Part shown: positions 1 through 64,000 of the stretch, piece after piece | Position numbering within the stretch: the first letter of the stretch is position 1 | How the letters are laid out: every line of letters starts with the position of its first letter | NCBI GenBank assembly: GCA_963822405.1 | Contig: CAWGHH010000004.1 | Span: forward strand, 70,226 to 134,225 | Reading direction: 5' to 3' | DNA: 64,000 nucleotides | From: Candidatus Uhrbacteria bacterium | GTDB lineage: Bacteria > Patescibacteriota > Patescibacteriia > UBA9934 | The notes under the pieces: generated by a model | The model's input: the letters and a program-made list of their open reading frames with translations, nothing else | Told to the model about the DNA's origin: nothing | Database searches by the model: none | Program-made: the position numbers and the translations under genes

Positions 1-201
1 AGCAGCCGCAGTAATAGTGATGCCGCGCTCCTGTTCCTGCTCCATCCAGTCCATAGTAGCCTCGCCCTCATGAACCTCTCCGATCTTATGCTTTTTTCCG
101 GTATAGAAAAGCACGCGCTCTGTGGTAGTTGTTTTACCAGCGTCAATGTGCGCGATGATACCGATGTTGCGAACTCGCTCTAACGGATAATCACGGTTCA
201 T
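1..201 (-). CDS. fusA: Elongation factor G, N-terminal fragment (gene continues beyond window start)
   Basis: Minus-strand translation from ATG at 199-201 gives [67 protein letters not shown], the GTP-binding N-terminus of EF-G. Sits downstream of rpsG as in the str operon. Confidence 0.85.
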
Positions 202-213
202 AGATAATGGAAA

Positions 214-681
214 TTACCGAGCAAAGTGAGCGAAGGCACGGTTAGCATCTGCCATGCGCTGAACGTCAGCACGCTTCTTCACGGAATCGCCTTCGTTCTT
301 AGCAGCCATCATAATCTCTTCAGCTAGCTTTTCTGCCATTGGCTTGCCCTTCTTGCTGCGAGCAGCGTCTAGAAGCCAGCGATAAGCCAAAGCGTAACGA
401 CGATCACCGCGAACTGGCATAGGCACCTGGTAGTTTGCACCGCCAACGCGCTTGCTCTTAACTTCAACGGTAGGTGTAATGTTTTTCAAGGCGTTATCAA
501 AGACAACCATTGGGTCTTCCTTTGTTTCAGAAGCTACAATAGCGAAACAATCATACACGACTCTTTCTGCAGTAGACTTCTTACCATCCTTCATGACGTA
601 ATTGATGAGCTTCGAAACTAAAACATTCCCGTACTTAAAGTCAGGAATGAGGACGCGTTTTATAGCGGATTTACCACGCAT
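214..681 (-). CDS. rpsG: 30S ribosomal protein S7
   Basis: 155 aa ORF with typical S7 sequence (…NALKNITPTVEVKSKRVGGANYQVP…). TAA stop. str operon context. Confidence 0.95.
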   Translation of the reverse strand: MRGKSAIKRVLIPDFKYGNVLVSKLINYVMKDGKKSTAERVVYDCFAIVASETKEDPMVVFDNALKNITPTVEVKSKRVGGANYQVPMPVRGDRRYALAYRWLLDAARSKKGKPMAEKLAEEIMMAAKNEGDSVKKRADVQRMADANRAFAHFAR

Positions 682-754
682 ATTATGTTAGTGTTTTAGG
701 TTTCCGTTTTACTTCCCGCGTGGGCGGTACTCGGAAACTATGAATAATTTACCT

Positions 755-784
755 GAGAGGGTCGACACAAAGGTCGACCCCTAC
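755..784. repeat. Family A palindromic element (GAGAGGGTCGAC-acaaag-GTCGACCCCTAC), intergenic rpsG/rpsL
   Basis: Perfect 8-bp arms containing SalI sites. Same 30-nt consensus as copies inside leuS and the rsmB-like gene. Confidence 0.8.
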
Positions 785-790
785 AACACG

Positions 791-1231
791 CTATTTCTTG
801 GCTGCTGCCTTACCGGCCTTTGGCTTCTTTGTGCCGTAGCGTGAACGGCTACGGTTACGACCCTCAACACCCGTAGCGTCATAACGACCGCGCACGATGT
901 GATAACGAACACCTGGAAGGTCCTTCACACGTCCACCACGGATCATGACGATGGAGTGTTCCTGAAGGTTATGACCTTCGCCTGGAATATAAGCCGAAAC
1001 TTCCGTACCATTAGAAAGACGAACACGAGCGATTTTACGAAGGGCCGAGTTTGGCTTCTTCGGGGTCATAGTAGTGACCTTCACACATACACCGCGCTTA
1101 AACGGAGCTCCCTTAGGGAGAACGGTGCGCTTACGGTGCAAAGAATCGTGCGTGTACTGCATGGCAGGAGATTTGCTCTTGCGTTTTGCAGTCTTGCGCC
1201 CTTTTCTAACTAGCTGGTTGATTGTCGGCAT
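791..1231 (-). CDS. rpsL: 30S ribosomal protein S12
   Basis: 146 aa ORF beginning [12 protein letters not shown] with [16 protein letters not shown] motif. Long basic C-terminal tail. Confidence 0.95.
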
Positions 1232-1342
1232 AAAAGTGGCAAAACTCTAACATAAGAGAAATTATTGGTCAACACACGCTATCCCCCTTGTGACCCGTAA
1301 GAATTTCCGCTAACCTTAGATGGAACCAGACGTGGAGGGATC

Positions 1343-1669
1343 ATGGCTCAAGTCATTGCTCAACTCGTCCCGCTCAATCGCGATGGTTCCGTGATCATGG
1401 AATTGCCCGAAGACGTGGCGGATGCTGACGAACCGATGGGGTTCATTAACCCGCTCGTCGGCGATCATCTGGGTTGTCTTGGATACTTCGCCCTGCGAGC
1501 GCTCGAAAACGACGCAGGAATCAGTACCACTGACCTCGTGCTCAAGTGCACGTTCTGCAACTCTTCACTCGTCATCCCGGCAAAAGTCAGGACGTACAAA
1601 GGTCTGTGGCTCTACCTCGTTGATGCTGGCGTAGTAGACGAAGATGATCTCTGGCCACGGATCTACTGA
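1343..1669 (+). CDS. Hypothetical protein (108 aa), GC-richer than surroundings
   Basis: ORF preceded by GGAGGG 5 nt upstream of ATG. TGA stop followed immediately by a GC hairpin plus T-run terminator. No recognisable family. Confidence 0.55.
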   Translation: MAQVIAQLVPLNRDGSVIMELPEDVADADEPMGFINPLVGDHLGCLGYFALRALENDAGISTTDLVLKCTFCNSSLVIPAKVRTYKGLWLYLVDAGVVDEDDLWPRIY

Positions 1670-1687
1670 CCCCGAACTGCCCTAAGG

Positions 1688-1718
1688 CCCCGCCTGAGCG
1701 CAGCGCGGGGTCCTTTTC
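1688..1718. terminator. Rho-independent terminator shared by the convergent 1343..1669 ORF and the M50 protease gene
   Basis: CCCCGCctgagcgcaGCGGGG hairpin followed by tccttttc. Confidence 0.6.
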
Positions 1719-2398
1719 TATTGACCAAGATAGTGACCAAGAAGCCCAAGACAAGACATTTGAGACAATGTGTCACAAGCGAAAGTGGCCGGAGCCTGGA
1801 CGACGATAAAAACATTCAACGGAGTTAGAAGAGAAAGGATAACTAAACCAAGAAGAATCTTTGGTCCATTCATCTCAAGCCAAGCACGAGCCTGATGGGC
1901 ATTCCCGTGAACAAGAGCTGCATCAAGAACCTTTGAGCCATCAAGTGGAGGGACTGGAATGAGGTTGAAAAATAACAAAAGCATATTTACTAACATAACG
2001 AAAACTAAAAACGCAGGAAGAATAGAATTTGGATCAAGCGAACCACTTTTAGCAAGGCCATGAAAAATCCCTGCAGCTATAAACGCCACAATTAAATTCG
2101 CAAGCGGTCCGGCAAGCGCAATAGCCACGCCATCAGCCAATGGATTTTTTAAACGCATCGGGTTGAATGGAACTGGCTTTGCCCAACCAAAACCCACAAT
2201 CAACAACATGAGCGTACCGGCAACATCTAGGTGAGCCAGTGGGTTCAATGACAATCGACCCATTTGCTCTGCCGTATCATCACCCCGCCACTTCCCCACT
2301 AGCGCATGCGCAAACTCGTGGACCGTCAAAGAAAGAATCAATGCTGTTGCCCAAGCGAGAGCGAGAAAGGGAGACGAGAAAAGAAGTTCTAGAAACAT
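1718..2398 (-). CDS. M50 family zinc metalloprotease (site-2 protease-like), integral membrane
   Basis: HEFAHAL (HExxH) motif inside a hydrophobic multi-TM protein of 226 aa. Confidence 0.75.
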   Translation of the reverse strand: MFLELLFSSPFLALAWATALILSLTVHEFAHALVGKWRGDDTAEQMGRLSLNPLAHLDVAGTLMLLIVGFGWAKPVPFNPMRLKNPLADGVAIALAGPLANLIVAFIAAGIFHGLAKSGSLDPNSILPAFLVFVMLVNMLLLFFNLIPVPPLDGSKVLDAALVHGNAHQARAWLEMNGPKILLGLVILSLLTPLNVFIVVQAPATFACDTLSQMSCLGLLGHYLGQ

Positions 2399-2401
2399 AA
2401 A

Positions 2402-3700
2402 TTATTCAACAGTTATATCTGCGCCAACCGCTCGAAGTTTGCCGAACAAATCTTCGTAACCGCGTTCGAGATGCTCGATGCCGGTTAGCGTTGAGGTACC
2501 GTCCGCCACGAGAGCAGCGATCACATAAGCTAACCCAGCGCGAATATCCGGAACCTTCAATTCAGTCGCCGGCTTCAACGTTGCCGGTCCCTTGATAACT
2601 GCCGAATGCTTATAGTTCTGGTCCTTAAAACGACAAGCAACTTCACCTAAACAATTTTCAAACAACGTAATGTCTGCGCCCATTTTTACTAGTTCATCAG
2701 TATAACCAAAACGCTCCTGGTAAACCGTCTCATGCACAACACTCGTTCCCTCAGCCTGTGTAAGCGCAACAACAAACGGCTGTTGCCAATCAGTCATAAA
2801 GCCAGGATGCGTATCAGTTTCCAACTGCAAACCCTTATATTTTTGACCGCCGATGAATCGGATGCCGCCTTCCTCGACAATATATTCACCGCCCATTCGC
2901 CTAACAGCGTTCAAGAATGTCACCATGTCTCTATGCTCAGCGCCTTCGCAGAAAATCTCACCACGAGTGGCCAACGCCATAGAAGCATATGATGCAGCCT
3001 CCATCCGATCCGGAAGAATTCGGTGCGTACAACCGTGAAGCTTTTCAACGCCAGTGATTTCAATATGTCTACCCGCGCCCATCTCAATAATCGCGCCCAT
3101 CTTCTGGAGCATCATGATCAAATCAACGATCTCTGGTTCGATGGCCGCATTCTTAATCACTGTCCTGCCCCGAGCGAGCACACCGGCGAGTATCGCTGTT
3201 TCAGTCGCCCCAACTGATGGATACGGCAACTCGATCAATGTGCCTTTAAGTCCATCTTTCGCGGTTGCTCGGTATCCTTCTTTGTCAGCTTCGATTGTCG
3301 CTCCCATCTTTTCAAGCGCGTCAATATGAAAGTTGACTGGTCGAGGACCGATCTTGTCACCGCCGAGCATTGGCACGTATCCCTCCCCCGCCCGATGAAG
3401 CAATGGAGCGAGCGCGAGAATAGCCAAACGATTCTTTCTTGAAAGCTGCATGGCCGAGGTACTCGCAATCTCCTTCACCTGAATCTTCATGGTGTGATCG
3501 GTCAACTCAGTCTTAGCGCCGAGCATAGTGATCAGCTCGCGCGCGATCTCACTCTCTTGCTGAAGCGGAACGTTCTCAAGCGTCACTTCATCAGCCGTCA
3601 GCAAACAAGCGATTAGCATTTTTGACGCCGCATTTTTTGCGCCGGCAATTTTTACGGAGCCGTGAAGAGGTTTACCACCAGTGACTTTCAGGGTATTCAT
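2402..3700 (-). CDS. murA: UDP-N-acetylglucosamine 1-carboxyvinyltransferase
   Basis: Starts MNTLKVTGGKPLHGSVKIAGAKNAASKMLIACLL…, classic MurA. Start ATG at 3698-3700 chosen over the longer upstream ORF extension. Confidence 0.9.
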   Translation of the reverse strand: MNTLKVTGGKPLHGSVKIAGAKNAASKMLIACLLTADEVTLENVPLQQESEIARELITMLGAKTELTDHTMKIQVKEIASTSAMQLSRKNRLAILALAPLLHRAGEGYVPMLGGDKIGPRPVNFHIDALEKMGATIEADKEGYRATAKDGLKGTLIELPYPSVGATETAILAGVLARGRTVIKNAAIEPEIVDLIMMLQKMGAIIEMGAGRHIEITGVEKLHGCTHRILPDRMEAASYASMALATRGEIFCEGAEHRDMVTFLNAVRRMGGEYIVEEGGIRFIGGQKYKGLQLETDTHPGFMTDWQQPFVVALTQAEGTSVVHETVYQERFGYTDELVKMGADITLFENCLGEVACRFKDQNYKHSAVIKGPATLKPATELKVPDIRAGLAYVIAALVADGTSTLTGIEHLERGYEDLFGKLRAVGADITVE

Positions 3701-3706
3701 ATTTAG

Positions 3707-3735
3707 AAGGGTCGACGCATGGGTCGACCCCAACG
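3707..3735. repeat. Family A element (GGGTCGACgcatGGGTCGACCCC), 6 nt upstream of murA start
   Basis: Same sequence class as copies at 29993, 30719, 43655 and 57627. Confidence 0.8.
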
Positions 3736-3740
3736 GCGAG

Positions 3741-4265
3741 TTATTGGACGAACTTCTTAAGAGTCTCAAGGCTCAAATCCACGAATTTGTCGGCCTTCTC
3801 AAGCCAATCAGCCGGTGGGTTTTGCTCATCGAATTGTTCGACTGATGGCGTTGGCAAAAACATCGGCAAGGCAATGCCCTTATTTCCAAGCCAAATTAAT
3901 TGCAACTCTTTGATGGCTCGCACGCCACCGAATGGACCGCTAGAAACCGCCACGGAAGCGAGTGGCTTGTTCGCCATTACTCCCCCGCCAAGATAATCAA
4001 TCGCATCCTTAAGTACGCCTGGAATCGCGTGATTGTATTCCGGAGTCACGATCATTACCCCGTCTGCCAATTTCACGCCTTCAGCCAATTTCAACACACC
4101 TGGATGACTATAACTTTCCCCGTCATATCTAGGAAGATCTAGTTCCGCAAGATCAAGAGCCGTAACTTCTATTCCCTTCTGTTTCAAAATCCCTAATAGT
4201 ACTTTATAAACTTTTTCTGATTGGCGACCCTTTCGCACCGTTCCGAGAATTACAGCGATGTTCAT
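3741..4265 (-). CDS. NADPH-dependent FMN reductase / flavodoxin-like fold protein
   Basis: MNIAVILGTVRKGRQSEKV…TPEYNHAIPGVLKDAIDYL matches the NADPH-dependent FMN reductase family. Start at ATG 4263-4265. Confidence 0.7.
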   Translation of the reverse strand: MNIAVILGTVRKGRQSEKVYKVLLGILKQKGIEVTALDLAELDLPRYDGESYSHPGVLKLAEGVKLADGVMIVTPEYNHAIPGVLKDAIDYLGGGVMANKPLASVAVSSGPFGGVRAIKELQLIWLGNKGIALPMFLPTPSVEQFDEQNPPADWLEKADKFVDLSLETLKKFVQ

Positions 4266-4282
4266 AGTATTAAAGCTTGTAA

Positions 4283-4379
4283 GGTAAAAGAATATATTCG
4301 TCAAAATTTGAGTCGGACCCTCGGCTGAGCCTACGGGCAAGTTACCTCCTAAAAATTTTACCGAACATATTCTTTTACC
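4283..4379. repeat. Family C long hairpin with conserved loop core (expanded variant)
   Basis: Arms GGTAAAAGAATATATTCG / CGAACATATTCTTTTACC around AAATTTGAGTCGGA…TTACCTCCTAAAAATTT. Confidence 0.7.
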
Positions 4380-4455
4380 TTTGGATAGAGTACACGAGCT
4401 AGAAAAAAAGAGGAACCGCGCCCCAGGCATGCGAGCCCAGGAACGCGGTTTACGG

Positions 4456-5766
4456 CTAGCACTTCAAGCTGAAGCGCTCTTTCCAATACTCGTACAATTC
4501 ACGACGAACTTCCTGGTCCTCCCAATTAACCCCAAAGATTTCTCTATCCCAGTAGTAGTTCACGTGCGTGAGGAGCTGTTCCCCACGCCGAATACCGTGG
4601 TTCAAGTTATCCGTTGCGTACGCCTCGTTAATCCCGTCGCGCAACGTCGTCACCTTCTGTTCGACGAAGGACCGAATGATCCGATCTTCTTCATCGCGCG
4701 AGATTGTACCGATCAGCTTCACGTCCCAATAATCAATGTTTCGGTTAGGTTTCTTACTGGATTCTTCCTCGCTGCGAATGTGCTCAATGGCCAGTGGAGC
4801 CTCACCCCACAGCTTTTCGCACACGTAGGCAAAAAGGCGCAGAGCATCCTCACGTGTCGGAACACGAAGTTCTCCGTGCTCAAGCACTGCCGCCACAACG
4901 TAGAGTCCGCGTCGCGAATCTTTCACCACGGGATAACCGCTCTCAATGCCGATACACTCCCGCTCGTGCTTCATGGCTCGCGAGAACATGCGCTTACGCG
5001 GGTCATCACTCAAAACAAATTGCGTGAACCCGTTGTGTTTGATGATGCGACACGGAAACTCGGACATGACTACCCGTTGGTGACTCTCCGATTTCGCGCG
5101 CAGATCATTTGCCCACCGTTCGGCCTCTGCTTTATCAAATGTGACCCTTGGCTCCTCAATCAACCGACGTTGTTTACTTGAGTTCAGTCGAAACACAGCG
5201 TAGACCGTAGCCGAATCCTCGGCAAACAACCGATTCGCTGCCAAGTTCTCAAGCATAATGACGTCTTTCGAGATCCACCCGTCAGGATCTACAAGTTCGA
5301 GCTGGAACAACTGCGACGCGATGGCGAAGTTCCGTCGAGCCTCAAAAGCCGCCTGACACGCGAGTGTATCCGTACGTTTTTCCATCTTTTGCCAGAGGTA
5401 CATGAGACCAACCGGGTCAAGCTCGTTCGCGCTCGTGTTGTACGTACGCAAGGACAACGCCTTCGGAAAGAAATAATTTCCGATCAGATATTCCAGATAC
5501 AAGTCTGTGAGCTTAATTGCCTCAACAAACATGTCCCAGAATTTCTCAGCTCCAAGCGACGGGAGATCGATCTCGTCATTCGTTCGGTGTGCCCTCTTCC
5601 AGGCGTGATAAAACGCACCCTTTATACCCGCACCTTTCTTCCGTCGTGCCTCGTACAAACGCAAGATCTTATCGAGCAACTCCATTTCTCGGGCGATCGG
5701 TAAGAATTGAAGCACCTCAGCGGGACAAAAAACGCAATCCGTACGCAGAACCATGACAACCCCCAA
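4456..5766 (-). CDS. Hypothetical protein (436 aa), no recognisable family
   Basis: Long clean ORF. Arg/Glu/Trp-rich soluble protein. C-terminal R-x6-H (RRGEQLLTH) is weakly HEPN-like. Confidence 0.6.
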   Translation of the reverse strand: MGVVMVLRTDCVFCPAEVLQFLPIAREMELLDKILRLYEARRKKGAGIKGAFYHAWKRAHRTNDEIDLPSLGAEKFWDMFVEAIKLTDLYLEYLIGNYFFPKALSLRTYNTSANELDPVGLMYLWQKMEKRTDTLACQAAFEARRNFAIASQLFQLELVDPDGWISKDVIMLENLAANRLFAEDSATVYAVFRLNSSKQRRLIEEPRVTFDKAEAERWANDLRAKSESHQRVVMSEFPCRIIKHNGFTQFVLSDDPRKRMFSRAMKHERECIGIESGYPVVKDSRRGLYVVAAVLEHGELRVPTREDALRLFAYVCEKLWGEAPLAIEHIRSEEESSKKPNRNIDYWDVKLIGTISRDEEDRIIRSFVEQKVTTLRDGINEAYATDNLNHGIRRGEQLLTHVNYYWDREIFGVNWEDQEVRRELYEYWKERFSLKC

Positions 5767-5805
5767 GCGTAAAAAGTAAATTTAAGAATAAGACATTGAC
5801 CCTAA

Positions 5806-5838
5806 CAAATAGCAAAAGACGGCGCAAGTGCGCCGCCT
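5806..5838. terminator. Rho-independent terminator downstream of ndk (minus strand)
   Basis: GGCGCAcTTGCGCC hairpin followed on the minus strand by GTCTTTTGCTATTT. Confidence 0.5.
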
Positions 5839-5840
5839 TC

Positions 5841-5890
5841 AACCACCCTGAACCCCCTTTGGTCCCCCTGGGAGGGGGAAGCGAACCAAC
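5841..5890. repeat. Family B C5/G5 hairpin element, intergenic (downstream of ndk)
   Basis: aaccaccctgaaCCCCCtttggtCCCCCtgggaGGGGGaagcgaacc. Confidence 0.75.
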
Positions 5891-5892
5891 CA

Positions 5893-6360
5893 TTAGATGC
5901 CTTCGCCGAAGTGGTAGATGTCGGTCAATTTGTCGTAGGCGAAGACTTCTTCTGGTTTAAAGAAACGATTAATTTCAACGGTAGCTGCTTCAACGGAGTC
6001 AGAAGCGTGAACCATGTTTGATGGGACGTTCATGGAAAGATCAGCACGGATTGTACCTGCATCAGCTACGCGTGGATTTGTAGCACCGACGATTACGCGG
6101 ACTGTTTCAATGACATCCAAGCCCTCAAGCACCATAGCGATCACCGGGGTCTGCATCATGAACTTTAGAAGTGCCGGAAAGAAAGACTTTTCCTTCAAGT
6201 GGCCGTAGTGCTCAGTGAGTGTAGCTTCATCAAGATGAGCCATCTTCATAGCAACAATCTTCAAACCCTTACGCTCAAAGCGACCAATCACTTCACCGGC
6301 CAATTCACGCTGCAATGCATCTGGTTTAATGAGCACTAATGTCTTTTGAACTTCAGCCAT
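5893..6360 (-). CDS. ndk: Nucleoside diphosphate kinase
   Basis: MAEVQKTLVLIKPDALQRELAGEVIGRFERKGLKIVAMK… is typical NDK. Start at ATG 6358-6360. The longer ORF extension overlaps the upstream gene. Confidence 0.9.
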   Translation of the reverse strand: MAEVQKTLVLIKPDALQRELAGEVIGRFERKGLKIVAMKMAHLDEATLTEHYGHLKEKSFFPALLKFMMQTPVIAMVLEGLDVIETVRVIVGATNPRVADAGTIRADLSMNVPSNMVHASDSVEAATVEINRFFKPEEVFAYDKLTDIYHFGEGI

Positions 6361-6409
6361 AAAAAGTTTGTTTAATTTGCGTAGAAGATACGGGAGGCGG
6401 AAACGTTTG

Positions 6410-7321
6410 TCAAAAGTTGAATGAAGTAATTGAGGGTTCTCCACCGGTACTCGTAACCCTAATACTTCCAAGTTCATCGGTTCGATAAATAGTTGCACCA
6501 AATTTTTCTAGTCGAGTGATTGAATCTTCGTCGGGTAAACCGTATGAGTTTCCTGCGCCAACGGAAATTATCGCCGAGTCTGGGGTGATTGCTTGCAAGA
6601 GTTTTTCACTGGTTGACGTACGGCTGCCGTGGTGGCCAACTTTGAGAACGTCGATGTGACCCATTCGACCCCCCGCATTCAGGCCTGAACCCCCTTTGTC
6701 CCCCTGGAAGGGGGAAGAAGCGAGAAATGCGGCTTCCTGTGCAACACCGGCGTCGCCGGTGAGTAGCATCGTCGTGTCGCCGTAAGTAAGAAGGGCGACA
6801 ACGGAGCCGTCGTTAGCGTCGGACAGCAACGCGCCATCGTATGACTCATTCGGCCAAACGAAATCTAGTCGCGCTCCCCCGCCGAGATCATAAGTGTCGC
6901 CGGCCTTCAAGTGGAGCGCGTCGGGCGCGAGTTTTTCGTACTCATGAAACTCGGGTGTGCCATATCCTTGTCCGCTATCGGCCACCTGCGCAACACGGTA
7001 GCGCTCGAGTACCGGCACGAGACCCATAATGTGATCTGCGTGCGGGTGCGTGTCGATTACGAGGTCTATCGAGCTATCCCACGGCAACATCACACTGGCC
7101 AATTTTTCGAGAATTGACGTATCGGGACCGCCATCGATCAACACCTGCTTCTCGGGACCGTCAATGAATATAGCGTCGCCTTGGCCAACATCAAAAACAA
7201 ATACAGACAACTTTGCAGGTTCAAATAATTTGTCGTTCACGAGTTCAACTCGCCCAATCAAGATACCGACGATAATTATCGGAGTCAGGACTGCTAAAAT
7301 ATTTTTTTTCGAAATCTTCAT
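6410..7321 (-). CDS. ComEC C-terminal metallo-beta-lactamase domain protein, encoded as a separate gene
   Basis: VFDVGQGDAIFI…DTHPHADH…GHHGS MBL motifs. N-terminal TM. 4-nt overlap with the upstream comEC channel gene. Contains the family B repeat in-frame. Confidence 0.8.
   Translation of the reverse strand: MKISKKNILAVLTPIIIVGILIGRVELVNDKLFEPAKLSVFVFDVGQGDAIFIDGPEKQVLIDGGPDTSILEKLASVMLPWDSSIDLVIDTHPHADHIMGLVPVLERYRVAQVADSGQGYGTPEFHEYEKLAPDALHLKAGDTYDLGGGARLDFVWPNESYDGALLSDANDGSVVALLTYGDTTMLLTGDAGVAQEAAFLASSPFQGDKGGSGLNAGGRMGHIDVLKVGHHGSRTSTSEKLLQAITPDSAIISVGAGNSYGLPDEDSITRLEKFGATIYRTDELGSIRVTSTGGEPSITSFNF
6674..6732. repeat. Family B element inside the ComEC-MBL gene, in-frame, flanked by 7-bp inverted repeat CCGCATT/AATGCGG
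   Basis: Encodes SSPFQGDKGGSGLNAGG. Confidence 0.75.
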
Positions 7322-8757
7322 AGGTTAATCGCAGCGAAAGGCAAGGCGGCCATGGCGTCGATGATCCGCAAGATGACGTCGAGGAAGAGCCAACCAGGAA
7401 GAACCAAACCCCCTTTTATTCCCCCTAAAAGGGGGAACCAAGTGAATACATGAACCAATACCCCGAATGTGCCGGTAGCCATGGCGTAAGGTAGAAACGG
7501 GAGGACGAGGAGGTTTGTCACGGGACCGATGATTGATAGCCGATGAAAACCGAAGATGATTACTGGCAAAGTTGCGAACGTGGCGGCGAGGGTGCAAGAG
7601 AGTGATTCGCGTAAACCAAAAGCTTCGGGGATCCATTCAAGTTTAGCAGCAATTGGTTTGGCAAACGCAATTAATCCGGTAGTCGACAAAACAGATAATT
7701 GAAAACCGGTATCGTCCCGCAGGATCCGGGGCTCGATCATGACCATGATGGCCGTTGTCAGCAACAGAGCATTTCGCGCCGAACTTTTGCGACCAAGCTG
7801 CGTCGCTGAAACTGCAATGGCGCCCATGATGCCGGCTCGTAAAACAGCACCGGACCCACCGGCAATAATCACAAACGAAGCAATCGCAAATAACACAAAC
7901 GGAAATGCATACTGTCGTCGGAGTCCCGCATAGATGAGGAACGCTAGCGCCAGCGAAGACACGAGCGCAACGTTGTATCCGCTGGCCGCAACTACATGCG
8001 ACGTACCCGTAGTAATGAATTTCTGTTTCCACTTATCGGAAAATGAATTGTCGCCTAGCAACAAACCGGCGAGTAATTGAGCGTGTGGCTCGCCGTACGT
8101 TCGACGAATTTCCCCCACCGCCTTCTCGTGAATCTTCCCAAGAATAACTTTCGGATTATTTACCTCTTCTCGCTTTAAAATAAATGGTTCACTTCTCGAA
8201 TAACACTGCGCATAAATACTTTTCGCCGCAAGATATCTGTCATATCTAAAACCATCGAGTGGCTCAGGCGCTTCAAGATCGCAATGAACGCCAACTCTGT
8301 CGCCGAGCTCACCGTGAGAATAGAGCGGGACGAAGGTGAGAATTTTGTCGCCAACTTGTTCGCCGTTCACAGCCAATCGTTCGAGCGTTAACGTCTCGCC
8401 TTTCTCGCCAACTGAGTGCGTCATGATGACGCCAGTAACGCTCGCATTTTTTGCGAGGTGAAAAGCGACGGAGTTGGTCGAAGGCGTTGCAAGGGAGTAA
8501 CGCCAGATGCCGAGAAGTGAGGAGAGGGTGAAGAGAGTGAGGAGAACCCCCTTGGTCCCCCTGGAAGGGGGAAGCGAACCACTCCTGACCACCGACTCCC
8601 CCGTAGCCCCCTCTTTGAAAGAGGGGGAGGATACCACCCAACCCACGGCGCAGACGCCGAAGAGAACCAAGACTGGCCAGCCGTAGGACGCAAAAGCGAC
8701 TCCGAAGAGGAGACCTGCGAGGATGCTCGTCAGGATTCTGCTCGGAGTCGCCTTCAT
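7318..8757 (-). CDS. comEC: Competence protein ComEC/Rec2 membrane channel domain (DUF4131 + competence domain)
   Basis: Polytopic membrane protein with ComEC-like sequence. GTG at 8760 or ATG at 8755-8757, overlapping the leuS TGA stop. Carries three family B repeats in-frame. Confidence 0.75.
   Translation of the reverse strand: MKATPSRILTSILAGLLFGVAFASYGWPVLVLFGVCAVGWVVSSPSFKEGATGESVVRSGSLPPSRGTKGVLLTLFTLSSLLGIWRYSLATPSTNSVAFHLAKNASVTGVIMTHSVGEKGETLTLERLAVNGEQVGDKILTFVPLYSHGELGDRVGVHCDLEAPEPLDGFRYDRYLAAKSIYAQCYSRSEPFILKREEVNNPKVILGKIHEKAVGEIRRTYGEPHAQLLAGLLLGDNSFSDKWKQKFITTGTSHVVAASGYNVALVSSLALAFLIYAGLRRQYAFPFVLFAIASFVIIAGGSGAVLRAGIMGAIAVSATQLGRKSSARNALLLTTAIMVMIEPRILRDDTGFQLSVLSTTGLIAFAKPIAAKLEWIPEAFGLRESLSCTLAATFATLPVIIFGFHRLSIIGPVTNLLVLPFLPYAMATGTFGVLVHVFTWFPLLGGIKGGLVLPGWLFLDVILRIIDAMAALPFAAINL
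7401..7440. repeat. Family B element inside comEC, in-frame (encodes FPLLGGIKGG)
   Basis: GAACCaaaCCCCCttttattCCCCCTaaaaGGGGGAACC, flanked by GAACC direct repeats. Confidence 0.75.
8544..8632. repeat. Two adjacent family B elements inside comEC, in-frame
   Basis: Encode SPSFKEGATGES and SLPPSRGTKGVL. Second copy contains the perfect palindrome CCCCCTCTTTgAAAGAGGGGG. Confidence 0.75.
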
Positions 8758-11150
8758 CACACTACGAAGTTCACGATTTTGTTTTTAACAACGATTGTCT
8801 TCTTTGGTTCACTGGTCAAAAACTTCTGCACGTTCTGATCGGCCTTCGCGACCGCAACCACTTCGTCGTCCGCAGAATCTGGGGGCACGGAGATTGTGCC
8901 GCGGAGTTTGCCGTTTACTTGAACAGAGATCGTTACGGCTTCGTCGACGAGTAAAGCAGGATCCACTCCAGGCCAAGCTTGCGCCTCTACAAATCCTTCA
9001 TGCCCAAGCTGTTCCCAAAGTTCGTTTGCGAGATGCGGAGCGAACGGCACCAATAGAAGAAGAAACTTTTCAAAACTTTCTTTTGAAACGCCTTTTTCCT
9101 GAGCCTCGTTCACAAAGATCATGAGGGAAGAGATCGCCGTATTGAAACGGAAACCGGCGATGTCGTCTGTGACTTTTTTGATGGTTTTATTCAATGTGCG
9201 ATCGATCGAGAGAGGGTCGACATTGAAGTCGACCCCTACGCGCTCGGATAACCTCGCGATCTTGTCCAAAAATCGACGAACGCCAATCACGCCATTTGTA
9301 TTCCATGGCACTGGCTCCTCAAATGGTCCCATGAACAACTCGTACACGCGCAAAGTATCCGCACCGAATTCTTTTACAATTTCGTCAGGGTTCACTACGT
9401 TACCTTTTGACTTACTCATCTTTGTTCCGTCCTCAGACATGATGAGGCCATGGGAATGGCGACGAACATATGGCTCACTCGCCGGCACCAATCCTTGATC
9501 AAATAAAAACTTGTTCCAGAACCGTGAGTACAACAAGTGAAGCGTGGTGTGCTCCATGCCACCATTATACAAGTCGACTGGCATCCAGTATTTAAGTGCT
9601 TCTTTCGACGCAAACGCGTTGTCATTATGCGGATCCGCGTAACGCAAGAAGTACCAGCTCGAGCCAGCCCAGTTAGGCATAGTGTCGGTTTCGCGCTTCG
9701 CCGGTCCTCCACATTGAGGACATGCTGTGTTCACAAATGACTCGATAGAAGCGAGAGGAGATTCGCCGTTGTCAGTTGGTTCGTAACGTTCGACTTGAGG
9801 GAGTTCCACGGGGAGTTGAGAGTCGGGAATCGCAACCCAACCACCCTGAGACTCCCCCGTAGCCCCCTCTTGGAAAGAGGGGGAATGTGCACCGTCCTGA
9901 TCACCCTGAGCACAATGCTCGCAGTAGACTAGGGGGATCGGCTCGCCCCAGTAGCGTTGACGGGAAAAGACCCAGTCGCGGAGTTTGAAGGTGGTTTTCT
10001 TAGTACCACCTGACTTAACTATGGCCTCGTCGAACGATACGAGTGGCTTATCGACAATTGACAACTCGAAGGTCTCGGCGAACGCTCGATCACGTTCATC
10101 GTGTTGCGGAACAGCCATAACTGCGCCGGTGCCATAATGGCCAAGTACGTAATCAGCAACCCAAACCGGAACTTTTTCACCGTTAAAAGGGTTGGTCACA
10201 AATGAACCAGTAAACACGCCGGTTTTTTCTTTCGTGTCGTCGCCACGTTCAATCTCTGTTTTCTTTTTTACATCCGCAAGATATTTCGCAACTGCCTTCT
10301 TCTGTTCATCGGTAGTTAGTTTCTCGACCAATGAATGTTCGGGAGCGAGAACCACATAAGTGACGCCATCGATCGTGTCGGGGCGGGTTGTAAATACCCG
10401 GAGGGGGCCGACATCGAAGTCGGCCCGTACGACCCCCTCTGCTCCCCCTAAAAGGGGGAAGGTGATTTCGGCGCCCTCGCTTCGGCCGATCCAGTCTTCC
10501 TGTTGCTTTTTAATCTTTGGCAAATAGTCGACGTCCTTAAGGTCGTCGATCAAACGGTCGGCATACTTGGTGATGGCAATCATCCACTGCTCCTTCTCGC
10601 GCTTTTCAACGGGTGTACCACAGCGTTCGCAGCAACCGCCGACAACTTCCTCGTTCGCCAAACCAATCTTGTCTTTAGGGCACCAGTTGATCATGGTCTT
10701 CGCTTTATAGGCGAGACCAGCTTTAAAAAACTGCAAAAACTGCCACTGCGTCCAACGATAATATTTTGGATCAGTTGTATTGATCTCCCTCGACCAGTCA
10801 AAACTAAAACCAATAGATTGAAGTTGGCGACGGAAATTATCGACGTTTGTCTTAGTGACAACGGCCGGATGAACACCCATCTTTATGGCGTAATTTTCCG
10901 TCGGCAATCCAAATGCGTCCCAACCCATTGGGAACAAAACATTTTTGCCTTCCATTCTTTTCTTTCGAGCGACAACATCAAGTGCGGTATAACTGCGCGG
11001 ATGACCCACGTGAAGTCCCTCGCCGGACGGATAAGGAAACTCGACCAAAACATAATACTTGTCTTGACCCGAATCCTTCGCGTGAAAAATGCCAGAATCT
11101 TCCCAACGCTTCTGCCACTTGGGATCAATCAAAGAATGGTTGTAGGACAT
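8757..11150 (-). CDS. leuS: Leucyl-tRNA synthetase
   Basis: Begins MSYNHSLIDPKWQKRWEDSGIFHAKDSGQDKYYVLVEFPYPSGEGLHVGHP with HIGH and KMSKS (KMSKSKGN) motifs. TGA stop. Contains two family A and two family B repeats in-frame. Confidence 0.95.
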   Translation of the reverse strand: MSYNHSLIDPKWQKRWEDSGIFHAKDSGQDKYYVLVEFPYPSGEGLHVGHPRSYTALDVVARKKRMEGKNVLFPMGWDAFGLPTENYAIKMGVHPAVVTKTNVDNFRRQLQSIGFSFDWSREINTTDPKYYRWTQWQFLQFFKAGLAYKAKTMINWCPKDKIGLANEEVVGGCCERCGTPVEKREKEQWMIAITKYADRLIDDLKDVDYLPKIKKQQEDWIGRSEGAEITFPLLGGAEGVVRADFDVGPLRVFTTRPDTIDGVTYVVLAPEHSLVEKLTTDEQKKAVAKYLADVKKKTEIERGDDTKEKTGVFTGSFVTNPFNGEKVPVWVADYVLGHYGTGAVMAVPQHDERDRAFAETFELSIVDKPLVSFDEAIVKSGGTKKTTFKLRDWVFSRQRYWGEPIPLVYCEHCAQGDQDGAHSPSFQEGATGESQGGWVAIPDSQLPVELPQVERYEPTDNGESPLASIESFVNTACPQCGGPAKRETDTMPNWAGSSWYFLRYADPHNDNAFASKEALKYWMPVDLYNGGMEHTTLHLLYSRFWNKFLFDQGLVPASEPYVRRHSHGLIMSEDGTKMSKSKGNVVNPDEIVKEFGADTLRVYELFMGPFEEPVPWNTNGVIGVRRFLDKIARLSERVGVDFNVDPLSIDRTLNKTIKKVTDDIAGFRFNTAISSLMIFVNEAQEKGVSKESFEKFLLLLVPFAPHLANELWEQLGHEGFVEAQAWPGVDPALLVDEAVTISVQVNGKLRGTISVPPDSADDEVVAVAKADQNVQKFLTSEPKKTIVVKNKIVNFVV
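9208..9239. repeat. Family A element inside leuS, in-frame (encodes GVDFNVDPL)
   Basis: GAGAGAGGGTCGACattgaaGTCGACCCCTAC within the leuS reading frame. Confidence 0.8.
9841..9910. repeat. Family B element inside leuS, in-frame (encodes SPSFQEGATGESQGG), bounded by 9-bp direct repeats CACCCTGAG
   Basis: CCCCCTCTTggAAAGAGGGGG core. Direct repeats at 9842-9850 and 9902-9910. Confidence 0.75.
10401..10463. repeat. Composite family A variant (GGGCCGACatcgaaGTCGGCCC) + family B element inside leuS, in-frame
   Basis: Encodes …RADFDVGPL… and …FPLLGGAEG… in LeuS. Adjacent CCCCCTAAAAGGGGG hairpin. Confidence 0.75.
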
Positions 11151-11165
11151 ACGTCCGCCATCCTA

Positions 11166-11519
11166 CTATGAAGCCTTCCCGCCTTCAACCGCATATCCCG
11201 CTTCCATCCAACCCATAAGTCCTCCCGTGAGTCTGATCAACTTTGTGTACCCCGCAGCTGCCAGCACATCCGTGGCCTGCGAGCCCTTACCAAGTTCGTC
11301 AAATTCGCCATAAACAATAATAGTCGCGTCCTTGTCTTTGAGGACATCGGCGCAAGTTTCATCGCACTTATCGCTCATGGGAATATTCACCGCCCCTGGA
11401 ATATGACGGTGCTCGAACTCATGCGGATCTTGAAGATCAACTAGCGTAAACGCCTCGCCTGCCTCGATCTTTGCTTTCAGATCCTGAACGGAGAGAGTAT
11501 CCATAATAAAATGCTTCAT
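11166..11519 (-). CDS. Rhodanese-domain protein (sulfurtransferase)
   Basis: Rhodanese fold sequence with catalytic Cys context (…IIVYGEFDELG…). Start at MKHFIMD (ATG 11517-11519). The longer ORF extension runs through a family C hairpin and is rejected. Confidence 0.7.
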   Translation of the reverse strand: MKHFIMDTLSVQDLKAKIEAGEAFTLVDLQDPHEFEHRHIPGAVNIPMSDKCDETCADVLKDKDATIIVYGEFDELGKGSQATDVLAAAGYTKLIRLTGGLMGWMEAGYAVEGGKAS

Positions 11520-11526
11520 GGGACTA

Positions 11527-11588
11527 CGAATGTCCTCGTTAAAATTTGGAGTCGGATTACCTCCTGGCAAATTTTTCCGAGAACATTC
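11527..11588. repeat. Family C hairpin between the GDH-like gene and the rhodanese gene
   Basis: Arms CGAATGTCCTCG / CGAGAACATTCG around AAATTTgGAGTCGGATTACCTCCTggcAAATTTTT. Confidence 0.65.
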
Positions 11589-11596
11589 TTCGTCCA

Positions 11597-12808
11597 TTAA
11601 TTGATAGACTTTGCGGATAGTATACGATCAATTGCCCTAAGAAATGCTCCGCGGCGCAAATCAGTGTGATATTTTTCACTCATAGTCCAAGTGTCCAGCG
11701 CAGCCGCCTCCATGCGCTCCTTCAGCATTTCGTCGACCTTCTCTGCCGTCCAAACCTCATTCTTCATATTCTGATCCCACTCGAAATAGCTGACCGTCAC
11801 TCCCCCGCTATTAGCAAGAATATCCGGGATTACAACGACTCCTTTACCCAACAAAATATCATCAGCCTCTACAGTTGTTGGACCATTAGCAAGTTCAAGA
11901 ACAACTTTTGCTTTTATTCTTGACGCATTCTCTTCGGTAATTTGATTTTCAAGCGCAGCCGAAACAAGCACTCCACACTCAAGTTCAAGCAACTCGGCAT
12001 TCGAAATCTGTTGGGCGCCAGGAAAACCGACAAGCGATCCCGTCGATGTTTTGTATGCGTGCACCGCCGGAACATCAAGTCCCGCTTCTGAATAGATCCC
12101 GCTCTTCGAGTCCGAAACTGCTACTACTTTGACCTCGTGTCTCACACAAATATCGGCAAAAGTAGCCCCTGCATTTCCAAATCCCTGAATCGCTACCGTA
12201 AATGTTTCTGGATCCAGGAATAGCTTCTCTTTCAACGCAGACAACACATACCAGCCTCCCATAGCTGTGGCCGTATCTCGACCGAGTGATCCGCCATGTT
12301 CGATACTCTTCCCAGTGACAACGGCTGGGTGACCAAATTCTTCCGCAATAATATCCATCTCTCTGCTGGTTGTGTTTACATCCGGTGCCGGCACGTCGAT
12401 AGTTGGTCCGAGCACATCACGAAACGTTTTTGCATACGCGCGCGCGACCTCATCCTTTTCTCGTACTGACAACGTTTTTGGATCAACAGCCACCCCCCCT
12501 TTTCCGCCACCCATCGGAATATTCGCCACAGCTGTCTTGAATGACATGAGTGCCGCCAGCGTCTTCACTTCGTCTTGATCAACATTCGGGTGAAAGCGAA
12601 TTCCGCCCTTGTACGGACCTCGCCAATTGTTATGTTGGATTCGGTACGCAGATAGTTCGAGGCTAGAGCCATCATCCCGCGTAATAGAAAGTGATCGTAA
12701 GACTTCTTTCTGCGGCGCCTTAAGAACCTCTGCTTGAGTTGCCAACGCCTCATCAAATACTAAAGCCCGATCAAGCTGACGAATAAAATTCTGGTAAGAG
12801 TTTGACAT
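11597..12808 (-). CDS. Glu/Leu/Phe/Val dehydrogenase family protein (glutamate dehydrogenase-like)
   Basis: GGGKGG motif (IPMGGGKGGVAVDPK) and NAD-binding GFGNAG. Confidence 0.85.
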   Translation of the reverse strand: MSNSYQNFIRQLDRALVFDEALATQAEVLKAPQKEVLRSLSITRDDGSSLELSAYRIQHNNWRGPYKGGIRFHPNVDQDEVKTLAALMSFKTAVANIPMGGGKGGVAVDPKTLSVREKDEVARAYAKTFRDVLGPTIDVPAPDVNTTSREMDIIAEEFGHPAVVTGKSIEHGGSLGRDTATAMGGWYVLSALKEKLFLDPETFTVAIQGFGNAGATFADICVRHEVKVVAVSDSKSGIYSEAGLDVPAVHAYKTSTGSLVGFPGAQQISNAELLELECGVLVSAALENQITEENASRIKAKVVLELANGPTTVEADDILLGKGVVVIPDILANSGGVTVSYFEWDQNMKNEVWTAEKVDEMLKERMEAAALDTWTMSEKYHTDLRRGAFLRAIDRILSAKSIN

Positions 12809-12900
12809 AGGTTTGTAGAACTTCAGCGTACAGAGCCTAAGCCCATTTGAATACCAAGCATGTGGATGATGTATTATTCACCTATCTTGATGGCCATTTT

Positions 12901-13578
12901 ATGCACAAATATTTTCTATATTCAGGCGTAACTGCATCCCTAGTTCTCTGTCTGACTGGCGCGGTCTATGTCAACGCTCAAACTAACCGCATACTTCTTG
13001 ATAACCGCGCGATCATTAATACTAATCCGGTAGTGAATAAATATTTTACCAGTACCGGCACGTATTCCTCTGCAAATATTGATCCACAAACTGAACAAGG
13101 AACACTGTCAGCCAGCAAGACAGACGTCAAATATGGAAAAGTTATAACCGATTTCCTGATTACCCCGCAGACTACTTTTCTGAGAAAATATGGAGGCTCA
13201 ACTACCCTGAGTGATTTCAAGCTAGATGAAGAGCTATCAATCTACGCCCAACGAAATACTGACGGTTCGCTCACAGCAATTACCGTAACGGACAATAATC
13301 TTTGGTTCCTCGATCCCGTCATCTCGATTGGCGAAATATCAGCCATTGACCTTGAAAAAAATACTTTATCCGTCATAGATTCCGCCTCAAAGAAAACCTA
13401 TGCCGTAGCGTATACGGACGAAACTGACATCCAAAAACCAAAAGCTGTCTCTGGTACAGAATCAGACCTTGTGGTAGGAAAAAACATCCGCGTCCGAGGT
13501 TTGGTACGCAAAACAGGTTCAACCACTAACATTGAACAGGCGTACGTAATTTGGATTCTCCCCGAACACGGCGAATAA
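12901..13578 (+). CDS. Secreted hypothetical protein
   Basis: Signal-peptide-like MHKYFLYSGVTASLVLCLTGAVYVNAQ. ORF may start at 12847. Confidence 0.5.
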   Translation: MHKYFLYSGVTASLVLCLTGAVYVNAQTNRILLDNRAIINTNPVVNKYFTSTGTYSSANIDPQTEQGTLSASKTDVKYGKVITDFLITPQTTFLRKYGGSTTLSDFKLDEELSIYAQRNTDGSLTAITVTDNNLWFLDPVISIGEISAIDLEKNTLSVIDSASKKTYAVAYTDETDIQKPKAVSGTESDLVVGKNIRVRGLVRKTGSTTNIEQAYVIWILPEHGE

Positions 13579-13579
13579 C

Positions 13580-14512
13580 ATGAAAGACCCACTTCCAGCG
13601 GCACTACGCGAAAGGCTAATAAAACAATGGGGCACGGGAACCTATTCCGCCATGCTCCAGGCTTTTTCCGTTAACCGAAAACCAACTTTCCGCGTCAACA
13701 CATTAAAAGCCACGGACGAAGAAGTAATGAGCATTTTTCGTGATGAACAAATCATGTTCGAACGGATCAAAACCGTCCCTCACGCCTTCATGGTTAAGAA
13801 TTTAACGGATGACGAATTACTCGAGCGCCCCCTCACCAAAGAAGGGAAAATTTACATGCAGGGGGTTTCGTCGATGATTCCACCAATCGTTCTCCTTGAA
13901 GAGAGAGGGCCGACATCGAAGTCGGCCCCTACCACCGCGTTGCGGGTTCTTGATCTTTGCGCGGCGCCGGGATCGAAGACGACCGAGATGGCAATGATGA
14001 CAAATAACTCAACGGAAATTATTGCGACCGAGGATAACGAGGTACGTTTTCAAAAGCTCGAAAATACGATTCGGATACAAGGCGCAAAAGTTGACGCCCG
14101 ACATACGGATGGCACGCTTCTGCACAAAGAATTTCCGGAATATTTTGACAAGGTCTTGGTCGATGCTCCCTGCTCTGCTGAAGGTCGAATTAACATCAAT
14201 GAAAAACGGACTTTTGGCTATTGGTCAGAAAAAAATATTGTCGAGCATGCCAAACTCCAACGTCGGCTTCTACGAGCCGCTGTGAGCTGTCTCAAGCCCG
14301 GTGGAACACTCGTCTACTCTACCTGTACCCTTGCACCCGAAGAAAATGAAAAAATGGTCGAGTGGCTCATCACCGAGTTCCCCCAAATGAAACCCGCCGA
14401 AATCACACTCTCCCTCCAAAACATCAAAAAAACTGCTCACAAAACCATCACGATGTTGCCAGCCGAAAACATGGAGGGGTTCTTTGTGGCGAAACTGGTA
14501 AAGGCCTCATAG
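13580..14512 (+). CDS. 16S rRNA m5C methyltransferase, RsmB/RsmF (NOL1/NOP2/Sun) family
   Basis: LDLCAAPGSKT (SAM-binding) and DAPCSAEG / YSTCT catalytic Cys motifs. Family A repeat in-frame at 13901-13933. Confidence 0.8.
   Translation: MKDPLPAALRERLIKQWGTGTYSAMLQAFSVNRKPTFRVNTLKATDEEVMSIFRDEQIMFERIKTVPHAFMVKNLTDDELLERPLTKEGKIYMQGVSSMIPPIVLLEERGPTSKSAPTTALRVLDLCAAPGSKTTEMAMMTNNSTEIIATEDNEVRFQKLENTIRIQGAKVDARHTDGTLLHKEFPEYFDKVLVDAPCSAEGRININEKRTFGYWSEKNIVEHAKLQRRLLRAAVSCLKPGGTLVYSTCTLAPEENEKMVEWLITEFPQMKPAEITLSLQNIKKTAHKTITMLPAENMEGFFVAKLVKAS
13901..13933. repeat. Family A variant inside the rsmB-like gene, in-frame (encodes ERGPTSKSAPT)
   Basis: GAGAGAGGGCCGACatcgaaGTCGGCCCCTACC. Confidence 0.8.
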
Positions 14513-14525
14513 CCCAGAAGCGAAC

Positions 14526-14602
14526 GGGTAATGAGACATTATTCCCAAAAATTTGAGTCGGATTACCTCCTAAAAATTTTTAGAAACAATGTCTCATTAC
14601 CC
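14526..14602. repeat. Family C hairpin between convergent rsmB-like gene and 14666 ORF
   Basis: Arms GGGTAATGAGACATT / AATGTCTCATTACCC around AAATTTGAGTCGGATTACCTCCTAAAAATTT. Confidence 0.75.
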
Positions 14603-14665
14603 GAAAAGAAAAACCGTCCAAGCCACGAGGCTCGGACGGTCTGTTGCTGACGATGTACCTTGATG

Positions 14666-15406
14666 CTACTCGGCGGAGAGGGCAAGGCGCAGATGCGCGT
14701 TCACGAGACCGCGCCGACGAACTTCCGCGAGAACGTCCCGGGTAACCCAGACGAAATCGGCCTGAGCAGCTTCTTTCAGCTCGCCCACGTACCGGTCGGC
14801 CACTTCACGACTCGACATCTTGAGCACGGCGACCGCGTCCACCTTCTCGTAGAACCGCGCGCCGTCCTGGGGAGCGTCCTCCCACCTGGCATCCTTGAGC
14901 TCAGCGTCAAAGATGATGCCCGCGAGCGGAACCGACTGCACGCCCGACTCACCAGCGCGGAACTTGTTGTGCTGATCCAAGTTCCCCTGAGAGAACTGCA
15001 CGCTCGGGGCCATGAGCACCCGGGAGTTCGTGCCGTCTGCGAGCTTCACACCGATGTTGCCGATGTCCGCTTTTGCGCGGACGAGCACGAGTTGCGGCGG
15101 AAGCGGTGTCGCGGTGAGACGGATCTCATCATCACCGGTGACCACGATAGCCGCCTTCGCGTTCTGCTCGCCGGCGATCATCGGCTGCTTCCAGAACGGA
15201 ACTTCACGGCCGGCGACTTTCTTCGCCCACGCCCCGATCACCTGGAAGAACGAGCCATCCGGACGGAACAACTGCTTCCAGGAGATCTGCCACGCCGGTC
15301 CACAATCGGACAGGTTGCACGGCTCGACCTCCATAGCGAGCGCATTTGCCCGCTCGTTCAACCACGCCGCGAACGCCTCCCAATCGGTAAAAACGAGAAT
15401 AGCCAA
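14666..15406 (-). CDS. Hypothetical protein (246 aa) in a GC-rich island
   Basis: Local GC content is markedly above neighbours. The minus ORF has ordinary composition, whereas the overlapping plus ORF is Arg-rich and antisense-like. Confidence 0.5.
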   Translation of the reverse strand: MAILVFTDWEAFAAWLNERANALAMEVEPCNLSDCGPAWQISWKQLFRPDGSFFQVIGAWAKKVAGREVPFWKQPMIAGEQNAKAAIVVTGDDEIRLTATPLPPQLVLVRAKADIGNIGVKLADGTNSRVLMAPSVQFSQGNLDQHNKFRAGESGVQSVPLAGIIFDAELKDARWEDAPQDGARFYEKVDAVAVLKMSSREVADRYVGELKEAAQADFVWVTRDVLAEVRRRGLVNAHLRLALSAE

Positions 15407-15479
15407 GATCCACCTCGCGTGAAAAGGTTTCGCTAGGAAACCAAACGCTGGCGGAGGTTAGCTAAAAAAGAGAATGGTG

Positions 15480-18400
15480 TCAACGGAATAACCTTGAAAT
15501 ATTAGAAAATACAGGGATAGGCGATGCCCAACCAACGAGCCCTTCGATGTATTGAATGGTAAACCGCAGGAAGCTAGCGATACGCTCCGCTAGGTCAGCG
15601 CGTTTTACAAGGTTTGCGGTGTCGACCGTCGACGTACCATCAAGTGGAGTCCCGACGGTTAGGCGTCCGAATGATGTTGGATCAAGATCGATAATATAGT
15701 CAGCCCAATGAGCTCCAAAGAGTGCAGCTGCCAGTTCCTCTGTTGGAACCCAGTGAATAATTGGATTATCAATCGTAGCTTCGACATCAAATGCGTACAC
15801 CCTGGTTGAACCTGGAGTTTTCAGGAGAACTGTGCCGGGTTTTGGTGGCATTGGCTTGCCGAGCGCGTAACTCAAGAGCTTTTCATTAGTAATAACTTTG
15901 ACCACAGAAAAATCCTTCGCATAAGTGAAGAACTCAACTGCGGTAATGAACGAATGACGCACATCATTTTCATCAACAAAATAGACGATGGACGAATCAG
16001 GCGTTCTGATAAAGTTATTGAAAGTTTGCTTGACTATAGGCACAACGACAGGCGGTTCAACAATCGGACCTGATCCGGGAGATATCTCACAACCCACGGA
16101 AAGCGTCACTGTGTCTGAAATTGCTAACGATGTCTCGCCTGTTGCTGACCTAAATTGCACCGTCACTATCTTTTCACCAGCTCCAGAAGAAAGTGCCCAG
16201 GGGAGAGTCATTGTTCGAATAAAAACTCCGGAACTATTCGTGGTCACCGTAACAGTTTCGTCCACAACAAACGGAATAAAACTGCCTCCATCAATACTGA
16301 CCGCCGTTGCATTAGCTGCTCGCATTGTTAAAATTACATCCGAAGAAGAAACACATTGAACTCCATTAGCAATAACAACGCTCACATCAGTCGGACTTTC
16401 GCTCACGGAAGATCCTTGACCGGCGAGTGTGAAGACAACGGAATCCACAGCTGGATGGCTAGCAACACTATCAGTTTCTAGCGTCACCGCCAGATCGATA
16501 TTTGAAGTGGTCGGCATGAATCCGCCGGTAAGCGACCAGTTGGTACGCTTAACTGCGCCCAGCACTGTCCCGGTCATCCGGTTATTCGTCGGCCCATTCT
16601 CAACTGCCAGTGAAATTGCTTCTGCGGGAGTGTTCGTAGGAGCCGGAGTCCACACGCTAGCATCGTTTCGATAATACCAATTACCGTTCACTCCCCCATG
16701 ATCAGTTGCCAGACTCGACGCTATAGTTCGCCAAGAAGTCCCGAACACCTTAAAACTTTGTCGAGCGTCAAAAGAAATTGAATAGTCAGCATTTCCCCCA
16801 TCAAGCGATTCGCTGACCGTTGCCGAACCAATTCTATTTGTTCCAGTGAAGTCTATATTCGAGGAAGCAGTAGTTAGTGTTGTGTAGTACTTACCGGCGG
16901 GAGCAGCGCCAATTATTAATTGATCCAACTCATTTGTAGGATAGGAATTGTAACTCCAGAACGTATCGCTGCTTTGTAGAGCAAATTGTAGGAGACCACT
17001 ACTCATAGGATACGTAGCCAAGCGATCGCCGGTATTCGCATCAAAAACAATGAGGCTCGCCGACTCCCCTCCAGGAGGCCCAAGCTCAACAGGAGAATAA
17101 CCAACGTACACCCTGCCTAAAACCGTATCAATATCAAGACCTTGAGCGTAAGTACCGGTATCATATGAAGCTAGAACGTTTCCCGTCGCGGCGTCAACTT
17201 TTACCAACGGATCAACGCCGTCAGCTTCAAATGCAGACAGCACCCAAATAATATTATTCGTTGCATCGAAGCGAATTGAGTCGTCCCCGCTATCCGCATA
17301 TCCAGGAATGGGGTATGTACTCGCTGATAGCGTTCCGTTCGCAAACGTCCCTGTAGTTGCCGAGAATTTATATAGAGCGGTACTAAAAGTATTGCCACCG
17401 GAAATCCAAACAGCGTGCTGAACGGAATCATAAACGATTCCGTTTGCCTCAATACCCAAAACGATCGTATTGATCACCGCTCCATTAGTCGGATTAATTC
17501 TGACGAGTTTACTTGAGGGATATGTGACAACCCAAATCTCATCAAGGTCTGGGTTATACACTACATCCCATGCATGACCAGAAACAGAGAATGAACTTGC
17601 TCCAAGCGTCCCGAACGCGTAGTTACCCGTTCCCGCATCAAACGCAACTAATTTGTTACTATCATAATCAGCAAACCAAAGCCTGTTTCGCGTCGGATCA
17701 ATGGCGAAATTATACGAAGAACCTGTCATTGATTTTCTCGCTACTTCAAGACCAGTCGCCATAGAAACCTCTACTAAAGCTGGAACACCGGCGTTGCCCA
17801 ACCAAATACGTCCATTTGTTTCATCAGCCAAAATTCCACCGTGCCCGGCGCCGGCCGACAAGAGATTCAAACTCCCAACGGAAATACGCGCGGTGCTACC
17901 ACCGAGTTGAGCGGCATCAACCAGCTCTGAGGTACATGCAATCTTCGTAACCGTAGCGTCAACAAGCGTGAGATATATTTGGTCAGGAGGCGTTATGCCG
18001 TCTGTAAGAAGCACTTGTCCGGTAGTAATCGGGTCTACCCGTAGAATCCGATAATCAACTCCGCCAACCGTCACCCTACAACCCGGCAAGATCTTAGTAC
18101 CGGCAAGACTTACCGCAGATCCGCCATTTGCCGTACGGAAAACACCCTCGCCCTGATTTGTCCGGTCAAACCACGCGACGGTGCCTTTTACATCTTCTTC
18201 CGTTAACATTGCGCCATTATCAAAATCAACTGTCATCAAATCCCGATCATCGTCTTCAGTAAAAAGAGAAACATCCACGGGGTTCAGAACCCCGTAAAGC
18301 GTGTCAGTACTAGTAGGAACAGCGAGGATGATGGAGGAAGCAATGCCTCCGTCATCCGCGGTGTCATCAACGCCCGTAACAGTCACAGTCTGTGGCGTAG

Positions 18401-19442
18401 CGTAATTTGACGAAGTAAAAACAAGAGAAGAAGGCGAGACGCTTGCCTCCGTAGAGTCCGATACCGATACTGGGATAGTCACGTTCGCTGTTGGCTCACC
18501 ACGAAGTGCCACAGTAAATGTTGCAGTCGCACCAGCCTCTGTTACGTTATTGGATGCTTGAGTAATCGCAAACCCCGGTTCGCCAAAACGAATATTTGTA
18601 TTATTTCCGTTGTTAATACATTGAGAATAACAATGGATTTGGCTCGTTCCGATGTTATTCACATCCGTAACATGAGCCGCGAACATCGCAAGAGCTCCTT
18701 GAAAATCCACACTCGCCTGAACCCCAGAAGAGCTACTAACAATTGTCAGCTTATTATCAACGGGCACATTATGGGTGCTGGCTAAAAGTCGTGTTGTGCC
18801 GAGCACTGTCGTGGTAAGGGACGCCGGCAACGTCAACGTCACATCAAGATTTGTTGTTGTCGCAATGTATAAATCATTAAACGTCGTAGCACCGGAAAGC
18901 GTCGGAGTAGCTCCGCTTAACTGCACCGTTCCGCTATTGTGCGCAAACGTTCCCGCTGAATGCGTAAAATTTCCGCCTATCAGCGTCGTACCGGACGAAG
19001 CCGTAAATACACCGCCAGAAAGTAAAAAGTTTGTGCCAACGGTGAGCGATTGACTCGACGCACCGAACGAACCATCAGCCTGAGAGAATGCCGCACTCGT
19101 CGTAAGCGATCTCGCGAGAGTAACGGTTCCCGTGTAACCAGCATTAATACTGACACTCGTAACAGTGCTGGTAAAACTCGCATCAGCCGTTGCATCTTTC
19201 GTCGAGGTTCCATCAAATACAACAGCGTCACCTGCGCCCGGTTCTACATCCCCCACCCAATTAGCGTCCTCACTCCAATCATTCGTAGCTCCCCCACCGT
19301 CCCAAGTTATTGTAGCTGCGTGAGCAGGTCTCAACAGCAATGAAACAATCAATGTGGGCACTGTGATGGCAACGAGAATCGGTAAGATGATTCTGTGCAA
19401 TCTATGATTTGTAAAAAAACTTCGCCGGTTGTTACTTGGCAT
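15480..19442 (-). CDS. Giant secreted surface protein (~1320 aa) with beta-propeller-like repeats and Thr/Gly-rich beta-rich regions
   Basis: Signal peptide MPSNNRRSFF…LIVSLLLRPAHA at ATG 19440-19442. NHL/YVTN-like repeats (IWVVTYPSSKLVRINPTNG, RLWFADYDSNKLVAFDAGTG). Upstream in-frame extension rejected because it overlaps rarA. Confidence 0.7.
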   Translation of the reverse strand: MPSNNRRSFFTNHRLHRIILPILVAITVPTLIVSLLLRPAHAATITWDGGGATNDWSEDANWVGDVEPGAGDAVVFDGTSTKDATADASFTSTVTSVSINAGYTGTVTLARSLTTSAAFSQADGSFGASSQSLTVGTNFLLSGGVFTASSGTTLIGGNFTHSAGTFAHNSGTVQLSGATPTLSGATTFNDLYIATTTNLDVTLTLPASLTTTVLGTTRLLASTHNVPVDNKLTIVSSSSGVQASVDFQGALAMFAAHVTDVNNIGTSQIHCYSQCINNGNNTNIRFGEPGFAITQASNNVTEAGATATFTVALRGEPTANVTIPVSVSDSTEASVSPSSLVFTSSNYATPQTVTVTGVDDTADDGGIASSIILAVPTSTDTLYGVLNPVDVSLFTEDDDRDLMTVDFDNGAMLTEEDVKGTVAWFDRTNQGEGVFRTANGGSAVSLAGTKILPGCRVTVGGVDYRILRVDPITTGQVLLTDGITPPDQIYLTLVDATVTKIACTSELVDAAQLGGSTARISVGSLNLLSAGAGHGGILADETNGRIWLGNAGVPALVEVSMATGLEVARKSMTGSSYNFAIDPTRNRLWFADYDSNKLVAFDAGTGNYAFGTLGASSFSVSGHAWDVVYNPDLDEIWVVTYPSSKLVRINPTNGAVINTIVLGIEANGIVYDSVQHAVWISGGNTFSTALYKFSATTGTFANGTLSASTYPIPGYADSGDDSIRFDATNNIIWVLSAFEADGVDPLVKVDAATGNVLASYDTGTYAQGLDIDTVLGRVYVGYSPVELGPPGGESASLIVFDANTGDRLATYPMSSGLLQFALQSSDTFWSYNSYPTNELDQLIIGAAPAGKYYTTLTTASSNIDFTGTNRIGSATVSESLDGGNADYSISFDARQSFKVFGTSWRTIASSLATDHGGVNGNWYYRNDASVWTPAPTNTPAEAISLAVENGPTNNRMTGTVLGAVKRTNWSLTGGFMPTTSNIDLAVTLETDSVASHPAVDSVVFTLAGQGSSVSESPTDVSVVIANGVQCVSSSDVILTMRAANATAVSIDGGSFIPFVVDETVTVTTNSSGVFIRTMTLPWALSSGAGEKIVTVQFRSATGETSLAISDTVTLSVGCEISPGSGPIVEPPVVVPIVKQTFNNFIRTPDSSIVYFVDENDVRHSFITAVEFFTYAKDFSVVKVITNEKLLSYALGKPMPPKPGTVLLKTPGSTRVYAFDVEATIDNPIIHWVPTEELAAALFGAHWADYIIDLDPTSFGRLTVGTPLDGTSTVDTANLVKRADLAERIASFLRFTIQYIEGLVGWASPIPVFSNISRLFR

Positions 19443-19470
19443 ATTAGGCCAAGTATAGCAAACTCTGAGT

Positions 19471-20727
19471 ATGGATCTCTTTGAGACGCAACTTAAAACA
19501 AACCTTCCCTCTACTCCCCTGGCCGAACGGATGCGTCCGCGCACGCTTGAGGAATTCTTTGGGCAATCAAATATTGTCGGCGAAGGAAAATATTTGCGGC
19601 TCATGATCGAGCAGGACAATCTCCCATCACTCATCTTTTGGGGACCGCCAGGAGTTGGTAAGACCACGCTCGCCCAAATCATCGCCAAGATGACTAAGGC
19701 TCGCTTCCTGCCACTAAGCGCGGTATCAGGCGGAGTAAAGGATGTACGCGACGTCATCAAGGACGCGGAAGAACGCCGAAAGTTTTACGGCGAACGAACT
19801 ATTCTCTTTGTCGACGAAATCCACAGGTTCAACAAATCACAACAAGATGCATTCTTGCCTGCTGTCGAAAAAGGAATCATCACCCTTATCGGGGCAACCA
19901 CAGAAAATCCGTCTTTCGAAATCAATTCAGCGCTTCTCTCGCGTGCTCGAGTGATTGTACTTGAGCGACTCAATGAATCAGAACTCGAAAATGTTATCCG
20001 ACGAGCTATAACAGACAAAGAAAATGGCCTCGGCCAAGAACCAATTAGCGTAGACGACGAAACAATTACTGAGTTGGCTAATTTGGCGAATGGAGATGCA
20101 AGAAATGCACTGAATACATTGGAGATATCCACCAAAATATCCCCACTTGTGGATAATAAAATTGCCATTACTAAAGATGTGCTGGCTCAGGCGCTACAAC
20201 GCACGCATTTGTTTTATGATCGAGCCGGTGAAGAACACTACAACATTATTTCGGCGCTACATAAATCCATGCGTGGAAGTGATGCGAATGCTGCGCTGTA
20301 CTGGCTCGGCCGAATGCTTGAAGCCGGTGAAGATCCACTATACGTGGCTCGCCGACTTGTTAGATTCGCGTCAGAAGACATCGGTCTCGCCGATCCGCAA
20401 GCACTTGTCCAAGCAGTCACAGCATTTCAAGCCTCCCACATGCTTGGTCTACCAGAGTGCAATGTCATCCTAGCTCAATGCGTTGCATATTTGTCGAACG
20501 CCCCGAAATCTAACGCTCTTTACGAGGCATACGGTAAAGTCCAAGAAGATATCCGCAATCTCCCAAACGAACCAGTCCCTCTCCACATTCGCAATGCCCC
20601 GACTAAACTCATGAAAAATTTGGACTACGGCAAAGGCTACAAGTACACACCGACGTTCAAGAAAAAAGAAGACGCTAAACAAGACTATTTGCCGGAGAAA
20701 CTTAAAAAAAGAAAATATCTAACATAA
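19471..20727 (+). CDS. rarA: Replication-associated recombination protein A (AAA+ ATPase)
   Basis: GPPGVGKTTLAQIIA Walker A, ILFVDEIHRFNKSQQDAFLP Walker B and sensor. RarA/MgsA C-terminal region. Confidence 0.9.
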   Translation: MDLFETQLKTNLPSTPLAERMRPRTLEEFFGQSNIVGEGKYLRLMIEQDNLPSLIFWGPPGVGKTTLAQIIAKMTKARFLPLSAVSGGVKDVRDVIKDAEERRKFYGERTILFVDEIHRFNKSQQDAFLPAVEKGIITLIGATTENPSFEINSALLSRARVIVLERLNESELENVIRRAITDKENGLGQEPISVDDETITELANLANGDARNALNTLEISTKISPLVDNKIAITKDVLAQALQRTHLFYDRAGEEHYNIISALHKSMRGSDANAALYWLGRMLEAGEDPLYVARRLVRFASEDIGLADPQALVQAVTAFQASHMLGLPECNVILAQCVAYLSNAPKSNALYEAYGKVQEDIRNLPNEPVPLHIRNAPTKLMKNLDYGKGYKYTPTFKKKEDAKQDYLPEKLKKRKYLT

Positions 20728-20856
20728 TTTCTCTTTTATCCACACCTTCTACACTATTTAGCGAAAACTGTGCACATGCTTGAATAATAAGCAATTTTCT
20801 GCTACACTCCCGGTATCAGTCGGCACCCGCCAGCTGTAAACACGCAGGAGTTCACC

Positions 20857-21603
20857 ATGCGCACGATTTCAATCATCGTCGCTCTTTCACTCGTTATGTT
20901 CACGGGTTGCAAACCCGGAGGAATCTTCGGTGGCGATCAGCTCATGCTCCGCTACACCTTCATCGCGAACGGGGAATCTCGCGTGGTTCCGCTCAACGTG
21001 GAAGGCAAGACCCTTGGCAATACGGGAGAAGAAGATATTCCGGTCTCGTTCAAAGACCACGAGATCACCTTCGGAAATCCTGATAGCATCAAACAAACCG
21101 ATGCCTTCAGCGTTCCGATCGTCGAAATCGAGGAATCGGACGGAACCATCTCGCACTACATCCATGAACCCGTCGAGGTAACCGTCGAACCGTCTTCCGC
21201 CCGCGAAGACATGGGGCTCGACTCGGCGACTCCGCCCGTCGATACCGCCACTCCCGTGATCGACAACGGCCTCATCATCAGCACAGCAATCGGCAGTTTT
21301 CTCGCAGAAGGAATCTGGACGTGTCGAAGTGCCGATCAAACGGAAATCAGCACTACGGAAGTGTCATATCCCGACGCATCCACCGTCACTGTGCCCATAT
21401 TTGGCAATATGGCAATCGAAGATATCAGACTTCACCGTGCCGATAATGGAACAAATGAAGTTTTCGGAAACTTCTCAATACCGTTCCCCAACGTCACGGT
21501 TATCATGATCAACGTGAACCCGACCGACGGTAGTAATACCGAAGTTGGTCAGTATGATTGTTGGGCTGGACAACCTGCAGACAATCCGTGGGAAAACAGG
21601 TAA
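20857..21603 (+). CDS. Putative lipoprotein, hypothetical
   Basis: N-terminus MRTISIIVALSLVMFTGCKPGG carries a lipobox. Confidence 0.55.
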   Translation: MRTISIIVALSLVMFTGCKPGGIFGGDQLMLRYTFIANGESRVVPLNVEGKTLGNTGEEDIPVSFKDHEITFGNPDSIKQTDAFSVPIVEIEESDGTISHYIHEPVEVTVEPSSAREDMGLDSATPPVDTATPVIDNGLIISTAIGSFLAEGIWTCRSADQTEISTTEVSYPDASTVTVPIFGNMAIEDIRLHRADNGTNEVFGNFSIPFPNVTVIMINVNPTDGSNTEVGQYDCWAGQPADNPWENR

Positions 21604-21614
21604 TCCCACGCTTA

Positions 21615-21653
21615 GCCCCCCCCCTCGCGCGCCTGCGCGGGGGTCTTTTTTTA
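21615..21653. terminator. Rho-independent terminator after the lipoprotein gene
   Basis: GC-rich hairpin ccccTCGCGCgccTGCGCGgggg followed by tcttttttt. Confidence 0.6.
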
Positions 21654-21748
21654 ATCAAAAACTTAATCTAAAACATAGGGGATAAGCATAAAATTTCCTT
21701 CACCACCGATATATAATATAGAGAGGCGTGATGGCAGAAGAATAAAAC

Positions 21749-22261
21749 ATGAGTTTTCCCAATAGAACATTCAGGCTCGTCTGGAGCGTTTGTCTATTAA
21801 TCGGACTTTCATTTTCCGGTCTTTTAATTGCGCGCGCTACTACCCCAAATCCAGGACACGCTTGGTCAGGAGTTGGTGACGGACTTTTTGCTACTACGGG
21901 TCCAACTGTGCTTCGCACTTTTACCTTCCCGGATGCTGACGCCACCATCCTGACTTCGCTTACAACAGACTTTGGTGGTGCAAACTCAACCATGACCGTT
22001 TGTAACACGGCCACTTGTGACACTCTTTCTCTAGCCACGAACACTGATGCCGACACTGTTTCAATTGGCGATTCCTTAGACACTCTCAACTTTGCCGGCA
22101 CGACGGTTGCCACAACACTCACTACAACGAGCAGTGCTACTTTCGCTTCATCAACCACAAATAGCGACATACTGGCAATTAAGCCTCAATCTGGTACAGC
22201 TACAGCAACCTACACCGGAACAATCACTTCCGCGGATCTGGCGACTACTAATCGTACTTGA
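21749..22261 (+). CDS. Giant surface protein, N-terminal segment with signal peptide, ended by an in-frame TGA
   Basis: Signal peptide MSFPNRTFRLVWSVCLLIGLSFSGLLIARA. Sequence continues in the same frame after TGA 22259-22261 into the next segment. Confidence 0.7.
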   Translation: MSFPNRTFRLVWSVCLLIGLSFSGLLIARATTPNPGHAWSGVGDGLFATTGPTVLRTFTFPDADATILTSLTTDFGGANSTMTVCNTATCDTLSLATNTDADTVSIGDSLDTLNFAGTTVATTLTTTSSATFASSTTNSDILAIKPQSGTATATYTGTITSADLATTNRT

Positions 22262-24574
22262 ACCTTCCCAGATGCCACCGGTACAATCGCGCTGACCTCT
22301 GATCTCACATCTTCCGGCGGTTGGACAGATGGCGGAACGGACGTGCTCTTAACGACCTCGACGGATAACGTCGGCATAGGTGGCGCTTCTCTCGGCAAGT
22401 TATCAGTTGATGGCGACACTGACGAAATCCAACTCCTCATCCAAGGCAACGGAACGCAAACATCTAATCTCGCTGTCTTCGAAAATAGTTCCGGAACTGA
22501 TCTCGTGACCATCTCCAATACTGGACTACTCACTTCAAACTCATGGTCAGACAACACAAACACCATTTCTACATTTGGCGGGCGAACAACTTTTAGAAAA
22601 GCTTCGGCCGGAGTTACAGAATTTGTAGTTAGTCCGAGTGGATCACAAGCATATGACACTGCTGTGTTGAAAATTTCCGGCAGTGACTATGGCGCAGACC
22701 AAACAAACAATTGGGGTATGCTGTTTGATAACTTTGGCTCAAACGGAGCTACCGGATTCACTCTTTCAAACATGGCCAATGCCGGATTATTAACAATGTC
22801 TAATAGCGGAAGTACAACAGGCTATCATGACTTCGTTCTTGGTATTCAAAATGGAACAGGTGCCGAGTCAGCAGTAGTAGAAGGCATTCGTCTTGATTCA
22901 GCGGCTACACCAGCAGTAGACTTTTTCGTCGACAAAGTCATCATCACCTCTGGCACGGGAAACATTTCAACAACTGGTGACATCGCGGTAAACGGCGGAG
23001 ATGTAACCTCGACCAGCACTTTGAACCTAACATCAGCAACCTCAAGTGCGATCACCCTTGATTCTGGTACGACAGGTACGATCAACATCGGTACTGGAGC
23101 CTCCGGCAAGTCGATCAACATCGGCACGGACAACAGCAACGCCGATACGATTGGAATTGGTTCGGCTTTAGATACTTTGAGTATTGCCGCTACCACTTTT
23201 ACTACAACACTCACCACAACGAGCAGCGCCGCTTTTGCATCATCGACTACAAACAGTGACGTTATCGCCATTAAACCACAATCCGGCACAGCTACCACAA
23301 CCTATACTGGAACGATCACTTCAGCTGATCTTACAGCTGCCCGAACCTGGACATTGCCAGATGCCACCGGAACAATCGCGCTTACATCCGACATCGCTGG
23401 AGCCTTTGGCTGGACGGATGGCGGAACAGATGTAACGCTCACAACCTCTACAGATAATGTCGGAATCGGTGGCGCGTCACTCGGCAAACTATCAGTTGAC
23501 GGTGACACGGACGAGATCCAATTGTTAGTCCAAGGCAACGGAACGCAAACTTCTAATCTCGCTGTCTTCGAGAATAGTTCCGGCACGGATCTTGTCACCA
23601 TCTCAAATGCCGGCTTGCTCACCTCGAACTCATGGTCAGACAATACAAACACCATTTCTACTTTCGGTGGTCGCACAACCTTCAGAAAAGCTTCAGCTGG
23701 AGTAACGGAGTTTGTAGTCAGCCCAAGCGGAACACAGAGCTGGGACACTGCGGTACTAAAAATATCTGGAAGTGACTATGGCGCAGATCAAACAAACCAA
23801 TGGGGAATGCTTTTTGATAACTTCGGCTCAAGTGGAGCTGGTGGTTTTAGCCTTACCAACATGGCTTATGCGGGATTATTAACCATGTCCAACAGCGGAG
23901 GCACCACCGGCTACCATGACTTGGTCTTTGGTGTGCAAAATGGAACCGGCGCTGAGTCGGCAGTAGTCGAAGGCATCCGTCTTGATTCAGCGGCCACACC
24001 AGCCGTAAATTTCTTCGTCGATAAAGTCATCATCACTTCTGGTACAGGAGACATTTCAACTACTGGCGACATCGCAGTGAATGGAGGCGACGTGACATCA
24101 ACCGGCGCGCTCAATGTGACGTCTGCCACTTCGAACGCCTTGACACTCGATTCCGGCACGACGGGTACGGTCAATATCGGCACAGGAACTTCCGGTAAAA
24201 CAATCAACATCGGCACGAGCAACTCTAACGCTGACACCATCGCAATCGGTTCTGCGCTTGATACTCTCTCAATTTCTTCCTCTGCCTTTGCAGTCTCTAC
24301 CGCGGGCGTTGCCTCTGGACTCACCGGGCTTACCTCAACGGGAAACCTCACCTTCACCGGTGCAAATATTACTGGCGCTTCCCCACTTGTATTTGATGGG
24401 GCCACCGCTGATGCCGTGAAAACAACTTTTGCAATTACAGATCCAATACTCATCAGCAAAATCATAACGTTCCCTAACGCAACAGGCACCGTTGCTCTAA
24501 CGTCAGACTTAGCGATTGCTGGCGGTTCGAGCCGACGGCGGAACAGACATAACGCTCACAACCTCAACCGATAA
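22262..24574 (+). CDS. Giant surface protein, middle segment (same frame as 21749..22261)
   Basis: Continuous homology to tandem ~385-aa modules. Ends through a 1-nt frameshift near 24528. Confidence 0.65.
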   Translation, partial: TFPDATGTIALTSDLTSSGGWTDGGTDVLLTTSTDNVGIGGASLGKLSVDGDTDEIQLLIQGNGTQTSNLAVFENSSGTDLVTISNTGLLTSNSWSDNTNTISTFGGRTTFRKASAGVTEFVVSPSGSQAYDTAVLKISGSDYGADQTNNWGMLFDNFGSNGATGFTLSNMANAGLLTMSNSGSTTGYHDFVLGIQNGTGAESAVVEGIRLDSAATPAVDFFVDKVIITSGTGNISTTGDIAVNGGDVTSTSTLNLTSATSSAITLDSGTTGTINIGTGASGKSINIGTDNSNADTIGIGSALDTLSIAATTFTTTLTTTSSAAFASSTTNSDVIAIKPQSGTATTTYTGTITSADLTAARTWTLPDATGTIALTSDIAGAFGWTDGGTDVTLTTSTDNVGIGGASLGKLSVDGDTDEIQLLVQGNGTQTSNLAVFENSSGTDLVTISNAGLLTSNSWSDNTNTISTFGGRTTFRKASAGVTEFVVSPSGTQSWDTAVLKISGSDYGADQTNQWGMLFDNFGSSGAGGFSLTNMAYAGLLTMSNSGGTTGYHDLVFGVQNGTGAESAVVEGIRLDSAATPAVNFFVDKVIITSGTGDISTTGDIAVNGGDVTSTGALNVTSATSNALTLDSGTTGTVNIGTGTSGKTINIGTSNSNADTIAIGSALDTLSISSSAFAVSTAGVASGLTGLTSTGNLTFTGANITGASPLVFDGATADAVKTTFAITDPILISKIITFPNATGTVALTSDLAIAGGSSRRRNRHNAHNLNR

Positions 24575-25560
24575 CGTCGGGATCGGTGGCGCATCACTTG
24601 GCAAGTTATCCGTCGACGGCGACACTGACGAAATTCAATTGTTGATCCAAGGAAATGCCACCCAAACCTCTAACCTGGCGGTTTTCGAAACAAGCGCGGG
24701 CACTGACCTCTTTGCGATTTCAGGAGCGGGTGAATTAACACAAACCTACACCGGCGCAGGCAACGCATCTTCCATCACGTCCACCACTACTACCAATGGA
24801 TCTAAAGGCTTAATAGTATCAAATACTGGCGTTGTAACAGGGAGGGGTTACGCGGGATTCTTCTCTAAAACTGGAGCATCCACAACCAACGTTGGTCTTT
24901 ATGCCTCCGCCTCCGGGGCAACAGATAATTACGCGGCCATTTTTGACTCTGGGTACGTAGGAATCGGGACCACAAGTCCTATTGCAAAATTGAACATTCA
25001 GGGTTGGTGGGCTCAAACCCTAATGGACGGCGATAGCCTTGCCATAAGAAAACCAAACTACGCCGGTGGCGGATGGGCCAGAACTTTGATGGACTTCCAA
25101 GAATATGACGGCTCAACTCTAACAAGCATGGGAGCATTTGGCTCAAATAATACATTCGTTTACGGATATATTGGAGCTGCGTACAATGACACTACTTTCC
25201 AATGGTACCCAGATAAAAGCGTAGCCTTCAACGGTAGCGTCGGTATCGGCGACACCAGTCCGGCTGCCGCTTTCGTGGTTGGCAACGGAGACCTGTTCCA
25301 AGTAACTTCCGCCGGAATCATTGCCGCCGCCACCGGGATCACTTCAACGGGTAACGTCAACTTCACTGGAGCAATTCTTACCGGCGCTTCGCCGCTCTCT
25401 TTTGACGGTGCAACGGCAGGTGGCATCAAAACGATTTTTGCCATTACCGATCCTACCGTTGCAGATAAAACAATCACCTTCCCAAATGCCACCGGTACTG
25501 TTGCTCTGACTTCCGACCTAGCAATTGCCGGTGGTTGGACAGATGGCGGAACTGACGTAA
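22270..25560 (+). repeat. Three tandem ~1.1 kb near-identical coding modules within the giant surface gene
   Basis: Modules beginning WTDGGTDVTLTTSTDNVGIGGASLGKLSVDGDTDEIQLL recur at ~22320, ~23420 and ~25540 with high DNA identity. Confidence 0.75.
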
Positions 25561-28500
25561 CTCTCACAACCTCAACCGACAACGTCGGAGTAGGTGGTGC
25601 GTCGCTCGGCAAGCTATCAGTGGATGGTGATACTGATGAAATTCAATTTTTGGTACAAGGAAACGCGACTCAAAATGCGAACCTAGCTGTTTTTGAAAAT
25701 AGTTCAGGCACAGATCTAGTTACCATCGACAGCCTGGGAGCAATCGCTCAAACATACGCCGGCACTGCGTCAACCGCCACCACTATCTCCATGACCAACC
25801 TTACTTACGGCAGCGGACTACTAGTCATCGGAAGTGGAGCGGCGATGCAAAGTGGAGGGAATCTATTAAACCTCTCCATGGGTGCAGCCACCCAAGGACA
25901 GGCAATATCTATTGCCACTACCGGTATCTACACAGATACCTCTGGAGTCATAAACATGTTTGCAGGCTCTCTCACAAGTGGCATAGCAGAAAATATCGAA
26001 ATCAGCGGACTCACAACAGGCACAGGAATTAACGTTACTGGCGGCTACTCAATGGCGACTGGAAGCGAACTGTTAAATCTCAACATGGGCGCGGCAACTG
26101 CCGGAAACGGAGCTATCGTTACTACAACTGGCATCTATACAGGAACTGGACTTGCGACGCTCACCGCCAACTCCGCCACGACCGGCACGGGCGAAGCCAT
26201 CTCCATGACAGGTGTTACAACCGGTACCGGCCTTTCTATCACCGGCGGTTCGAGCATGACGACCAACGGCGAGTTGCTTGATCTCACAATGGGAACTGCC
26301 GCAGCTGGCAATGCGATCAATATTACCTCAACTGGAGTCTATACCGGCACTGGCATCATAAAAGCAAATGCTAACATCCTTACCTCGGGAACGCTCCTTG
26401 CCCTTTCTTCACCTAGTTCCGCTCAGTCCACAGCAATATTTCTTGACCTAGCTCAAACGGGGGTAACAACTGGTTTCAGTGGAAATCTAATCAATCTATC
26501 CTCTACCGCAACGACCGGTGCAGCAAAATTCATAAACTTAACAGCCGACTCTTCCACCGTCGGAATTGGAGAAAACATTTCCATGACCGGCCTCACCACA
26601 GGCACCGGTCTTTCTATTACCGGCGGATCAAGCATGACGGCTAATGGAGAACTCATCTACCTAAACACGAGCACAGCTGCTACCGGAAGCGCGATCAACA
26701 TAGACAACGCCGGAACTTACACCGGCACCGGTCTCATAGATCTCTCTGCAACCGGAATGACCACCGGTACCGGACTTGCCATCACCGCGGGTGGATTACT
26801 AGGCACCGGCGGAAGACTCACGGAACTTGACATGGGGACATCGACAGCTGGTAACGCGATCAATATAGACGCTATATCAAATTGGTATGAAGGCACCGGT
26901 CTGATAGCAATGACTGCCCCCTATTTAGATCAGGGCACGGCACTCTCCATAAACTCCGGCACAGTAGGTGACAATATGGCCGATGCTGGAGAACTAATTG
27001 ACCTCCAATTAGGTCCAAGCAGTATTGGACACGGAATAAAAATAACTGATAGTGGCGCATATACAGGAACTGGTCTTATCCTGATAACGGCCAACGGACT
27101 CACTACAGGTAAAGTCATCAACATTCCGCACACCACATCCGTCATTGCGTCCGGTGGTTCATTAATTAATCTTTCATCTACATCCATTGACACCGCTACA
27201 ACATCCGGCTCCCTTCTTAACCTATCCTCCACTGCATCTACAGCCGGCACACAATTCTTACAAACATATTCCGGACTGACCACTGGCATCGGACAAAGCA
27301 TAGTCAGCAACGCACTCACCTCCGGCAAACTTCTTTCATTAGCTTCCTCTTCAACAGGTCAAACAAGCGGAACTTTTCTTGATATCGCTCAAACTGGCGT
27401 TACAACAGGCTATACAGGAAACCTCCTGAACATCAGTTCCTCTAGCACGACGGGTGCTGCAAAATTCTTAAATATCCTCGCCGATGCGTCAACTGTGGGC
27501 ACCGGGATTGAACTCTCAATGGATGCGCTCACCACCGGAAAAGGAATCAACATAACCTCAACGAGCGCAGGACAAACATCAGCCAGTCTTCTGAATATCG
27601 CTCAAACCGGCGTAACTACTGGCTTCACGGGCAGCTTAGTCAACATCAGCTCGTCATCTACCACTGGCGCTGGATCAAAGTTTTTAAACATCGTTGCCGA
27701 TGCGTCAACAGTAGGTACAGGCATAAACCTCTCAATGGCGGCAATGACTTCTGGAGTTGGAATCTCCATCACCGGGAGCGGAGCGAGTATGTCAACTGGA
27801 AAACTAATCGATCTTCAACTGGGGGCCAATACTACAGGCAATGGCCTAGCCATAGTATCATCAGGTGCGTATTCCGGAGCAGGAATTATTTCGATCACCG
27901 CTGATAGCGCTACAAATGGGACAGGAGTTTATATATCGATGACCGGAAGAACGGGAGGTCAGGCACTCGCCATAATAGGAGGTACGGGTATGGCGAATGG
28001 TACATACTTAGCTAATCTTGACCTGGGCGCCGCAACAGCAGGGGCAGGGTTTATTGCACAAACTTCAGGAGCATACACAGGCACCGGACTTGGAATCATT
28101 TCAGCGCCGAACGCAACATCAGGAGAAATGCTCTTAATTTCCAGCAGCGGTCTCACCTCATCTGGACATGCTATTAGCATAGTTTCTGGATCGACCAGCG
28201 GAGGCATCATCATTGCAGGAAACGGCAATACTGCAACATCTATTGACGCGGATGGGCAGGTCAGAATTGGATTCTCTACAACGACTAGCTCTGTAGCGGT
28301 CTGTTCGACGCTCGGTGCCGGAGCCGCTCCGGTCTCCGGAACATCATATTTCCTTCGAGATTGTGCCGGAACAATCACCGCTGACTATGCTGAAATGTAC
28401 CCAGTAGAAACTGGAATTGAGTATGGAGATATTTTAACCACCGGCACAACTCCAATCAGCGTATACGCAGCACTCCCAGACGGTAGTGGCCTAGACCCGA

Positions 28501-30284
28501 CTAACGCTATCGGTAGCGTAACCTCCTTAGTAAAATCTGTCAGCGAATACCAAGCAAACATAATCGGCATCGCCTCAGATAACCACGGCGATTTCTCGAG
28601 TGCCGGTTACAACGTAATGGATGCCGATAACCCCATGCCCGTCGCCCTTAACGGTCGCGTCCCAGTCAAGATTGCGAACACCTCCGCCCCAATCGTCGCC
28701 GGCGACTACATCACCACCTCAAGTGAAGCTGGCAAAGGCATGAAAGCTACACTGTCCGGCGTTGTTATCGGTAAAGCACTCGAATCATGGATCCCTGACA
28801 ACGGCCAAGCGACCGTCATGGTTTTCGTCGAGCAGGGATACAGTACCGGCTCCGGAACCGACCTCGCAGAAATGTATTACTCGACAGATGAAACTATCGC
28901 GAAGGGCGACCTCGTTCGCATTGACGACAACATTCACGCCGGCGTAGCAAAAACAAACGGTACTTACGACGGAACTATCCTCGGCATTGTCGCTAGCCGA
29001 CCAGGTCTCGTGCTTCACGATCCAAAAGAAGCACATGAAGGCACAGCAGTACTCGTTGCTCTTGTTGGTCGAGTGCCTGTCAAAGTAACTACCGCTAACG
29101 GAGATGTTCATGCTGGCGACCTACTTACTTCCTCAGCTATTCCAGGAGTAGCCATGAAAGCTACCGCCGGCGGTCGAGTGATTGGTCAGGCGCTCTCTTC
29201 ATACACAGACGCCGGTGAAGGAATAGTGCAGGTATTTATTAATAATTCTTACGCCCCGACAGAAGTCTTTGCGCAGATAAATGCAGGTGCTTCAGTCACT
29301 AATCCAACTGTCGATCCAGTTGCCCCGGCATTCGTCACCACTGCCGATTTCGCTACAGCTCTCAATGAGATGAACAGTAGTTTGAACGCGCACGTTGCAA
29401 ACGAGCTTATCATCACGGACGCTCTCTCGGCTGGTGTATCTGGTCTTAATGATCGAGTCACCACCCTCGAAACCACCGTTTCCGCCAATGTTTCTGCACT
29501 TGCGGACGTTTCGACCCGTTTAATTGCGCTAGAACAAAATAGCCTAAGCCTTACTAGCCTGAATTTGCCTGGCGCCTTAGAAGTTACTGGTACCACAAAA
29601 CTCACCGGCGGATTACAGGTTGATTCGATAAGTTCTATCGGTTCTTCGATCAACTTCGCATCCGACATCAATCTCATCGGTCGCCCACTCTTTAATAAGG
29701 ACACAGGTGGCTTTGCGATTATCCACACCGGCGACACGTTCGTTCGCGTCACGTTTGAAAAGCCTTATGTCACTACGCCGGTTGTCGATGCATCCGTGAC
29801 TTTCAATGCTATCACTGATGAAATCGTGGCCGCGCAAGCTGAAGCTGATTATTTCGCGAGCGGAATGCACCTCATCGTAACCAGAAAAGACGTAACGGGA
29901 TTCACCATCATGTTGAATGCCCCGGCAACTACAGACCTGTCGTTCAACTGGATCGCGCTTGCCATTACGGATGCGAGAACGGATGAGTCGGTAGGGTCGA
30001 CGCTTGGGTCGACCCCGACACCGGTTGTTGCTGGCGCTACTGATCCTGCGCCTATTGATCCGACACCAATCCCAGATCCAACTCCGGTAGTTGATCCAGC
30101 ACCAATCATTGATCCCGTTCCCGTCGATCCAACACCTGTCGTAGACCCAACCCCAATCATCGATCCAGCCCCAATCGTTGACCCCGCTCCGATCGATCCA
30201 GTATTGGTCGACCCAATACCTGCCCCTATCGATCCGGCTCCGATTATTGATCCCGTGCCAGTCGATCCAGCCCCTGTAATCTAA
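24516..30284 (+). CDS. Giant surface protein, main segment (1922 aa)
   Basis: Continues the module WTDGGTDVTLTTSTDNVG exactly where the previous frame breaks. C-terminal DPxPI(I/V)DP repeats. Family A repeat in-frame at 29993-30020. Confidence 0.7.
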   Translation: MLAVRADGGTDITLTTSTDNVGIGGASLGKLSVDGDTDEIQLLIQGNATQTSNLAVFETSAGTDLFAISGAGELTQTYTGAGNASSITSTTTTNGSKGLIVSNTGVVTGRGYAGFFSKTGASTTNVGLYASASGATDNYAAIFDSGYVGIGTTSPIAKLNIQGWWAQTLMDGDSLAIRKPNYAGGGWARTLMDFQEYDGSTLTSMGAFGSNNTFVYGYIGAAYNDTTFQWYPDKSVAFNGSVGIGDTSPAAAFVVGNGDLFQVTSAGIIAAATGITSTGNVNFTGAILTGASPLSFDGATAGGIKTIFAITDPTVADKTITFPNATGTVALTSDLAIAGGWTDGGTDVTLTTSTDNVGVGGASLGKLSVDGDTDEIQFLVQGNATQNANLAVFENSSGTDLVTIDSLGAIAQTYAGTASTATTISMTNLTYGSGLLVIGSGAAMQSGGNLLNLSMGAATQGQAISIATTGIYTDTSGVINMFAGSLTSGIAENIEISGLTTGTGINVTGGYSMATGSELLNLNMGAATAGNGAIVTTTGIYTGTGLATLTANSATTGTGEAISMTGVTTGTGLSITGGSSMTTNGELLDLTMGTAAAGNAINITSTGVYTGTGIIKANANILTSGTLLALSSPSSAQSTAIFLDLAQTGVTTGFSGNLINLSSTATTGAAKFINLTADSSTVGIGENISMTGLTTGTGLSITGGSSMTANGELIYLNTSTAATGSAINIDNAGTYTGTGLIDLSATGMTTGTGLAITAGGLLGTGGRLTELDMGTSTAGNAINIDAISNWYEGTGLIAMTAPYLDQGTALSINSGTVGDNMADAGELIDLQLGPSSIGHGIKITDSGAYTGTGLILITANGLTTGKVINIPHTTSVIASGGSLINLSSTSIDTATTSGSLLNLSSTASTAGTQFLQTYSGLTTGIGQSIVSNALTSGKLLSLASSSTGQTSGTFLDIAQTGVTTGYTGNLLNISSSSTTGAAKFLNILADASTVGTGIELSMDALTTGKGINITSTSAGQTSASLLNIAQTGVTTGFTGSLVNISSSSTTGAGSKFLNIVADASTVGTGINLSMAAMTSGVGISITGSGASMSTGKLIDLQLGANTTGNGLAIVSSGAYSGAGIISITADSATNGTGVYISMTGRTGGQALAIIGGTGMANGTYLANLDLGAATAGAGFIAQTSGAYTGTGLGIISAPNATSGEMLLISSSGLTSSGHAISIVSGSTSGGIIIAGNGNTATSIDADGQVRIGFSTTTSSVAVCSTLGAGAAPVSGTSYFLRDCAGTITADYAEMYPVETGIEYGDILTTGTTPISVYAALPDGSGLDPTNAIGSVTSLVKSVSEYQANIIGIASDNHGDFSSAGYNVMDADNPMPVALNGRVPVKIANTSAPIVAGDYITTSSEAGKGMKATLSGVVIGKALESWIPDNGQATVMVFVEQGYSTGSGTDLAEMYYSTDETIAKGDLVRIDDNIHAGVAKTNGTYDGTILGIVASRPGLVLHDPKEAHEGTAVLVALVGRVPVKVTTANGDVHAGDLLTSSAIPGVAMKATAGGRVIGQALSSYTDAGEGIVQVFINNSYAPTEVFAQINAGASVTNPTVDPVAPAFVTTADFATALNEMNSSLNAHVANELIITDALSAGVSGLNDRVTTLETTVSANVSALADVSTRLIALEQNSLSLTSLNLPGALEVTGTTKLTGGLQVDSISSIGSSINFASDINLIGRPLFNKDTGGFAIIHTGDTFVRVTFEKPYVTTPVVDASVTFNAITDEIVAAQAEADYFASGMHLIVTRKDVTGFTIMLNAPATTDLSFNWIALAITDARTDESVGSTLGSTPTPVVAGATDPAPIDPTPIPDPTPVVDPAPIIDPVPVDPTPVVDPTPIIDPAPIVDPAPIDPVLVDPIPAPIDPAPIIDPVPVDPAPVI
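29993..30020. repeat. Family A element inside giant surface gene, in-frame (encodes GSTLGSTPTP)
   Basis: GGGTCGACgcttGGGTCGACCCC. Confidence 0.8.
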
Positions 30285-30307
30285 ACCGTCGCTCAGTTTT
30301 AGAACGC

Positions 30308-30814
30308 GTGGTAGCATTATGCAGTATGAAAACAATTTCAAAGGCTAAGCCTGACTCTATGAACAAACTCACGGTCATCGGTCTCCTTATATTTGCCCTG
30401 GCATCCGTAGGCGGAAACGTTTTTCTTGGAGTGAAGTATTTCTCCGCACCAAAAGTAATCAGCGTGCTTGATGAAAATCAAAAAATTATTGCTGACGTGG
30501 GTAAACTCATGGAACTACCAACTGACGAGTTGCCGACTGTAGCTAAAGTCGACGATCCGCAGCAACTCATAGATCAAGGCGTGTTCACTAAAGTTCAAAA
30601 AGATGACACGGTGCTTATTTATCCAAAAGCTAAGCGAGCTATTCTTTACCGCCCAAGCACCAATAAAATTATCGAGGTGGCCACCGTGAATATCACTGAT
30701 ACACCACCAGCGGCTACGAACGGGTCGACGCTTGGGTCGACCCCAACGCCAACGACGCCACCGGCTCCCGCGCCAATCCCGGCACCTGCCCCAACACCCA
30801 CCCCTACGCCGTAG
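30308..30814 (+). CDS. Membrane-anchored protein, paralog of the N-terminal domain of 47241..47933
   Basis: TM helix, then LPTDE…ILYRPSTNKIIEVATVNIT aligning to the LPTDE…ILYRPSTDQIIQVASINVS domain of 47241..47933. Pro/Thr-rich tail. Family A repeat in-frame. Confidence 0.6.
   Translation: MVALCSMKTISKAKPDSMNKLTVIGLLIFALASVGGNVFLGVKYFSAPKVISVLDENQKIIADVGKLMELPTDELPTVAKVDDPQQLIDQGVFTKVQKDDTVLIYPKAKRAILYRPSTNKIIEVATVNITDTPPAATNGSTLGSTPTPTTPPAPAPIPAPAPTPTPTP
30719..30748. repeat. Family A element inside 30308..30814, in-frame (encodes GSTLGSTPTP)
   Basis: Identical 23-nt core to the copy at 29993. Confidence 0.8.
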
Positions 30815-30823
30815 GCCCTTCTG

Positions 30824-31831
30824 GTGTACGGGCTTGGCGCCGCCAAGCCCTTACGTATGATTACATCCAAACCAATCATTCTCTACGCGGCATTGATAGG
30901 CCTTCTTTTTGGCATGCCTTTTCAAGCGCTCGCCGGCACTCTCTCTTGCTCGGTAACAACCTCATGCCCAACGGGCACTGTGCTTTACCGCCTTTATGAT
31001 CCGAACGGCAATCACGCCGAGATGCCCAGCCAATCACTCTATACATATATGGTGTGCTGCACCGGCGTCGCTGGCCTGGGCAATAGCTGTGCTACTGGCG
31101 TGAACGCAGTTGTCGTCAAACTTTCGAGCACAACAAATGCACACATAGAACAAAACTCCCAGTCCAACTATTCCGGTAATGACGCCTGCTTATCAGTCGA
31201 TGCTGGTGGCTCGGTCTCGGTTGGTTATCAAGCCACTAATTGCAGCGGCTACGATACAACCATTGGCTCAATGACAGCGGTAACCAATAGCCACGTTGGG
31301 GATGGCGCCGCCTATGCCGTCAAAATCTGCGCGACCGCCCTACCGCCACAGACATTAACCTTCAACGTCTCAGATAACACGATCGGATTCGGAACACTTT
31401 CCGCAATTGTTCCCAGGTATGCAACGGGAGACGCCCAAGGGTCAGGCGCGGAAGTAGAAGCGCATACCTTAGCGATCAGTACATCAGCAGCAAACGGCTA
31501 CACGCTCACAATTAGAGGCACAACTCTTGCGGACGGTGGGAATGTCATAACCCCGATAGGCGGAACTAACACAGCCCCAATCCCCGGGTCAGAACAGTTC
31601 GGCTTAAGGCTAGTGGCAACTGGTGGATCAGGTACGGTAACTTCCCTGTATGGAGCTTCAGGATTTGCTTTCAATGCCACTGACTCTACTACCATCCAAG
31701 TAGCCACAGAGAATCCTGGAGATGAAGTGACCACCACATACTCAGCACGCTATCTTGCAAACATTACAAACACCACACAACCTGGAAGTTACGCAGCCAC
31801 ACTCACCTATATAGTAACGGGATCATTTTAA
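30824..31831 (+). CDS. Secreted Cys-rich beta-protein, paralog of 31945..33075
   Basis: Signal peptide. Shared C-terminal domain TLTFNVSDNTIGFGTL … YxxTLxYIxTGxF. Confidence 0.6.
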   Translation: MYGLGAAKPLRMITSKPIILYAALIGLLFGMPFQALAGTLSCSVTTSCPTGTVLYRLYDPNGNHAEMPSQSLYTYMVCCTGVAGLGNSCATGVNAVVVKLSSTTNAHIEQNSQSNYSGNDACLSVDAGGSVSVGYQATNCSGYDTTIGSMTAVTNSHVGDGAAYAVKICATALPPQTLTFNVSDNTIGFGTLSAIVPRYATGDAQGSGAEVEAHTLAISTSAANGYTLTIRGTTLADGGNVITPIGGTNTAPIPGSEQFGLRLVATGGSGTVTSLYGASGFAFNATDSTTIQVATENPGDEVTTTYSARYLANITNTTQPGSYAATLTYIVTGSF

Positions 31832-31880
31832 TTTTTTCCGTACGTATCGTAAGAATGTTATAAACAACCCGCCTTATATT

Positions 31881-31912
31881 TTACTAACATAAATTATTTG
31901 AGTGCTATAATG
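31881..31912 (+). promoter_or_regulatory. Candidate sigma70 promoter with extended -10 (TGcTATAAT)
   Basis: TG-n-TATAAT at 31904-31912 in an AT-rich intergenic region about 30 nt upstream of the 31945 ATG. Confidence 0.35.
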
Positions 31913-31944
31913 CTAAGTATTAATTACCAGGATACAATATTGAT

Positions 31945-33075
31945 ATGCGCACACCGTCATTTAAAAAAAGTTTTAGGTCTGGTGTCAGCCTTATAGTGGC
32001 GACTACCGCCATGATCGCCGGACCGCTTCTCCAGATTGGCGCACTTACTCAATACGCACACGCCGCTACCCTCACCACAATGTCAGATACCATGACTGAT
32101 CAGGCTCCATCAGCAGAATCAACCCATACGATCAAATGGACAACGGCCGGCCAAAACGTAACCGGAGACACTGTGATTATTGATTTCGTTGCGGCAGACT
32201 TCGTTCCCTCGGGAACATGGGCTACTACGGACTTCGCCCTTACTGACATTGGCGGGGGTCGCACAGCTACCGCTCCTGTATCTGTTGGCACTTACCTAAT
32301 CCCAGGAACATGTTCCTCCGGCGCAACTAATTATATTGTTGATGTTGATGCCACGAGCGGTTCATTCCGCATCACATTTTGTGCCGGCTGGACCGCAAGC
32401 ACGGCCGCTAACCTAACCACCTTCGTGATCGATGCCGATGCTCTGGCGACCGGCGGTATCATGACAAACAGTGCATCGAACGTTGAATCATCAGTAGTGA
32501 ACATTGCCTACGCTACTTCCAACTCAGACAGTGGTATGTTGGCCATCGTCGTTGAATCACTGGCAAACGTAAACATCACTGCCACGGCTGCCGTTGGACC
32601 AACACTCACTTTTAACGTCAGCGACAACACAATTGGCTTTGGAACGCTAAGTTCAGTGGCCGCTAGATACGCTTCGCCTGATACGCTTGGAAGTGCCCTC
32701 TCCACAACCGTCGCGCACACATTCTACGTTGATACTAACGCGACCGGCGGATATATTGTCACATTCAAAGGGGCTACACTAACATCCGGTGGTAACACCA
32801 TCACTGCGATCGGCAGTTCGAACACCGCATCCACCCCAGGAACAGAACAGTTCGGACTGCGGGCTACGGTAGCCAGCGGTAGCGGAACAGTAACGGCTCC
32901 GTATGCAGCGGCTGGATTTGCCTTCACGGCAGGTACCACACAACCAGTAGCGTCATACACCGGAGTTGATGCAGGCACTACTTTTAACGCCATTTATCTG
33001 GCCAACATCACCGGTGCCACGGAAGCCGGTGCTTACTCAACAACCTTGAAATACATTGCTACCGGAACTTTTTAA
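31945..33075 (+). CDS. Secreted beta-protein, paralog of 30824..31831
   Basis: Signal peptide. Same C-terminal domain as the 30824..31831 gene. Confidence 0.6.
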   Translation: MRTPSFKKSFRSGVSLIVATTAMIAGPLLQIGALTQYAHAATLTTMSDTMTDQAPSAESTHTIKWTTAGQNVTGDTVIIDFVAADFVPSGTWATTDFALTDIGGGRTATAPVSVGTYLIPGTCSSGATNYIVDVDATSGSFRITFCAGWTASTAANLTTFVIDADALATGGIMTNSASNVESSVVNIAYATSNSDSGMLAIVVESLANVNITATAAVGPTLTFNVSDNTIGFGTLSSVAARYASPDTLGSALSTTVAHTFYVDTNATGGYIVTFKGATLTSGGNTITAIGSSNTASTPGTEQFGLRATVASGSGTVTAPYAAAGFAFTAGTTQPVASYTGVDAGTTFNAIYLANITGATEAGAYSTTLKYIATGTF

Positions 33076-33088
33076 GCAATTAACTGAA

Positions 33089-33118
33089 AATACCGCCGAA
33101 AAGGCGGTATTTTTTATA
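33089..33118 (+). terminator. Rho-independent terminator
   Basis: ATACCGCCgaaaaGGCGGTAT followed by TTTTTTAT. Confidence 0.7.
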
Positions 33119-33184
33119 CACAGAATTTCACAAATTCATCATAGACACGAGCCGTCATACCTGAGAAAATGCAACTTAGAACAT

Positions 33185-34177
33185 ATGAAATACCTGTCTC
33201 TCAGCTTTCTCGGTGCGTTACTCGGCCTCTGTCTGTCAGTACAAAGCGCATTCGCAATTACCGTATCTCCAGTGAAAATAGAGGTGTCTGGGGATCCTGG
33301 ACATGCAGTTACCGGAGAACTAGAGCTGTTCAACGGCGAAAAAAATGCCGTAACTCTCTACTCATCTTTTGAAAAATTTGAAGCCCAAGGAGAAACCGGC
33401 AACCCTGTCTTCACCCCCGGAACGGAAGATCTTAGTACGTGGATTCAAGTCACTCCCAGTATCACTCTCCAGCCGATGGACCGAGTAAAGCTCCCCTTCC
33501 GTATCACCATCCCGGCTGACGCCACCCCAGGCGGACACTTTGCAGCAATATTCTGGAATAATGCGCCACCAACTGACTTACAGAATAGCGAGGTGAGAGT
33601 CGGTTCTAAAATTGGCATATTAGTCTTACTGAAAGTTTCCGGGGAAGTAACTGAATCTGGTAATTTCATTGGATTTGGCACTGAAAATGATCAAACATTT
33701 TTCACCTCGCCTCCAGTAAATTTCTGGTATCGATTTCAAAATGCCGGTTCAGATCGGGTGAAACCAACTGGAACTATTCTTATCAAGAATACTTTCGGCC
33801 TAAAGGCTACTGAATTCAACGCTAACCCAACAGATGGCAACGTGCTACCGCAAAGCATTCGTCGATTAACAGCTTCGTGGCTAGAAAAAGATCACTGGGA
33901 TAATGTAGTAAAAATACCAGACGATAAAAGCTTTCTATCGCTCGCGTCCTACGAATTACAGCATTTTCATTTCGGTCGCTTTACCGCCCACCTCAATCTT
34001 GAGTATGGCACCGAAGGAAAGATAGCTTACGCAAAAGTCTCTTTCCTGATGATTCCATGGCATGCGCTCATCATAGTCATTCCCACGCTCTTCATCATCT
34101 TTATTCTTGGTATAATCTTCTTGAAGCGGTATAACCGTTGGATTATTCGCCAAGCAAATGCGAAAACGCAGGGTTAA
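33185..34177 (+). CDS. DUF916 (CscA)-like cell-surface protein with C-terminal TM anchor
   Basis: Signal peptide MKYLSLSFLGALLGLCLSVQSAFA. ITVSPVKIEVS…LPFRITIPADATPGGHFAAIFW pattern resembling DUF916. C-terminal hydrophobic helix plus basic tail. Confidence 0.5.
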   Translation: MKYLSLSFLGALLGLCLSVQSAFAITVSPVKIEVSGDPGHAVTGELELFNGEKNAVTLYSSFEKFEAQGETGNPVFTPGTEDLSTWIQVTPSITLQPMDRVKLPFRITIPADATPGGHFAAIFWNNAPPTDLQNSEVRVGSKIGILVLLKVSGEVTESGNFIGFGTENDQTFFTSPPVNFWYRFQNAGSDRVKPTGTILIKNTFGLKATEFNANPTDGNVLPQSIRRLTASWLEKDHWDNVVKIPDDKSFLSLASYELQHFHFGRFTAHLNLEYGTEGKIAYAKVSFLMIPWHALIIVIPTLFIIFILGIIFLKRYNRWIIRQANAKTQG

Positions 34178-35228
34178 TCACAAGCATAAAGGACTTCTCG
34201 TCATCGCTCTCGCCGCCTTATTATTAGCGGCGGGAGTTTGGCATCTTGTCGAGTTAACCCGCGCTGATCCACCACCAGTCGAAATAGATGTCACAATTTC
34301 AACTATGGTTCTTGGCTGCGGCGACGGCATAGTCGAGCTAGGCGAAGATTGTGACGGAACAGAGATGAACGGACACACCTGCGCAACAGAGGGCTTCTTA
34401 TACGGCTCTATCAGCTGTCAGGCTAGTTGCGTAGTCCAAACCTCAGCCTGCACTATGGCCACACCAAGTGGAGGAGGTTCTACACCAGTCGTCCCGGTCT
34501 CCTCGACCAAAGAAATATTTACGGGTTACGCATCTCCGGAAAGTACCGTAAACATCTTTAAAGATGGTATTGTCGTCGCTACCGTTACAACAGATGCAAC
34601 CGGAGTATTTTTCGCCCAAATCAATAATGTGACAAATGGTAATTACATATTCGGTTTTCTAGCGACTGATGCTTCCGGCAACGCTTCTGCCTTTTCTACC
34701 CTAAATATTACGGCCAGTGGAGGAATTGCTACGAATGTAGATATGCTACTTTCGCCAATAATGGTTCCGATGATATCGCCTGGGACAACCGGAAATTCAG
34801 TCATGATGTCAGGCAGTACCGCTCCCAATGCTAGTGTAAAAGTATCGCTGTATTCACCGCTAGGAATATCGCTATCGAATCAGACCGTGTCAGCCGATGA
34901 CCAGGGGCTCTACATGGCAATGTTCGATGCATCTTTGTTAACTACGGATGGAGTCTATACAGATATTGATCAAGCATCACTGGGCACACTAACTAGCGAC
35001 TTCAGTCTCCCTGGCCTATTTACCGTTGGTGCCCCTGTCCCTCTCTACATGCCCGGTGACTATGACGAAAACTTGAGAGTAAATTTGGTCGACTTTTCGA
35101 TTGCCATGTACTGGTACAAATGGCCACTAACCGACGCTTTCAAAATTCTTGAACTTCGACACGGCAATGGAGACGGTCTCTTGAACTTGATCGACATCAG
35201 CATTATGGCTTACTGGTGGACTGGATAA
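34158..35228 (+). CDS. Secreted protein with C-terminal dockerin-like repeat pair
   Basis: N-terminal TM/signal. C-terminus has two EF-hand-like dockerin repeats (DENLRVNLVDFSIAMYWY / GNGDGLLNLIDISIMAYWW). Confidence 0.5.
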   Translation: MRKRRVNHKHKGLLVIALAALLLAAGVWHLVELTRADPPPVEIDVTISTMVLGCGDGIVELGEDCDGTEMNGHTCATEGFLYGSISCQASCVVQTSACTMATPSGGGSTPVVPVSSTKEIFTGYASPESTVNIFKDGIVVATVTTDATGVFFAQINNVTNGNYIFGFLATDASGNASAFSTLNITASGGIATNVDMLLSPIMVPMISPGTTGNSVMMSGSTAPNASVKVSLYSPLGISLSNQTVSADDQGLYMAMFDASLLTTDGVYTDIDQASLGTLTSDFSLPGLFTVGAPVPLYMPGDYDENLRVNLVDFSIAMYWYKWPLTDAFKILELRHGNGDGLLNLIDISIMAYWWTG

Positions 35229-35232
35229 TTCT

Positions 35233-36141
35233 ATGCACTCCCCTGCAAAAAAAATTATCGTCATCATCGTTTCACTCACCGCTCTTCTGGCGCCGCATTT
35301 ACTTTTCGCTGCCCAGGTTACCGTATTGCCGGGAAGTAAAGCGGTCATTCAAACGGCCGAATTTCAAACTGACGTCACAATCGATACTAATGGCGAATCA
35401 ATTAATGTCTTTTCGGGAAAAATTGTTTTTCCGAGTGATATTGTCGAACTAAAAGAAATTCGAAGTGGCAACTCAATAGTAAATTATTGGGTCGAGGAAC
35501 CAAAAAATGTGAACGGCGAAATCGCCTTCGCCGGCATGACGCCTGGAGGCTACAACGGCAATCACGGGGTAATCTTTTCACTCATCTTCACCGCTACTGC
35601 CCAAGGTCAAGGGAGTATAGTCGTTAAAGACCCACTGTTCCTAAAGAACGACGGCAAAGGAACCTCGGCTAACATCAATATCAGCAATTCGATCCTCACC
35701 GTTCTTGCGCCAGACCAAAGACGGAACATCGTCGTCCCGCCAATTACTGATACAACGCCACCTGAACTCTTCGCCCCGGAAATTTCACGCTCCCCGTCAA
35801 TCTTAAACAATGCTTGGCTACTATTCTTCAGCGCGCAAGACAAAGGATCTGGCATTGGTCACTATGAAATTCAAGAATATCAAAACGGCCTATTCAGCTT
35901 CTTCGCCCCATGGCAGATAGCGTCAAGCCCGTACTTGCTCAAAGATCAATCGGCCAGCAGCCAACTCAATGTTCGTGCAATAGATAAATCGGGAAACATT
36001 CGCACCGTTCATGTCTCGCCCCTTCATGCGCCGGTTTGGTACCTCAATATAATAAATTGGTTCGTTGTTATTGGTATACTGGCGCTGATCGTTACCCTGA
36101 AAACGGTACTATGGCGAAAGCGTGGAAAAATTTCCTCTTAG
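35233..36141 (+). CDS. Cohesin-like domain protein with C-terminal membrane anchor
   Basis: Signal peptide, QVTVLPGSKAVIQTAEFQTDVTIDTNG… cohesin-like beta-sandwich pattern, C-terminal TM helix plus KR tail. Confidence 0.45.
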   Translation: MHSPAKKIIVIIVSLTALLAPHLLFAAQVTVLPGSKAVIQTAEFQTDVTIDTNGESINVFSGKIVFPSDIVELKEIRSGNSIVNYWVEEPKNVNGEIAFAGMTPGGYNGNHGVIFSLIFTATAQGQGSIVVKDPLFLKNDGKGTSANINISNSILTVLAPDQRRNIVVPPITDTTPPELFAPEISRSPSILNNAWLLFFSAQDKGSGIGHYEIQEYQNGLFSFFAPWQIASSPYLLKDQSASSQLNVRAIDKSGNIRTVHVSPLHAPVWYLNIINWFVVIGILALIVTLKTVLWRKRGKISS

Positions 36142-37238
36142 GTTTTACCGCGCTCTTATTTTTCTTGCTCGGCACGTTACCGAATACTAGCCAAGCAGCT
36201 GGCTTCTTGTTTTCGCCGTCATCCGGCACAGGAACTGTCGGCGTTCCGCTAACTGTTACCGCAATCCTGAACACAAACGGCGTCATTGCGAACGCGGCTG
36301 ATGCGTCTATTTCATTTCCGCCTAGCTTACTGAATGTTTCTTCTGTTTCAAAAACTGGCTCCGTCATGGCGCTCTGGATCCTCGATCCTACGTTCTCCAA
36401 CAGCACCGGAGAAATCACTTTCACCGGTGGCACGCCTCGTCCTGGTTTCAGCGGCTCATCGCTCACTCTCGCTACCATCACCTTTATCCCAAAGGCCGCA
36501 GGAACAGCCACCATCTCTTTCACGGGAGTATCCGTCTTATCAGGCGACGGCCTAGCAACTGAGCTCTTAAACAGCCTCGGATCCGCAACATTCGTGATCA
36601 ACGCTGCGCCACCTCCCCCGCCACCACCTCCGCCGGTAGTCGTAGTCCCGCCACCAGCACCACCGCCAGTAATCATTTACGTTCCAGTTCCAGCAGTAAC
36701 TCCGCCAGCTCCGCCACCAGCTCCCCCAGCCCCACCTCCAGAACCCGTAGTCTGTCCACCAACGGGCACGGGCTATGTGCCACCGTCGACAATACCGACC
36801 GAACCACCGATTGCTCCAATAGAAATACCCGCCCCACCTACAGTGGCCGAGTTAGTAAATCTTGTTCCAACCTCAATCCCAGAACTAATTACTACGCCCG
36901 CGCAAATTTCGGCTTCATTTGATAGCGCAGCCACGGCCATGAGCAACATAGTCGGTAAAACAATAACTAGGTTCCTACAACCGGCACCGGTTGCACCAAT
37001 CGTGGACAAACAAGGCAACCTCCAATGTCCAGCCGCCTCAGCTATCACTATAACTCCCCCATCAGATGGTGGTTGGTTAGCATATCTTATTGCCGGACTC
37101 GCCGGTATCATCATCGGCTACCTCCTCAGAGAGTTGATCGAAAAGAAAAAGAAACGCAAAGAGCTTAAAGCCAAACCTACTCAGCCAAAAATCGTTCCGC
37201 CTCCAAAGCCGCCATACATCCCGTTCCCGCCGCGGTAA
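36111..37238 (+). CDS. Cohesin-like domain surface protein with proline-rich stalk and C-terminal TM anchor
   Basis: Start MAKAWKNF. Signal peptide, TVGVPLTVTAILNTNGVIANAADASISF domain, poly-Pro linker, TM helix + KKKKRKELK tail. Confidence 0.5.
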   Translation: MAKAWKNFLLGFTALLFFLLGTLPNTSQAAGFLFSPSSGTGTVGVPLTVTAILNTNGVIANAADASISFPPSLLNVSSVSKTGSVMALWILDPTFSNSTGEITFTGGTPRPGFSGSSLTLATITFIPKAAGTATISFTGVSVLSGDGLATELLNSLGSATFVINAAPPPPPPPPPVVVVPPPAPPPVIIYVPVPAVTPPAPPPAPPAPPPEPVVCPPTGTGYVPPSTIPTEPPIAPIEIPAPPTVAELVNLVPTSIPELITTPAQISASFDSAATAMSNIVGKTITRFLQPAPVAPIVDKQGNLQCPAASAITITPPSDGGWLAYLIAGLAGIIIGYLLRELIEKKKKRKELKAKPTQPKIVPPPKPPYIPFPPR

Positions 37239-38097
37239 TCGCTTGACGGTAGTGCGGATCCATAACATCCCCACAAGCAAACACGCCGGGGATGTTTGTT
37301 TTTGTAGATTTGCCTTCCGTCACAATATAGCCCTTTTGGTCGAGGGTGATCGAATTCGTGAATAATTCAGTATTCGGCTTGTGACCAATCGCGACAAATA
37401 ATCCTTGAGTCGCAAACTCGCTCATCTCACCCGTCTTCGTGTTCTTCAGTTTTAATGCACGAATACTTGCATCGCCGAGTACTTCTTCGACCGTCGAATC
37501 CATCAAAAATGAAATCTTCGGATTATTCTTCGCGCGGTCAAGCATGATTTTCGAGGCTCTAAAAGATTCGCTCCGGTGAATAATCGTAATCTTGCTCGCA
37601 AACCGGGACAAAAAGTTAGCCTCTTCCATAGCGCTGTCTCCCCCGCCAACTACGACAATTTCTTTACCGCGGAAAAAGAATCCGTCACATGTTGCACACG
37701 CAGAAACACCCTTGCCCTGGAATTCTTTTTCGCCAACACAACCAATCCACTTCGCACTCGCGCCCGTCGAAATAATGATCGAGTCCGTGGTTATTTCTTT
37801 GCCGTTTTCGCTCTTGATGGCATATGGCCTGGTCGAAAAGTCCACCGAGGTGACAACATCTTGAAAAACTTCTGTTCCAAATTTCTCCGCCTGCTTCTTC
37901 AGCTTGTCCATGAGCTCGACGCCCAAAACTCCGTTTGGTTCCCCCGGCCAGTTCTCAACTTCACTCGTCAGCATTAATTGTCCCCCGGGTTCGCGCCCCG
38001 CAAACAACACCGGCTTCAACATGGCTCGCGCCGCATAAATCGCCGCCGTGTAACCAGCAGGTCCCGAACCAATGATAACAAGAGAGTGGTGATTCAT
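37177..38097 (-). CDS. trxB: Thioredoxin reductase
   Basis: GSGPAGYTAAIYAAR FAD-binding, CATCDG redox-active disulfide, GGGDSAMEEA NADPH-binding. Confidence 0.9.
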   Translation of the reverse strand: MNHHSLVIIGSGPAGYTAAIYAARAMLKPVLFAGREPGGQLMLTSEVENWPGEPNGVLGVELMDKLKKQAEKFGTEVFQDVVTSVDFSTRPYAIKSENGKEITTDSIIISTGASAKWIGCVGEKEFQGKGVSACATCDGFFFRGKEIVVVGGGDSAMEEANFLSRFASKITIIHRSESFRASKIMLDRAKNNPKISFLMDSTVEEVLGDASIRALKLKNTKTGEMSEFATQGLFVAIGHKPNTELFTNSITLDQKGYIVTEGKSTKTNIPGVFACGDVMDPHYRQAITAAGTGCMAALEAERFLAE

Positions 38098-38210
38098 AGT
38101 TGCCAAAGTCTAGCACGCCCTCCTCGAACAACAAACTACAAAATACACACACCTCAAAACTAAACCGCCCCAGGTCATTAAGACCCGAGGCGGAGGACGA
38201 GAGAGAACGA

Positions 38211-39086
38211 TCAGCCGGTCATGAGCGACCAGGCGTAGAGGCTGGACGGGTGATCCTGGTAGTCCCAATTGATCATGGCACCGTAGATGCCTTCCCGCGG
38301 ACCGGCCAGGATAAAGCCGGTAACGGTGCGGAAGTCGTTGGAGCCAGGATAGAACCCGCGGAACCACGTACGGCTGTCGGAGTCGGTCTGCAGCGCGACC
38401 AAGCGGAGCTTGATCTCAGCTCCACCCTGGTACGGAAACACTTCCCGCACATCTTCGAGCTTCTCGCGCCGGATGACGGACAAACGCTCTTTGTGAGGTA
38501 CCCGGCTGGTCTGAAGCGCACAGTTCGGAAGTGTAATCGCCGGTTGCCCGGTGATGTAGTGGAGCGAACACGTGTTGTTCGCGAGAGATCCTCGCTGGTC
38601 GAACGGCGTGCTGATCACCTCCTTCCCCGGACCGTTGCGCTGGGCAGGAACGAGAGCATCCCAGGCATAGTCGATCGGCGGTTCTCCCCGATGATCCCAC
38701 ACTGTCACTACGCCATACGGGTACGCCTGCTCCTTCTTCAGGTAGAGAAACCCGCTCACCAGGTTGCGCTGTTCGCTGTAGGACGTGTAGCCCTCAAAGT
38801 GCACCACACCCGCTACTCGGTTCACGCGCACCTTCGTGATGTGCGCGTTGAGCACGGTCCACTGGAAGTCAAACCGTCTCGGCTCCACGGAAGAACGCGT
38901 CATGGGATTCGTGTAGCGCTCCATCTGCGGCGCTGTTGCATGGCGCATGTGCGCAAGGTTGAGGTCAAAGCTCAGCCGCTCCGACACTCCGTCAACATTA
39001 CCGATGAGGGCGAGGAACTCCGCGAAATTCTCCACCGTACGAATAACAGACACACACCCAGCAGCCCGATCAAGAACCTGTGACAT
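38211..39086 (-). CDS. Hypothetical protein (291 aa) in a GC-rich island inserted between trxB and trxA
   Basis: GGAGGT 4 nt upstream of ATG 39084-39086. Elevated GC. Own terminator-like hairpin at 38150-38190. Overlapping plus-strand ORF is Arg-rich and antisense-like. Confidence 0.5.
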   Translation of the reverse strand: MSQVLDRAAGCVSVIRTVENFAEFLALIGNVDGVSERLSFDLNLAHMRHATAPQMERYTNPMTRSSVEPRRFDFQWTVLNAHITKVRVNRVAGVVHFEGYTSYSEQRNLVSGFLYLKKEQAYPYGVVTVWDHRGEPPIDYAWDALVPAQRNGPGKEVISTPFDQRGSLANNTCSLHYITGQPAITLPNCALQTSRVPHKERLSVIRREKLEDVREVFPYQGGAEIKLRLVALQTDSDSRTWFRGFYPGSNDFRTVTGFILAGPREGIYGAMINWDYQDHPSSLYAWSLMTG

Positions 39087-39147
39087 GAAACCTCCAACAG
39101 TGAACGTGAACCGTGGCATTAGATATGAAAAAGTAGTTTTCGTCAAC

Positions 39148-39172
39148 CAAAAACGCCCCTTTCGGGGCGCCA
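39148..39172 (-). terminator. Rho-independent terminator of trxA
   Basis: GGCGCCCCgaaaGGGGCGtt followed by TTTTT on the minus strand. Confidence 0.65.
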
Positions 39173-39184
39173 TTGGCAATCAAA

Positions 39185-39496
39185 CTAACCAATAATCTGC
39201 TTAACTCTTTCCTTGAATGTTTCTTTGCTCATCGCTCCAGAGAATCTGCCAACTTCGCTTCCGCCCTTCATAACTACGAAGGTAGGAATCGACAAGACAT
39301 TGAAACGCATGGCCAGCTCCTGAGCATCATCTACGTTTACTTTAGCGAATGATACTTCAGTCATCTCGTTGCTCAGCTCCTCGATCATTGGGCCCATCAA
39401 GCGACACGGTCCGCACCAAGTAGCCCAGAAGTCGACAACTACAGGAGTTGTAGATTGAGTGATCTGTGAATCGAAGTTTGCGGTTGTAAGATCCAT
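39185..39496 (-). CDS. trxA: Thioredoxin
   Basis: WATWCGPCR active site. Confidence 0.95.
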   Translation of the reverse strand: MDLTTANFDSQITQSTTPVVVDFWATWCGPCRLMGPMIEELSNEMTEVSFAKVNVDDAQELAMRFNVLSIPTFVVMKGGSEVGRFSGAMSKETFKERVKQIIG

Positions 39497-39500
39497 AATT

Positions 39501-41522
39501 TTACACGGCTAATGTTCTAGCTTGTAATTCCTCTTTATACGCCTCGAGTGTATCACCAACTTCAATCTTGGTCTTGCCCTGGAAGGACAGTCCGCAGTCT
39601 TGACCGGCGAGCACGTCTTTAACTGTTGATTTACCGCTCTGCAAAGCCTCAATTCTTCCTTCGCCCATGATGTTACCGGCACGAAGGATACGGACAACCG
39701 CACCAGGAACAAATTTACCCTTCTTAACTTTAGCACCGACAATCTGTCCCTTATCCGTCTTCTTGAAGAGGGCGAGCACTTCACCTGTACCAAGTTCCGT
39801 GTAGATATTCTCAGACGGAATAAGTTTCTTCAAACGTTCAACTATGTTCTCAAAGATTCTGTAAATAACTGTATGTAGCTCTACATCAACATTCTTTGTT
39901 CTAGCTGCATCAGCGGCCGTAGTGCTAGCTTTTACGTTGAATCCGTAAATAACTGCCTGGGAACCTTCTGCTCGGTCAACGTCTACATCAGTAATGTTCC
40001 CGAGTCCTTTGTGAACGATCTTCACACCAACGTGCGGGTTCTCAATCTTTTCAATCATACCAACAAGCGCTTCAAGCGAGCCAAGTACGTCAGCCTTCAC
40101 CATGAGGTTCAAATATACCTTCTTGCTTCCGGCGTCTTCCGTGGTGTCAGCGGCCTTAGCCATCTTAGTACCAATATCCTGCGCACCACTCTTGTGCTTC
40201 ACGTCCTGGCGAACATCTTCTAATTCATCTGGATTTTCTGGCACTTCAAGGATGTCGCCAACTGACGGCGCAACTTTGAAACCAAGAATTTTTACTGGTG
40301 TAGAAGGCAACGCTTCTTTGATCGTCTTGCCGTCGTAAGTCGTCAAAGCACGAACCTTACCGTATAAGAAACCGCCAACGCTCAAGATGTCGCCGACTCG
40401 GAGAGTTCCAGTCTGAACGATAATAGTCGCAATTGGTCCTTGGCCTTTGTCGATTTTGGACTCGATAATAGTTCCAAGTGCTTTACGATCTGGATTAGCA
40501 ACAACGTTATCCTTCTCCATGTCAGCAACGAGCAATAGAACGTCAAGCAGCTGATCAATATGCAAATTCTTCTTAGCAGAAATTGGGACGCAAATAGTTT
40601 TGCCACCCCAATCTTCAGGAACAAGTCCAGCCTCGGCCAGCTGGCTCTTTACTAGCTCCATGTTAGCATTGTCTTTGTCGATCTTGTTGATCGCGACGAT
40701 GAATGGCAACTTAGCGGCCTTGATAATATCGATCGCTTCTTTAGTTTGTGGCTGTACACCGTCATCCGCTGCTACAACTAGAATAGCGATGTCCGCAACT
40801 TTTGCACCACGGGAACGCATGACCGTGAACGCTTCGTGACCTGGGGTATCAATAAATGTCAGCAAACGTTCATTGCGAACAACTTGGTACGCACCAATGT
40901 GCTGTGTGATTCCACCAGACTCGCCAGCAACAACGTTTGCCTTTCGAATAACGTCCAAGAGCGAAGTCTTACCGTGGTCAACGTGACCCATGACAACGAT
41001 AACTGGTGGACGAGCTGCAAAGTGCACACCCTCTCCACGCTCATCTTCACGCGCCTTTGCCAGGCGATCTTCACCGGCACCAAGGAGAGATTCCGTTACA
41101 ACATCTTGAGGCTCAGCAATAAATCCCAAATCTTCCGCAATAATAGAAGCAGACTCGTAGTCGATCGGTTCATTCAAGGACGCCAAAATTCCAGAACGCA
41201 TCAGTTCCTGCATCACTTTCTGCACCGGTAAGTTCAAGAGAGTAGAAAATTCGCGCACCGTAATTTTACCTGGGATCTTTACATGTTCAGCCGTACCAGA
41301 AAGAACAGACGCCTTCTTTTCTAGGCGAGACTTCTGATCTTCCATTTTCTTCTGGAGATACTGGCGCTTTTTCAAATCCTGCCAGGCGTTCTGGATCTTT
41401 CCAACGTCCCGATCTGGAATCTTCAAAGCCTTACCTCCAATGTCAAAACCAAGCTCCGGTAGCTTGGATCTCAATTCTTCTGTGGACACCCGTAGGCGCC
41501 GTGCTAATTCAGAAATGTTCAT
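39501..41522 (-). CDS. infB: Translation initiation factor IF-2
   Basis: G-domain [30 protein letters not shown]-2 C-terminal beta-barrels. Confidence 0.95.
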
Positions 41523-41562
41523 GGCAAGAGAATACGGGAAACAGGCTGTAAAGTCAAAAAAG

Positions 41563-42060
41563 TTATGGGGCGAATGTCTCCAACTGAATCACCCCCGTAT
41601 CAGCCCCACAGGAACCAACTTCGATCATATCGTTATGAGTGGTAACAAAGTAACCGGTACCGAAGAGACCGAAAACAGAATGTGCAGGGTCACTTGGCGC
41701 GTCTTCGGGCTTATTGAAGATTTCCTCGGGAGGTAGGCAGTCGTCGGCGACCTCGACATCCGGGCAGAATCTCCCCCAATCGCCGGAACAGGAAGTACCG
41801 GTACCAAGGAGGAACTTTGCGCCGTCCCGACCATGCAACCGGCGAAGTAAAGCGTCGTATTTGTCACTCTTTTGCTGAGAAAGCGTGAGAATGGAGGTCA
41901 TAACCCTTCTGACGTCATCGCTCCTCTTCATGTCCCTCACAATAGACAACGAATATATCGGATTCACTGCAATGATAATCACGATAGTCGTTACTAAAAG
42001 CAATCCAATGGCCATTAGATAGTCGAGTCTAGTTCCGCGCATGTAGTGGCCATGAGGCAT
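41563..42060 (-). CDS. Hypothetical membrane-anchored protein
   Basis: Single N-terminal TM helix (LMAIGLLLVTTIVIIIAV). No family recognised. Confidence 0.45.
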   Translation of the reverse strand: MPHGHYMRGTRLDYLMAIGLLLVTTIVIIIAVNPIYSLSIVRDMKRSDDVRRVMTSILTLSQQKSDKYDALLRRLHGRDGAKFLLGTGTSCSGDWGRFCPDVEVADDCLPPEEIFNKPEDAPSDPAHSVFGLFGTGYFVTTHNDMIEVGSCGADTGVIQLETFAP

Positions 42061-42064
42061 ATGG

Positions 42065-42100
42065 TTGCATTATAGCTGATTTTTCGCTAAGGTAAGGGTG
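42065..42100 (+). promoter_or_regulatory. Candidate promoter TTGCAT-N17-TAAGGT plus strong RBS for the 42118 ORF
   Basis: TTGCAT at 42065-42070, TAAGGT about 17 nt later, AAGGAGG 7 nt upstream of ATG 42118. Confidence 0.4.
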
Positions 42101-42117
42101 GTACCAAAGGAGGTCCC

Positions 42118-42492
42118 ATGCCAGATGACGCAGATCCCGATTCCGCTCACAAGCGGTTCGCCACGAGCGCCGGTCGGTACGGGGTAACCCTCGTGGTACG
42201 TACCGTCGGAAGAGGCCTGATTGCAGGCACCGTGAAGGTTCGAGACGTTGTCACGGAACGCGAAGTTGATGACATAGGCACGGACGAGATCACGCTCGAG
42301 TCCGAATCCGTCAGAACCCCTCGTGACGTAGCCAGCTGGCTCATCAACGAAGCGTTACCGGAAGTGATCAAGAGTAGAAAACTGTCTGCGCTCATCACCG
42401 AACGAATCGGATCCATTCGAACGGCGTTCGGAAGGATTGAGACGCAACTGCTCAATCGGGCAGAACCGTCTACCAAGACAAGAGCCGAATAG
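42118..42492 (+). CDS. Hypothetical protein (124 aa)
   Basis: Strong SD AAGGAGG. Terminator hairpin directly after TAG stop. Confidence 0.55.
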   Translation: MPDDADPDSAHKRFATSAGRYGVTLVVRTVGRGLIAGTVKVRDVVTEREVDDIGTDEITLESESVRTPRDVASWLINEALPEVIKSRKLSALITERIGSIRTAFGRIETQLLNRAEPSTKTRAE

Positions 42493-42513
42493 ATGGTTGG
42501 CAACAACCTCGCT

Positions 42514-42552
42514 CGCGACCCCCTTCACTGGCGGGTCGCGTTTCTTATTTCT
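42514..42552. terminator. Bidirectional terminator between convergent 42118 ORF and mutM
   Basis: CGCGACCCccttcactggcGGGTCGCG followed by tttcttatttct. Confidence 0.6.
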
Positions 42553-43360
42553 GGCAGGTTGGACAGTAGTGCGTACCCCGGCCAGCAACAACGATTTTCT
42601 TAATTGACGTCTTGCATTTCTTACACGGCTCCCCTGCTCGACCGTAAACTTTTAACAAAGCCGAAAATCCACCTTGAGCACCATTTGTATCCTTGTAGTC
42701 GTTCGAGGTGGTGCCATTCATCTCAATCGACTTCTGCAAAATCTTTTGGACTTCATTTATCACCTTCAGGCGATCCTTTTCCGTTAAAGTCTTTAGCCGT
42801 CGAGTAGGCCGAATCCCCGCTCGGTGACAAGCCTCGTCCGCATAGATATTCCCCACGCCAGCAATGCATTCCTGGTTAAGTAAAGCGGCTTTAATAGTCC
42901 TTGATGCTGGTGTACGAAGTCTCTCGGCGAGCAGATCGATCGGAGTTTCGAGTGGCTCTGGTCCATACTTCGATAAGACTCCCTCAAGACCCTCTTTGGC
43001 CACGCATTTTAGGTAGCCGAAAGTTCGCATATCAGACCACACCACTCGCTCTTTTCCCCCGTCGAACACAAAAAGTATTCGATCGTGTTTCTGTCGAACA
43101 TAATCCTTATCGACGAACAGAAACTTTCCCGTCATCTTCAAATGACCAATTACGGTCGTCCCATTATCGAGCCTGAACAGTAACAGTTTCGCCCGCCTCT
43201 CTACCCCCTTTAACCTTTCACCTTTAACCTTCTTTTCGAACCTCTTCCCTGCTGGGGTTTCCCTCCCAGTCTTCCAAATTTCAACGCTCGAAATCACCCG
43301 CCCCTTGAGGCGATCATGTAATTGGCGTTTAATGGTCTCGACTTCTGGTAGTTCGGGCAT
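42545..43360 (-). CDS. mutM: Formamidopyrimidine-DNA glycosylase
   Basis: N-terminal MPELPEVE catalytic Pro2/Glu3. C-terminal zinc finger CKKC…CPTC. Confidence 0.9.
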   Translation of the reverse strand: MPELPEVETIKRQLHDRLKGRVISSVEIWKTGRETPAGKRFEKKVKGERLKGVERRAKLLLFRLDNGTTVIGHLKMTGKFLFVDKDYVRQKHDRILFVFDGGKERVVWSDMRTFGYLKCVAKEGLEGVLSKYGPEPLETPIDLLAERLRTPASRTIKAALLNQECIAGVGNIYADEACHRAGIRPTRRLKTLTEKDRLKVINEVQKILQKSIEMNGTTSNDYKDTNGAQGGFSALLKVYGRAGEPCKKCKTSIKKIVVAGRGTHYCPTCQK

Positions 43361-43381
43361 ATATTCAATAATAGCTATTCT

Positions 43382-44062
43382 ATGCCATTTCTGTTAATCG
43401 ACAAGCCCGCCGGAATAACGTCGCATGATGTTGTAGACAAAGTTCGTAAGATAACCGGCGAACGGACTGTTGGTCACGCAGGAACTCTTGACCCTTTCGC
43501 GACAGGCTTATTGATCGTTGGCGTTGGGCGAGACTGCACCAAGCAACTTTCGACATATTTGGGCATGGATAAGGAGTATGAGGCTGAATTCGTGATAGGA
43601 GCGACCACAGAAACATTAGACCCGGAAGGAACGGTCGTCATTTCCCCATCACCGTGGGTCGACGCACGGGTCGACCCCAACGCCGAGATCCGTGACGCAA
43701 TGAAGAAACTCACCGGCGAAATCTCCCAAGTCCCTCCAATGCACTCGGCCATAAAAATAGGGGGACAAAAGATGTATGACCTAGCCAGAAAGGGAGAAAC
43801 GGTGGATATTCCGCCTCGAACACTCACCATTCACTCTTTTGAGTTACTCGACCAGCCAGATTTATCTATTTGGCCAATGGTGCTCAAGGTTAGAATTTCG
43901 TGTTCCTCGGGTACCTATATTAGAGCCTTAGCCCGAGACCTCAGCCAGCTTTTAGGTACAACGGGTTACGTTTCAGCACTTCGACGTACTAAAATCGGGG
44001 AATATTCGGTAACCTCTGCAAAAACCCTTGGCGAGCTGAGCTCTCCCGTGTTACCCTCTTAG
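43382..44062 (+). CDS. truB: tRNA pseudouridine(55) synthase
   Basis: HAGTLDPFATGLL catalytic Asp motif. Family A repeat in-frame (WVDARVDP) at 43655-43680. Confidence 0.9.
   Translation: MPFLLIDKPAGITSHDVVDKVRKITGERTVGHAGTLDPFATGLLIVGVGRDCTKQLSTYLGMDKEYEAEFVIGATTETLDPEGTVVISPSPWVDARVDPNAEIRDAMKKLTGEISQVPPMHSAIKIGGQKMYDLARKGETVDIPPRTLTIHSFELLDQPDLSIWPMVLKVRISCSSGTYIRALARDLSQLLGTTGYVSALRRTKIGEYSVTSAKTLGELSSPVLPS
43655..43680. repeat. Family A element inside truB, in-frame (encodes WVDARVDP)
   Basis: GGGTCGACgcacGGGTCGACCCC. Confidence 0.8.
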
Positions 44063-44092
44063 ACGTAAGATTGATTCTGGTAGAACTAAATT

Positions 44093-45619
44093 ATGCTCAT
44101 CCCCCTTATTCTTGCTCTCGGGGGGTTGGTCCTTGGCAGCGTAGCCGGCTATTTTGTCCGCGCTTACATAGTCAAAAACCAAACAAACTCCGCCGAGGCA
44201 CGTGCTGCTAGAGTAGTTGAACAGGCTAAAGATCAGGAACAGAAGATCATCATTGAGGGAAAAGAGAAGGCCATGGCCTTCATTGAAGAAGGAAAAAAGG
44301 AACTTCAGGGCAAGGAACGGGACATTAAGGTAATGCAGGATAGACTCGCTGATCGCGAGAAGCTTTTTGATAAGACACTGATGGATTTTGAGACTCGCAA
44401 GCTCCAGCTTGATGACTATAAAGCTAAGCTTGAAACAGCCAAAGCTAAAATTGATGAGGTACGGCTGGCAGCTGAACTTAAGCTTGAAGAAGTGGCCGGC
44501 ATGGGCAAGGCAGCGGCGCTTGAAGTCATCATGAAACGCGTGGAAACTGATAATGAAGATGCACTCATGAGCTTGATCCGTAAGTACGATCAGCATTCAG
44601 AAGAGGAACTTGAAAATCATTCTCGTAAGATTCTCTCGCTCGTTATTCAGCGTTTTGCTTCCAGCCAAGTTGTCGACTCTGCTACTACTTTTGTCGAGCT
44701 CACGAGCGAGGACATGAAGGGACGCATCATTGGCAAGGAAGGCCGCAATATCAAAGCGATCGAACATTTAACCGGCTGTGAACTCATTGTCGACGACACC
44801 CCAGGAATGATCACTATCTCCGGCTTCTCCCCTGTCCGCCGCCAAGTGGCTAAACGCGCACTCGAGATATTAATGAAAGATGGTCGAATCCAACCAGCCA
44901 AAATTGAAGACGCCGTTAAAGAATCCAAAAACGATCTAGCTAAAGAAATGAAGAAGGCTGGTGAAGACGCGCTTTACGAGCTCGGCATTCCAGTTTCATC
45001 TATTGATCCAAAGCTCGTTTCAATCCTAGGCCGCCTAAAGTACCGCACGAGCTACGGCCAGAATGTACTGCAACACTCTATTGAAGTTGCTCGCATTGCC
45101 GGCATGATTGGTGACGAACTTGGCATGGATTCATTCCCGCTTAAGAAAGGTGGTCTATTTCATGACATTGGTAAAGCCGTTGACCATGACATGCAGGGGT
45201 CACACCCGCAGATTGGTTACAACATCATGAAGAAGTTCGGTTTCCCAGAAGAGCTCTGCTATCAGTCTATTGCGCACCACGAAGATAAACCACGAACGAT
45301 CGAAGGCGTTGTTGTCAAAGCTGCTGACGCTATCTCTGGCGCACGTCCTGGTGCTCGTCGGAATTCCGTCGAGGAATATCTCCAGCGTCTGCAGAACCTT
45401 GAAATGACAGCCGCGGGCTTCCCGGGAGTTGAGAAGGCTTACGCTATTCAAGCAGGCCGTGAAGTGCGCGTTTTTGTGCAGCCAGGAACAATCAATGATT
45501 TCCAAGCACACGAACTCGCCAGAGACATTGCAAAGAAAATAGAAAGCGAACTCACGTACCCTGGAGAAGTGAAAGTAACCGTTATTCGCGAGACTCGGGT
45601 GATCGAGTTTGCCAGGTAA
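44093..45619 (+). CDS. rny: Ribonuclease Y
   Basis: N-terminal TM, coiled coil, KH domain (IIGKEGRNIKAIE), HD domain (HSIEVARIAG…LFHDIGK). Confidence 0.9.
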   Translation: MLIPLILALGGLVLGSVAGYFVRAYIVKNQTNSAEARAARVVEQAKDQEQKIIIEGKEKAMAFIEEGKKELQGKERDIKVMQDRLADREKLFDKTLMDFETRKLQLDDYKAKLETAKAKIDEVRLAAELKLEEVAGMGKAAALEVIMKRVETDNEDALMSLIRKYDQHSEEELENHSRKILSLVIQRFASSQVVDSATTFVELTSEDMKGRIIGKEGRNIKAIEHLTGCELIVDDTPGMITISGFSPVRRQVAKRALEILMKDGRIQPAKIEDAVKESKNDLAKEMKKAGEDALYELGIPVSSIDPKLVSILGRLKYRTSYGQNVLQHSIEVARIAGMIGDELGMDSFPLKKGGLFHDIGKAVDHDMQGSHPQIGYNIMKKFGFPEELCYQSIAHHEDKPRTIEGVVVKAADAISGARPGARRNSVEEYLQRLQNLEMTAAGFPGVEKAYAIQAGREVRVFVQPGTINDFQAHELARDIAKKIESELTYPGEVKVTVIRETRVIEFAR

Positions 45620-45660
45620 TACTTGACGGCGTTCTCATACTCCGCTAACATAAGCGCATT

Positions 45661-45978
45661 ATGAACAAAGCAGAACTCGCATTGAAGCTTTCCGAGCGTC
45701 TAGATATCCCTAAAAAGCTAGCTGAAGACTTCCTTGAGAACTTTGAACAGCTAGTTGTCCAGGCTCTCGTAGCTGGCAACGAAGTAACAATCGCCGGTTT
45801 TGGTACGTTCTCTGCTCGCACGCGCTCAGCACGCATGGGCGTGAACCCCCGGAACCCTACAGAGAAGATCCGCGTTCCAGAAGTCCGCGTTCCAAAGTTC
45901 AAAGCTGGCAAAGGCCTAAAGGATGCCTTGAAAAAGACGCACATGCCTAAGACAGAAACTGCTGTTACCGCTTCCTAA
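45661..45978 (+). CDS. hup: DNA-binding protein HU
   Basis: MNKAELALKLSERLDIPKKLAEDFLENF…GFGTFSARTRSARMGVNPRNPTEKI is typical HU/IHF. C-terminal Lys-rich extension. Confidence 0.9.
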   Translation: MNKAELALKLSERLDIPKKLAEDFLENFEQLVVQALVAGNEVTIAGFGTFSARTRSARMGVNPRNPTEKIRVPEVRVPKFKAGKGLKDALKKTHMPKTETAVTAS

Positions 45979-45981
45979 GAA

Positions 45982-46068
45982 GACAAAACAAAAGACCAGT
46001 ATTGCCTCGAAATTTGAGTCGGAGTACCTCCTAAAAATTTCTCGACAACACTGGTCTTTTGTTTTGTC
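45982..46068. repeat. Family C hairpin between convergent HU gene and 46074 ORF
   Basis: 23-bp perfect arms GACAAAACAAAAGACCAGTATTG / CAACACTGGTCTTTTGTTTTGTC around AAATTTGAGTCGGAGTACCTCCTAAAAATTT. Confidence 0.75.
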
Positions 46069-46073
46069 TGACG

Positions 46074-47234
46074 TTAATGCTTCCTGATCCAGAAACTTCT
46101 AGAGAATCGGAACGCAAGTAGGATGATAAGTAGTAAGAAACTTACAAAAGCGGCAAGACCCACAATAACCTTTCCTTGAATTTTTGCGCCTTGAGGAGCG
46201 ACCGGAACAACCTGCGGAGCGATAGGCTTCGCCGCCTCCGGTTGAACAGTTGGTGTTGCAATATGAGGAGACACGACCGGTGTAGATCCTGGGACAGGTT
46301 CGATCGGCAAACTCGGCGGCTTCTGTTCAACCGCTAGTCCACCAAAAATGGCGAACTTTGTTAAGTGACCCACTTGGAACGTCACTTTTGAAGAAGTGAA
46401 CACGGCATCGGGAATAAGTGCCCACTCGCGGTTAGCCTCAACGTAATAATAAACCCCGAGATCTTTAAGGCCTAGAAGATTTTGATCAATCGGCAAAGTA
46501 ATAGTTAGTGGCGGAGAGAATGAATCGACAATATTTCCTGCCGAATCTCGTGCGTAGATATTATAAAATTCACCGTTGATTAACACCTTGTCCGTTGGCA
46601 CTAGTCCTTCCGAACTAGGGGTCAAAGGTTCATGCTCAATAATAATGGTTATTTGGGATCCGGAAGTGTTAGCGGGAATAGTGATGATTACCGGTCCCGC
46701 TGGAGTATCCACAGTTAGCACACCAGCCTGATCAGGCTCCAAAATAAGTGGTTGATCAACAACTTCGACCTGCGCCGGAATACCGATAGTCTGTGCGCCT
46801 AAGACATGACCACCGCCAGGGTTTACCGTCACTCGCCAATCAGTTTGCACGTCACAATAAGTTGGACAACCAAAGTTTATAGTTCCAACCAGCGTGCCCG
46901 TAGCCGTTCCCGTGAATAGCCCGTCGGAATTAATGCTTACTCCGCTGAAATCAATCCAACCAAGCTGCTCGCCCCAAGCAGAACCAGAAAGATTGCCACT
47001 GCCGTCATTCATGACGCCTCCCCTGGCGGGATTAAACTTAATAAAACCCTTGCTCTCAGACCATGCGTAACCACTAAGCGCACTCTCGCCAACAATTACA
47101 TTTTTGAAATTAATGTAGCCGACATTATTGCTCCAAGCGTATTGATGGCTGGTCAGCACCGTGCCTGTCATAGCCAAAACACTCAACGGAGAATATATCC
47201 CCAAGAGTGTAATTATGGCTATTCTTTTCTGCAT
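46074..47234 (-). CDS. Secreted repeat protein with C-terminal TM anchor
   Basis: Signal peptide. Three ~24-aa repeats (YAWSNNVGYINF / YAWSESKGFIKF / SAWGEQLGWIDF). C-terminal TM + RFSRSFWIRKH. Confidence 0.5.
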   Translation of the reverse strand: MQKRIAIITLLGIYSPLSVLAMTGTVLTSHQYAWSNNVGYINFKNVIVGESALSGYAWSESKGFIKFNPARGGVMNDGSGNLSGSAWGEQLGWIDFSGVSINSDGLFTGTATGTLVGTINFGCPTYCDVQTDWRVTVNPGGGHVLGAQTIGIPAQVEVVDQPLILEPDQAGVLTVDTPAGPVIITIPANTSGSQITIIIEHEPLTPSSEGLVPTDKVLINGEFYNIYARDSAGNIVDSFSPPLTITLPIDQNLLGLKDLGVYYYVEANREWALIPDAVFTSSKVTFQVGHLTKFAIFGGLAVEQKPPSLPIEPVPGSTPVVSPHIATPTVQPEAAKPIAPQVVPVAPQGAKIQGKVIVGLAAFVSFLLLIILLAFRFSRSFWIRKH

Positions 47235-47240
47235 ACCAAA

Positions 47241-47933
47241 TTACTTACCGGAAATTATAAGCAGATCAGCATTTGGCTTCACCTCACCGTCTGGCAACTG
47301 AGCCACCACTCCATGAACTAACTGCGCCAGCTGAGTCGCCTCCGTAACGTGCTGACCTGACACATCGATCACCATTGTCTCCGTGTAATTAGTCTTGGCC
47401 GCAGTCTCTACAGAAACAGTTTTCAAATTGCTAAATGATTCTTTTACAGCCTTCTCTACCTCAGCCGACAAACCTGCCGTTGTAGTTCCATTGTAATACG
47501 CCACAGTAAGTTCCGCCGGCGTAGTCTGCGAGGCAGCGGTTTCAGCGCTTACGTTTATTGAAGCAACCTGGATGATTTGGTCAGTCGACGGTCGATACAA
47601 AATCGCTTCTTTGGTATTTACGTAGGCAAAGAGAACATCGCCATTTTCTGCCATCTTAAAAAATGGCTGGTCAGCTAATTTTGTTTTGTCTGAAATAGTG
47701 ACCACTGATGGTTCTTCGTCGGTGGGCAACAAGATATGCTTGCCGAGTGCCGCAATAAGTGCCGCGCTCTGCTTCTGAGCTTCTATATTTGGATTTGCTC
47801 GAAGTGCCGAATATTTCTGATAGAAGTACATTGATCCACCCACACCAAGCACCGCAACAGCCACAAGTAGCCCAAGAAGAACCTGCTTAATATCGAGAGA
47901 ACGAAGTGACTTAACAACATTCGGTTTGATCAT
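47241..47933 (-). CDS. Membrane-anchored protein with LytR_C-like C-terminal domain; paralog of 30308..30814
   Basis: N-terminal TM, shared LPTDE…ILYRPSTDQIIQVASINVS domain, C-terminal VAYYNGTTTAGLSAEVEKAV…TMVIDVSG resembling LytR_C. Confidence 0.55.
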   Translation of the reverse strand: MIKPNVVKSLRSLDIKQVLLGLLVAVAVLGVGGSMYFYQKYSALRANPNIEAQKQSAALIAALGKHILLPTDEEPSVVTISDKTKLADQPFFKMAENGDVLFAYVNTKEAILYRPSTDQIIQVASINVSAETAASQTTPAELTVAYYNGTTTAGLSAEVEKAVKESFSNLKTVSVETAAKTNYTETMVIDVSGQHVTEATQLAQLVHGVVAQLPDGEVKPNADLLIISGK

Positions 47934-47940
47934 AATTAGT

Positions 47941-49545
47941 TTATTGAACTATTGGAGTTTCTACCGGAACGTCAATCGGGACAACAACTGCGTCCATAAC
48001 AGGAGGAACATCAATAACTACCGGTTCCATCACAGGCTCTACTATTGCTTCAGGAATAGGCTCAGCGATAGGCTCGGTAACCGGCTCAATGACAGGCTCG
48101 ACAACTGGCTCTGCGACTGTTTCGGCGACTGGTGCCGGCGACGAATTGTCTACGGGCACAAAACTACTCGACGTGACCACTCCCCCGCTAATAACCTGTT
48201 GCAACTGGTCGCCGTCAACACATATCTCCGTTCCGTCAGTTTTCTTCACACAAAGCTGTTCTGTGTGTACTTTCTTCGTAAAGACTTCATCAAAGTAGCC
48301 ACGAATTGCAGTAACACGAGCAGACACAAAGTCAGTCAAGAACTGTTCGCCACTAGCAATCTTAGACGTGATAATCGAAATCGGATCTCGAGCAATCTCG
48401 GTCTGAATAATAGCCATTAAGCCGTTATCAGTTCCATTGGCTGACACCTCGCCCAAGAGCACGCCTTCCTCACCAAGATCAAGATTTTTTGCAAAGGCCA
48501 TAATCATTCCAACCCCCTCACCTTCATACGATTCCATCGCCTCTCCAATAACAAGACCCGCTCCAATCGATTTTGTCGCAACGCCGGGGGTTGATGAGAG
48601 AGCAAGATAGTCGCCGGCATGAATGCTGCCATTTTCCGTTGTGACTTTTACAGGAACCCGTCCGGATAGCGCAACCGGAACAGCGCCCACTCCCTCTCTA
48701 TTCACTCCCCCAATAAGCGATCCTGGTCTTGTCGAAACAATACCGATAGCATGTTCACCATGAACTCCTGAACTTTTCTTCACGCCAGTTTTCAAAGTAG
48801 AATCTAACGAGACAACATCTCCAGCTTCTAAACCAGAGTCTCTGGTGGTATAAATTTCGGCCAAGTCAGCGCCAGTATCTATAACAATGGCTTCAATGCC
48901 CCAGTTCAAAATATCAGAGTCTCCTCCACCAGATGTCACAGCGGCACATAACGAATAAGGCTGAGCGGATGTGCCCACATCAACTGCGATGCCTGATACG
49001 CGGATGGTTCCTCTGTCATTCACCGCGCTACTTGATGAGGTAATGGTATACGTCACCGTTGCATTCCCAACCGTTGCACCCGTACAATTCGCGGTAGTCT
49101 CAATAACAATTTGTAGCGGCTGGTCAGTACCACTGCCACTGTACACGTCAGCCCAACCTGTAACGTAGACATCCCCGAGCGCAGTTGTTGGTGTCAAAGA
49201 AATGGTTCCGAGAGTGATCTGGGCTCCGCCTGTGGGAATATTCGTCGGTGATTCATTCGTGTCATAAAGTGCCGCATGCTGAAGATCGGAGCCGGCACTC
49301 CTGCAGTTTACCCAAGCGCCGTTTTCATAACAACGGAACTTATTCGTTCCTGTGCTGTAATACATTCCGCCGTTAACCCCAGTTGGATCTGCCGTGCCGT
49401 TATCGAGAACCAACAAATCAGGAGTTGCGGTGCCCGCTATTACCAATTCGAACCATGTCGCTAGCACTCGTTGCTCCCACCGCCAGAAGAATATCACCAG
49501 TACCTGATTGAAGGTTGAGCGAAGTGGCACTGGTGGTGTTGCCAA
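47941..49545 (-). CDS. C-terminal segment of giant surface protein (separated from 49418..55591 by a 1-nt frameshift)
   Basis: The module …IAGTATPDLLVLDNG…KFRCYENGAW continues the repeat pattern of the upstream ORF in another frame. Confidence 0.6.
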   Translation of the reverse strand: MATPPVPLRSTFNQVLVIFFWRWEQRVLATWFELVIAGTATPDLLVLDNGTADPTGVNGGMYYSTGTNKFRCYENGAWVNCRSAGSDLQHAALYDTNESPTNIPTGGAQITLGTISLTPTTALGDVYVTGWADVYSGSGTDQPLQIVIETTANCTGATVGNATVTYTITSSSSAVNDRGTIRVSGIAVDVGTSAQPYSLCAAVTSGGGDSDILNWGIEAIVIDTGADLAEIYTTRDSGLEAGDVVSLDSTLKTGVKKSSGVHGEHAIGIVSTRPGSLIGGVNREGVGAVPVALSGRVPVKVTTENGSIHAGDYLALSSTPGVATKSIGAGLVIGEAMESYEGEGVGMIMAFAKNLDLGEEGVLLGEVSANGTDNGLMAIIQTEIARDPISIITSKIASGEQFLTDFVSARVTAIRGYFDEVFTKKVHTEQLCVKKTDGTEICVDGDQLQQVISGGVVTSSSFVPVDNSSPAPVAETVAEPVVEPVIEPVTEPIAEPIPEAIVEPVMEPVVIDVPPVMDAVVVPIDVPVETPIVQ

Positions 49546-52500
49546 TAGTTATCGTCTTAGCGTTTGCTCCAGTACCAAGATTCACGGCACCGGTTGTGCC
49601 AGAATCAAGCGTCAAGGCTGATGTGGTAGCTGAAGCAATTGAGGTGGCTCCCGTACCGGTCAAAGTTGTTGCTCCAGCCGCAAGAGTAAAACGAGTAGCA
49701 CCACCGGTGATAAGATTCAAAGCATTGGCATCCGTGGTTCCAAGTACTGCCGTTGCAGAGTATGCGTTCCCTCCTTGGATGAAAACCGTTGCGCCCAAGG
49801 TGCTGCTGGTAACGGGCATGGAAACCGTTCGCCAACGTGACGCGCCGGAATCATATTGAAAAGCAACAGTGGTATCTGGTGAGATAGTAAGTCCGCCTCC
49901 GTTTGCAGTAATGATTCTATTCGCAGCAATAGATCCAACATCCTGGTTAGCAAAAATGATACTGGAGGCCGAGGCGTTCATGATGCGCATATAGCGTCCG
50001 TCGGCACCCCCGGCAAAACCAGTGATGGTTGCCGAACCGGCACCGTTGTAGCGGAATAATGAGCCGTTTCCGAGGTCTACATCATTTGTAGTGCCGGTAG
50101 TGATATAGTCGGTTCCCTTTGGCGTGTACCAACCATCTGTAGCGCTAAGTGCGCCGGTCACGGTCAAACCACCATTCATAGTCACCAAACCAGAGCCAAA
50201 AGTAACAGCTCGATTAGTAGTTGTATTTATGCCGAGTATCCCCGCGCCTGTCATGTCCATTACCGTGCTAGCTCCAGCCAAGGTCAAAGCGGTCGAGTTA
50301 AACGTGGTGGCACCGGTACCAGTAGTGAAAGTATTACTACCCGAAACTGAAGCGTTTCCACCCATCACCACACCACCAGAACCGCTATTCAAGTTTAATG
50401 TTGTCGTGCCGGTGGTGTTACCAATAGTAACTATTTTCGAGCTCCCCCCAGTACCAAGGTTTACTGCGCCAGTTGAACCAGAATCAAGCGTCAGAACACC
50501 AGTCGTTCCAGTTGTAATGCCTATGGTCGAGGCCGCTGCTGATGAAAGCGTAAGCGATCCAGTTGACGTTAGTGTTGTCGAGCCTGTACCGGTCAAGGTC
50601 GAAGCAGCCGAGGCCACCTCAAACCGCGTGCTACCACCAGTCATCAAGTCCAACGCATATGCGTCAGTAGTTCCGATCGACAAGGCGGCGCCAATATTGT
50701 TCCCAGCTCCGCAAGCAAAAGAACCGGTCGTCGGACAAGTAGACGTATCAAGCAAAACGTTACCCGTCAGATTAGGGAAGGTCCAAGTCTTAGCGCTACC
50801 AGTTAGATCAGTTGAAGTGAGGGTTCCCGTAAACGAAGCTCCACCGCCAGTAGACGGTGTCAAAGCCAGCTCATCATTAGTAGCCGTACTAGTTTGGAAA
50901 TTTGTAGTTCCGGCAGTTAATGTTACGTTATTTGACCCAGCGTTGATGTTCACCGCAGTGGTTCCAGTTGTGTTACCTATAGTTATCGTCTTCGAGCTCG
51001 CCCCAGTGCCAAGATTGATTGCACCGGTTGACCCAGAGTCAAGCGTCAAAACACCAGTCGTTCCCGCAGTTACGTTTAACGACGTTGCGGATGGACTCGC
51101 AATGTCCCCACCGGTCACAGTTAAGTCCCCGGTTAAGTTTCCATTACCAGAAGTATCAAGTACTAAAGCGTTTGATCCATTCGTTTTCAAGTTCAAGGCG
51201 TAGGCGTCTGTGGTTCCAAAATTAGCGGCGGTCCCAAAGCCATTTCCGCCTTGGATATAGGCAAAGGAAGAAACTGAACCGCTCGATGCTGGCAAAATCA
51301 CTAGACGCCAACGCTGTGCAGTCGAATCGTATTGGAAAGTTGCGGTCACATCCGGATCGATCACTAAGTTTCCTCCAGTAGTAGTAATAATTCGGTTAAC
51401 GTCGGTCGAGCTAACATCTTGATTGCTAAATATCATGCTGGAAGCCGAGGCGTTGGTCAGACGAATCTGTTTTCCGTTAACAGGGTTAGCGATACCGGTA
51501 ATCGTGATCTGCGATGCGCCGGTAAATCTAAACCATGTTCCAGCGCCCAGGTTCAAGTTATTCTGTGTTCCAGTGACCGAGAAATCAGAACCACGAGTAT
51601 TAATCAAAGCTCCTGTATACGTCAGATCTCCATTGATAGTAGCCCCACCCCCAGTAGTAAACAATCCAGTTCCTGTAGAGATTGCTCGATTAGTTACAGT
51701 GTTCAAACTAAGTATTCCCGTGCCGGTCATGTCGATGACCGTGCTATTACCCGCAAATGTAACCGTCGAACCGTTTACCGTCACACTGTCGCCGGTAGCG
51801 TTGCCGAGAGTAGTCAAACCGTTAACTAGTAAATCATTACTAAAAGTTTTGTTCCCGGCCAAGGTCTGGGCGCCAGTTGTCACCAAACCTCGATTCGTTA
51901 CCGATGCATCAGGAATGTTGAACGTATGCGTACCTGATCCTGAAACGATATTAAAGTCAGTACCCGTTGTACCAATAACTAAAGTCTGTGACGCTCCACC
52001 TTCTCCGTTTAAACTAGTCAAACCAGCACCGCCCCCGGTGTCACAATCTTTCCAAGCGACACCTTCATAACATCTAAACTTACTGCTCGCTATATTGTAA
52101 TAGCTTGCTCCAGGCGTGCCGCCTGATGGATCTCCAGAACCACTGACCGCCGATTTTGTGTCGAGCACGAGCAAGTCTGGAGTAGCTGAGCCAGTCGAAC
52201 CAGCACCTATCTGCACATATGCAGTGGTACCCGTTCCCGCCACCTGTAACTTCAAATCCCCCGCGGTAGTTCCCCAGGTTGAGGTCGCACCAGCAGTGAA
52301 TGTCAAAGCATCGGCCGAAGTAAAACTTGACGCAGCTGTTGGTGTCAAAAGAACTGCGCCAGTACCAGTTGCCGTAAAGTTTCCAGAAGTCAGAGTAAGG
52401 GCAAAGTCAGCAGACGAACCAGTCGTAATTCCAGGACCGGCTGTATAGGCACTTTGCAAAGTAGTGGTTCCGCCGGTGGTGTCACAATCCTTCCATCCCC

Positions 52501-55500
52501 CACCTTCGTAACAACGGAACTTACTGCTCGTCGTGTTGTAGTAACTCGCGCCGTTTGTACCTCCAACAGGATCAGCTGAACTATTATTTTTAAGGTCAAG
52601 AACGAACAAATCCGGCGTAGCAGATCCACTACCTACACCGATCTGCACATTGCCGATAGCTCCCGTACCCGCCACCTGTAGCGAAATACCACCAGTTCCT
52701 GACTGCAAATTAAGAGTCGTCGAAGTCGTGGTATTACCAACGGTGACCGTCTTGGCGTTCGCCCCAGTTCCAAGATTTACCGCGCCAGTAGTACCGGAAT
52801 CAAGCGTCAACACGCCAGTAGAGCCAGAAGTCACATTCAAAGCCACGGTCGCGGCCGAAAGCACATCGCCACCGGTAACAGTTAGATCACCCGTTAAATT
52901 GGCGTTGCCGGAGGTATCAAGGGATAGGGCCGTTACATTGTTAGTAATCAAATTAAGTGGGTAACCATCAGTTGTGCCAACATTAAGCGCGGTATTGAAG
53001 CTATTTCCACCCGCCACAATTGCCACCGCCTCGACCGGTAAGGCGGTAACGCGCCAACGCAATGATCCTGAATCATATTGAAGACTGATAGACCCATTAG
53101 TGCCAATCGTTGCACTCTCCCCGTTCGCGGTAGCAATTCTATTTGCCGCCAATGACCCAGAATCCTGATTTGTAAGAACTATATTTGAAGATGAAACATT
53201 GGTGATTCGAATTTGTCTACCATCTGTTCCACCAGCAATACCCGTAACCGTTGCTGGGGCGCCGCCAGTAAAACGGAATAACATTCCAGAGCCAAAGTTT
53301 ACGTTGTTCTGAGTACCGGTAGACGAATAGTCAGTGCCCTTTGGCGTAATGAAATTACCGATGACTGAAAAGGCACCGGAACCAGAACTAAATGAGTTTC
53401 CATCCGTAAATGTTACGTTACCATCAATATTTATGCCTCCGGAACCAGCGTCAAGGTGAAGAGCGGTAGCACCCACGTTATTACCAATAGTAATTATTTT
53501 GGCGTTTGCTCCTGTTCCCAAATTAACGTCACCAGTAGTTCCAGAATCAAGGGTCAATACACCGGTCGTCCCTGTCTTCAAATTCATCGCCGTGACCGCT
53601 GGTGTTGAAATATCCCCGCCAGTGACCGTTAAATCTCCAGTTAAGTTACCGTTACCTGAAGTATCCAGTGTAAGTGCGTTTACTCCCCCAGTCTGCAAAT
53701 TCAGCCCATAAAAATCATCCGAGCCAAGAACTTCAGTAGCCCCGAAAGAATTTCCGCCCTGAATAAAACCAGTGGTCAAAATGTTTGCCACGTTAGATGG
53801 TGGCGACAAAACGTGCCAGTGTCCATAACCATTATAAATCTCGTATTGCAACATGACGGTTGTGTCTTCTGGAAGCACCAAGTCGCCCAACGTACCGGTG
53901 ATAATTCGATTATCAGTACTGGATCCCGCGTCTTCGTTCTTCAAAGTAATGGTGTTGGCACCCGCCGCGTTCATAAGCGTAAGTAGCTGACCGTCCGTGC
54001 CCGCCAAAATTCCAGTGAACGCCACTGGAGATGCTCCCGTATATCGAATCAATGCTCCGATACCAAAATTTGCATTATTCACGGTTCCAGTTGTCGTAAA
54101 ATCAACTCCATGGGGAGTGATTAAATTACCAGCAATCGTCAGACTGCCGTCTACATTATTATCTCCACCAACAGTGAATAGACCGGTACCAGTGGTGATC
54201 GCCCTATTTGTTGTTGTGTTTAGGCTGAGCGTACCCGTTCCGGTCATGTTTATCACCGTACTATTCCCCGCAAGTGTGATTCCCGTCGAGTTAATAGTGG
54301 TGATGCCTGTGCCGGTAGTGAAAGCGTTACTGCCAGTAATTGTTGTATTGCCACCAAGCGAGATGCCACTTGAGCCACTATTCAAGTTAAGTGCCGTCGT
54401 ACCTGACGTATTACCAATTGTGATTATTTTCGAGTTAGCCCCGTTACCAAAGTTAATCGCTCCGGTGGTGCCGGTATCGATCGTCAAAGTTCCCGTAGTG
54501 CCGGTAGTAATGCCTATAGTCGAGGCCGCCGCAGATGAAAGAGCAAGCGCACCAGTTGACGTGAGAGTTGTCGAGCCCGTACCAGTCAAGGTCGAGGCAC
54601 CCGCAGCTAGAGCAAACCTAGTCGCTCCGCCCGTGATAAGGTCTAGAGCGTAAGCGTCTGTTGTACCAATGGTTGCTATAGCTCCGAAAGAGTTACCGCC
54701 CTGCGCAAAATCGAGACTAGCGGTTGTAGGTAAAACAGCAACCCGCCAGCGAGACGCACCTGAGTCATACTGCATGTCAAACGTTGAGTTTGGCGGAATG
54801 ACTGCATCCAAACCAGTCTCTATGATAATTCTGTTGGCCGCCACCGAACTGGTATTTTGATGTCTAATGGTCAAATTAGATGAAGAAGCGTTTGTGATTC
54901 GGACCATCTGGCCGTCAACCCCGCCTGCAAAACCAGTAATCGTCGCCTCGCTCACGCCGGTATATCTAAAGAAAGAGCCAGTGCCAAGATCAACGTCATT
55001 CTGTACACCGGTCGTTGCGAAGTCGGTTCCCATTGGTCTCGCATAATCTCCAATGATGGTCAGTCCATCACCAAATGTCTTTGCGCCGGCAAATAACTGT
55101 GTTCCTGTCGTCACTAGTCCTCTATTTAAGGCCGAGGCATCAGGAATATTGAGTGTGTGAACGTTAGCCGCCGAAGCAAAACTAACATCCGTTCCAGATG
55201 TTCCGATGGCGAACGTTTGAGTGGTTCCAGTTTGGCCGTTCAAGCTGGTCAAACCAGCACCACCACTAACCGTCACCCACGCAGATCCATCATAGGCAAA
55301 GAAAGTCCCCCCAACTGTATCAAGATACAAGGCTCCCGTATCCGGGCTGACGAGTGCAGGCGCACCAGCACCAGTATTTGCGTCACCAATCGGCAACACG
55401 CCACAGTTGCTAGCGCCAGGTGCGCAATCTGGTTCTAGTGTTTCACCTGGTAAGTACACGGAAGCTTGGGCAAAAGGAGCCAAAACCAATGAAAATACAC

Positions 55501-55591
55501 AAAATAAAACAGATACACTAAATTTAGTAAATGTACTATGTACAAAATTCTGTCTATGGATGTCCATAGCGCACGTTAGGTTGACCAACAC
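49418..55591 (-). CDS. Giant Thr/Gly-rich secreted surface protein (2057 aa segment) with ~250-aa tandem modules
   Basis: Signal peptide. Repeated modules containing ATPDL(F/L)VLD…KFRCYEG(G/V)WKDCDT and long TGT-rich beta stretches. Confidence 0.7.
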   Translation of the reverse strand: MLVNLTCAMDIHRQNFVHSTFTKFSVSVLFCVFSLVLAPFAQASVYLPGETLEPDCAPGASNCGVLPIGDANTGAGAPALVSPDTGALYLDTVGGTFFAYDGSAWVTVSGGAGLTSLNGQTGTTQTFAIGTSGTDVSFASAANVHTLNIPDASALNRGLVTTGTQLFAGAKTFGDGLTIIGDYARPMGTDFATTGVQNDVDLGTGSFFRYTGVSEATITGFAGGVDGQMVRITNASSSNLTIRHQNTSSVAANRIIIETGLDAVIPPNSTFDMQYDSGASRWRVAVLPTTASLDFAQGGNSFGAIATIGTTDAYALDLITGGATRFALAAGASTLTGTGSTTLTSTGALALSSAAASTIGITTGTTGTLTIDTGTTGAINFGNGANSKIITIGNTSGTTALNLNSGSSGISLGGNTTITGSNAFTTGTGITTINSTGITLAGNSTVINMTGTGTLSLNTTTNRAITTGTGLFTVGGDNNVDGSLTIAGNLITPHGVDFTTTGTVNNANFGIGALIRYTGASPVAFTGILAGTDGQLLTLMNAAGANTITLKNEDAGSSTDNRIITGTLGDLVLPEDTTVMLQYEIYNGYGHWHVLSPPSNVANILTTGFIQGGNSFGATEVLGSDDFYGLNLQTGGVNALTLDTSGNGNLTGDLTVTGGDISTPAVTAMNLKTGTTGVLTLDSGTTGDVNLGTGANAKIITIGNNVGATALHLDAGSGGINIDGNVTFTDGNSFSSGSGAFSVIGNFITPKGTDYSSTGTQNNVNFGSGMLFRFTGGAPATVTGIAGGTDGRQIRITNVSSSNIVLTNQDSGSLAANRIATANGESATIGTNGSISLQYDSGSLRWRVTALPVEAVAIVAGGNSFNTALNVGTTDGYPLNLITNNVTALSLDTSGNANLTGDLTVTGGDVLSAATVALNVTSGSTGVLTLDSGTTGAVNLGTGANAKTVTVGNTTTSTTLNLQSGTGGISLQVAGTGAIGNVQIGVGSGSATPDLFVLDLKNNSSADPVGGTNGASYYNTTSSKFRCYEGGGWKDCDTTGGTTTLQSAYTAGPGITTGSSADFALTLTSGNFTATGTGAVLLTPTAASSFTSADALTFTAGATSTWGTTAGDLKLQVAGTGTTAYVQIGAGSTGSATPDLLVLDTKSAVSGSGDPSGGTPGASYYNIASSKFRCYEGVAWKDCDTGGGAGLTSLNGEGGASQTLVIGTTGTDFNIVSGSGTHTFNIPDASVTNRGLVTTGAQTLAGNKTFSNDLLVNGLTTLGNATGDSVTVNGSTVTFAGNSTVIDMTGTGILSLNTVTNRAISTGTGLFTTGGGATINGDLTYTGALINTRGSDFSVTGTQNNLNLGAGTWFRFTGASQITITGIANPVNGKQIRLTNASASSMIFSNQDVSSTDVNRIITTTGGNLVIDPDVTATFQYDSTAQRWRLVILPASSGSVSSFAYIQGGNGFGTAANFGTTDAYALNLKTNGSNALVLDTSGNGNLTGDLTVTGGDIASPSATSLNVTAGTTGVLTLDSGSTGAINLGTGASSKTITIGNTTGTTAVNINAGSNNVTLTAGTTNFQTSTATNDELALTPSTGGGASFTGTLTSTDLTGSAKTWTFPNLTGNVLLDTSTCPTTGSFACGAGNNIGAALSIGTTDAYALDLMTGGSTRFEVASAASTLTGTGSTTLTSTGSLTLSSAAASTIGITTGTTGVLTLDSGSTGAVNLGTGGSSKIVTIGNTTGTTTLNLNSGSGGVVMGGNASVSGSNTFTTGTGATTFNSTALTLAGASTVMDMTGAGILGINTTTNRAVTFGSGLVTMNGGLTVTGALSATDGWYTPKGTDYITTGTTNDVDLGNGSLFRYNGAGSATITGFAGGADGRYMRIMNASASSIIFANQDVGSIAANRIITANGGGLTISPDTTVAFQYDSGASRWRTVSMPVTSSTLGATVFIQGGNAYSATAVLGTTDANALNLITGGATRFTLAAGATTLTGTGATSIASATTSALTLDSGTTGAVNLGTGANAKTITIGNTTSATSLNLQSGTGDILLAVGATSASDMVRIGNSGHRNS

Positions 55592-55712
55592 CCCAATTCA
55601 ACTTTTCTCTAGCCACAGCATACCATGCACAACTATTACTGAGCATATCGGTGCATAACTTAAATCCCGCACCTCTTGGGGCGCGGGACGTTCGTATTCG
55701 GCCGTGGCCGAA

Positions 55713-56000
55713 TTACGAAGACGGACTGTTCGTCAGCACTTGGGTGCCGATTTTTCGGACGTTGTTCCAGGCGTGACGTATTCTCACTTCCGGTAGACTG
55801 TGGTCAATCGTGGCGTCAGCCGCATCGTACGGCGGCATGCGATCAACCTGTGTAGGGTCCATGTTTGCCCCCATCACGCGGTACGTAAGCACGTGAACCG
55901 CAACCATGAAGTCGCGCGAGGCAAACAGCTGGGGCGGCGGTTTCTGTGCCCCAATCCCAAACTGTAGCGTATCCACAGCAGTGAAATTATACTCGCCCAT
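55713..56000 (-). CDS. Hypothetical protein (95 aa), GC-rich
   Basis: ORF with elevated GC. Palindrome ATTCGGCCgtGGCCGAAT immediately downstream of its stop. Confidence 0.4.
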   Translation of the reverse strand: MGEYNFTAVDTLQFGIGAQKPPPQLFASRDFMVAVHVLTYRVMGANMDPTQVDRMPPYDAADATIDHSLPEVRIRHAWNNVRKIGTQVLTNSPSS

Positions 56001-56037
56001 CTTCCCTCCAAACGTTCAAACCTCCTACAGTTTACAC

Positions 56038-56122
56038 CAAAAAAACAAAAACCAGCGTTGTCGAGAAAATGTTAGGAGGTACTCCGACTCAAATTTCGAG
56101 ACAATACTGGTCTTTTGTTTTT
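56038..56122. repeat. Family C hairpin (inverted orientation) downstream of proS
   Basis: Near-identical arms to the 45982 copy, around AAATTTGAGTCGGAGTACCTCCTAACATTTT on the minus strand. Confidence 0.7.
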
Positions 56123-56126
56123 TGGT

Positions 56127-57383
56127 TTACACGAGTACGTTCATCACTTCATTGACCGCAACAATCTTCGCCTCGCCTCCGGCACGCTCTTTCCATTCTA
56201 CTCCCCCAGCAGCCAGAGATTTTTCGGAAACAACTAGTCGAACTGGAATTCCAATTAGATCAGCGTCGGCAAACTTAGCGCCAGGACCGATTCCTTCTCG
56301 ATCGTCCCATAACACCTCAACACCCTTTGCCAAAAGCTCTGAATACAATTTGTGTCCAGCCTCGTCGATCGTAATCTGAACCTCTGGGCTTTTCGCGTTT
56401 AGAGAGATGAGATGAACCGCAAATGGCGCTACAGCCTTTGGCCAAATGATACCGTTATCATCATGGGATGCCTCAACGATTGCGCCAACTAATCGAGAAA
56501 CGCCGATTCCGTAACAACCCATGAGAATAGGTGCTCGCGTACTATCCTCAAGTTGAACACTAAAATCAAAATCTTTAGAAAATCTATCGGCTAGGTCAAA
56601 GATATTCCCAACCTCTACGCCCTTTGTTGCCACTAGCGTTCCTTTGCAGTTTGGACAAGCATCCCCCTCTTTAACCGTGGCAATCTCAGTATTCTGCGCA
56701 AAGCTACAAGCTCGACAAAGAATAAGATTATCCTCACCGGCCGGAGTTTCAACTTGGAACTCGTGCGAGGCCTTTTTGGAAAATGAACCGCCAGACGACT
56801 CAGTCACCTTCGCGTCTAAGCCCATTCGGGTATACGCTTTTAAGTACGCTTGCTTGGCTTTTTCGTAGAATGCTTCAAAGTCCTCAGCTGTCGTATGGAA
56901 CGAATACATGTCCTTCATTAAGAATTCACGACCTCTAAGTACGCCACTCTTAGCGCGTAACTCGTCACGGAATTTTGTTTGGATCTGGTAAACGGCGAGC
57001 GGAAGGTCTCGATAGCTCTTAACGAATTCCTGAACAAGAGGCGTAACTATCTCTTCGGCAGTTGGTCCAAGACCGTACTCTTTTCCTGTTTGGCTTGGGA
57101 CTTTAAAAAGTACGTCAACGGAATCCCAACGGTTAGTTTTCATCCAGTTCTCCTTTGGCTGTAACGCTGTCATCAAAATTTCCTGTGCACCAAGGGCATT
57201 CATCTCCTCGCGAACAATCTTTTCGATATTACGAAGAACTCGCAATCCAAGTGGTAACCAAGAATAAACACCAGCCATTTCCTGGTGAACAAATCCGCCC
57301 TGGACTAAATATCGAGCATTGACGCTATCTGCATCAGCCGGACGATTCTTGGAAGATTTCGAAAAAAGTTGGGAGTACTTCAT
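56127..57383 (-). CDS. proS: Prolyl-tRNA synthetase, short form lacking insertion/editing domain
   Basis: Class II aaRS motifs with ProRS-like sequence (…FRDELRAKSGVLRGREFLMKDMYSFH…). 418 aa. Confidence 0.8.
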   Translation of the reverse strand: MKYSQLFSKSSKNRPADADSVNARYLVQGGFVHQEMAGVYSWLPLGLRVLRNIEKIVREEMNALGAQEILMTALQPKENWMKTNRWDSVDVLFKVPSQTGKEYGLGPTAEEIVTPLVQEFVKSYRDLPLAVYQIQTKFRDELRAKSGVLRGREFLMKDMYSFHTTAEDFEAFYEKAKQAYLKAYTRMGLDAKVTESSGGSFSKKASHEFQVETPAGEDNLILCRACSFAQNTEIATVKEGDACPNCKGTLVATKGVEVGNIFDLADRFSKDFDFSVQLEDSTRAPILMGCYGIGVSRLVGAIVEASHDDNGIIWPKAVAPFAVHLISLNAKSPEVQITIDEAGHKLYSELLAKGVEVLWDDREGIGPGAKFADADLIGIPVRLVVSEKSLAAGGVEWKERAGGEAKIVAVNEVMNVLV

Positions 57384-57409
57384 AGTGAAAGGATGGTAGC
57401 ACCCCTTCC

Positions 57410-57712
57410 CTACGGTGTCACCTGGATCATGGATCCAGCAAAATGCGCAATAATCAAAACAATTCCAATTCCCATAATAATGAGGGCGAGCTGGAAAATG
57501 GCCTTCGCGTCCTTATCGTCAGACACGAAACCGACGAATATATATGAGGCAAAACCCAGAATTAACATTGCTGGCACACCAGCCAAGACGATTCCAACCA
57601 GTAATAATGGTGACATATATGTGGTAGGGGTCGACCCATGCGTCGACCCATTTATATACATTATAACAGAAAAAATAATGGAGGGCGCATGAGCCCTCCG
57701 AACGACGGTCAC
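57410..57712 (-). CDS. Small hydrophobic membrane protein (start uncertain)
   Basis: Two predicted TM helices. A family A repeat lies within or just upstream of the N-terminus and encodes GSTHGSTPTT. Confidence 0.35.
   Translation of the reverse strand: MTVVRRAHAPSIIFSVIMYINGSTHGSTPTTYMSPLLLVGIVLAGVPAMLILGFASYIFVGFVSDDKDAKAIFQLALIIMGIGIVLIIAHFAGSMIQVTP
57627..57649. repeat. Family A element (GGGGTCGACCCatgcGTCGACCC) in small membrane ORF region
   Basis: Encodes GSTHGSTP in the 57410..57712 frame. A degenerate half-copy lies at 58055-58075. Confidence 0.7.
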
Positions 57713-57723
57713 TCAAACCGATT

Positions 57724-58008
57724 CTATTTCCCCTTTCGAGTCTTTTTGTACTTCTTGAGGATGTCACGGTACCGTCGCGGCATGGGACGACACGGAATAC
57801 CAGCTCGCTTGGCATTCTTTCGGACTATCTTGTCAATCCTCCACAGATCTTCAGCGGTGATTCGAATCTCACCTGGGTCATACGTCCTCACATCAGAATG
57901 CATCCTTGGACGAGTAGCGATTCGAGCAATCCTTCGTACCTCATCCAAAAACTCCTGACTTCCGCACAAATGAGTCACGACGACACACCGCACATCACTC
58001 GCCATCAC
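57724..58008 (-). CDS. Hypothetical basic protein (94 aa)
   Basis: ORF overlapping the upstream ORF by 4 nt. Lys/Arg-rich C-terminus. Confidence 0.4.
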   Translation of the reverse strand: MMASDVRCVVVTHLCGSQEFLDEVRRIARIATRPRMHSDVRTYDPGEIRITAEDLWRIDKIVRKNAKRAGIPCRPMPRRYRDILKKYKKTRKGK

Positions 58009-58310
58009 ACACCTCCCATTTGTCGTGACGCAGGTCCGTCGAAAACCGTGAACGAGTCGACCCCCACATACGAGCGGGAGACGATTTTTTCGTCGGACGG
58101 AACGTCGGGCACGTCGACATAAATCACACGTCCTTCAGTTTCCTTACACCCCCCACCACCGCGCGGAGGCCTTAATTCACCATGACGACCATGGAAGAGC
58201 CAGTACAAAAACCTCGGCACAAGGAGCGAGACCGCAACGCCCATCACCATCGCGGCAAACATTGAACTTGCGATTTGTTCGATGATAAACGACCAATCAA
58301 ATGCCCGCAT
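58005..58310 (-). CDS. Hypothetical small membrane protein (101 aa)
   Basis: N-terminal TM helix. Adjacent to the tRNA-Lys 3-prime end. Confidence 0.4.
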   Translation of the reverse strand: MRAFDWSFIIEQIASSMFAAMVMGVAVSLLVPRFLYWLFHGRHGELRPPRGGGGCKETEGRVIYVDVPDVPSDEKIVSRSYVGVDSFTVFDGPASRQMGGV

Positions 58311-58391
58311 GGAAACCTCCCAAAAGGGACAGTATGCAAAAACGGATGATTCGTCAAAACAAAACGACCCTTCTTTCGAAGGATCGGCTTG

Positions 58392-58467
58392 TGGTGCACC
58401 GGGCGGGACTCGAACCCGCGACCAAGAGATTAAGAGTCTCCTGCTCTACCAACTGAGCTACCGATGC
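58392..58467 (-). tRNA. tRNA-Lys (anticodon CTT)
   Basis: Cloverleaf folded by hand: acceptor GCATCGG/CCGGTGC, D-arm GCTC-AGTTGGTA-GAGC, anticodon loop CTCTTAA, T-arm GCGGG-TTCGAGT-CCCGC, encoded CCA. Confidence 0.85.
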
Positions 58468-58529
58468 GCATAAAGTCCATTTTATCCCCTTTTCAGGGAT
58501 AGATGACGGACGTCAGTATGCCAAATGCT

Positions 58530-58558
58530 TTGACTGTGGTCAAGATTTTTGCTAGTAT
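58530..58558 (+). promoter_or_regulatory. Promoter for tRNA-Arg: TTGACT-N17-TAGTAT
   Basis: Near-consensus -35/-10 with 17-nt spacer, ending 11 nt before the tRNA 5-prime end. Confidence 0.55.
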
Positions 58559-58569
58559 TCTAGCGTTCT

Positions 58570-58646
58570 GTGGTGTTAGCTCAGCTGGATAGAGCATCTG
58601 CCTTCGAAGCAGAGGGTCGGGGGTTCAAATCCCTCACACCACACCA
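58570..58646 (+). tRNA. tRNA-Arg (anticodon TCG)
   Basis: Acceptor GTGGTGT/ACACCAC, D-arm GCTC-AGCTGGATA-GAGC, anticodon loop CTTCGAA, 5-nt variable loop, T-arm GGGGG-TTCAAAT-CCCTC, encoded CCA. Confidence 0.85.
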
Positions 58647-58730
58647 GAAACAAAAGAGAGATATCTTGGTAAAATTTTTAGGAGGTAATCCGACTCAAAT
58701 TTTAACGAGATATCTCTCTTTTGTTTCTGG
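58644..58730. repeat. Family C hairpin between convergent tRNA-Arg and rnc
   Basis: 23-bp perfect arms CCAGAAACAAAAGAGAGATATCT / AGATATCTCTCTTTTGTTTCTGG around the conserved core (minus-strand orientation). Overlaps the tRNA CCA end. Confidence 0.75.
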
Positions 58731-58733
58731 TGC

Positions 58734-59426
58734 TCACCACCCCTTCTCTTTCACTGCCGCTTGGGCAGCTGCTACCTGCGCCTCCTGCTTGCTTGATCCT
58801 TCTGCTTGTGCAACAAGGTCTTTGCCGAGGAATGCGCCGACAACGAATATCTTTGCGTGGTCGGGACCGGTTTCGCTCAGCACTTTGTAGCTTGGTGTGA
58901 TGCCGAGTTTTGATTGGGAAGCTTCCTGGAAAACGCTCTTGGGATCCGCGAACAAACGCTTTTCAATAATATTCGGCAAGTGAGACAGGACGTGTTTCGT
59001 GATGAAGGTCTTCGACAACTCCCAACCAAAGTCCAAATAGATCGCGCCAATAATAGATTCCATCGCATTCGCCAAAATATATTTGCGCGCTTTTGAATTA
59101 GCGTCCTTCTCCTCGCCCTTCGACAAATACAGATACGGTTCAACCCCAAGTGACGCCGCGATTTCACCAAGCGAGTCACCGTTCACAAGCGCCGAACGCC
59201 AAGTAGTCAGATCTCCTTCTGGGTTTGGGTAGTTGATGTAGAGGTTCTCCGTGACGACGAGCTCAAGCACGGCGTCTCCGAGAAACTCCAATCGTTCGTT
59301 ATGATCAAGCGGAAAATCTGGGTGTTCATTAAGGTATGAACGGTGAACAACTGCCTGTTCTAAATGTCCGTCTGCCTTGAAAGGAATCTCGAGCTTATCT
59401 GCCAATTCTTGAATGTTCTTTTCCAT
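58734..59426 (-). CDS. rnc: Ribonuclease III
   Basis: ERLEFLGDAVLELVV catalytic signature. dsRBD at C-terminus. TGA stop. Confidence 0.9.
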   Translation of the reverse strand: MEKNIQELADKLEIPFKADGHLEQAVVHRSYLNEHPDFPLDHNERLEFLGDAVLELVVTENLYINYPNPEGDLTTWRSALVNGDSLGEIAASLGVEPYLYLSKGEEKDANSKARKYILANAMESIIGAIYLDFGWELSKTFITKHVLSHLPNIIEKRLFADPKSVFQEASQSKLGITPSYKVLSETGPDHAKIFVVGAFLGKDLVAQAEGSSKQEAQVAAAQAAVKEKGW

Positions 59427-59428
59427 AA

Positions 59429-59911
59429 TTATTTTTCAGCCAGTTCAGCAGCCTTCTTCTTCTCCATATCTACGTCTACTTGCTTAACTATCCCGTTATC
59501 AACTCTATCCTTGTAAATCGCGCCGAGGACTCCGTTCACAAATTTACCAGACGCATCTCCCCCAAAAGTCTTGCCGAGCTCAATCGCTTCATTGATCGCT
59601 ACCTTCGACGGAATCGTCTCGTCCAGCTTAAGCTCGTAAACACCAAGACGCAAAACGTTACGGTCGATCAAAGTCATCGTGTCGACTGTCCAGTTTGGCG
59701 CAAAACGGTTAATAGTTTCGTCTATCTCCCCCATTCGCTTAACAATATCTGTCACCTGACGCTCAACATAGCCACCGTCCTCAAAGTCCGGGGCAAACTC
59801 AGTTTTCACAAAATTCATGATCTCTGGTAATCGAGTCATTTCTCGGCCTCTGAAATCCCATTCGTAAAGGGCCTGCATGGCCATGGTTCTAGCTAGGTGA
59901 CGGTTGGACAT
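59429..59911 (-). CDS. nusB: Transcription antitermination factor NusB
   Basis: ARTMAMQALYEWDF… NusB family sequence. Confidence 0.85.
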   Translation of the reverse strand: MSNRHLARTMAMQALYEWDFRGREMTRLPEIMNFVKTEFAPDFEDGGYVERQVTDIVKRMGEIDETINRFAPNWTVDTMTLIDRNVLRLGVYELKLDETIPSKVAINEAIELGKTFGGDASGKFVNGVLGAIYKDRVDNGIVKQVDVDMEKKKAAELAEK

Positions 59912-59957
59912 ATTTCAAGGAACAGAATACCAAGATTCTCTTAAAACTGAAAACCGC

Positions 59958-60248
59958 TTATTCAGCGGCTTTCTTTTCTTCCTTTACTTTAGCTACTTTC
60001 TTTGGGGCTTTAGCTGCTTTTGCAACTTTTGGCGCCTTAACTTCTTTCTTCAAGACCTTCTTTACTTCTTCCATGCCCGTCTTCTTAACGGAGCGGTCAC
60101 CATACTTACCGCATTTCTTACAAGCACGGTGTGGAAGAGTGACGTAACCACAACCAGCACAGGTTGAAGTCATCACGGCCTTTAGGGCGTGGTGGGATCG
60201 GCGTCTTCGAACTTTTGAGCGAGAGCTTCTAAATGACGGTAGTGGCAT
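59958..60248 (-). CDS. rpmF: 50S ribosomal protein L32 with Lys-rich C-terminal extension
   Basis: RRRSHHAL…C-x2-C…C-x2-C zinc ribbon of L32. Start at MPLPSF. Confidence 0.75.
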   Translation of the reverse strand: MPLPSFRSSRSKVRRRRSHHALKAVMTSTCAGCGYVTLPHRACKKCGKYGDRSVKKTGMEEVKKVLKKEVKAPKVAKAAKAPKKVAKVKEEKKAAE

Positions 60249-60315
60249 AGAAATCAATTAAGGTTGGCCGAATAGTACAAAGATTGATGGAGAACGTCAA
60301 GAAATGACGGGTAGT

Positions 60316-62811
60316 CTATTTATCTGCCCCTTCTTCTCCCCCAACAATCGTGGCTGTTGCCACCTTATCTGATGGCGTCTTGAAGCGCATGACTTTCACG
60401 CCTTGAGTGGCTCGGCCAAGCACTGAAACCGTGTTCACGGCCGTTCTAATGATCTGACCAGCTACAGATACAACCAACAAATCCCTATCGTCTTTCTCTT
60501 TGACGATATGTGAGGCTACTAGTTTACCTGTTTTTGGCGACAACTGCGCTGCCTTGATTCCTTGTCCGCCACGATTCTGCAAGGTGTATTCCTCTACCGG
60601 CGAACGTTTGCCGTAACCGTTTTCCATGATGTTCAGGAATAGTCGGCCGTCCTTCAAGTCTTCCTGGGTGATCACGTCCATACCGATCACCTCATCTTCA
60701 CCCTTTAGTTTGATACCTCGAACACCAGCGGCGACTCTGCCCATGCCTCGAACATCCTCTTCCGAGAAGTGAATGGACATTCCGTTATAAGTAGTGAGCA
60801 GAATGTCATCTTTACCCGTCGAGGTCTTGACCCACTGCAAGTTATCGCCGTCGTTTAGCTTAATCGCAATCAAGCCAGACTTACGGACGTTTTCAAAATC
60901 GTCGAGTGATGTCTTCTTGATTGTTCCCCGGCTAGTCACCATGACAATGTATTTTGCTTTGCTCTTTTTCAAGTCGCCCGTGAGCACTGCAGTAACTTTT
61001 TCGCCTGGACCAAGTTCGAGGAAATTCACGATCGCCTGCCCCTTTGCAGTCCTTGATGCTTCTGGAATGTCATAAGCCTTCAAACGGAACACTCGGCCAC
61101 GAGACGTGAAGAACATCATGTCTTCATGGGTACTCGTCGACCAAATGTTTTCAACCGAATCTTCTTCTTTAGTCGTAAGACCGATAACACCCTTTCCGCC
61201 ACGGCCTTGAACAGTGAAATTATCAGGCGACACGCGCTTGATATAGCCGTCCTTGGTCATCAAAACAACCGTCTGGACATCTGGAATCAAATCCTCCATT
61301 GAGAACTCCTTCACGCCAGACTTAATGATTTTTGTTCGGCGAGCGTCACCGTATTCCTTCATGAGCACCTCGATTTCATCAGTAATCACCTTCATCATCT
61401 TTTTGTCAGACGCCAAAATTGATTCAAGCTCTTTCATGATCTTCGTCTTCTCCTTGTGCTCTTCTTCAACGCGCAAACGCTCAAGATTCGCGAGAGCTTG
61501 TAGGCGCATTTCAAGAATGGCAATTGCCTGACGCTCCGTCATCTTAAACCGCTTCATCAAATTAACTCGCGCCTCATCTTTATCAGCCGACTTCTTGATA
61601 GTAGCGATCACCTCGTCAATGTTCTCGAGTGCGATGATCAACCCGTCGAGGATATGCAAACGATCCTTGATCTTGTCGAGATCAAACTGGGTACGACGTT
61701 TAACAACAACTCGGCGGTGCTTGACGTGTTCTTCAAGAATCTGCTTCAAGTTCAAAATACGCGGCTGAATCCCGTCGACCAAAGCTAAAACGTTATAGTG
61801 GAACGAGGTCTGAAGTGGCGTCATCTGGTACAACATGTTCAACACTTTTCGAGGGTACGAGTCCTTCTTTAGCTCGATAACAATCCGCACACCCTCTTTG
61901 TTTGATTCGTCACGAAGATCACGAATACCCTCAATTTTCTTTTCGCGAACCAAATCTGCAATCTTTTCAATCAAGGTCGACTTGTTCACCATGTACGGGA
62001 TCTCGGACACCACGATCATGCTCATGTCCTTCTTGCCTTCGACAATTTCTGCCGTGGCCCTGCAAACTACTCCCCCGCGACCAGTTGAATACGCCGTTCT
62101 CAAATCATTTGCTCCGTAAACGATTCCTCCAGTTGGGAAATCAGGTCCCGGAATGTGCACCATTAGATCTTCAACCGTCATGTCAGGATTTTCGATCAAC
62201 GCCAAAAGACCAGCACAAACTTCCTTCACGTTATGTGGAGGAATGTTAGTGGCCATACCAACAGCAATACCGAGCGTGCCGTTTACGAGAAGGTTCGGTA
62301 ATTTTGTCGGCAAAACAACTGGCTCTTCATGAGAACCATCGTAGTTTGGGCGGAAATCAACTGTATTCTTTTCAATGTCGGTCAACAATTCCTCGGAAAT
62401 ATAAGAAAGCTTAGCTTCCGTGTAACGCATGGCAGCCGCTGAGTCTCCGTCCATTGAACCAAAGTTTCCTTGACCCTGAACGAGCAAATAACGCGTCGAA
62501 AAGTCCTGTGCCATGCGCACCATGGACTCGTAGATAGCCGAGTCACCATGAGGGTGATACTTGGCCATCACTTCTCCAACTACGTTGGCAGACTTACGGA
62601 AACGCGCCGTTGGCCTAAGACCAATAGTCCACATTGCGTACAAAATTCGACGATGCACCGGCTTCAAACCGTCACGCACATCAGGAAGCGCGCGCGAAAC
62701 AATCACGCTCATGGCGTAATCTAGGTAACATCTTCGCATCTCCTCTGTAATGCTCTGCTCAATGATTGTCCCAATTGGCTGTAACTTCTGTTCTTCAGGT
62801 TCTTTTGCCAT
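60316..62811 (-). CDS. gyrA: DNA gyrase subunit A
   Basis: [29 protein letters not shown] with active-site Tyr region. GyrA C-terminal beta-pinwheel repeats. Confidence 0.95.
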
Positions 62812-62817
62812 ACGAGC

Positions 62818-63147
62818 CTATTGTCCGCTAGGAGTTGTGGGTGCGGGTACCGAAGTATCCTGCAAAAGTTTCTTAAATTTTTCAACTGCAGTATCAGCAG
62901 CTGTAGGAGCAGCCTGTGCAACGCCTTCTTTAGCTGGCGCTGTAGCCGCTAAACTAGTATCAGCAAACTGCGTCTTCATGTCTGCGTAGTCAGTTCTCAC
63001 TGAAGCCAAAGCTCTAGTAGAGAGCGTAGCATTCAGCTGAGCAACTCCAACTATGACAACAACTACGAAGGCTCCAACAAAAATTGCTAAGAGTTCTTGC
63101 TTACCCTTTGGAATCTTCCGCTTGATAATGAGTCTATTTCCCTCCAT
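62818..63147 (-). CDS. Small membrane protein, hypothetical
   Basis: Single TM helix (LLAIFVGAFVVVVIVGVA) followed by an Ala/Thr-rich tail. Confidence 0.4.
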   Translation of the reverse strand: MEGNRLIIKRKIPKGKQELLAIFVGAFVVVVIVGVAQLNATLSTRALASVRTDYADMKTQFADTSLAATAPAKEGVAQAAPTAADTAVEKFKKLLQDTSVPAPTTPSGQ

Positions 63148-63155
63148 AAGCTATT

Positions 63156-63794
63156 TTATTTAGTGAAAATCACTAATTTCATATCTTCCTCGGGCAAACC
63201 AGACTTCACAATCTTCAGCTTGTTCACTTCTTCTGTTGGGCAACCAAGTTCTCGCTTAATAGCATCTGCCGTTCCGTAGTCATCTCCCCCGTCTACATAA
63301 GATGGGATCACTAGGCGAGGTTCGATTTGGGCAACAACCTCAGCTGCTAATGACGCGGTGAGTACATTCTTTCCCCCGGCTGGCAAAATGAGAATGTCGA
63401 TTGGCCCGAGCCCTTCGATCTCTTTCTCCGTCAAAACTCGATCAATCGCCCCAAGGAATCCAATCTTCACACCTTCAATATCAAAGTGATAAATAGTATG
63501 TGCAGTGCCATCTTTCTTAGTAGCATCAACTCCAGCAACTGCCACTCCCCCAACCTCATATTCCCCCGCGTGCGGAATGTTGAACACCTTTTTGTGATCC
63601 TCTGGATGTTCAGGTTCCACGGCCTTAAAGTTGTTCGCGTCAGCCTCATCATGGCTACTAACAACCAATGACGCAACCTGCGCTTTAAATTTAGTGTTCG
63701 GGCTATTAAATGGATTCGTCACCAAAGTAACATCAGCCTGCGCCGGTTTTGCCACAATCGTAAAACTCCCAAGTCCGTTATAAGCAATCTGCAT
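63156..63794 (-). CDS. MBL-fold metal-dependent hydrolase
   Basis: Beta-lactamase-fold pattern (VVSSHDEAD… ILILPAGG). Start at MQIAYNG. Confidence 0.55.
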   Translation of the reverse strand: MQIAYNGLGSFTIVAKPAQADVTLVTNPFNSPNTKFKAQVASLVVSSHDEADANNFKAVEPEHPEDHKKVFNIPHAGEYEVGGVAVAGVDATKKDGTAHTIYHFDIEGVKIGFLGAIDRVLTEKEIEGLGPIDILILPAGGKNVLTASLAAEVVAQIEPRLVIPSYVDGGDDYGTADAIKRELGCPTEEVNKLKIVKSGLPEEDMKLVIFTK

Positions 63795-63869
63795 AAGTGT
63801 ATTTCCCGTACAGATTACCACGACCCCCACAAAATACCAACACAAAATACACACACCAAATGCCAAACA

Positions 63870-64000
63870 ACTACTCCGCCCCCTCCTCTCTCACCTCCTC
63901 CTCTTCAAGCACCGTTGACCAATTCTCAATCTCCTTCATAATTTCATCCTCAACTGGATCACGCTCGACAATTGACCAACCTTCTTCGAATTGATCCGCC
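63870..64000 (-). CDS. C-terminal fragment of a hypothetical acidic protein (gene begins beyond window end)
   Basis: Open minus-strand frame ending …IMKEIENWSTVLEEEEVREEGAE-TAG at 63870. Confidence 0.3.

Follow-up and report, generated by a model that had tools for sequence, protein, structure and literature searches.

Two different palindromic repeats side by side in one leuS loop of a Patescibacteria genome, probably inserted in frame as separate events

Short GC-rich hairpins that have spread through a compact organelle genome are found in the mitochondria of placozoans and Volvox, and RPE-1, one of the Rickettsia palindromic elements (RPEs), is about 100-150 nt long. The genomes of Patescibacteria/CPR are very small and are usually thought to be poor in mobile DNA. 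Among the closest described systems are the GTAG-tagged REPs, for which Di Nocera et al. (2013, PMC3733652) give a palindromic unit of 20-40 bp with a 6-13-bp stem and the tag variants GYAG, GTRG, GTMG and GTGG. These repeats are described there as predominantly extragenic, typically lying just downstream of ORFs, with documented intragenic minorities that include copies inside tRNA synthetase genes and truB; most of the intragenic inserts contain two or more units, which together code for 20-30 residues. The RPEs are termed 'longer palindromic insertions' in the same source.

Here we analyse two adjoining hairpins in the leuS gene of a member of the Patescibacteria (CPR), a phylum absent from the published surveys searched, within a stretch of 64 kb that we call the window. 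Reading of positions 10401-10470 (gagGGGCCGACATCGAAGTCGGCCCgtacGACCCCCTCTGCTCCCCCTAAAAGGGGGAAGGtg) confirms the original prediction that palindromes of two families, A and B, lie side by side in the leuS frame: the palindrome GGGCCGACATCGAAGTCGGCCC at 10405-10426 is followed by GTAC at 10427-10430 and then by a C5/G5 block at 10431-10462. That the first is 'directly followed' by the second holds for the units, which abut, but not for the palindromes, as the 4 nt between them, GTAC, are the degenerate tag of A on the other strand. On the gene strand A reads GTAC + GGGCCGAC-TTCGAT-GTCGGCCC + CCTC, the first four letters being a degenerate form of GTAG, and B reads TTC-CCCC-TTTTA-GGGGG-AGCAGA-GGGGG-TC, its TTC doubling as a native Phe codon. 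Both are in frame, the LeuS translation across the block being ...EITFPLLGGAEGVVRADFDVGPLRVFTTRPDT..., and compared to leuS of the closest relative (L081) the block amounts to a net gain of 16 codons (48 extra nt), with one native loop codon (CGG) left in the composite. The two units abut and neither interrupts the other; the nested insertion suggested earlier finds no support. On single-strand folding, as DNA or as RNA, each hairpin beats shuffled sequences with z of -2.2 to -3.9. The number of repeat-derived segments within leuS is four.

Family A is a 30-nt unit composed of a GTAG-type tag, a GC-rich stem of 8 bp (8-9 bp), a 6-nt loop and a 4-nt tail. Palindromes of the GGGYCGAC-N6-GTCGRCCC type occur nine times in the window, as against 0.26 expected from shuffles, and six of the nine A-type copies lie within ORFs. 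Across 13 copies the stem is paired in 104 of 104 cells, five stem changes being compensated on both arms and none being one-sided. The tags of the same 13 copies are GTAG (8), GTTG (3), GTCG (1) and, in the composite copy, GTAC (1); GTAG is the published form, whereas the five others are degenerate and fall outside the published list of variants. GTAG is also the commonest 4-mer beside the window's hairpins (6 of 110 heads). As family A is found in at least three reading frames, in both orientations and also in intergenic DNA, the conserved unit is the DNA and not the peptide. Intergenic copies in the window adjoin stop codons. A DNA uptake sequence, which would be a short motif strongly enriched as single copies across the genome and in coding DNA as well, was considered and rejected, GGGTCGAC and GGGCCGAC being almost confined to the two arms of hairpins. 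A scan against Rfam returned two tRNAs only and no family for the hairpins.

Family B (repeat family D8) is a C5-loop-G5-spacer-G5 hairpin of 27-30 nt with a stem of 5-6 bp and no GTAG-like tag, TTGGT, TCTGCT and similar sequences standing in the tag position; its pattern CCCCCT-N4-GGGGG is found at five sites (10 strand matches) in the window as against 0.42 expected from shuffles. Family C (repeat family D18) has an architecture related to that of B, carries a GTAG tag and has a stem of 7-9 bp. The 64 kb hold nine A-type, five B and two C copies where fewer than one is expected, which bears out the original prediction of two different dispersed families in the composite, A and B each being multi-copy in the window and well above shuffle expectation. 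Four of the five B copies and both C copies are within ORFs, and a second composite, of B beside C, lies in comEC at 8547-8628. The C5-tag-C5-loop-G5 architecture is limited to a neighbourhood of 4.7 kb, which would be one pointer to the maintained modules taken up below. Eight of the nine A copies share one orientation and so do all seven B/C copies, and the GC skew is uniform; because the numbers are small and the tags of A and C lie on opposite strands, no conclusion is drawn from this strand bias.

Features of the window: repeat copies of families A, B and C, and the leuS gene
Feature	Position	Strand	Remarks
Family A copy, intergenic rpsL/rpsG	755-784	-	palindrome pattern
A-type copy, GTTG tag, intergenic upstream of aroA (EPSP synthase)	3705-3734	-	repeat family D6
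Family B copy, intergenic	5853-5888	+	immediately 3' of ndk stop codon
Family B copy, metallo-beta-lactamase-fold gene	6690-6724	+	third frame, SSPFQGDKGG; inside 19-codon insertion vs L082
Family B copy near comEC C-terminus	7409-7445	+	FPLLGGIKGG; same position as C5/G5 hairpin in L082
Family B copy, comEC	8547-8581	+	about 12 nt from C copy; different frame, SLPPSRGTKGV
Family C copy, comEC	8594-8628	+	encodes SPSFKEGATGES
leuS, leucyl-tRNA synthetase, 797 aa	8757-11150	-	ORF intact; HVGH and KMSKS motifs present
Family A copy, leuS anticodon-binding domain	9210-9239	-	GTAG-GGGTCGAC-TTCAAT-GTCGACCC-TCTC; encodes VGVDFNVDPL; position common to L081 and L082
Family C copy, leuS just after CxxC knuckle	9849-9884	+	CCCCC-GTAG-CCCCCTC-TTGGAAA-GAGGGGG; encodes SPSFQEGATGES
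Family A copy, leuS loop	10401-10430	-	30 nt; encodes VRADFDVGPL; absent from L081 and L084
Family B copy, leuS loop	10431-10460	-	27-30 nt C5/G5 hairpin; encodes (F)PLLGGAEGV
Family A copy, rsmB	13903-13932	-	orientation opposite to gene; encodes ERGPTSKSAPT; clean 30-nt insertion vs L081 and L082
A-type copy, GTCG tag, in 1923-aa ORF	29990-30019	-	encodes GSTLGSTPTP
A-type copy, GTTG tag, in 187-aa ORF	30718-30747	-	encodes GSTLGSTPTP
A-type copy, GTTG tag, in truB	43652-43681	-	encodes WVDARVDPNA
A-type copy, GTAG tag, intergenic	57624-57653	+	sole copy with tag on + strand

As judged from its sequence, family A fits the GTAG-tagged REP superfamily. It shares with the REPs/RAYT systems (PMC3733652; Nunvar et al. 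2010, PMC2817692) a GC-rich stem-loop of 20-40 nt whose end carries GTAG, or a variant of GTTG type, in unpaired form, multiple copies (counted here over 64 kb of the genome) that fall into subfamilies with compensated stem changes and different loops, and the placement of some copies directly after stop codons and of others in tRNA synthetase and truB genes, often grouped so as to encode 20-30 residues. Family A thus has the size, stem and tag of these elements, with the tag degenerate in five of 13 copies, and family B misses the tag. Unlike the published repeats, which are mostly extragenic, those of the window are largely intragenic; moreover, they lack the head-to-head or tail-to-tail doublets of REPIN systems, no inverted A-A pair being found within 200 nt in the window, and no RAYT gene (PF01797) was found among about 55 ORFs of the 64 kb, whereas in REP-RAYT systems a RAYT is encoded in the same genome and is usually flanked by its REPs. 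BIMEs and grouped REPs resemble the leuS block in that different REP units a few nt apart form a composite, and yet they are extragenic arrays with alternating orientation and defined linkers, while here two unlike units, each of which also occurs alone, sit in a coding loop. The Rickettsia palindromic elements (Ogata et al. 2000, as cited in PMC3733652) are likewise in-frame palindromes in essential genes, translated at tolerated surface positions, but they are longer than the 27-36-nt units found here, unrelated in sequence and alphaproteobacterial. The organelle hairpin repeats are alike in being short, GC-rich and housed in a compact genome, and differ in their setting and sequences.

Close relatives of leuS were collected by protein search and contig look-ups, and the same loop was compared among them. 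The loop is empty in L081 (four codons, GDIA), holds B only in L084 and an A-type copy only in L082, and holds both in the window. In the P0016 lineage, among more distant relatives, it is occupied by an unrelated palindromic repeat, GTCATTCTGAGCAAAGCGAAGAATCTC, a motif that is also found in unrelated metagenome contigs. In a set of 26 close LeuS sequences the loop is as short as 4 and as long as 36 residues, and none of 80 leuS loci from a genome-collection scan, all of them distant (at most 71% identity), carries A or B patterns. The loop is a hot spot. That different families reoccupy the same codon positions across lineages, and that some copies replace native codons, would be further pointers to maintained modules. 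An assembly artefact was considered and rejected: the leuS reading frame is uninterrupted, and L082 (JGI) and L083 (ENA), which possibly stem from the same reads, are identical over 22.6 kb.

The B copy of the window's leuS loop matches the same-position copy of L084 at 26 of 27 nt. Since the A copy of the L082 loop differs from that of the window in both stem and loop, it represents an independent event. The 22-nt palindrome of A in the window's loop, on the other hand, is identical to that of the rsmB copy (13907-13928), and as the latter is a clean insertion absent from L081 and L082, A appears to have been copied recently in the window lineage. The most likely order, going by these comparisons, is that B, common to L084 or near-identical there, would have come first and the recent copy of A second, although on the NJ tree (P0005,(P0003,(P0002,window))) an older B requires two losses, or two gains at one site.

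The AlphaFold model of LeuS is mediocre (mean pLDDT 68.9) and was used for loop and strand context only, backed by an alignment to T. thermophilus LeuS, which has a gap at the insert site. The insert, residues 235-249, is modelled as coil of low confidence, with strand 221-231 before it and strand 250-254 after it. Its predicted site is a tolerant loop at the surface, belonging to the beta-hairpin through which the chain passes from the catalytic core to the CP1 editing domain.

We propose, with a probability of roughly 0.7, that the block is made up of two palindromic, non-autonomous repeats of REP type, which reached one and the same codon-level site in leuS by separate in-frame insertions, B before A, and are now translated. 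As the lengths of the units are multiples of three and most of their frames lack stop codons, an insertion would merely lengthen the loop, and copies would persist where the protein tolerates this. A Y1 HUH transposase of the RAYT/TnpA-REP type, with its gene elsewhere in the genome, would make the copies by way of single-stranded hairpin DNA; a Pfam scan of about 55 ORFs in the 64-kb window returned no Y1 or any other transposase, hence mobilisation by a RAYT is something that we infer. Such enzymes do occur in Patescibacteria, since a Y1_Tnp protein is encoded, with palindromes on either side, in one genome of the phylum (L009). No common target motif is evident at the empty sites. The juxtaposition of A and B would result mainly from a scarcity of permissive sites, possibly aided by local spread.

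The original prediction had also raised a preference for pre-existing hairpins, and it is possible, if rather unlikely, that new copies land beside existing hairpins or a few kb from them and that B attracted A. The second composite, in comEC, where about 12 nt separate B from C, would fit such targeting, and under random placement the probability of finding one or more pairs no more than 5 nt apart is 0.025 and that of two or more pairs no more than 20 nt apart is 0.002; however, this model ignores the scarcity of insertion-tolerant coding positions. Clustering of REPs is on record, and so is a GTAG family whose insertion sites lie within other small palindromes (PMC3733652). Against an attraction by hairpins, the L082 loop gained its A-type copy without B, L084 has B alone, an unrelated repeat fills the loop in other lineages, and most A copies of the window are solitary. 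Judging by these loop states, a permissive loop would explain the coincidence of A and B, and a preference for pre-existing hairpins would not be needed. Local spread could still have contributed, given the composite of comEC and the clustering of all seven B/C-type copies on one strand within 4.7 kb (5853-10465), a span with a probability of about 5e-6.

The conservation of the orthologous copies counts against the proposed reading. The C core in leuS is identical to that of L082 at 36 of 36 nt, with flanks 80% identical, the same-position B copies agree at 26 of 27 nt with flanks at 71%, and the same-position A copies agree outside their loop at 26 of 26 nt with flanks at 70%. Cores that are 96-100% identical in a host gene diverged by about 20-29% would point to maintained modules, and conservation above that of the host gene is not what a purely selfish, decaying insert would predict. 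It is conceivable, but improbable, that the hairpins are actively maintained, site-specific modules of coding DNA, brought in by targeted patch-insertion or conversion, possibly without a RAYT, and endowed with a structural role; if true, this would imply both a targeted mechanism of that sort and a structural role of hairpins in the genes of a minimal genome.

A related proposal, to which we give little probability, is that the hairpins are kept for a function, either as DNA or mRNA structure, such as a signal for pausing or stability where two domains meet, or as an extension of the LeuS loop that is of use to the enzyme. In orthologous copies the conservation of the cores far exceeds that of the codons on either side, while the loops change freely, the stems are always perfectly paired with their changes compensated, and a longer helix can form on the mRNA strand by pairing of the C-rich tail of the adjoining A with the second G5 run of B. 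Yet the units are also intergenic and occur in three frames, both orientations and unrelated genes, the closest relative manages without hairpins in its leuS loop, the lack of G-U type stem changes fits DNA palindromy better than RNA selection, and concerted evolution among copies could yield equal conservation.

It is equally doubtful that the copies arose by templated patching, in which other copies are the source for gene conversion or template switching, and not by cut-and-paste or copy-and-paste transposition, which would explain sites that look like replacements. The net length change is far below the size of the element in the composite, in the copy at 9210 (net +3 codons, with about 8 native codons at this position in relatives) and in the C-terminal B copy of comEC (0 compared to L081). 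In addition, the orthologues at 9210 differ in their subfamily loop, CCATGC in L081 and TTCAAT in the window, and are identical in tag, stem and tail. The rsmB copy is nevertheless a clean 30-nt insertion, the sequence around the empty sites shows no evident homology by which a conversion could be guided, and the same end state would be reached if neighbouring loop codons were deleted after an insertion. Finally, that A and B form a single composite element, inserted once, can hardly be sustained although, apart from the 4-nt tag, there is no spacer where the two meet, since empty, B-only and A-type-only loops exist at this site in relatives, contrary to a conserved 63-nt unit present wherever A is, the other A and B copies of the window are solitary or differently partnered, and further A+B composites are found neither in the window nor in 2.5 Mb of fetched DNA.

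Intragenic REPs are known from other phyla, and the leuS case adds an example to a kind of element already described; in the literature searched we found no earlier description of such repeats in CPR bacteria. REP-type repeats, including copies translated in essential genes, are thereby extended to Patescibacteria/CPR. The leuS loop offers a natural series, with lineages that have no insert, A alone, B alone, both together or an unrelated repeat, and this series may be used for dating insertions, for testing precise excision and for seeing how an essential enzyme absorbs inserts. For annotation it carries a warning: where housekeeping proteins of CPR bacteria show lineage-specific 'inserts' of 9-23 residues, these may be repeat DNA and not adaptive features of the protein.

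Hairpins of the GTAG+GGGSCGA kind are abundant in metagenomes, where at least 120 stretches carry them, and these are unrelated gut and soil REPs; the CPR relatives are not among the matches listed. Inverted A-like pairs are common among the metagenome matches listed, which lie on unrelated contigs, and in one metagenome contig (L189) A-like REPs are located within and next to a Y1_Tnp gene.

The plus strand at 10401-10463 reads GAGG-GGGCCGAC-ATCGAA-GTCGGCCC-GTAC-GA-CCCCC-TCTGCT-CCCCC-TAAAA-GGGGG-AAGGTG, and only 4 nt (GTAC) separate the family A palindrome from the C5/G5 block of family B, bearing out the original observation of two juxtaposed hairpins in leuS. Read along the gene strand, the block runs TTC-CCCCTTTTAGGGGGAGCAGAGGGGGTC-GTACGGGCCGACTTCGATGTCGGCCCCCTC-CGG; it is translated in LeuS as F-PLLGGAEGV-VRADFDVGPL-R between the conserved motifs ...SEGAEITF and VFTTRPDT..., and it retains one native loop codon only. 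Both hairpins fold better than shuffled controls on either strand.

The nearest leuS loci, together with protein names, assign the window to the Patescibacteria (CPR), close to Uhrbacteria. The gene order rsmB, GDH, rhodanese, leuS, comEC, ndk ... rpsL, rpsG is common to the window and the relatives L081, L082 and L084, whose leuS genes are 78%, 76% and 71% identical to that of the window at the nucleotide level and whose LeuS proteins give the neighbour-joining tree (P0005/L084,(P0003/L082,(P0002/L081,window))). In this four-genome comparison, with the loop bounded by ...TT[CT] and GT[ACT]TT[CT]AC..., L081 has four codons and no hairpin (GGCGATATTGCT, GDIA), L084 has B only (CCCCTTTTAGGGGGACCAGAGGGGGTC + GGACACGCAGTCACC), L082 has an A-type hairpin only (CGTGCC + GTAGGGGTCGATCCAAGTATCGACCCCATC + ACC) and the window has B + A + CGG. 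As empty, B-only, A-only and B-plus-A loops all occur, A and B are separable and reached one loop in separate arrivals; two families and two events thus stand from the earlier interpretation, whereas its nested insertion does not. The 22-nt palindrome of the window's A is that of the copy in rsmB, a clean 30-nt insertion missing from L081 and L082, which argues that this A subfamily was recently copied in the window's lineage. The A copy of L082 is unlike it in stem and loop, which makes it an independent arrival. Between the window and L084 the loop copies of B differ at 1 of 27 positions, and the window's copy is closer to that of L084 than to the other B copies in the window; on this near-identity B probably predates A at the loop; on the tree, this order requires two losses or the same subfamily gained twice at the same site.

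Palindromes of the GGGYCGAC-N6-GTCGRCCC type occur 9 times in the window against 0.26 expected, CCCCCT-N4-GGGGG occurs at 5 sites against 0.42, and a direct-repeat search of the window returned A as families D11/D6, B as D8 and C as D18. Family A (30 nt) consists of the tag GT[A/T]G, GGG[T/C]CGAC, a 6-nt loop, GTCG[A/G]CCC and a 4-nt tail, often TCTC. B is laid out as C5-(TTGGT-like)-C5-loop-G5 and C as C5-GTAG-CCCCCTC-loop-GAGGGGG, and since they share this architecture and the gene-strand tail G5..TCAGGGTGG they form one superfamily. In the 13 copies of A from the window, L081 and L082, 104 of 104 stem cells are paired, with 5 changes compensated on both arms, four pair types at one position and no one-sided or G-U change. 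Copies of A are read as VGVDFNVDPL and VRADFDVGPL in leuS, as ERGPTSKSAPT in rsmB (opposite orientation), as GSTLGSTPTP in two ORFs and as WVDARVDPNA in truB, and three lie in intergenic spacers of the window; B is translated in all three frames (PLLGGAEGV, SLPPSRGTKGV, SSPFQGDKGG), and one copy directly follows the ndk stop codon. The conserved unit is DNA, not peptide. An uptake-sequence-like motif is excluded, as GGGTCGAC is almost absent outside the hairpins.

What brought the two families together may be no more than the tolerance of the site. Loop length varies from 4 to 36 residues among 26 close LeuS sequences, and in the lineages of P0016, P0013, P0039, P0007 and P0035 the loop is occupied by another palindromic repeat, which is GTCATTCTGAGCAAAGCGAAGAATCTC-like ('SHSEQSEES/HPERSEG'), a motif seen in unrelated metagenome contigs too. 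The alignment with T. thermophilus LeuS shows a gap opposite the insert, and in a modest AlphaFold model residues 235-249 are a low-confidence coil linking strands 221-231 and 250-254, presumably the beta-ribbon by which the chain enters the CP1 editing domain. Loops also accommodate the remaining elements of leuS: C follows the CxxC knuckle directly, and in the anticodon-binding domain the A copy at 9210 falls between two helices. Sites outside leuS are re-used as well: downstream of ndk and rpsL, where the window has B and A respectively, L082 has other GTAG-headed hairpins. Insertions thus recur at a few permissive positions, which alone can bring two families together, and the attraction to hairpins suggested earlier is not required for A beside B. 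Local spread or hairpin targeting, which would not exclude loop tolerance, nevertheless stays live: comEC has a second composite with B and C about 12 nt apart, and the 7 copies of B/C type all fall on one strand between 5853 and 10465 (P about 5e-6). Were placement random, the probability would be 0.025 for one abutting pair and 0.002 for two close pairs, under a null that ignores selection against most coding positions. Both local spread and hairpin targeting are known for repetitive extragenic palindromes (REPs).

Several copies have done something other than add their own length to the host gene. At 9210, the A copy common to the window, L081 and L082 adds three codons where L084 and others hold about 8 native codons, and the B copy at the C-terminus of comEC leaves no net length change against L081. 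Copies at the same position are also far better conserved than the host gene: between the window and L081 the A at 9210 is identical at 26 of 26 nt outside the loop and different at 6 of 6 loop bases, the C core in leuS is identical to that of L082 at 36 of 36 positions (flanks 80%), and the leuS-loop B matches L084 at 26 of 27 (flanks 71%). Any one of three processes would suffice to explain this: selection acting on the hairpin, concerted evolution among copies, or renewed occupation of the site.

Members of the GTAG-tagged REP superfamily, as defined by Di Nocera et al. 2013 (PMC3733652), have a stem of 6-13 bp and carry GTAG unpaired, some families having variants of this tag; A and C share this anatomy, whereas B has no tag. 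Published subfamilies differ by complementary stem changes, frequently lie directly 3' of stop codons and are intragenic in several species, in tRNA synthetases and truB among other genes; over half of the inserts within genes are dimers or groups coding 20-30 residues, and one family inserts within other palindromes (PMC3733652). The repeats are of the intragenic, grouped REP type, a known kind that is new for this phylum in the literature searched, where no paper linking REPs to Patescibacteria (CPR) was found. Three features deserve attention: the share of intragenic copies, which is unusually high, the sites that look like replacements and the strongly conserved cores. Among the metagenome matches listed, GTAG+GGGSCGA hairpins are frequent in contigs from gut and soil, often arranged in inverted pairs; in 143 of 151 cases the 'N8' region lengthens the stem. 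One of these metagenome contigs, L189, has a Y1_Tnp-like ORF containing two GTAGGGGCCGATGCCCACATCGGCCC hairpins in opposite orientation, with a third at its end, resembling REP insertions within tnpA-REP genes (PMC6006769). In the Patescibacteria MAG L009 (35% GC), a Y1_Tnp protein (PF01797) has TGTGCAGCAC...GTGCTGCACA palindromes on both flanks, a layout like that of a REPtron; the genome also has a second HUH-like ORF. As a Pfam scan of ORFs in the window found no transposase, mobilisation by a RAYT, the Y1 HUH transposase of REPs, is plausible but inferred.

Positions of the leuS composite and of other features in the window and comparison loci
Feature	Locus	Position	Strand	Remark
leuS ORF	window	8757-11150	minus	797 aa
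Family A, leuS loop	window	10401-10430		palindrome 10405-10426
Family B, leuS loop	window	10431-10460
ComEC	window	7318-8760		extra segment about 8480-8690
leuS C site	L082	11380-11480
CCGGTAGTGAATAAATATTTTACCAGTACCGG palindrome	window	13027-13058		AT-rich
GC-rich hairpin	window	30826-30854		start of ORF 30815-31831
AAATTTGAGTCGGATTACCTCCTAAAAATTT element	window	11521-11595, 14525-14603, 58642-58732
AAATTTGAGTCGGATTACCTCCTAAAAATTT centre only	window	46010-46045, 56066-56120
AAATTTGAGTCGGATTACCTCCTAAAAATTT element, interrupted	window	about 4300-4360
AAATTTGAGTCGGATTACCTCCTAAAAATTT element	L081	17594-17668		one copy, different locus than in window
tRNA gene	window	58395-58467	minus
tRNA gene	window	58570-58643	plus	end is start of AAATTTGAGTCGGATTACCTCCTAAAAATTT element
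Large repeats	window	22040-25770, 49320-55040		families D1-D5, D10, D14-D15, D19-D20
ORF, 2059 aa	window	49418-55597
GTCATTCTGAGCRAAGCGAAGAATC	L205	6749-6775
GTCATTCTGAGCRAAGCGAAGAATC	L086	3556
GTCATTCTGAGCRAAGCGAAGAATC	L115	919
GTCATTCTGAGCRAAGCGAAGAATC	L123	1212
Y1_Tnp-like ORF	L189	300-900
Y1_Tnp protein	L009	1560-2360
HUH-like ORF	L009	5728-6369

ComEC of the window exceeds its counterparts in L081, L082 and L207 by about 62 residues; its extra N-terminal segment looks like two added hydrophobic helices, joined by a loop that the C and B hairpins encode. After the C element in the leuS of L082, GGGGAGTCTCAGG (encoding GESQGGHGESQAG) is duplicated in tandem, indicating that an element's tail can expand locally. 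In other CPR lineages the leuS loop of the composite is occupied by GTCATTCTGAGCRAAGCGAAGAATC (translated 'SHSE.SEES/HPERSEG'), which also occurs in unrelated metagenome contigs with GTAG hairpins.

The GC-rich hairpin GTAC-GGGCTTGGCG-C-CGCCAAGCCC-TTAC has a tag-like GTAC/GTAA on either side. The CCGGTAGTGAATAAATATTTTACCAGTACCGG palindrome in a DUF5666-like gene, at or beside a window-specific insertion of 10-12 codons, may be a palindromic insert of a further kind. Large repeats, internal or paralogous, are also present: the 22-26 kb region has recurring units of about 1.09 kb, and the 2059-aa ORF has units of 150-300 nt; these ORFs are probably repetitive surface proteins, and those scanned in 22-24.5 kb, a range outside which the 2059-aa ORF lies, had no Pfam match. 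The two tRNA genes are divergent. The intergenic element beside one of them has no Rfam match; it has a conserved centre of about 31 nt, AAATTTGAGTCGGATTACCTCCTAAAAATTT, with AGGAGGT within its reverse complement, flanked by locus-specific inverted-repeat arms of 28-36 nt that are wholly different between copies, each pair being 82-94% complementary. A loop that is conserved, on a long stem that co-varies, suggests a structured element of RNA or DNA.

Follow-up and report, generated by a model that had tools for sequence, protein, structure and literature searches.

Organization of the Locus

The window analysed here is a stretch of 64,000 nucleotides from a Patescibacteria bacterium, Candidatus Uhrbacteria. 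Three open reading frames on its forward strand, 21749..22261, 22262..24574, and 24516..30284, are collinear parts of a single gene of about 2,844 codons. The earlier note had joined them into one gene of about 2845 codons, and joined translation of the three pieces indeed gives a protein of 2,844 aa. The positional orthologues in two related Patescibacteria genomes, P0002 (2,059 aa) and P0003 (1,479 aa), are intact single ORFs with which the fragments are collinear at the same locus; P0002 is 87% identical across the first 119 aa. The gene order leuS-GDH-RsmB-giant(-)-MgsA-GIANT-7 genes-TrxB-Trx-IF2, in which the gene under study is capitalized, is kept in L003 and L004, and 16 neighbouring genes align with their orthologues as single uninterrupted HSPs. 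Judged from this synteny and collinearity with P0002 and P0003, the locus is one gene and not three.

The frame that starts at 21749 is open until 24574 save for one in-frame TGA at 22259-22261. This TGA closes the first piece (21749..22261, 170 codons). The second piece (22262..24526), in the same frame, carries two of four paralogous modules and the beginning of a third; past 24526 this frame runs through 15 junk codons to a TAA at 24572-24574. The +1 frame opens at 24513/24516, and the third piece (24531..30284, 1,917 codons plus TAA) ends in it at 30282-30284. Modules 1 and 2 (about 22100-23188 and 23189-24277, forward strand) are in tandem, at 1,089 bp each. The modules are 69-82% identical in DNA, and the longest exact repeat within the gene is 22 nt.

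An intrinsic-terminator-like hairpin of the upstream gene (21622..21653, forward strand) implies that the giant gene begins its own transcription unit. The terminator includes a poly-C run (21616-21624), which is C9 in the window and C10 in an independent assembly; it is the only long homopolymer, 125 nt ahead of the giant gene's ATG. Downstream lie seven conserved genes of unknown function on the same strand (30308..37238), whose synteny with the giant gene extends to both related genomes. A Big_6 Ig-like domain occurs in one of them and a weak cohesin-like match in another, and the seven are likely to form a partner operon.

Domains of the Predicted Protein

The product would be a secreted, trimeric, phage-fibre-like surface protein. 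It would begin with a signal peptide and a TPNPGHxW domain, continue through four fibre modules and beta-repeats to a pair of phi29-gp12-like autochaperone domains, and end in a coiled coil, an H-lectin-like head, and a Pro-rich tail. The start codon and a Sec signal peptide, predicted by eye (MSFPNRTFRLVWSVCLLIGLSFSGLLIARA|TT), occupy 21749..21838 (forward strand, as are all parts below). After the signal peptide comes the conserved TPNPGHxW N-terminal domain, which defines the family, and the four modules. The third piece holds modules 3 and 4, long Gly/Thr-rich beta-repeats, and the remaining domains.

Two tandem "D(Y/L)AEMY ... GRVPVKV ... AMKAT" domains (28380..29303) have weak similarity to the autochaperone of the phi29 gp12 pre-neck appendage (Peptidase_G2 IMC domain). 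The match of the window domain to PF11962 (Peptidase_G2) has an E-value of 8.8e-4 and 19.2 bits, under the gathering cut-off of 25; 9 of 19 family members match, the best at 3.5e-5. A profile search against PDB matched gp12 residues 689-747 (E 2e-3). By sequence, the relation to Peptidase_G2 and the phi29 gp12 chaperone is a resemblance only. A coiled coil of about 45 residues follows, and then a beta-sandwich head whose fold may be H-type-lectin-like (together 29409..29990). The window protein matches PF09458 (H-type lectin) at an E-value of 0.59, and 14 of 26 homologues match, the best at 2e-4. The AF2 model of the head has a pLDDT of 88, and its top Foldseek matches are Helix agglutinins, SLL-2, and discoidin II (E ~1e-2, TM (target) 0.54). 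The C-terminal tail (29991..30281) is Pro-rich, of low complexity, with PxxDPxP repeats.

The protein thus resembles phage appendages (phi29 gp12, PDB 3GQH/3SUC/6QZ9; Peptidase_G2 and Peptidase_S74 proteins; R-type pyocin and tailspike tips) in its fibrous, repetitive build, with every Pfam and PDB match falling under the curated threshold. Its "G-A-D-L-A-E" segment aligns where the gp12 autochaperone begins, a coiled coil of trimeric type stands before the tip as in phage fibres, and the distal beta-sandwich head recalls H-type lectins and pyocin fibre tips. However, unlike phage fibres, the gene is chromosomal and syntenic beside housekeeping genes in three genomes, with no surrounding phage genes, and the protein has a Sec signal peptide. 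Unlike the terminal chaperone of gp12, the autochaperone-like domain is duplicated and internal. The protein is also like the giant surface proteins of CPR/Patescibacteria and predators, as presented in a preprint (bioRxiv 10.1101/2023.11.21.568195), in being very long, repeat-rich, and secreted by an ultrasmall presumed episymbiont, in its rapid length evolution, and in a plausible use in host-cell attachment. However, at 2,844 aa it is far smaller than the "giant gene" class described there, and its function here is entirely one that we infer. The family is very large and unannotated, with more than 13,000 50%-identity clusters having the C-terminal region of this gene in common.

The Two Interruptions

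The first lesion is the TGA at 22259..22261 (context cgtactTGAACCttc), where paralogues and orthologues have TGG for the Trp of RTW-T. As the earlier note proposed, the TGA aligns with the TGG of RTWTLPDATG, and we find this both in module 2 and in P0002. The change is G>A in TG[G]ACC, and the intact TGGACC contains GGACC. Only one of the 20 Trp codons is followed by ACC, so that GGACC is formed by the lesion-1 Trp codon alone. Of the nonsense transitions possible in the gene, 39% fall on Trp codons, which makes the landing of a TGA on TGG in itself unremarkable.

The second lesion is at 24527..24531, where ggcggtTCGAGccgac stands against ggcggtTGGACagat in the paralogues: one extra base plus substitutions, shifting the frame by +1. 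The break lies within GG[W]xDGG, as claimed earlier for GGWTDGG. The further claim that removal of an extra C would leave TGA depends on the alignment, being one among several equally good ones. Against module 4 (TGGA-CAGAT / TCGAGCCGAC), three substitutions and an inserted G (Trp>TCG) give a shorter path than four substitutions and an inserted C, and if the ancestor is supposed to be TGG-GCC or TGG-ACC, each alignment needs two events. A frameshift falling on a Trp codon by chance is about a 1% event (0.7% of bases). The feature common to the lesions is Trp followed by Thr or Ala, which here would make the intact form GGACC or GGGCC. They do not share a module position, contrary to the earlier note: the Trp is that of RTW-T(F/L)PDATG in lesion 1 and, about 21 residues on, that of GGW-TDGG in lesion 2; modules 3 and 4 carry Ile and not Trp at the RTW position. 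Neither lesion has a simple repeat, a homopolymer, or a slippery site.

At sites homologous to the lesions P0002 and P0003 have TGG-ACN, and neither orthologue carries the lesions. dN/dS is 0.058 for module 1 versus module 2, 0.03 for the N-terminus, and 0.13 for the C-terminus, a range of 0.03-0.13 that holds on both sides of the lesions. Signs of decay, namely relaxed selection and more lesions, were not found, there being no further stop across the 2,844 codons. Low dN/dS and the lack of a third lesion indicate that any inactivation is very recent, and nothing more. A frameshift is also apparent in at least one family member from another MAG (L029).

Comparison with an Independent Assembly

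The window was compared with an independent k-mer assembly (Logan contigs) of the run ERR12037365, which is 99.97-100% identical to it across about 42 kb. One of its contigs, L001, contains the TGA of lesion 1 and breaks off at precisely 24527, the last base ahead of lesion 2, an end that no repeat of 14 nt or more accounts for. The stretch 24528..26902 (forward strand) is absent from the retrieved independent contigs, the flanking contigs ending at 24527 and starting at 26903, with no repeat at either end, and is probably a region of read-level heterogeneity. From the end of L001 it follows that support for the frameshifted sequence is not uniform among the reads. The earlier note had held that reads with TGG at 22259 and no extra base at 24528 would reveal an error of sequencing or assembly. 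With the independent assembly as a proxy for the reads, the expectation for 24528 is borne out, the contig stopping at 24527; at lesion 1 the TGA is reproduced.

The geometry at further contig ends is that of two-allele bubbles left unresolved: at 10422 (GGCCC, inside leuS), at 26902 (GGTCT), and at 38626/38627, where a C3/C4 run lies immediately 5' of GGACCG within a CDS. The assemblies differ at five SNPs. Those at 15300 and 46696 are both GGT[C/T]C, the lesion-1 change; taking the motif from lesion 1 in advance, the probability of GGW[C>T]C in two of five SNPs is 1.4e-5. A third, TC[G/A]ACC at 42640, puts a TGA into the other assembly's fpg in place of the conserved zinc-finger Arg. The motif-type differences all alter the protein (Ser/Phe, Arg/stop, a second-codon-position change, Trp/stop), and the two non-motif SNPs are both synonymous. 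The motif-type changes, being unfiltered, are error-like, whereas the non-motif ones are filtered and resemble real polymorphism. About 22 of the 25 covered GGWCC sites are assembled alike in both assemblies.

Origin of the Interruptions

We put at about one half the probability that both breaks are a data artefact or heterogeneity and not fixed features of the organism, the real gene being intact. Both would lie on GGNCC sites that arise where Trp is followed by a Thr or Ala codon (TGG-ACC or TGG-RCC). Methylation of the motif, probably as GGW5mCC, would disturb long-read base calling and produce purine/pyrimidine ambiguity; lesion 1 would then be TGG with G miscalled as A, and lesion 2 a garbled consensus where reads disagree. 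This reading is favored by the contig end at lesion 2, the bubble-like ends, the motif recurrence among the SNPs, and the protein changes caused by all motif-type differences, as well as by lesion 1 lying on the sole GGACC among the Trp codons, the scarcity of GGWCC and GGCC in the window, the lack of signs of decay, and the 16 unbroken neighbouring genes. We infer both the GGWCC methylation and the technical cause, which would hold only for nanopore reads. With Illumina reads, the C>T changes at the motif would have to be real mutations.

According to Lohde et al. (2024, PMC11610573), ambiguous positions induced by methylation in ONT assemblies take the form R then A (equivalently, T then Y) inside longer motifs that differ between strains. 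The alternative base can exceed 50% at such sites, and they can come through SNP filtering (Liu et al., 2026 preprint, bioRxiv 10.64898/2026.01.14.699587). R/Y ambiguity in the RA/TY context, with a recurrent motif, is seen here at 22260 (TG[R]ACC), at 15300 and 46696 (GGT[Y]C), and at 42640 (TC[R]ACC). As in the errors of these two reports, the ambiguity is G/A or C/T, the motif here being G[R]ACC / GGT[Y]C, assemblies of one population choose differently at the sites, and some of the sites give SNP-like calls, false stops among them. Unlike those errors, lesion 2 is an indel with a transversion rather than an R/Y swap, and the window is polished, with one candidate error among its ~54 GGWCC sites. 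A search for other miscalls in 12 conserved genes found that none of 36 testable GAWCC/GGWTC sites would be repaired toward the orthologue by reversion, so lesion 1 would be the sole surviving miscall in the window. Also against an artefact, lesion 1 is common to both assemblies, most covered GGWCC sites are alike in the two, and the giant gene has two lesions when about 55 other genes have none, as a dead gene under relaxed selection would also give.

A real and very recent loss of function, in the form of a young pseudogene or of null alleles segregating among co-existing strains, is a possibility to be taken seriously, if held only tentatively. Lesion 1 would then be a deamination-type C>T transition at the methylated inner C of the bottom-strand GGTCC, changing TGG to TGA, and lesion 2 a true complex indel in one of at least two strains. 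The signal peptide would be only on the 170-aa N-terminal piece, leaving cells with this allele without the fibre. C>T hotspots at cytosines methylated by restriction-modification systems are established, for example at Dcm sites in E. coli. Such a deamination hotspot predicts the same pattern as methylation-induced nanopore error. As at the hotspots of CCWGG in E. coli and GGW5mCC of SinI/Eco47I-type methylases, the inner C changes to T at 22260, 15300, and 46696, and the motif is a short palindrome depleted in the genome here: observed/expected ratios in the window are 0.71 for GGWCC and 0.65 for GGCC, consistent with decay by deamination.

Recurrence of the TGA in an independent assembly favors a real null allele, as does a window consensus otherwise without motif-type errors. 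Both lesions are in one non-essential, fast-evolving gene, whose orthologues have lengths of 1,479, 2,059, and 2,844 aa; at least one member elsewhere, that in L029, seems to carry a frameshift as well; and unpurged deleterious variants are expected in a very young divergence. However, hotspots about 100-fold or more over background are needed to place two of five SNPs on 50 positions in 42 kb. A co-existing, about equally abundant strain would be required in which, within 42 kb, fpg has a nonsense mutation, the CDS at 38628 is frameshifted, and several substitutions are radical. Unlike at deamination hotspots, the outer C of GGNCC and its neighbours vary too (10422, 26902, 38628), which one-base deamination leaves unexplained, and methylation here is putative, no methyltransferase gene having been found within the 64-kb window. 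Selection on the gene is not relaxed, with no third lesion in 8.5 kb. An unlikely extension is that the breaks are real and recurrent, methylated GGWCC at TGG-ACC serving as fragile points, where 5mC deamination would turn Trp into TGA, and as a repeat-independent off-switch for a giant host-attachment fibre in part of the CPR population. If so, the fibre could be restored through leakiness of TGA-A, with Trp inserted, or by conversion from a sister module.

Recombination or gene conversion among modules, giving length, antigenic, or on/off variation, with lesion 2 as the edge of a cell-variable segment 24528-26902, is improbable. The independent assembly lacks exactly this segment, its left edge falls where the most conserved module core begins, and module number differs among orthologues. 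A 12-nt identity (GGCGGTTCGAGC) ties lesion 2 to a GGSSM repeat at 26244, but a 12-mer match has about a 1% probability by chance, and this one has no extension. Exact stretches common to modules do not exceed 22 nt, silent donor cassettes are absent from the window (gene versus rest at most 23 nt), the gene has no flanking recombinase or inverted repeats, and a collection of 5.8 billion proteins holds no variant proteins from the population. A point TGA is irreversible by this route unless converted from module 2. The on/off or antigenic variation suggested earlier thus found no positive support, there being no simple-sequence repeat of a phase-variable locus at either lesion, nor a slippery site or donor cassette, and the orthologues lacking the lesions.

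Programmed recoding, in which TGA-A is read as Trp by a near-cognate tRNA-Trp and a +1 shift occurs at GGT-TCG-A, with a low yield of full-length protein, is very unlikely. TGA followed by A is reported to be a leaky context in E. coli, with readthrough inserting Trp (Engelberg-Kulka, 1981). Trp is also the ancestral residue here, and bypassing both breaks would restore conserved sequence. However, neither lesion is kept in the positional orthologues, which are plain ORFs. The lesion-2 site GCT GGC GGT TCG AGC cannot re-pair in +1, and 24527 lacks a shift-prone codon, an A-site codon that is rare or a stop, and an SD-like stimulator (no AGGAGG upstream); an RNA family search gave no match. TGA terminates many genes here, as the earlier note had recognized from leuS and rnc in setting aside codes 4 and 25: it ends leuS (8757), rnc (58734), both ComEC parts, and both other giant genes, at least nine long genes in all, two of the TGA-ended genes having start-stop overlaps of the form ATGA/GTGA. 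In-frame TGA occurs in no other gene. A sense reading of TGA (Trp in code 4, Gly in code 25) was rejected since TGA terminates genes and 16 genes align uninterrupted. The only tRNAs within the 64-kb window are Lys-CTT and Arg-TCG, with no suppressor among them. The two breaks are not programmed.

Collapse or mis-joining of tandem repeats, also raised earlier, can be rejected as a source of the frame breaks in spite of the four paralogous modules and the fragmentation of the independent assembly inside the gene, since a longest repeat of 22 nt is too short to confuse graphs of k>=31 or long reads, the modules are too diverged, lesion 1 is in unique sequence identical in two assemblies, and module junctions are not at either lesion.

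Implications

Annotation of this locus should read one gene, not three proteins, and the "pseudogene" status of the giant gene should be accepted only on the evidence of reads. In MAGs, in-frame stops and frameshifts that fall on short palindromic motifs can be methylation-linked artefacts, and these inflate pseudogene counts in CPR. The motif signal predicts a GGWCC (or GGNCC) cytosine methylation system in the organism, which is testable. The members of the family, fibre-like surface proteins with phage-appendage-like and lectin-like parts, are good candidates for mediating host attachment in episymbiotic Patescibacteria.

Structure of the giant gene

The (+) frame that begins at the ATG at 21749 is open up to 24574, its sole interruption being the TGA at 22259-22261 (lesion 1); in the +1 frame, no stop occurs between 24513 and the TAA at 30282-30284. 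When the pieces are joined, the giant gene (21749-30284, +) encodes a protein of 2,844 residues. It contains four paralogous modules of 69-82% DNA identity, modules 1 and 2 forming a 1,089-bp tandem pair. In the alignment of the modules, the TGA pairs with the TGG of R-T-W-T-(L/F)-P-D-A-T-G, and the +1 frame change at 24527-24531 (lesion 2) lies inside G-G-W-(T/A)-D-G-G, where the window has ggcggtTCGAGccgac and module 4 has ggcggtTGGACagat. The frame scan and the module alignment bear out the three ORFs and two lesions described in the earlier note. The two lesions, said there to share one module position, affect two different conserved Trp that lie some 21 residues from each other in the module, and modules 3 and 4 have no Trp at the first (RTW) of these. 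Likewise, the claim that deleting the extra C at lesion 2 leaves a TGA depends on the alignment; a change of Trp to TCG together with an inserted G is equally short or shorter. No third lesion is found in the 8.5 kb of the gene, and a promoter and terminator scan inside it shows nothing in excess of the shuffled expectation and no start signal within the gene for piece 2 (22262..) or piece 3 (..30284).

The exclusion of genetic codes 4 and 25 stands on wider ground than the leuS and rnc stops first cited for it. TGA also ends both ComEC halves, the two other giant genes and further genes, in two cases within an ATGA/GTGA overlap; 16 window genes align to orthologues as one uninterrupted piece each; and the only tRNAs in the window are Lys-CTT and Arg-TCG. 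An Rfam search of the whole window finds nothing beyond these two tRNAs. Selenocysteine at lesion 1 is rejected, as all relatives have Trp there and Rfam gives no match. ComEC itself appears as two ORFs (6410-8760, -), one with DUF4131 and Competence domains (7318..8760, -) and one with the metallo-beta-lactamase domain (6410..7321, -), in different frames and sharing an ATGA stop/start overlap; the gene may be naturally split or may carry a further frame break.

Protein family, synteny and selection

Searches of Pfam, NCBIfam, PHROGs and PDB sequences with the three pieces give no significant family, and no record exactly matches the piece-3 product, leuS or one further protein that was looked up. 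At the N-terminus, a predicted signal peptide precedes a TPNPGHxW domain, which heads proteins from 300 to >3,400 aa across Paceibacteria. A scan of GTDB representative genomes with this domain yields 46 distant family loci and no same-species genome; among the scanned family loci, an HMM of the module matches only the window, L001 (a contig of an independent assembly) and L003 (a related-genome contig with the same gene order). Relatives of the C-terminal 579 residues fall into >13,000 50%-identity clusters. This region holds two tandem domains, then a coiled coil, then a beta-sandwich head. The start of the tandem domains (G-A-D-L-A-E-M-Y) weakly resembles the autochaperone of the phi29 pre-neck appendage gp12 / Peptidase_G2, and the head gives signals of an H-type-lectin-like sequence and fold, none of which reaches a curated threshold. 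Our best functional guess is that the giant protein would be a trimeric, fibre-like adhesin. In another MAG (L029:3584-8264), a member with the same N-terminal domain has a TGA after 155 codons; a +1 frame that overlaps this short one is open for 1,473 codons, and the locus looks like another frameshifted giant gene.

The closest protein relatives, P0002 (2,059 aa, MFA5946465.1) and P0003 (1,479 aa), are hypothetical proteins from MAGs named 'Patescibacteria group bacterium'. Their loci share with the window the gene order leuS, rhodanese, GDH, RsmB, an opposite-strand giant gene, MgsA, this giant gene, seven small conserved genes, TrxB, thioredoxin and IF2. Both are positional orthologues, and both are plain single ORFs. 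Trp is kept at both lesion sites in P0002, P0003 and more distant homologues. The dN/dS is 0.058 between modules 1 and 2, and against P0002 it is 0.03 for the N-terminus and 0.13 for the C-terminus; both flanks of the lesions have been under strong past selection. The seven small genes directly 3' of the giant gene (30308-37238, +), whose order is conserved in both related genomes, contain no recognisable features beyond a Big_6 Ig-like domain and a weak cohesin-like match, and are possibly partners in fibre assembly or anchoring. Two more very long genes lack a Pfam family, one at 15480-19760 (-; 1,426 aa), syntenic in both related genomes, and one at 49418-55591 (-; 2,057 aa).

Comparison with an independent assembly

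The Logan assembly of run ERR12037365 supplies contigs, located through exact-protein look-ups, that tile the window at 99.97-100% identity. L001 also has the lesion 1 TGA, and it terminates at 24527, the base preceding lesion 2; the next retrieved contig begins at 26903. Some contig ends (14550/14577, 46024/46026 and 58675) occur because of a conserved, repeated 31-nt element, AAATTTGAGTCGGA(T/G)TACCTCCTAAAAATTT, which has four copies in the window (14549-14579 and 46010-46040 on +, 56066-56096 and 58672-58702 on -) with none expected by chance, and a partial copy near 4303. Every copy lies about 31-37 nt 3' of a stop codon in the sense orientation of that gene; those at 46010 and 58672 lie within the loop of a longer hairpin with differing stems, and the element contains GAUUACCUCCU, resembling the anti-Shine-Dalgarno 3' end of 16S rRNA.

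No repeat accounts for the ends at 10423, 24527, 26903, 38626/38627 and 49431. These show the geometry of unresolved two-allele bubbles, with a 1-nt gap or a 2-nt overlap, consistent with a SNP or a C3/C4 indel. The bubble-like end at 24527 means that the reads of ERR12037365 do not uniformly support the window from 24528 on: an allele probably exists that differs from exactly the first lesioned base onward. A second homology search for fragments or alternative alleles finds no near-identical protein for 24.4-26.9 kb, JGI metagenome pattern scans with wildcards across lesions 1 and 2 give no match, and neither does a literature search for the run accession. At 38625-38628, inside the CDS 38211..39086 (-), the overlap of two Logan contigs is only 2 nt, which fits C3/C4 length heterogeneity in the reads directly 5' of GGACCG; such a change would shift the frame of a hypothetical gene. 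At 49431, contig L054 stops within the 49418-55591 gene, 12 nt from its 3' end.

Sequence context of the variable sites

Lesion 1 reads TG[G>A]ACC, a change of GGACC to GAACC, and its codon is the only one of the 20 Trp codons of the giant gene directly followed by ACC. The intact form of lesion 2 would be TGG-ACC or TGG-GCC, again GGNCC. Five SNPs separate the window from the Logan assembly: GGT[C/T]C at 15300 (Ser/Phe) and at 46696 (second codon position), TC[G/A]ACC at 42640, and non-motif, synonymous changes at 24373 and 38934. The 42 kb compared contain 50 inner-C positions, and for two of the five SNPs to fall on these, P = 1.4e-5 when lesion 1 is used to fix the motif. Three bubble ends touch GGNCC or one-off forms (10422 GGCCC, 26902 GGTCT, and the C-run adjoining GGACCG). 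Across the whole window, 157 GGCC sites are observed against 243 expected, and 54 GGWCC sites against 76, a depletion of both; TCGA and CCGG are slightly over-represented. The sequence pattern suggests that GGNCC/GGCC may be under restriction-modification pressure or deamination decay; no methyltransferase gene is found within the window. The SNP at 42640 changes fpg (-), where codon 42638-42640, for the conserved Arg of the VYGRxGxPC zinc finger, is CGA in the window and TGA in Logan contig L051, cutting Fpg to 240 of 271 aa; it is of the G/A-before-ACC type, as is lesion 1. A narrower motif, GGACCG, was dropped because four such sites are assembled cleanly, as was DNA cutting at G^GNCC as the cause of contig ends, which the 38626/38627 ends do not fit.

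Causes of the breaks

The leading explanation, to which we give a probability of about one half, is a data artefact or unresolved heterogeneity, the organism, or much of its population, having an intact gene. Methylated motifs may have disturbed native-DNA nanopore base calls, giving purine/pyrimidine ambiguity. Such ambiguity occurs in native-DNA nanopore reads near methylated motifs, with RA/TY as minimal context and strain-specific extensions (PMC11610573), and two reports link it to erroneous assemblies and SNP-like calls (PMC11610573; bioRxiv 10.64898/2026.01.14.699587). All four motif-type events (lesion 1, 15300, 46696 and 42640) fit RA/TY and alter the protein, and the two events outside RA/TY are both synonymous. 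An origin in base calling would presuppose native-DNA nanopore reads. Against it, however, the lesion 1 TGA is present in both assemblies, and a reversion test finds no other such error in 12 conserved window genes.

Possible, at less than even odds, is a real and very recent null allele. If the inner C of GGWCC is 5-methylated here, as it is by SinI-type enzymes, its deamination to T would produce true hotspot mutations in a mixed population. This, however, needs extremely strong hotspots and a co-abundant strain in which 42 kb would hold an fpg with a premature stop, a CDS with a frameshift and several radical changes, and deamination leaves the outer-C and neighbouring-base changes unexplained.

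Recombinational variation is improbable. Neither lesion has a simple repeat, so that the classical phase variation raised in the earlier note is unsupported, and the only long homopolymer is the C9 of the upstream terminator. A patch templated from the GGSSM repeat at 26244 is rejected, the identity being 12 nt with no extension. The poly-C of the terminator hairpin (21616-21624), longer than any other homopolymer in the covered region, measures C9 in the window as against C10 in the Logan contig. Programmed recoding is very improbable, there being no slippery site, conservation or RNA element, and collapse of repeats during assembly, also suggested earlier, is rejected and given the lowest probability of all, as the longest exact repeat in the giant gene is 22 nt.

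The locus is a single gene whose two breaks are not programmed; whether artefact or null allele, they represent nothing out of the familiar range. Given the low dN/dS and the lack of a third lesion, any inactivation would be very young.

Follow-up and report, generated by a model that had tools for sequence, protein, structure and literature searches.

Cohesin-dockerin pairs occur in cellulosomes and, here and there, in non-cellulosomal proteins, the latter mostly without a known function. In the cellulosome of C. thermocellum the type II cohesins of SdbA and OlpB bind the X-dockerin of CipA, so that a cell-bound cohesin fixes an extracellular assembly. In chaperone-usher pili, PapH, a pilin fold held in the outer-membrane usher, donates a strand and cannot accept one, which ends polymerisation at the cell-proximal end. 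For the Pam pili of CPR bacteria the sole description is a 2026 preprint, and their attachment to a cell without usher, sortase or outer membrane is still a model. PamR of Ca. Mycosynbacter amalyticus has been proposed to fill the C domain of the last pilin with an N-terminal beta-strand, which is followed by two tandem FnIII domains and a C-terminal TM helix (10.64898/2026.03.03.709456). The same preprint describes a 'tail fibre-like protein' adjoining pam operons and does not mention cohesin or dockerin. Here we analysed a window of 64 kb, that is, the whole stretch of DNA studied, in which three adjacent genes encode a dockerin protein (A) and two cohesin proteins (B and C). We propose, with a probability of roughly 45%, that this trio is a dedicated, non-cellulosomal cohesin-dockerin tether that ends a Pam-type pilus operon, and that A is a PamR-like adaptor at the pilus base. 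The features are listed in Table 1.

Table 1. Features of the pilus operon and of the dockerin and cohesin genes at its end, in window coordinates
Feature	Position (nt)	Strand	Basis
Giant surface fibre protein, probably one gene	22343..30284	+	Two overlapping ORFs (22343-24574, 24516-30284); frame change near 24510-24560
Small N-terminally anchored membrane protein, Pro-rich tail	30359..30814	+	Hydrophobic N-terminal segment; conserved upstream of cassette
Pam-type pilin 1: Cys-containing N-domain, then Pam pilin C domain	30824..31831	+	NCBIfam NF058581 CPR_Pam_pilin_C, 66.4 bits, E 2.8e-18
Pam-type pilin 2: linker (donor) strand NVNITATAAV directly before C domain	31945..33075	+	NF058581, 76.2 bits, E 2.8e-21
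Chaperone-like two-domain protein (PamC/PamD candidate): signal peptide, C-terminal TM helix (residues 295-313)	33185..34177	+	Position, topology
Protein A, putative secreted dockerin-bearing adaptor	34158..35228	+	ORF, 356 aa
A signal peptide (residues 1-36; h-region 13-31; probable cleavage after LTRA)	34158..34265	+	Hydrophobic segment; AF2 helix 9-34
A conserved N-terminal strand (residues 37-52, EIDVTISTMVLG), putative donor strand	34266..34313	+	Family consensus xVTVTAxVLG
A Cys-rich module (residues 53-100), CGDG...ExCDG...C...C...C...C	34314..34457	+	Invariant Cys in alignment
A tandem Ig/FnIII-like domains (two; residues 114-292)	34497..35033	+	Pfam, AF2, Foldseek
A dockerin module (residues 298-356), two Ca-loop/helix repeats and linker helix	35049..35225	+	Family profile, Pfam, AF2
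Protein B: signal peptide, cohesin, FN3-like domain, TM helix, basic tail	35233..36141	+	ORF, 302 aa; AF2, Foldseek
B cohesin	35311..35712	+	AF2, Foldseek
B FN3-like domain	35743..36018	+	AF2, Foldseek
B TM helix	36043..36111	+	Hydrophobic segment
Protein C: signal peptide, cohesin, poly-proline stalk, TM helix, Lys/Pro-rich cytoplasmic tail	36111..37238	+	ORF, 375 aa; Pfam, homology to B
C cohesin	36183..36635	+	Pfam Cohesin near cutoff; homology to B's domain
C TM helix	37071..37127	+	Hydrophobic segment

The C-terminal tail of A is a genuine dockerin, with family-level support clearly above chance. It has two tandem EF-hand-like repeats, each a 12-residue loop plus helix, with a linker between them. 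In the first loop (D301-Y-D303-E-N305-L-R-V-N309-L-V-D312, residues 301-312, nt 35058-35093) the calcium positions 1, 3, 5, 9 and 12 are all Asp or Asn (D301, D303, N305, N309 and D312), while the second (H335-G-N337-G-D339-G-L-L-N343-L-I-D346, residues 335-346, nt 35160-35195) has Asp or Asn at four of the five and His at position 1. The calcium-binding pattern that the first-pass annotation had read into both repeats is thus complete in the first and broken at one position in the second, and H335 suggests that the second calcium site may be weak. This His is kept within the close clade of the window copy, and Lys, Phe or Arg takes its place in relatives that share the longer linker between the repeats. 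Taken alone, the A of the window does not match Pfam Dockerin_1 (PF00404) at E<=1 and is weakly similar to the PDB dockerin 5nrm_B (phmmer, E 0.33), whereas PF00404 is matched by 16 of 17 orthologous A tails (best E 4.3e-9). A profile of these 17 tails matches solved type I dockerins over both repeats (5nrm_B at E 2.4e-5, 2y3n_B at 1e-4), as well as 4fl4 and 1daq. The two dockerin repeats first noticed at the end of this protein from the sequence alone therefore stand, with Pfam detecting a dockerin in nearly all of the orthologous tails and not in the window copy itself. The predicted structure agrees with this, as AF2 gives the tail the three-helix layout of a dockerin (helices 310-318, 326-335 and 344-355; pLDDT about 90). 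In an alignment of 22 full-length relatives the dockerin helices are the best-conserved part of A, the invariant residues being L310, D312, F313, S314, W319, L344, D346, S348, I349, A351, W354, T355 and G356.

The two TM-anchored cohesin proteins suspected directly downstream are borne out. The N-domains of B and C are predicted to have the nine-stranded beta-sandwich (jelly-roll) fold of cohesins. With the AF2 model of B (pLDDT 91.5), cohesins make up nearly all of the best 29 Foldseek matches in the PDB (E down to 3.4e-9; TM 0.74-0.80, rmsd 2.6 A, probability 1.00), and the best match is the cohesin+FN3 double module 2w1n. The N-domain of C is homologous to that of B (BLASTP E 3e-10; HMM of the B domain E 7.7e-22). 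Pfam is more reserved: B does not match Cohesin (PF00963, gathering score 24.1 bits) and the isolated domain of C stays below this cutoff (23.2 bits, E 8.5e-5), whereas the model is matched by six of eight C orthologues (best E 1.5e-7) and by 5/27 relatives of B (best E 8.5e-5). Both proteins start with a signal-like segment and carry towards the C-terminus a hydrophobic helix with a basic tail behind it, and Pfam and Foldseek find one cohesin apiece and no CBM. The start of C is most likely the ATG at 36111, rather than the TTG at 36036.

In a genome scan we confirmed at least 581 dockerin-tail loci in species-representative genomes. The 80 loci kept from it are nearly all labelled as CPR lineages, with a few carrying other labels, and in 73 of the 76 that were usable a cohesin ORF starts no more than 800 nt downstream of the dockerin gene. 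This strict adjacency suggests that the dockerin and the cohesins bind each other. The modules could instead be non-binding, the dockerin serving as a calcium-binding structural cap and the cohesins binding cell wall, S-layer or host surface. The window dockerin is indeed divergent, without Asp at position 1 of loop 2, the cohesin of B does not reach the Pfam Cohesin model, and many non-cellulosomal cohesins and dockerins are reportedly orphans whose partner is unknown. However, such a reading does not account for gene adjacency that persists despite deep sequence divergence, nor for the conservation of the dockerin helices above the rest of A, and it leaves A with no other means of retention once its signal peptide is cleaved; we consider it the least probable of the explanations weighed here.

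Two cohesin genes are present in 35 of the usable loci and three in 14. Exactly one dockerin and two cohesins are found in the window, and the related loci likewise combine one such dockerin with two, sometimes three, single-cohesin proteins. In some loci there is a second, larger dockerin protein (L012, 6196-9084; L026, 2033-4573). Pfam, AF2 and Foldseek resolve A into its Cys-rich module, two Ig-like domains and the dockerin, and detect no enzyme or other cargo domain. A cellulosome or scaffoldin system was rejected, as there is no enzyme-borne dockerin, no multi-cohesin scaffoldin and no CBM, and one dockerin in 64 kb. The non-cellulosomal setting in a small-genome host proposed in the first-pass annotation is upheld, the host belonging to the CPR/Patescibacteria. 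Its further suggestion of a generic surface-scaffolding system is not: with one dockerin, two cohesins, a cargo-free A and a fixed place at the end of a pilus operon, the trio looks like a dedicated one-ligand tether.

The trio has a fixed place at the end of a Pam-type pilus/fibre operon, in which the order is fibre protein, small TM protein, two pilins, TM-anchored chaperone-like protein, A, B and C. Both pilins score above the NF058581 cutoff of 55 bits for the Pam pilin C domain, a truncated Ig domain and donor-strand acceptor. The chaperone-like gene lies directly before A in 7/7 contig loci, and the order from it through A and B to C is kept in all seven, with A down to 30-34% identity to the window copy. 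This protein has no NCBIfam match; it is weakly similar to E. faecium WxLIP1 (9i25, E 0.0018), and Pfam WxLIP_PGBD is weakly matched by four of seven members of its family. From its position and topology it is a candidate for the PapD/FimC-like chaperone PamC/PamD. Both ORFs of the fibre gene match, in tblastn, a single 2059-aa gene of locus L001 with a switch of frame. A signal peptide is seen in the L001 protein, the C-terminus is Pro/Thr-rich and there is no obvious membrane anchor, and the equivalent gene of L016 carries Pfam Peptidase_S74, a tail-fibre chaperone domain. Homologues of the small TM protein occupy the same position in L001, L002, L007 and L016.

The loci fall into two classes. 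In the 24 with a chaperone-like gene upstream A is always short (310-400 aa), and in 34 of the 37 without it there is a long A' with a different N-module. In class 2 loci, such as L016, the dockerin-cohesin cassette is present although neither pilin nor chaperone genes were detected upstream of it, which indicates that its association with neighbouring pilus genes is not a strict one. In both classes the cassette comes after the giant protein and the small TM protein. Together with the signal peptide and the want of an anchor in the giant protein, this could mean that the cassette anchors the tail-fibre-like protein and not a pilus, with A or A' binding the fibre and docking onto B and C. However, we found nothing in A that points to the fibre, and in class 1 the insertion of the pilin and chaperone-like genes falls exactly between the fibre genes and A, whose N-module changes with them. 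Moreover, in L003, L020, L042 and L084 the large upstream protein has a pilin C domain at its own C-terminus, which suggests a pilus tip subunit and would merge this explanation with the tether model; as a separate account we find it very doubtful.

The N-terminus of A is what relates it to the pilins. Residues 36-52 are conserved, yet unpaired in the AF2 monomer (pLDDT below 50), and a V-x-[VI]-x-A-x-V pattern is common to this strand and to the pilin linker strands in every locus compared. Scored with a PSSM of pilin linkers, the A strands of L001 and L004 exceed all 32,125 nine-mers of the window. Against a pilus role of A, the window's own strand, DVTISTMVL, reaches only 12.4, roughly in the top 0.2% of these nine-mers, and strands rich in T, S and V are frequent among surface proteins. 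An NCBIfam search found no Pam pilin C domain in A, and its C-terminus is the dockerin, with no TM helix. The Cys-rich module is weakly matched by TIGR02232 in 12/34 family members. The Ig-like region matches Pfam Big_6 (E 7e-9), its AF2 strands span residues 116-290, and Foldseek with the core of A retrieves tandem Ig adhesins, including RbmA (4be5, E 8e-6). That these closest structural matches are repetitive Ig adhesins would suit an A that is a surface protein in its own right, acting as adhesin or spacer and displayed by B and C through docking, and that shares the operon without being a pilus subunit. Class 2 loci, where a dockerin protein and two to three cohesin proteins occur without detected pilin or chaperone genes, and the additional larger dockerin protein of L012 and L026, as a small display scaffold would allow, can be read in the same way. 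We nevertheless regard an independent A as unlikely: it would leave unexplained why an unstructured N-terminal strand is conserved and mimics the linker of the pilins, and why the short A is associated almost perfectly with the chaperone-like gene, and even in class 2 the N-module has a match in the N-terminal portion of PamT, an NCBIfam pilus model (E 3e-9 to 9e-8).

We therefore return to A as a pilus base adaptor and suggest the following mechanism. A would be exported by Sec and its signal peptide removed; judged from sequence, this removal is probable, and small residues precede the N-strand in every A orthologue in the alignment, while the h-region of 19 residues could alternatively serve as an uncleaved anchor. 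The C-terminal dockerin would then plug into the membrane-distal cohesin of B, C or both, which as type I membrane proteins with a C-terminal TM helix would fix A non-covalently at the cell surface. The free N-terminal strand of A may enter the C-terminal Ig domain left open in the last pilin; as A itself lacks an acceptor domain, it would form a cap at the pilus base and hold the filament to the cell. A with B and C would thus amount to a split PamR, in which the TM helix is replaced by a dockerin and outsourced to the cohesin proteins.

Extended to a large part of the CPR, that is, to hundreds of Parcubacteria/Paceibacteria-type species, the proposal that Pam-type pili or fibres are held at the cytoplasmic membrane through cohesin-dockerin docking, with the dockerin protein as strand-donating terminator and the cohesins as membrane sockets, is conceivable but for now falls short of even odds. 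If true, it would be the first defined physiological role of a non-cellulosomal cohesin-dockerin pair in appendage assembly, as well as a split, modular equivalent of PamR. A strictly conserved combination of one dockerin and two or three cohesins closing the operon would offer a concrete mechanism of pilus anchoring and a role for three 'hypothetical' genes of hundreds of CPR species. The trio loci extend Pam-type operons to Parcubacteria-type lineages, and the trio may be a naturally minimal, orthogonal cohesin-dockerin pair usable for surface display.

Compared with known systems, the trio resembles the anchoring scaffoldins of cellulosomes in that the cohesin is cell-bound and the dockerin forms the C-terminal end of a secreted protein with several domains. 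It differs from them in lacking a CBM, enzyme-borne dockerins and a multi-cohesin scaffoldin, in serving one dockerin with two or three cohesin proteins, and in being anchored by a TM helix rather than by SLH or sortase. Non-cellulosomal pairs, represented by the Archaeoglobus fulgidus cohesin 2xdh and the Clostridium perfringens GH84C cohesin+FN3 2w1n, show the same two folds outside plant-cell-wall degradation; these are the best structural matches of B, and 2w1n has the same layout of cohesin followed by FN3. In contrast to these systems, the dockerin protein here carries no enzyme or toxin, and single-copy cohesins on TM-anchored proteins are a fixed operon partner of CPR pilus genes; sequence similarity to known cohesin and dockerin families is marginal. 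With PamR, likened by description, A shares a free N-strand, two Ig-like domains and a place after the pilins and a chaperone-like gene, but PamR is described as carrying a TM helix at its C-terminus, whereas in A a dockerin takes that place and the TM helices belong to the separate proteins B and C. Like PapH, A has a donor-like strand and lacks the acceptor, here the Pam pilin C domain; unlike PapH it is not a pilin fold and has neither usher nor outer membrane, and its retention at the cell would be through cohesin-dockerin docking.

The last 59 residues of the 34158 protein (hereafter A) form two loop-helix repeats, which the first-pass annotation had read as a dockerin tail. Window A alone has no dockerin match in Pfam at E<=1 and none in NCBIfam, its tail reaches only a non-significant E of 0.33 against the PDB dockerin 5nrm_B, and among its neighbours the sole cohesin match, that of protein C below, is sub-threshold. 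The case for both modules is therefore made through their families. Across the family of A (36 relatives at E<=1e-3, several with precomputed PF00404 matches), no region is better conserved than the tail. A profile of 17 tails aligns to both repeats of type I dockerins of known structure (six entries, E 2.4e-5 to 4e-3), and 16 of these tails individually match Pfam Dockerin_1 (best E 4.3e-9). In the AF2 model of A (34 sequences, mean pLDDT 83.9) the tail has three helices (310-318, 326-335 and 344-355) with pLDDT of about 90; in a Foldseek search with A at full length, tandem Ig matches predominate and the dockerin fold is not matched on its own. The dockerin reading is thus upheld, while conservation of its calcium-binding residues is partial: loop 1 retains D301/D303/N305/N309/D312, but in loop 2 (H335/N337/D339/N343/D346) the first position is His in the window's clade, which is a caveat on the assignment. 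In the remainder of A, the AF2 helix at 9-34 corresponds to a probable signal peptide, small residues lying just ahead of the mature end, residues 36-52 are unpaired (pLDDT <50), residues 53-100 are a Cys-rich module and residues 116-290 form two Ig-like domains that match Pfam Big_6 (E 7e-9). Foldseek relates A to tandem Ig/FnIII adhesins, among them RbmA (E 8e-6), and no catalytic domain was found by Pfam, AF2 or Foldseek.

The two membrane-anchored proteins encoded after A (B and C) had been proposed to be cohesin-like, and this is borne out for B by its modelled structure and for C by homology to B. The AF2 model of B (pLDDT 91.5) has a strand-rich domain (27-158), a second beta domain (183-261) and a helix (271-300). 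Cohesins make up nearly all of its first 29 Foldseek matches in the PDB. At their head stand 2w1n, a cohesin+FN3 double module of C. perfringens (E 3.4e-9), and the A. fulgidus cohesin 2xdh (TM 0.79, rmsd 2.6 A), both non-cellulosomal. The sequence evidence for B is weak: Pfam Cohesin matches five of 27 relatives, and a profile of B reaches E 0.0065 against 5aoz, a cohesin of R. flavefaciens. The N-domain of C is homologous to that of B; C scores 23.2 bits on Pfam Cohesin, below the cutoff of 24.1, and six of eight C orthologues match. No useful match to B or C was found by phmmer against the PDB. At the C-terminus of each protein a hydrophobic helix precedes a basic tail, which makes the cohesin the membrane-distal module. 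The stalk of window C is poly-proline (PPPPPPPPPP...), and its cytoplasmic tail is short and rich in Lys and Pro. Its orthologues in loci L003-L006 and L016 are mostly 570-595 aa with extra Ig-like domains, and most have a conserved, helical-looking charged tail past the TM helix (...RELTEEE...KEIxDIE).

The order chaperone-like gene, A, B, C is kept on seven contigs with A relatives, down to 30-34% identity, and BLASTP recognises each orthologue group. When the whole 64-kb window and these seven loci are searched with HMMs of the dockerin tail and the B cohesin, each yields precisely one dockerin and two cohesins. With the tail alignment as query, a scan covering a single genome of each species gave at least 581 confirmed dockerin-tail stretches. 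Among the 80 loci listed, the record titles are nearly all CPR (Uhr-, Magasanik-, Nomura-, Falkow-, Komeili-, Niyogi- and Zambryskibacteria, Paceibacterota and Ca. Microsyncoccus archaeolyticus), and a few automatically labelled MAGs bear other names. Enough sequence lies downstream in 76 loci, and in 73 of these a cohesin ORF starts within 800 nt of the dockerin gene; 35 loci have two cohesin genes there and 14 have three. An A-profile search of cluster representatives, swamped by giant repeat proteins, shows only dozens of full-length proteins of ~350 aa, each standing for a cluster at 50% identity. The most cautious conclusion is that the trio, which lies in an operon for a CPR surface appendage, provides a dedicated cohesin-dockerin pair of non-cellulosomal type, and that this pair would hold the secreted Ig-domain protein A on TM-anchored sockets. 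The rival reading, that the dockerin and cohesin modules do not interact, has their recurrent adjacency against it. A cellulosome-like enzyme scaffold is ruled out by the absence of enzymes and of a CBM and by the single dockerin, in agreement with the non-cellulosomal context proposed at first. Some loci (L012 6196-9084 and L026 2033-4573) have, beside the standard dockerin gene, a further and much larger ORF of ~850-960 aa that likewise has such a dockerin at its end; the sockets there may serve more than one ligand.

A, B and C are co-directional, tightly packed and last in a long plus-strand cluster (see table).

Features of the window, with the cluster ending in A, B and C listed first
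Feature	Position	Strand	Remarks
Giant fibre protein	22343-30284	+	First in cluster; probably a single gene with frame change
Fibre ORFs	22343-24574; 24516-30284	+	Overlapping; frame switch near 24510-24560
Small TM protein	between giant fibre and pilin genes	+	
Two Pam-type pilins	after small TM protein	+	NCBIfam Pam pilin C domain, 66.4 and 76.2 bits (cutoff 55)
Chaperone-like protein	33185-34177	+	330 aa; signal peptide, C-terminal TM helix; directly before A
A	34158-35228	+	Dockerin protein
B	35233-36141	+	Starts 4 nt past A stop
C	36111-37238	+	Overlaps B by 31 nt; likely start ATG at 36111
Stalk of C	36600-37070	+	Residues ~165-320
trxB	37177-38106	-	
ORF region	38100-39180	both	Long overlapping ORFs, 327 aa (+) and 322 aa (-)
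Thioredoxin	39185-39496	-	
Large ORF	15480-19760	-	1426 aa
Large ORF	49418-55591	-	2057 aa
tRNA	58395-58467	-	
tRNA	58570-58643	+	

The giant fibre protein contains repeated units (TTSTDNVGIGGASLGKLSVDGDTDEIQ...). Both fibre ORFs match the single 2059-aa fibre gene of locus L001, and they are probably one gene of ~2,650 aa with a frameshift, either a sequencing error or real. The fibre and the pilins share the cluster with the trio, and a rival reading is that the cassette anchors the fibre and not a pilus. The chaperone-like protein has a weak likeness to Enterococcus faecium WxL-interacting protein 1 (PDB 9i25, E 0.0018), and Pfam WxLIP_PGBD matches four of its seven orthologues, which hints that CPR Pam operons are related to the WxL surface-protein loci of Gram-positive bacteria. 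In the window's class, neither the chaperone-like protein nor A nor B has a Pam-specific match in NCBIfam. The ~1 kb between trxB and the thioredoxin gene has no PDB or Rfam match, and at the syntenic position L001 has just one gene, of 147 aa. The two large minus-strand ORFs presumably encode further surface proteins. Across the window, Rfam detects only the two divergent tRNA genes.

Pam pili are known from one 2026 preprint on Ca. Mycosynbacter amalyticus, in which pilins polymerise by donating the N-C linker strand to the C domain of a neighbour, helped by TM-anchored PapD-like chaperones (10.64898/2026.03.03.709456). The RbmA-like PamR, with an N-terminal strand, two FnIII domains and a TM helix, is the proposed filament terminator and anchor (10.64898/2026.03.03.709456). 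The mature N-terminus of A is a conserved alternating strand (family consensus xVTVTAxVLG) that shares the pattern V-x-[VI]-x-A-x-V with the pilin linker before the C domain in all loci compared, as in the window (pilin NVNITATAAV, A DVTISTMVL), L001 (DVVVTATVN, TVTVTATVL) and HR35 (NVTVTATVT, GVTIKAFVP). With a PSSM made from the pilin linkers of loci other than the window, the A strands of L001 and L004 score above all 32,125 nine-mers of the window ORFs; the window A strand, at 12.4, ranks in roughly the top 0.2%. Wherever a chaperone-like gene is detected upstream (24 loci), A is short (310-400 aa), and its N-strand is recognisable in most of these loci. In 34 of the 37 loci without one, A is long (430-495 aa) and has an FN3 domain and a different N-module, which matches the first ~100 positions of the NCBIfam PamT pilus model (E 3e-9 to 9e-8). 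The N-module therefore varies along with the pilus genes, and the dockerin-cohesin part is constant. Our preferred reading, inferred from similar motifs, synteny and anatomy, makes A an adaptor at the pilus base, of the PamR kind. The N-strand of A would close off the last pilin, the dockerin would dock into B or C, and the filament would be anchored by the TM helices of these two proteins. The rival reading, in which A is an adhesin simply displayed on the surface, draws its main support from the second class of loci, in which neither a pilin nor a chaperone gene was detected upstream and two or three cohesin proteins lie downstream. This cassette is seen in L016 (4786-6180) and about 34 others (e.g. 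L010, L014, L029 and L032); its N-module consists of three SSNYxL-like repeats ending in AGFLYFP and precedes the FN3 domain. Both classes occur in one assembly, ERP119705_co3_578 (L038 and L063). Upstream of the pilins, four loci (L003 4799-8263, L020 3-3395, L042 2-2092 and L084 172-2949) encode large proteins with a Pam pilin C domain at the end; these resemble tip adhesins to which the acceptor domain of a pilin has been fused. That B by itself is the PamR equivalent is ruled out, its N-terminal strand being integral to the cohesin sandwich and confidently modelled there.

Non-cellulosomal cohesins and dockerins as such are known, with 2xdh and 2w1n as examples, and are reported in Peer et al. 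(2009). What appears to be new is their use, as one dockerin with two or three cohesins, as a strictly conserved terminal module of Pam-type operons. Neither this combination nor any link of a cohesin or dockerin to CPR pili was found in the literature searched, and the Pam preprint mentions neither module (10.64898/2026.03.03.709456). PamR carries its own TM helix, whereas in the A trio this helix has apparently been replaced by a dockerin and separate cohesin proteins.
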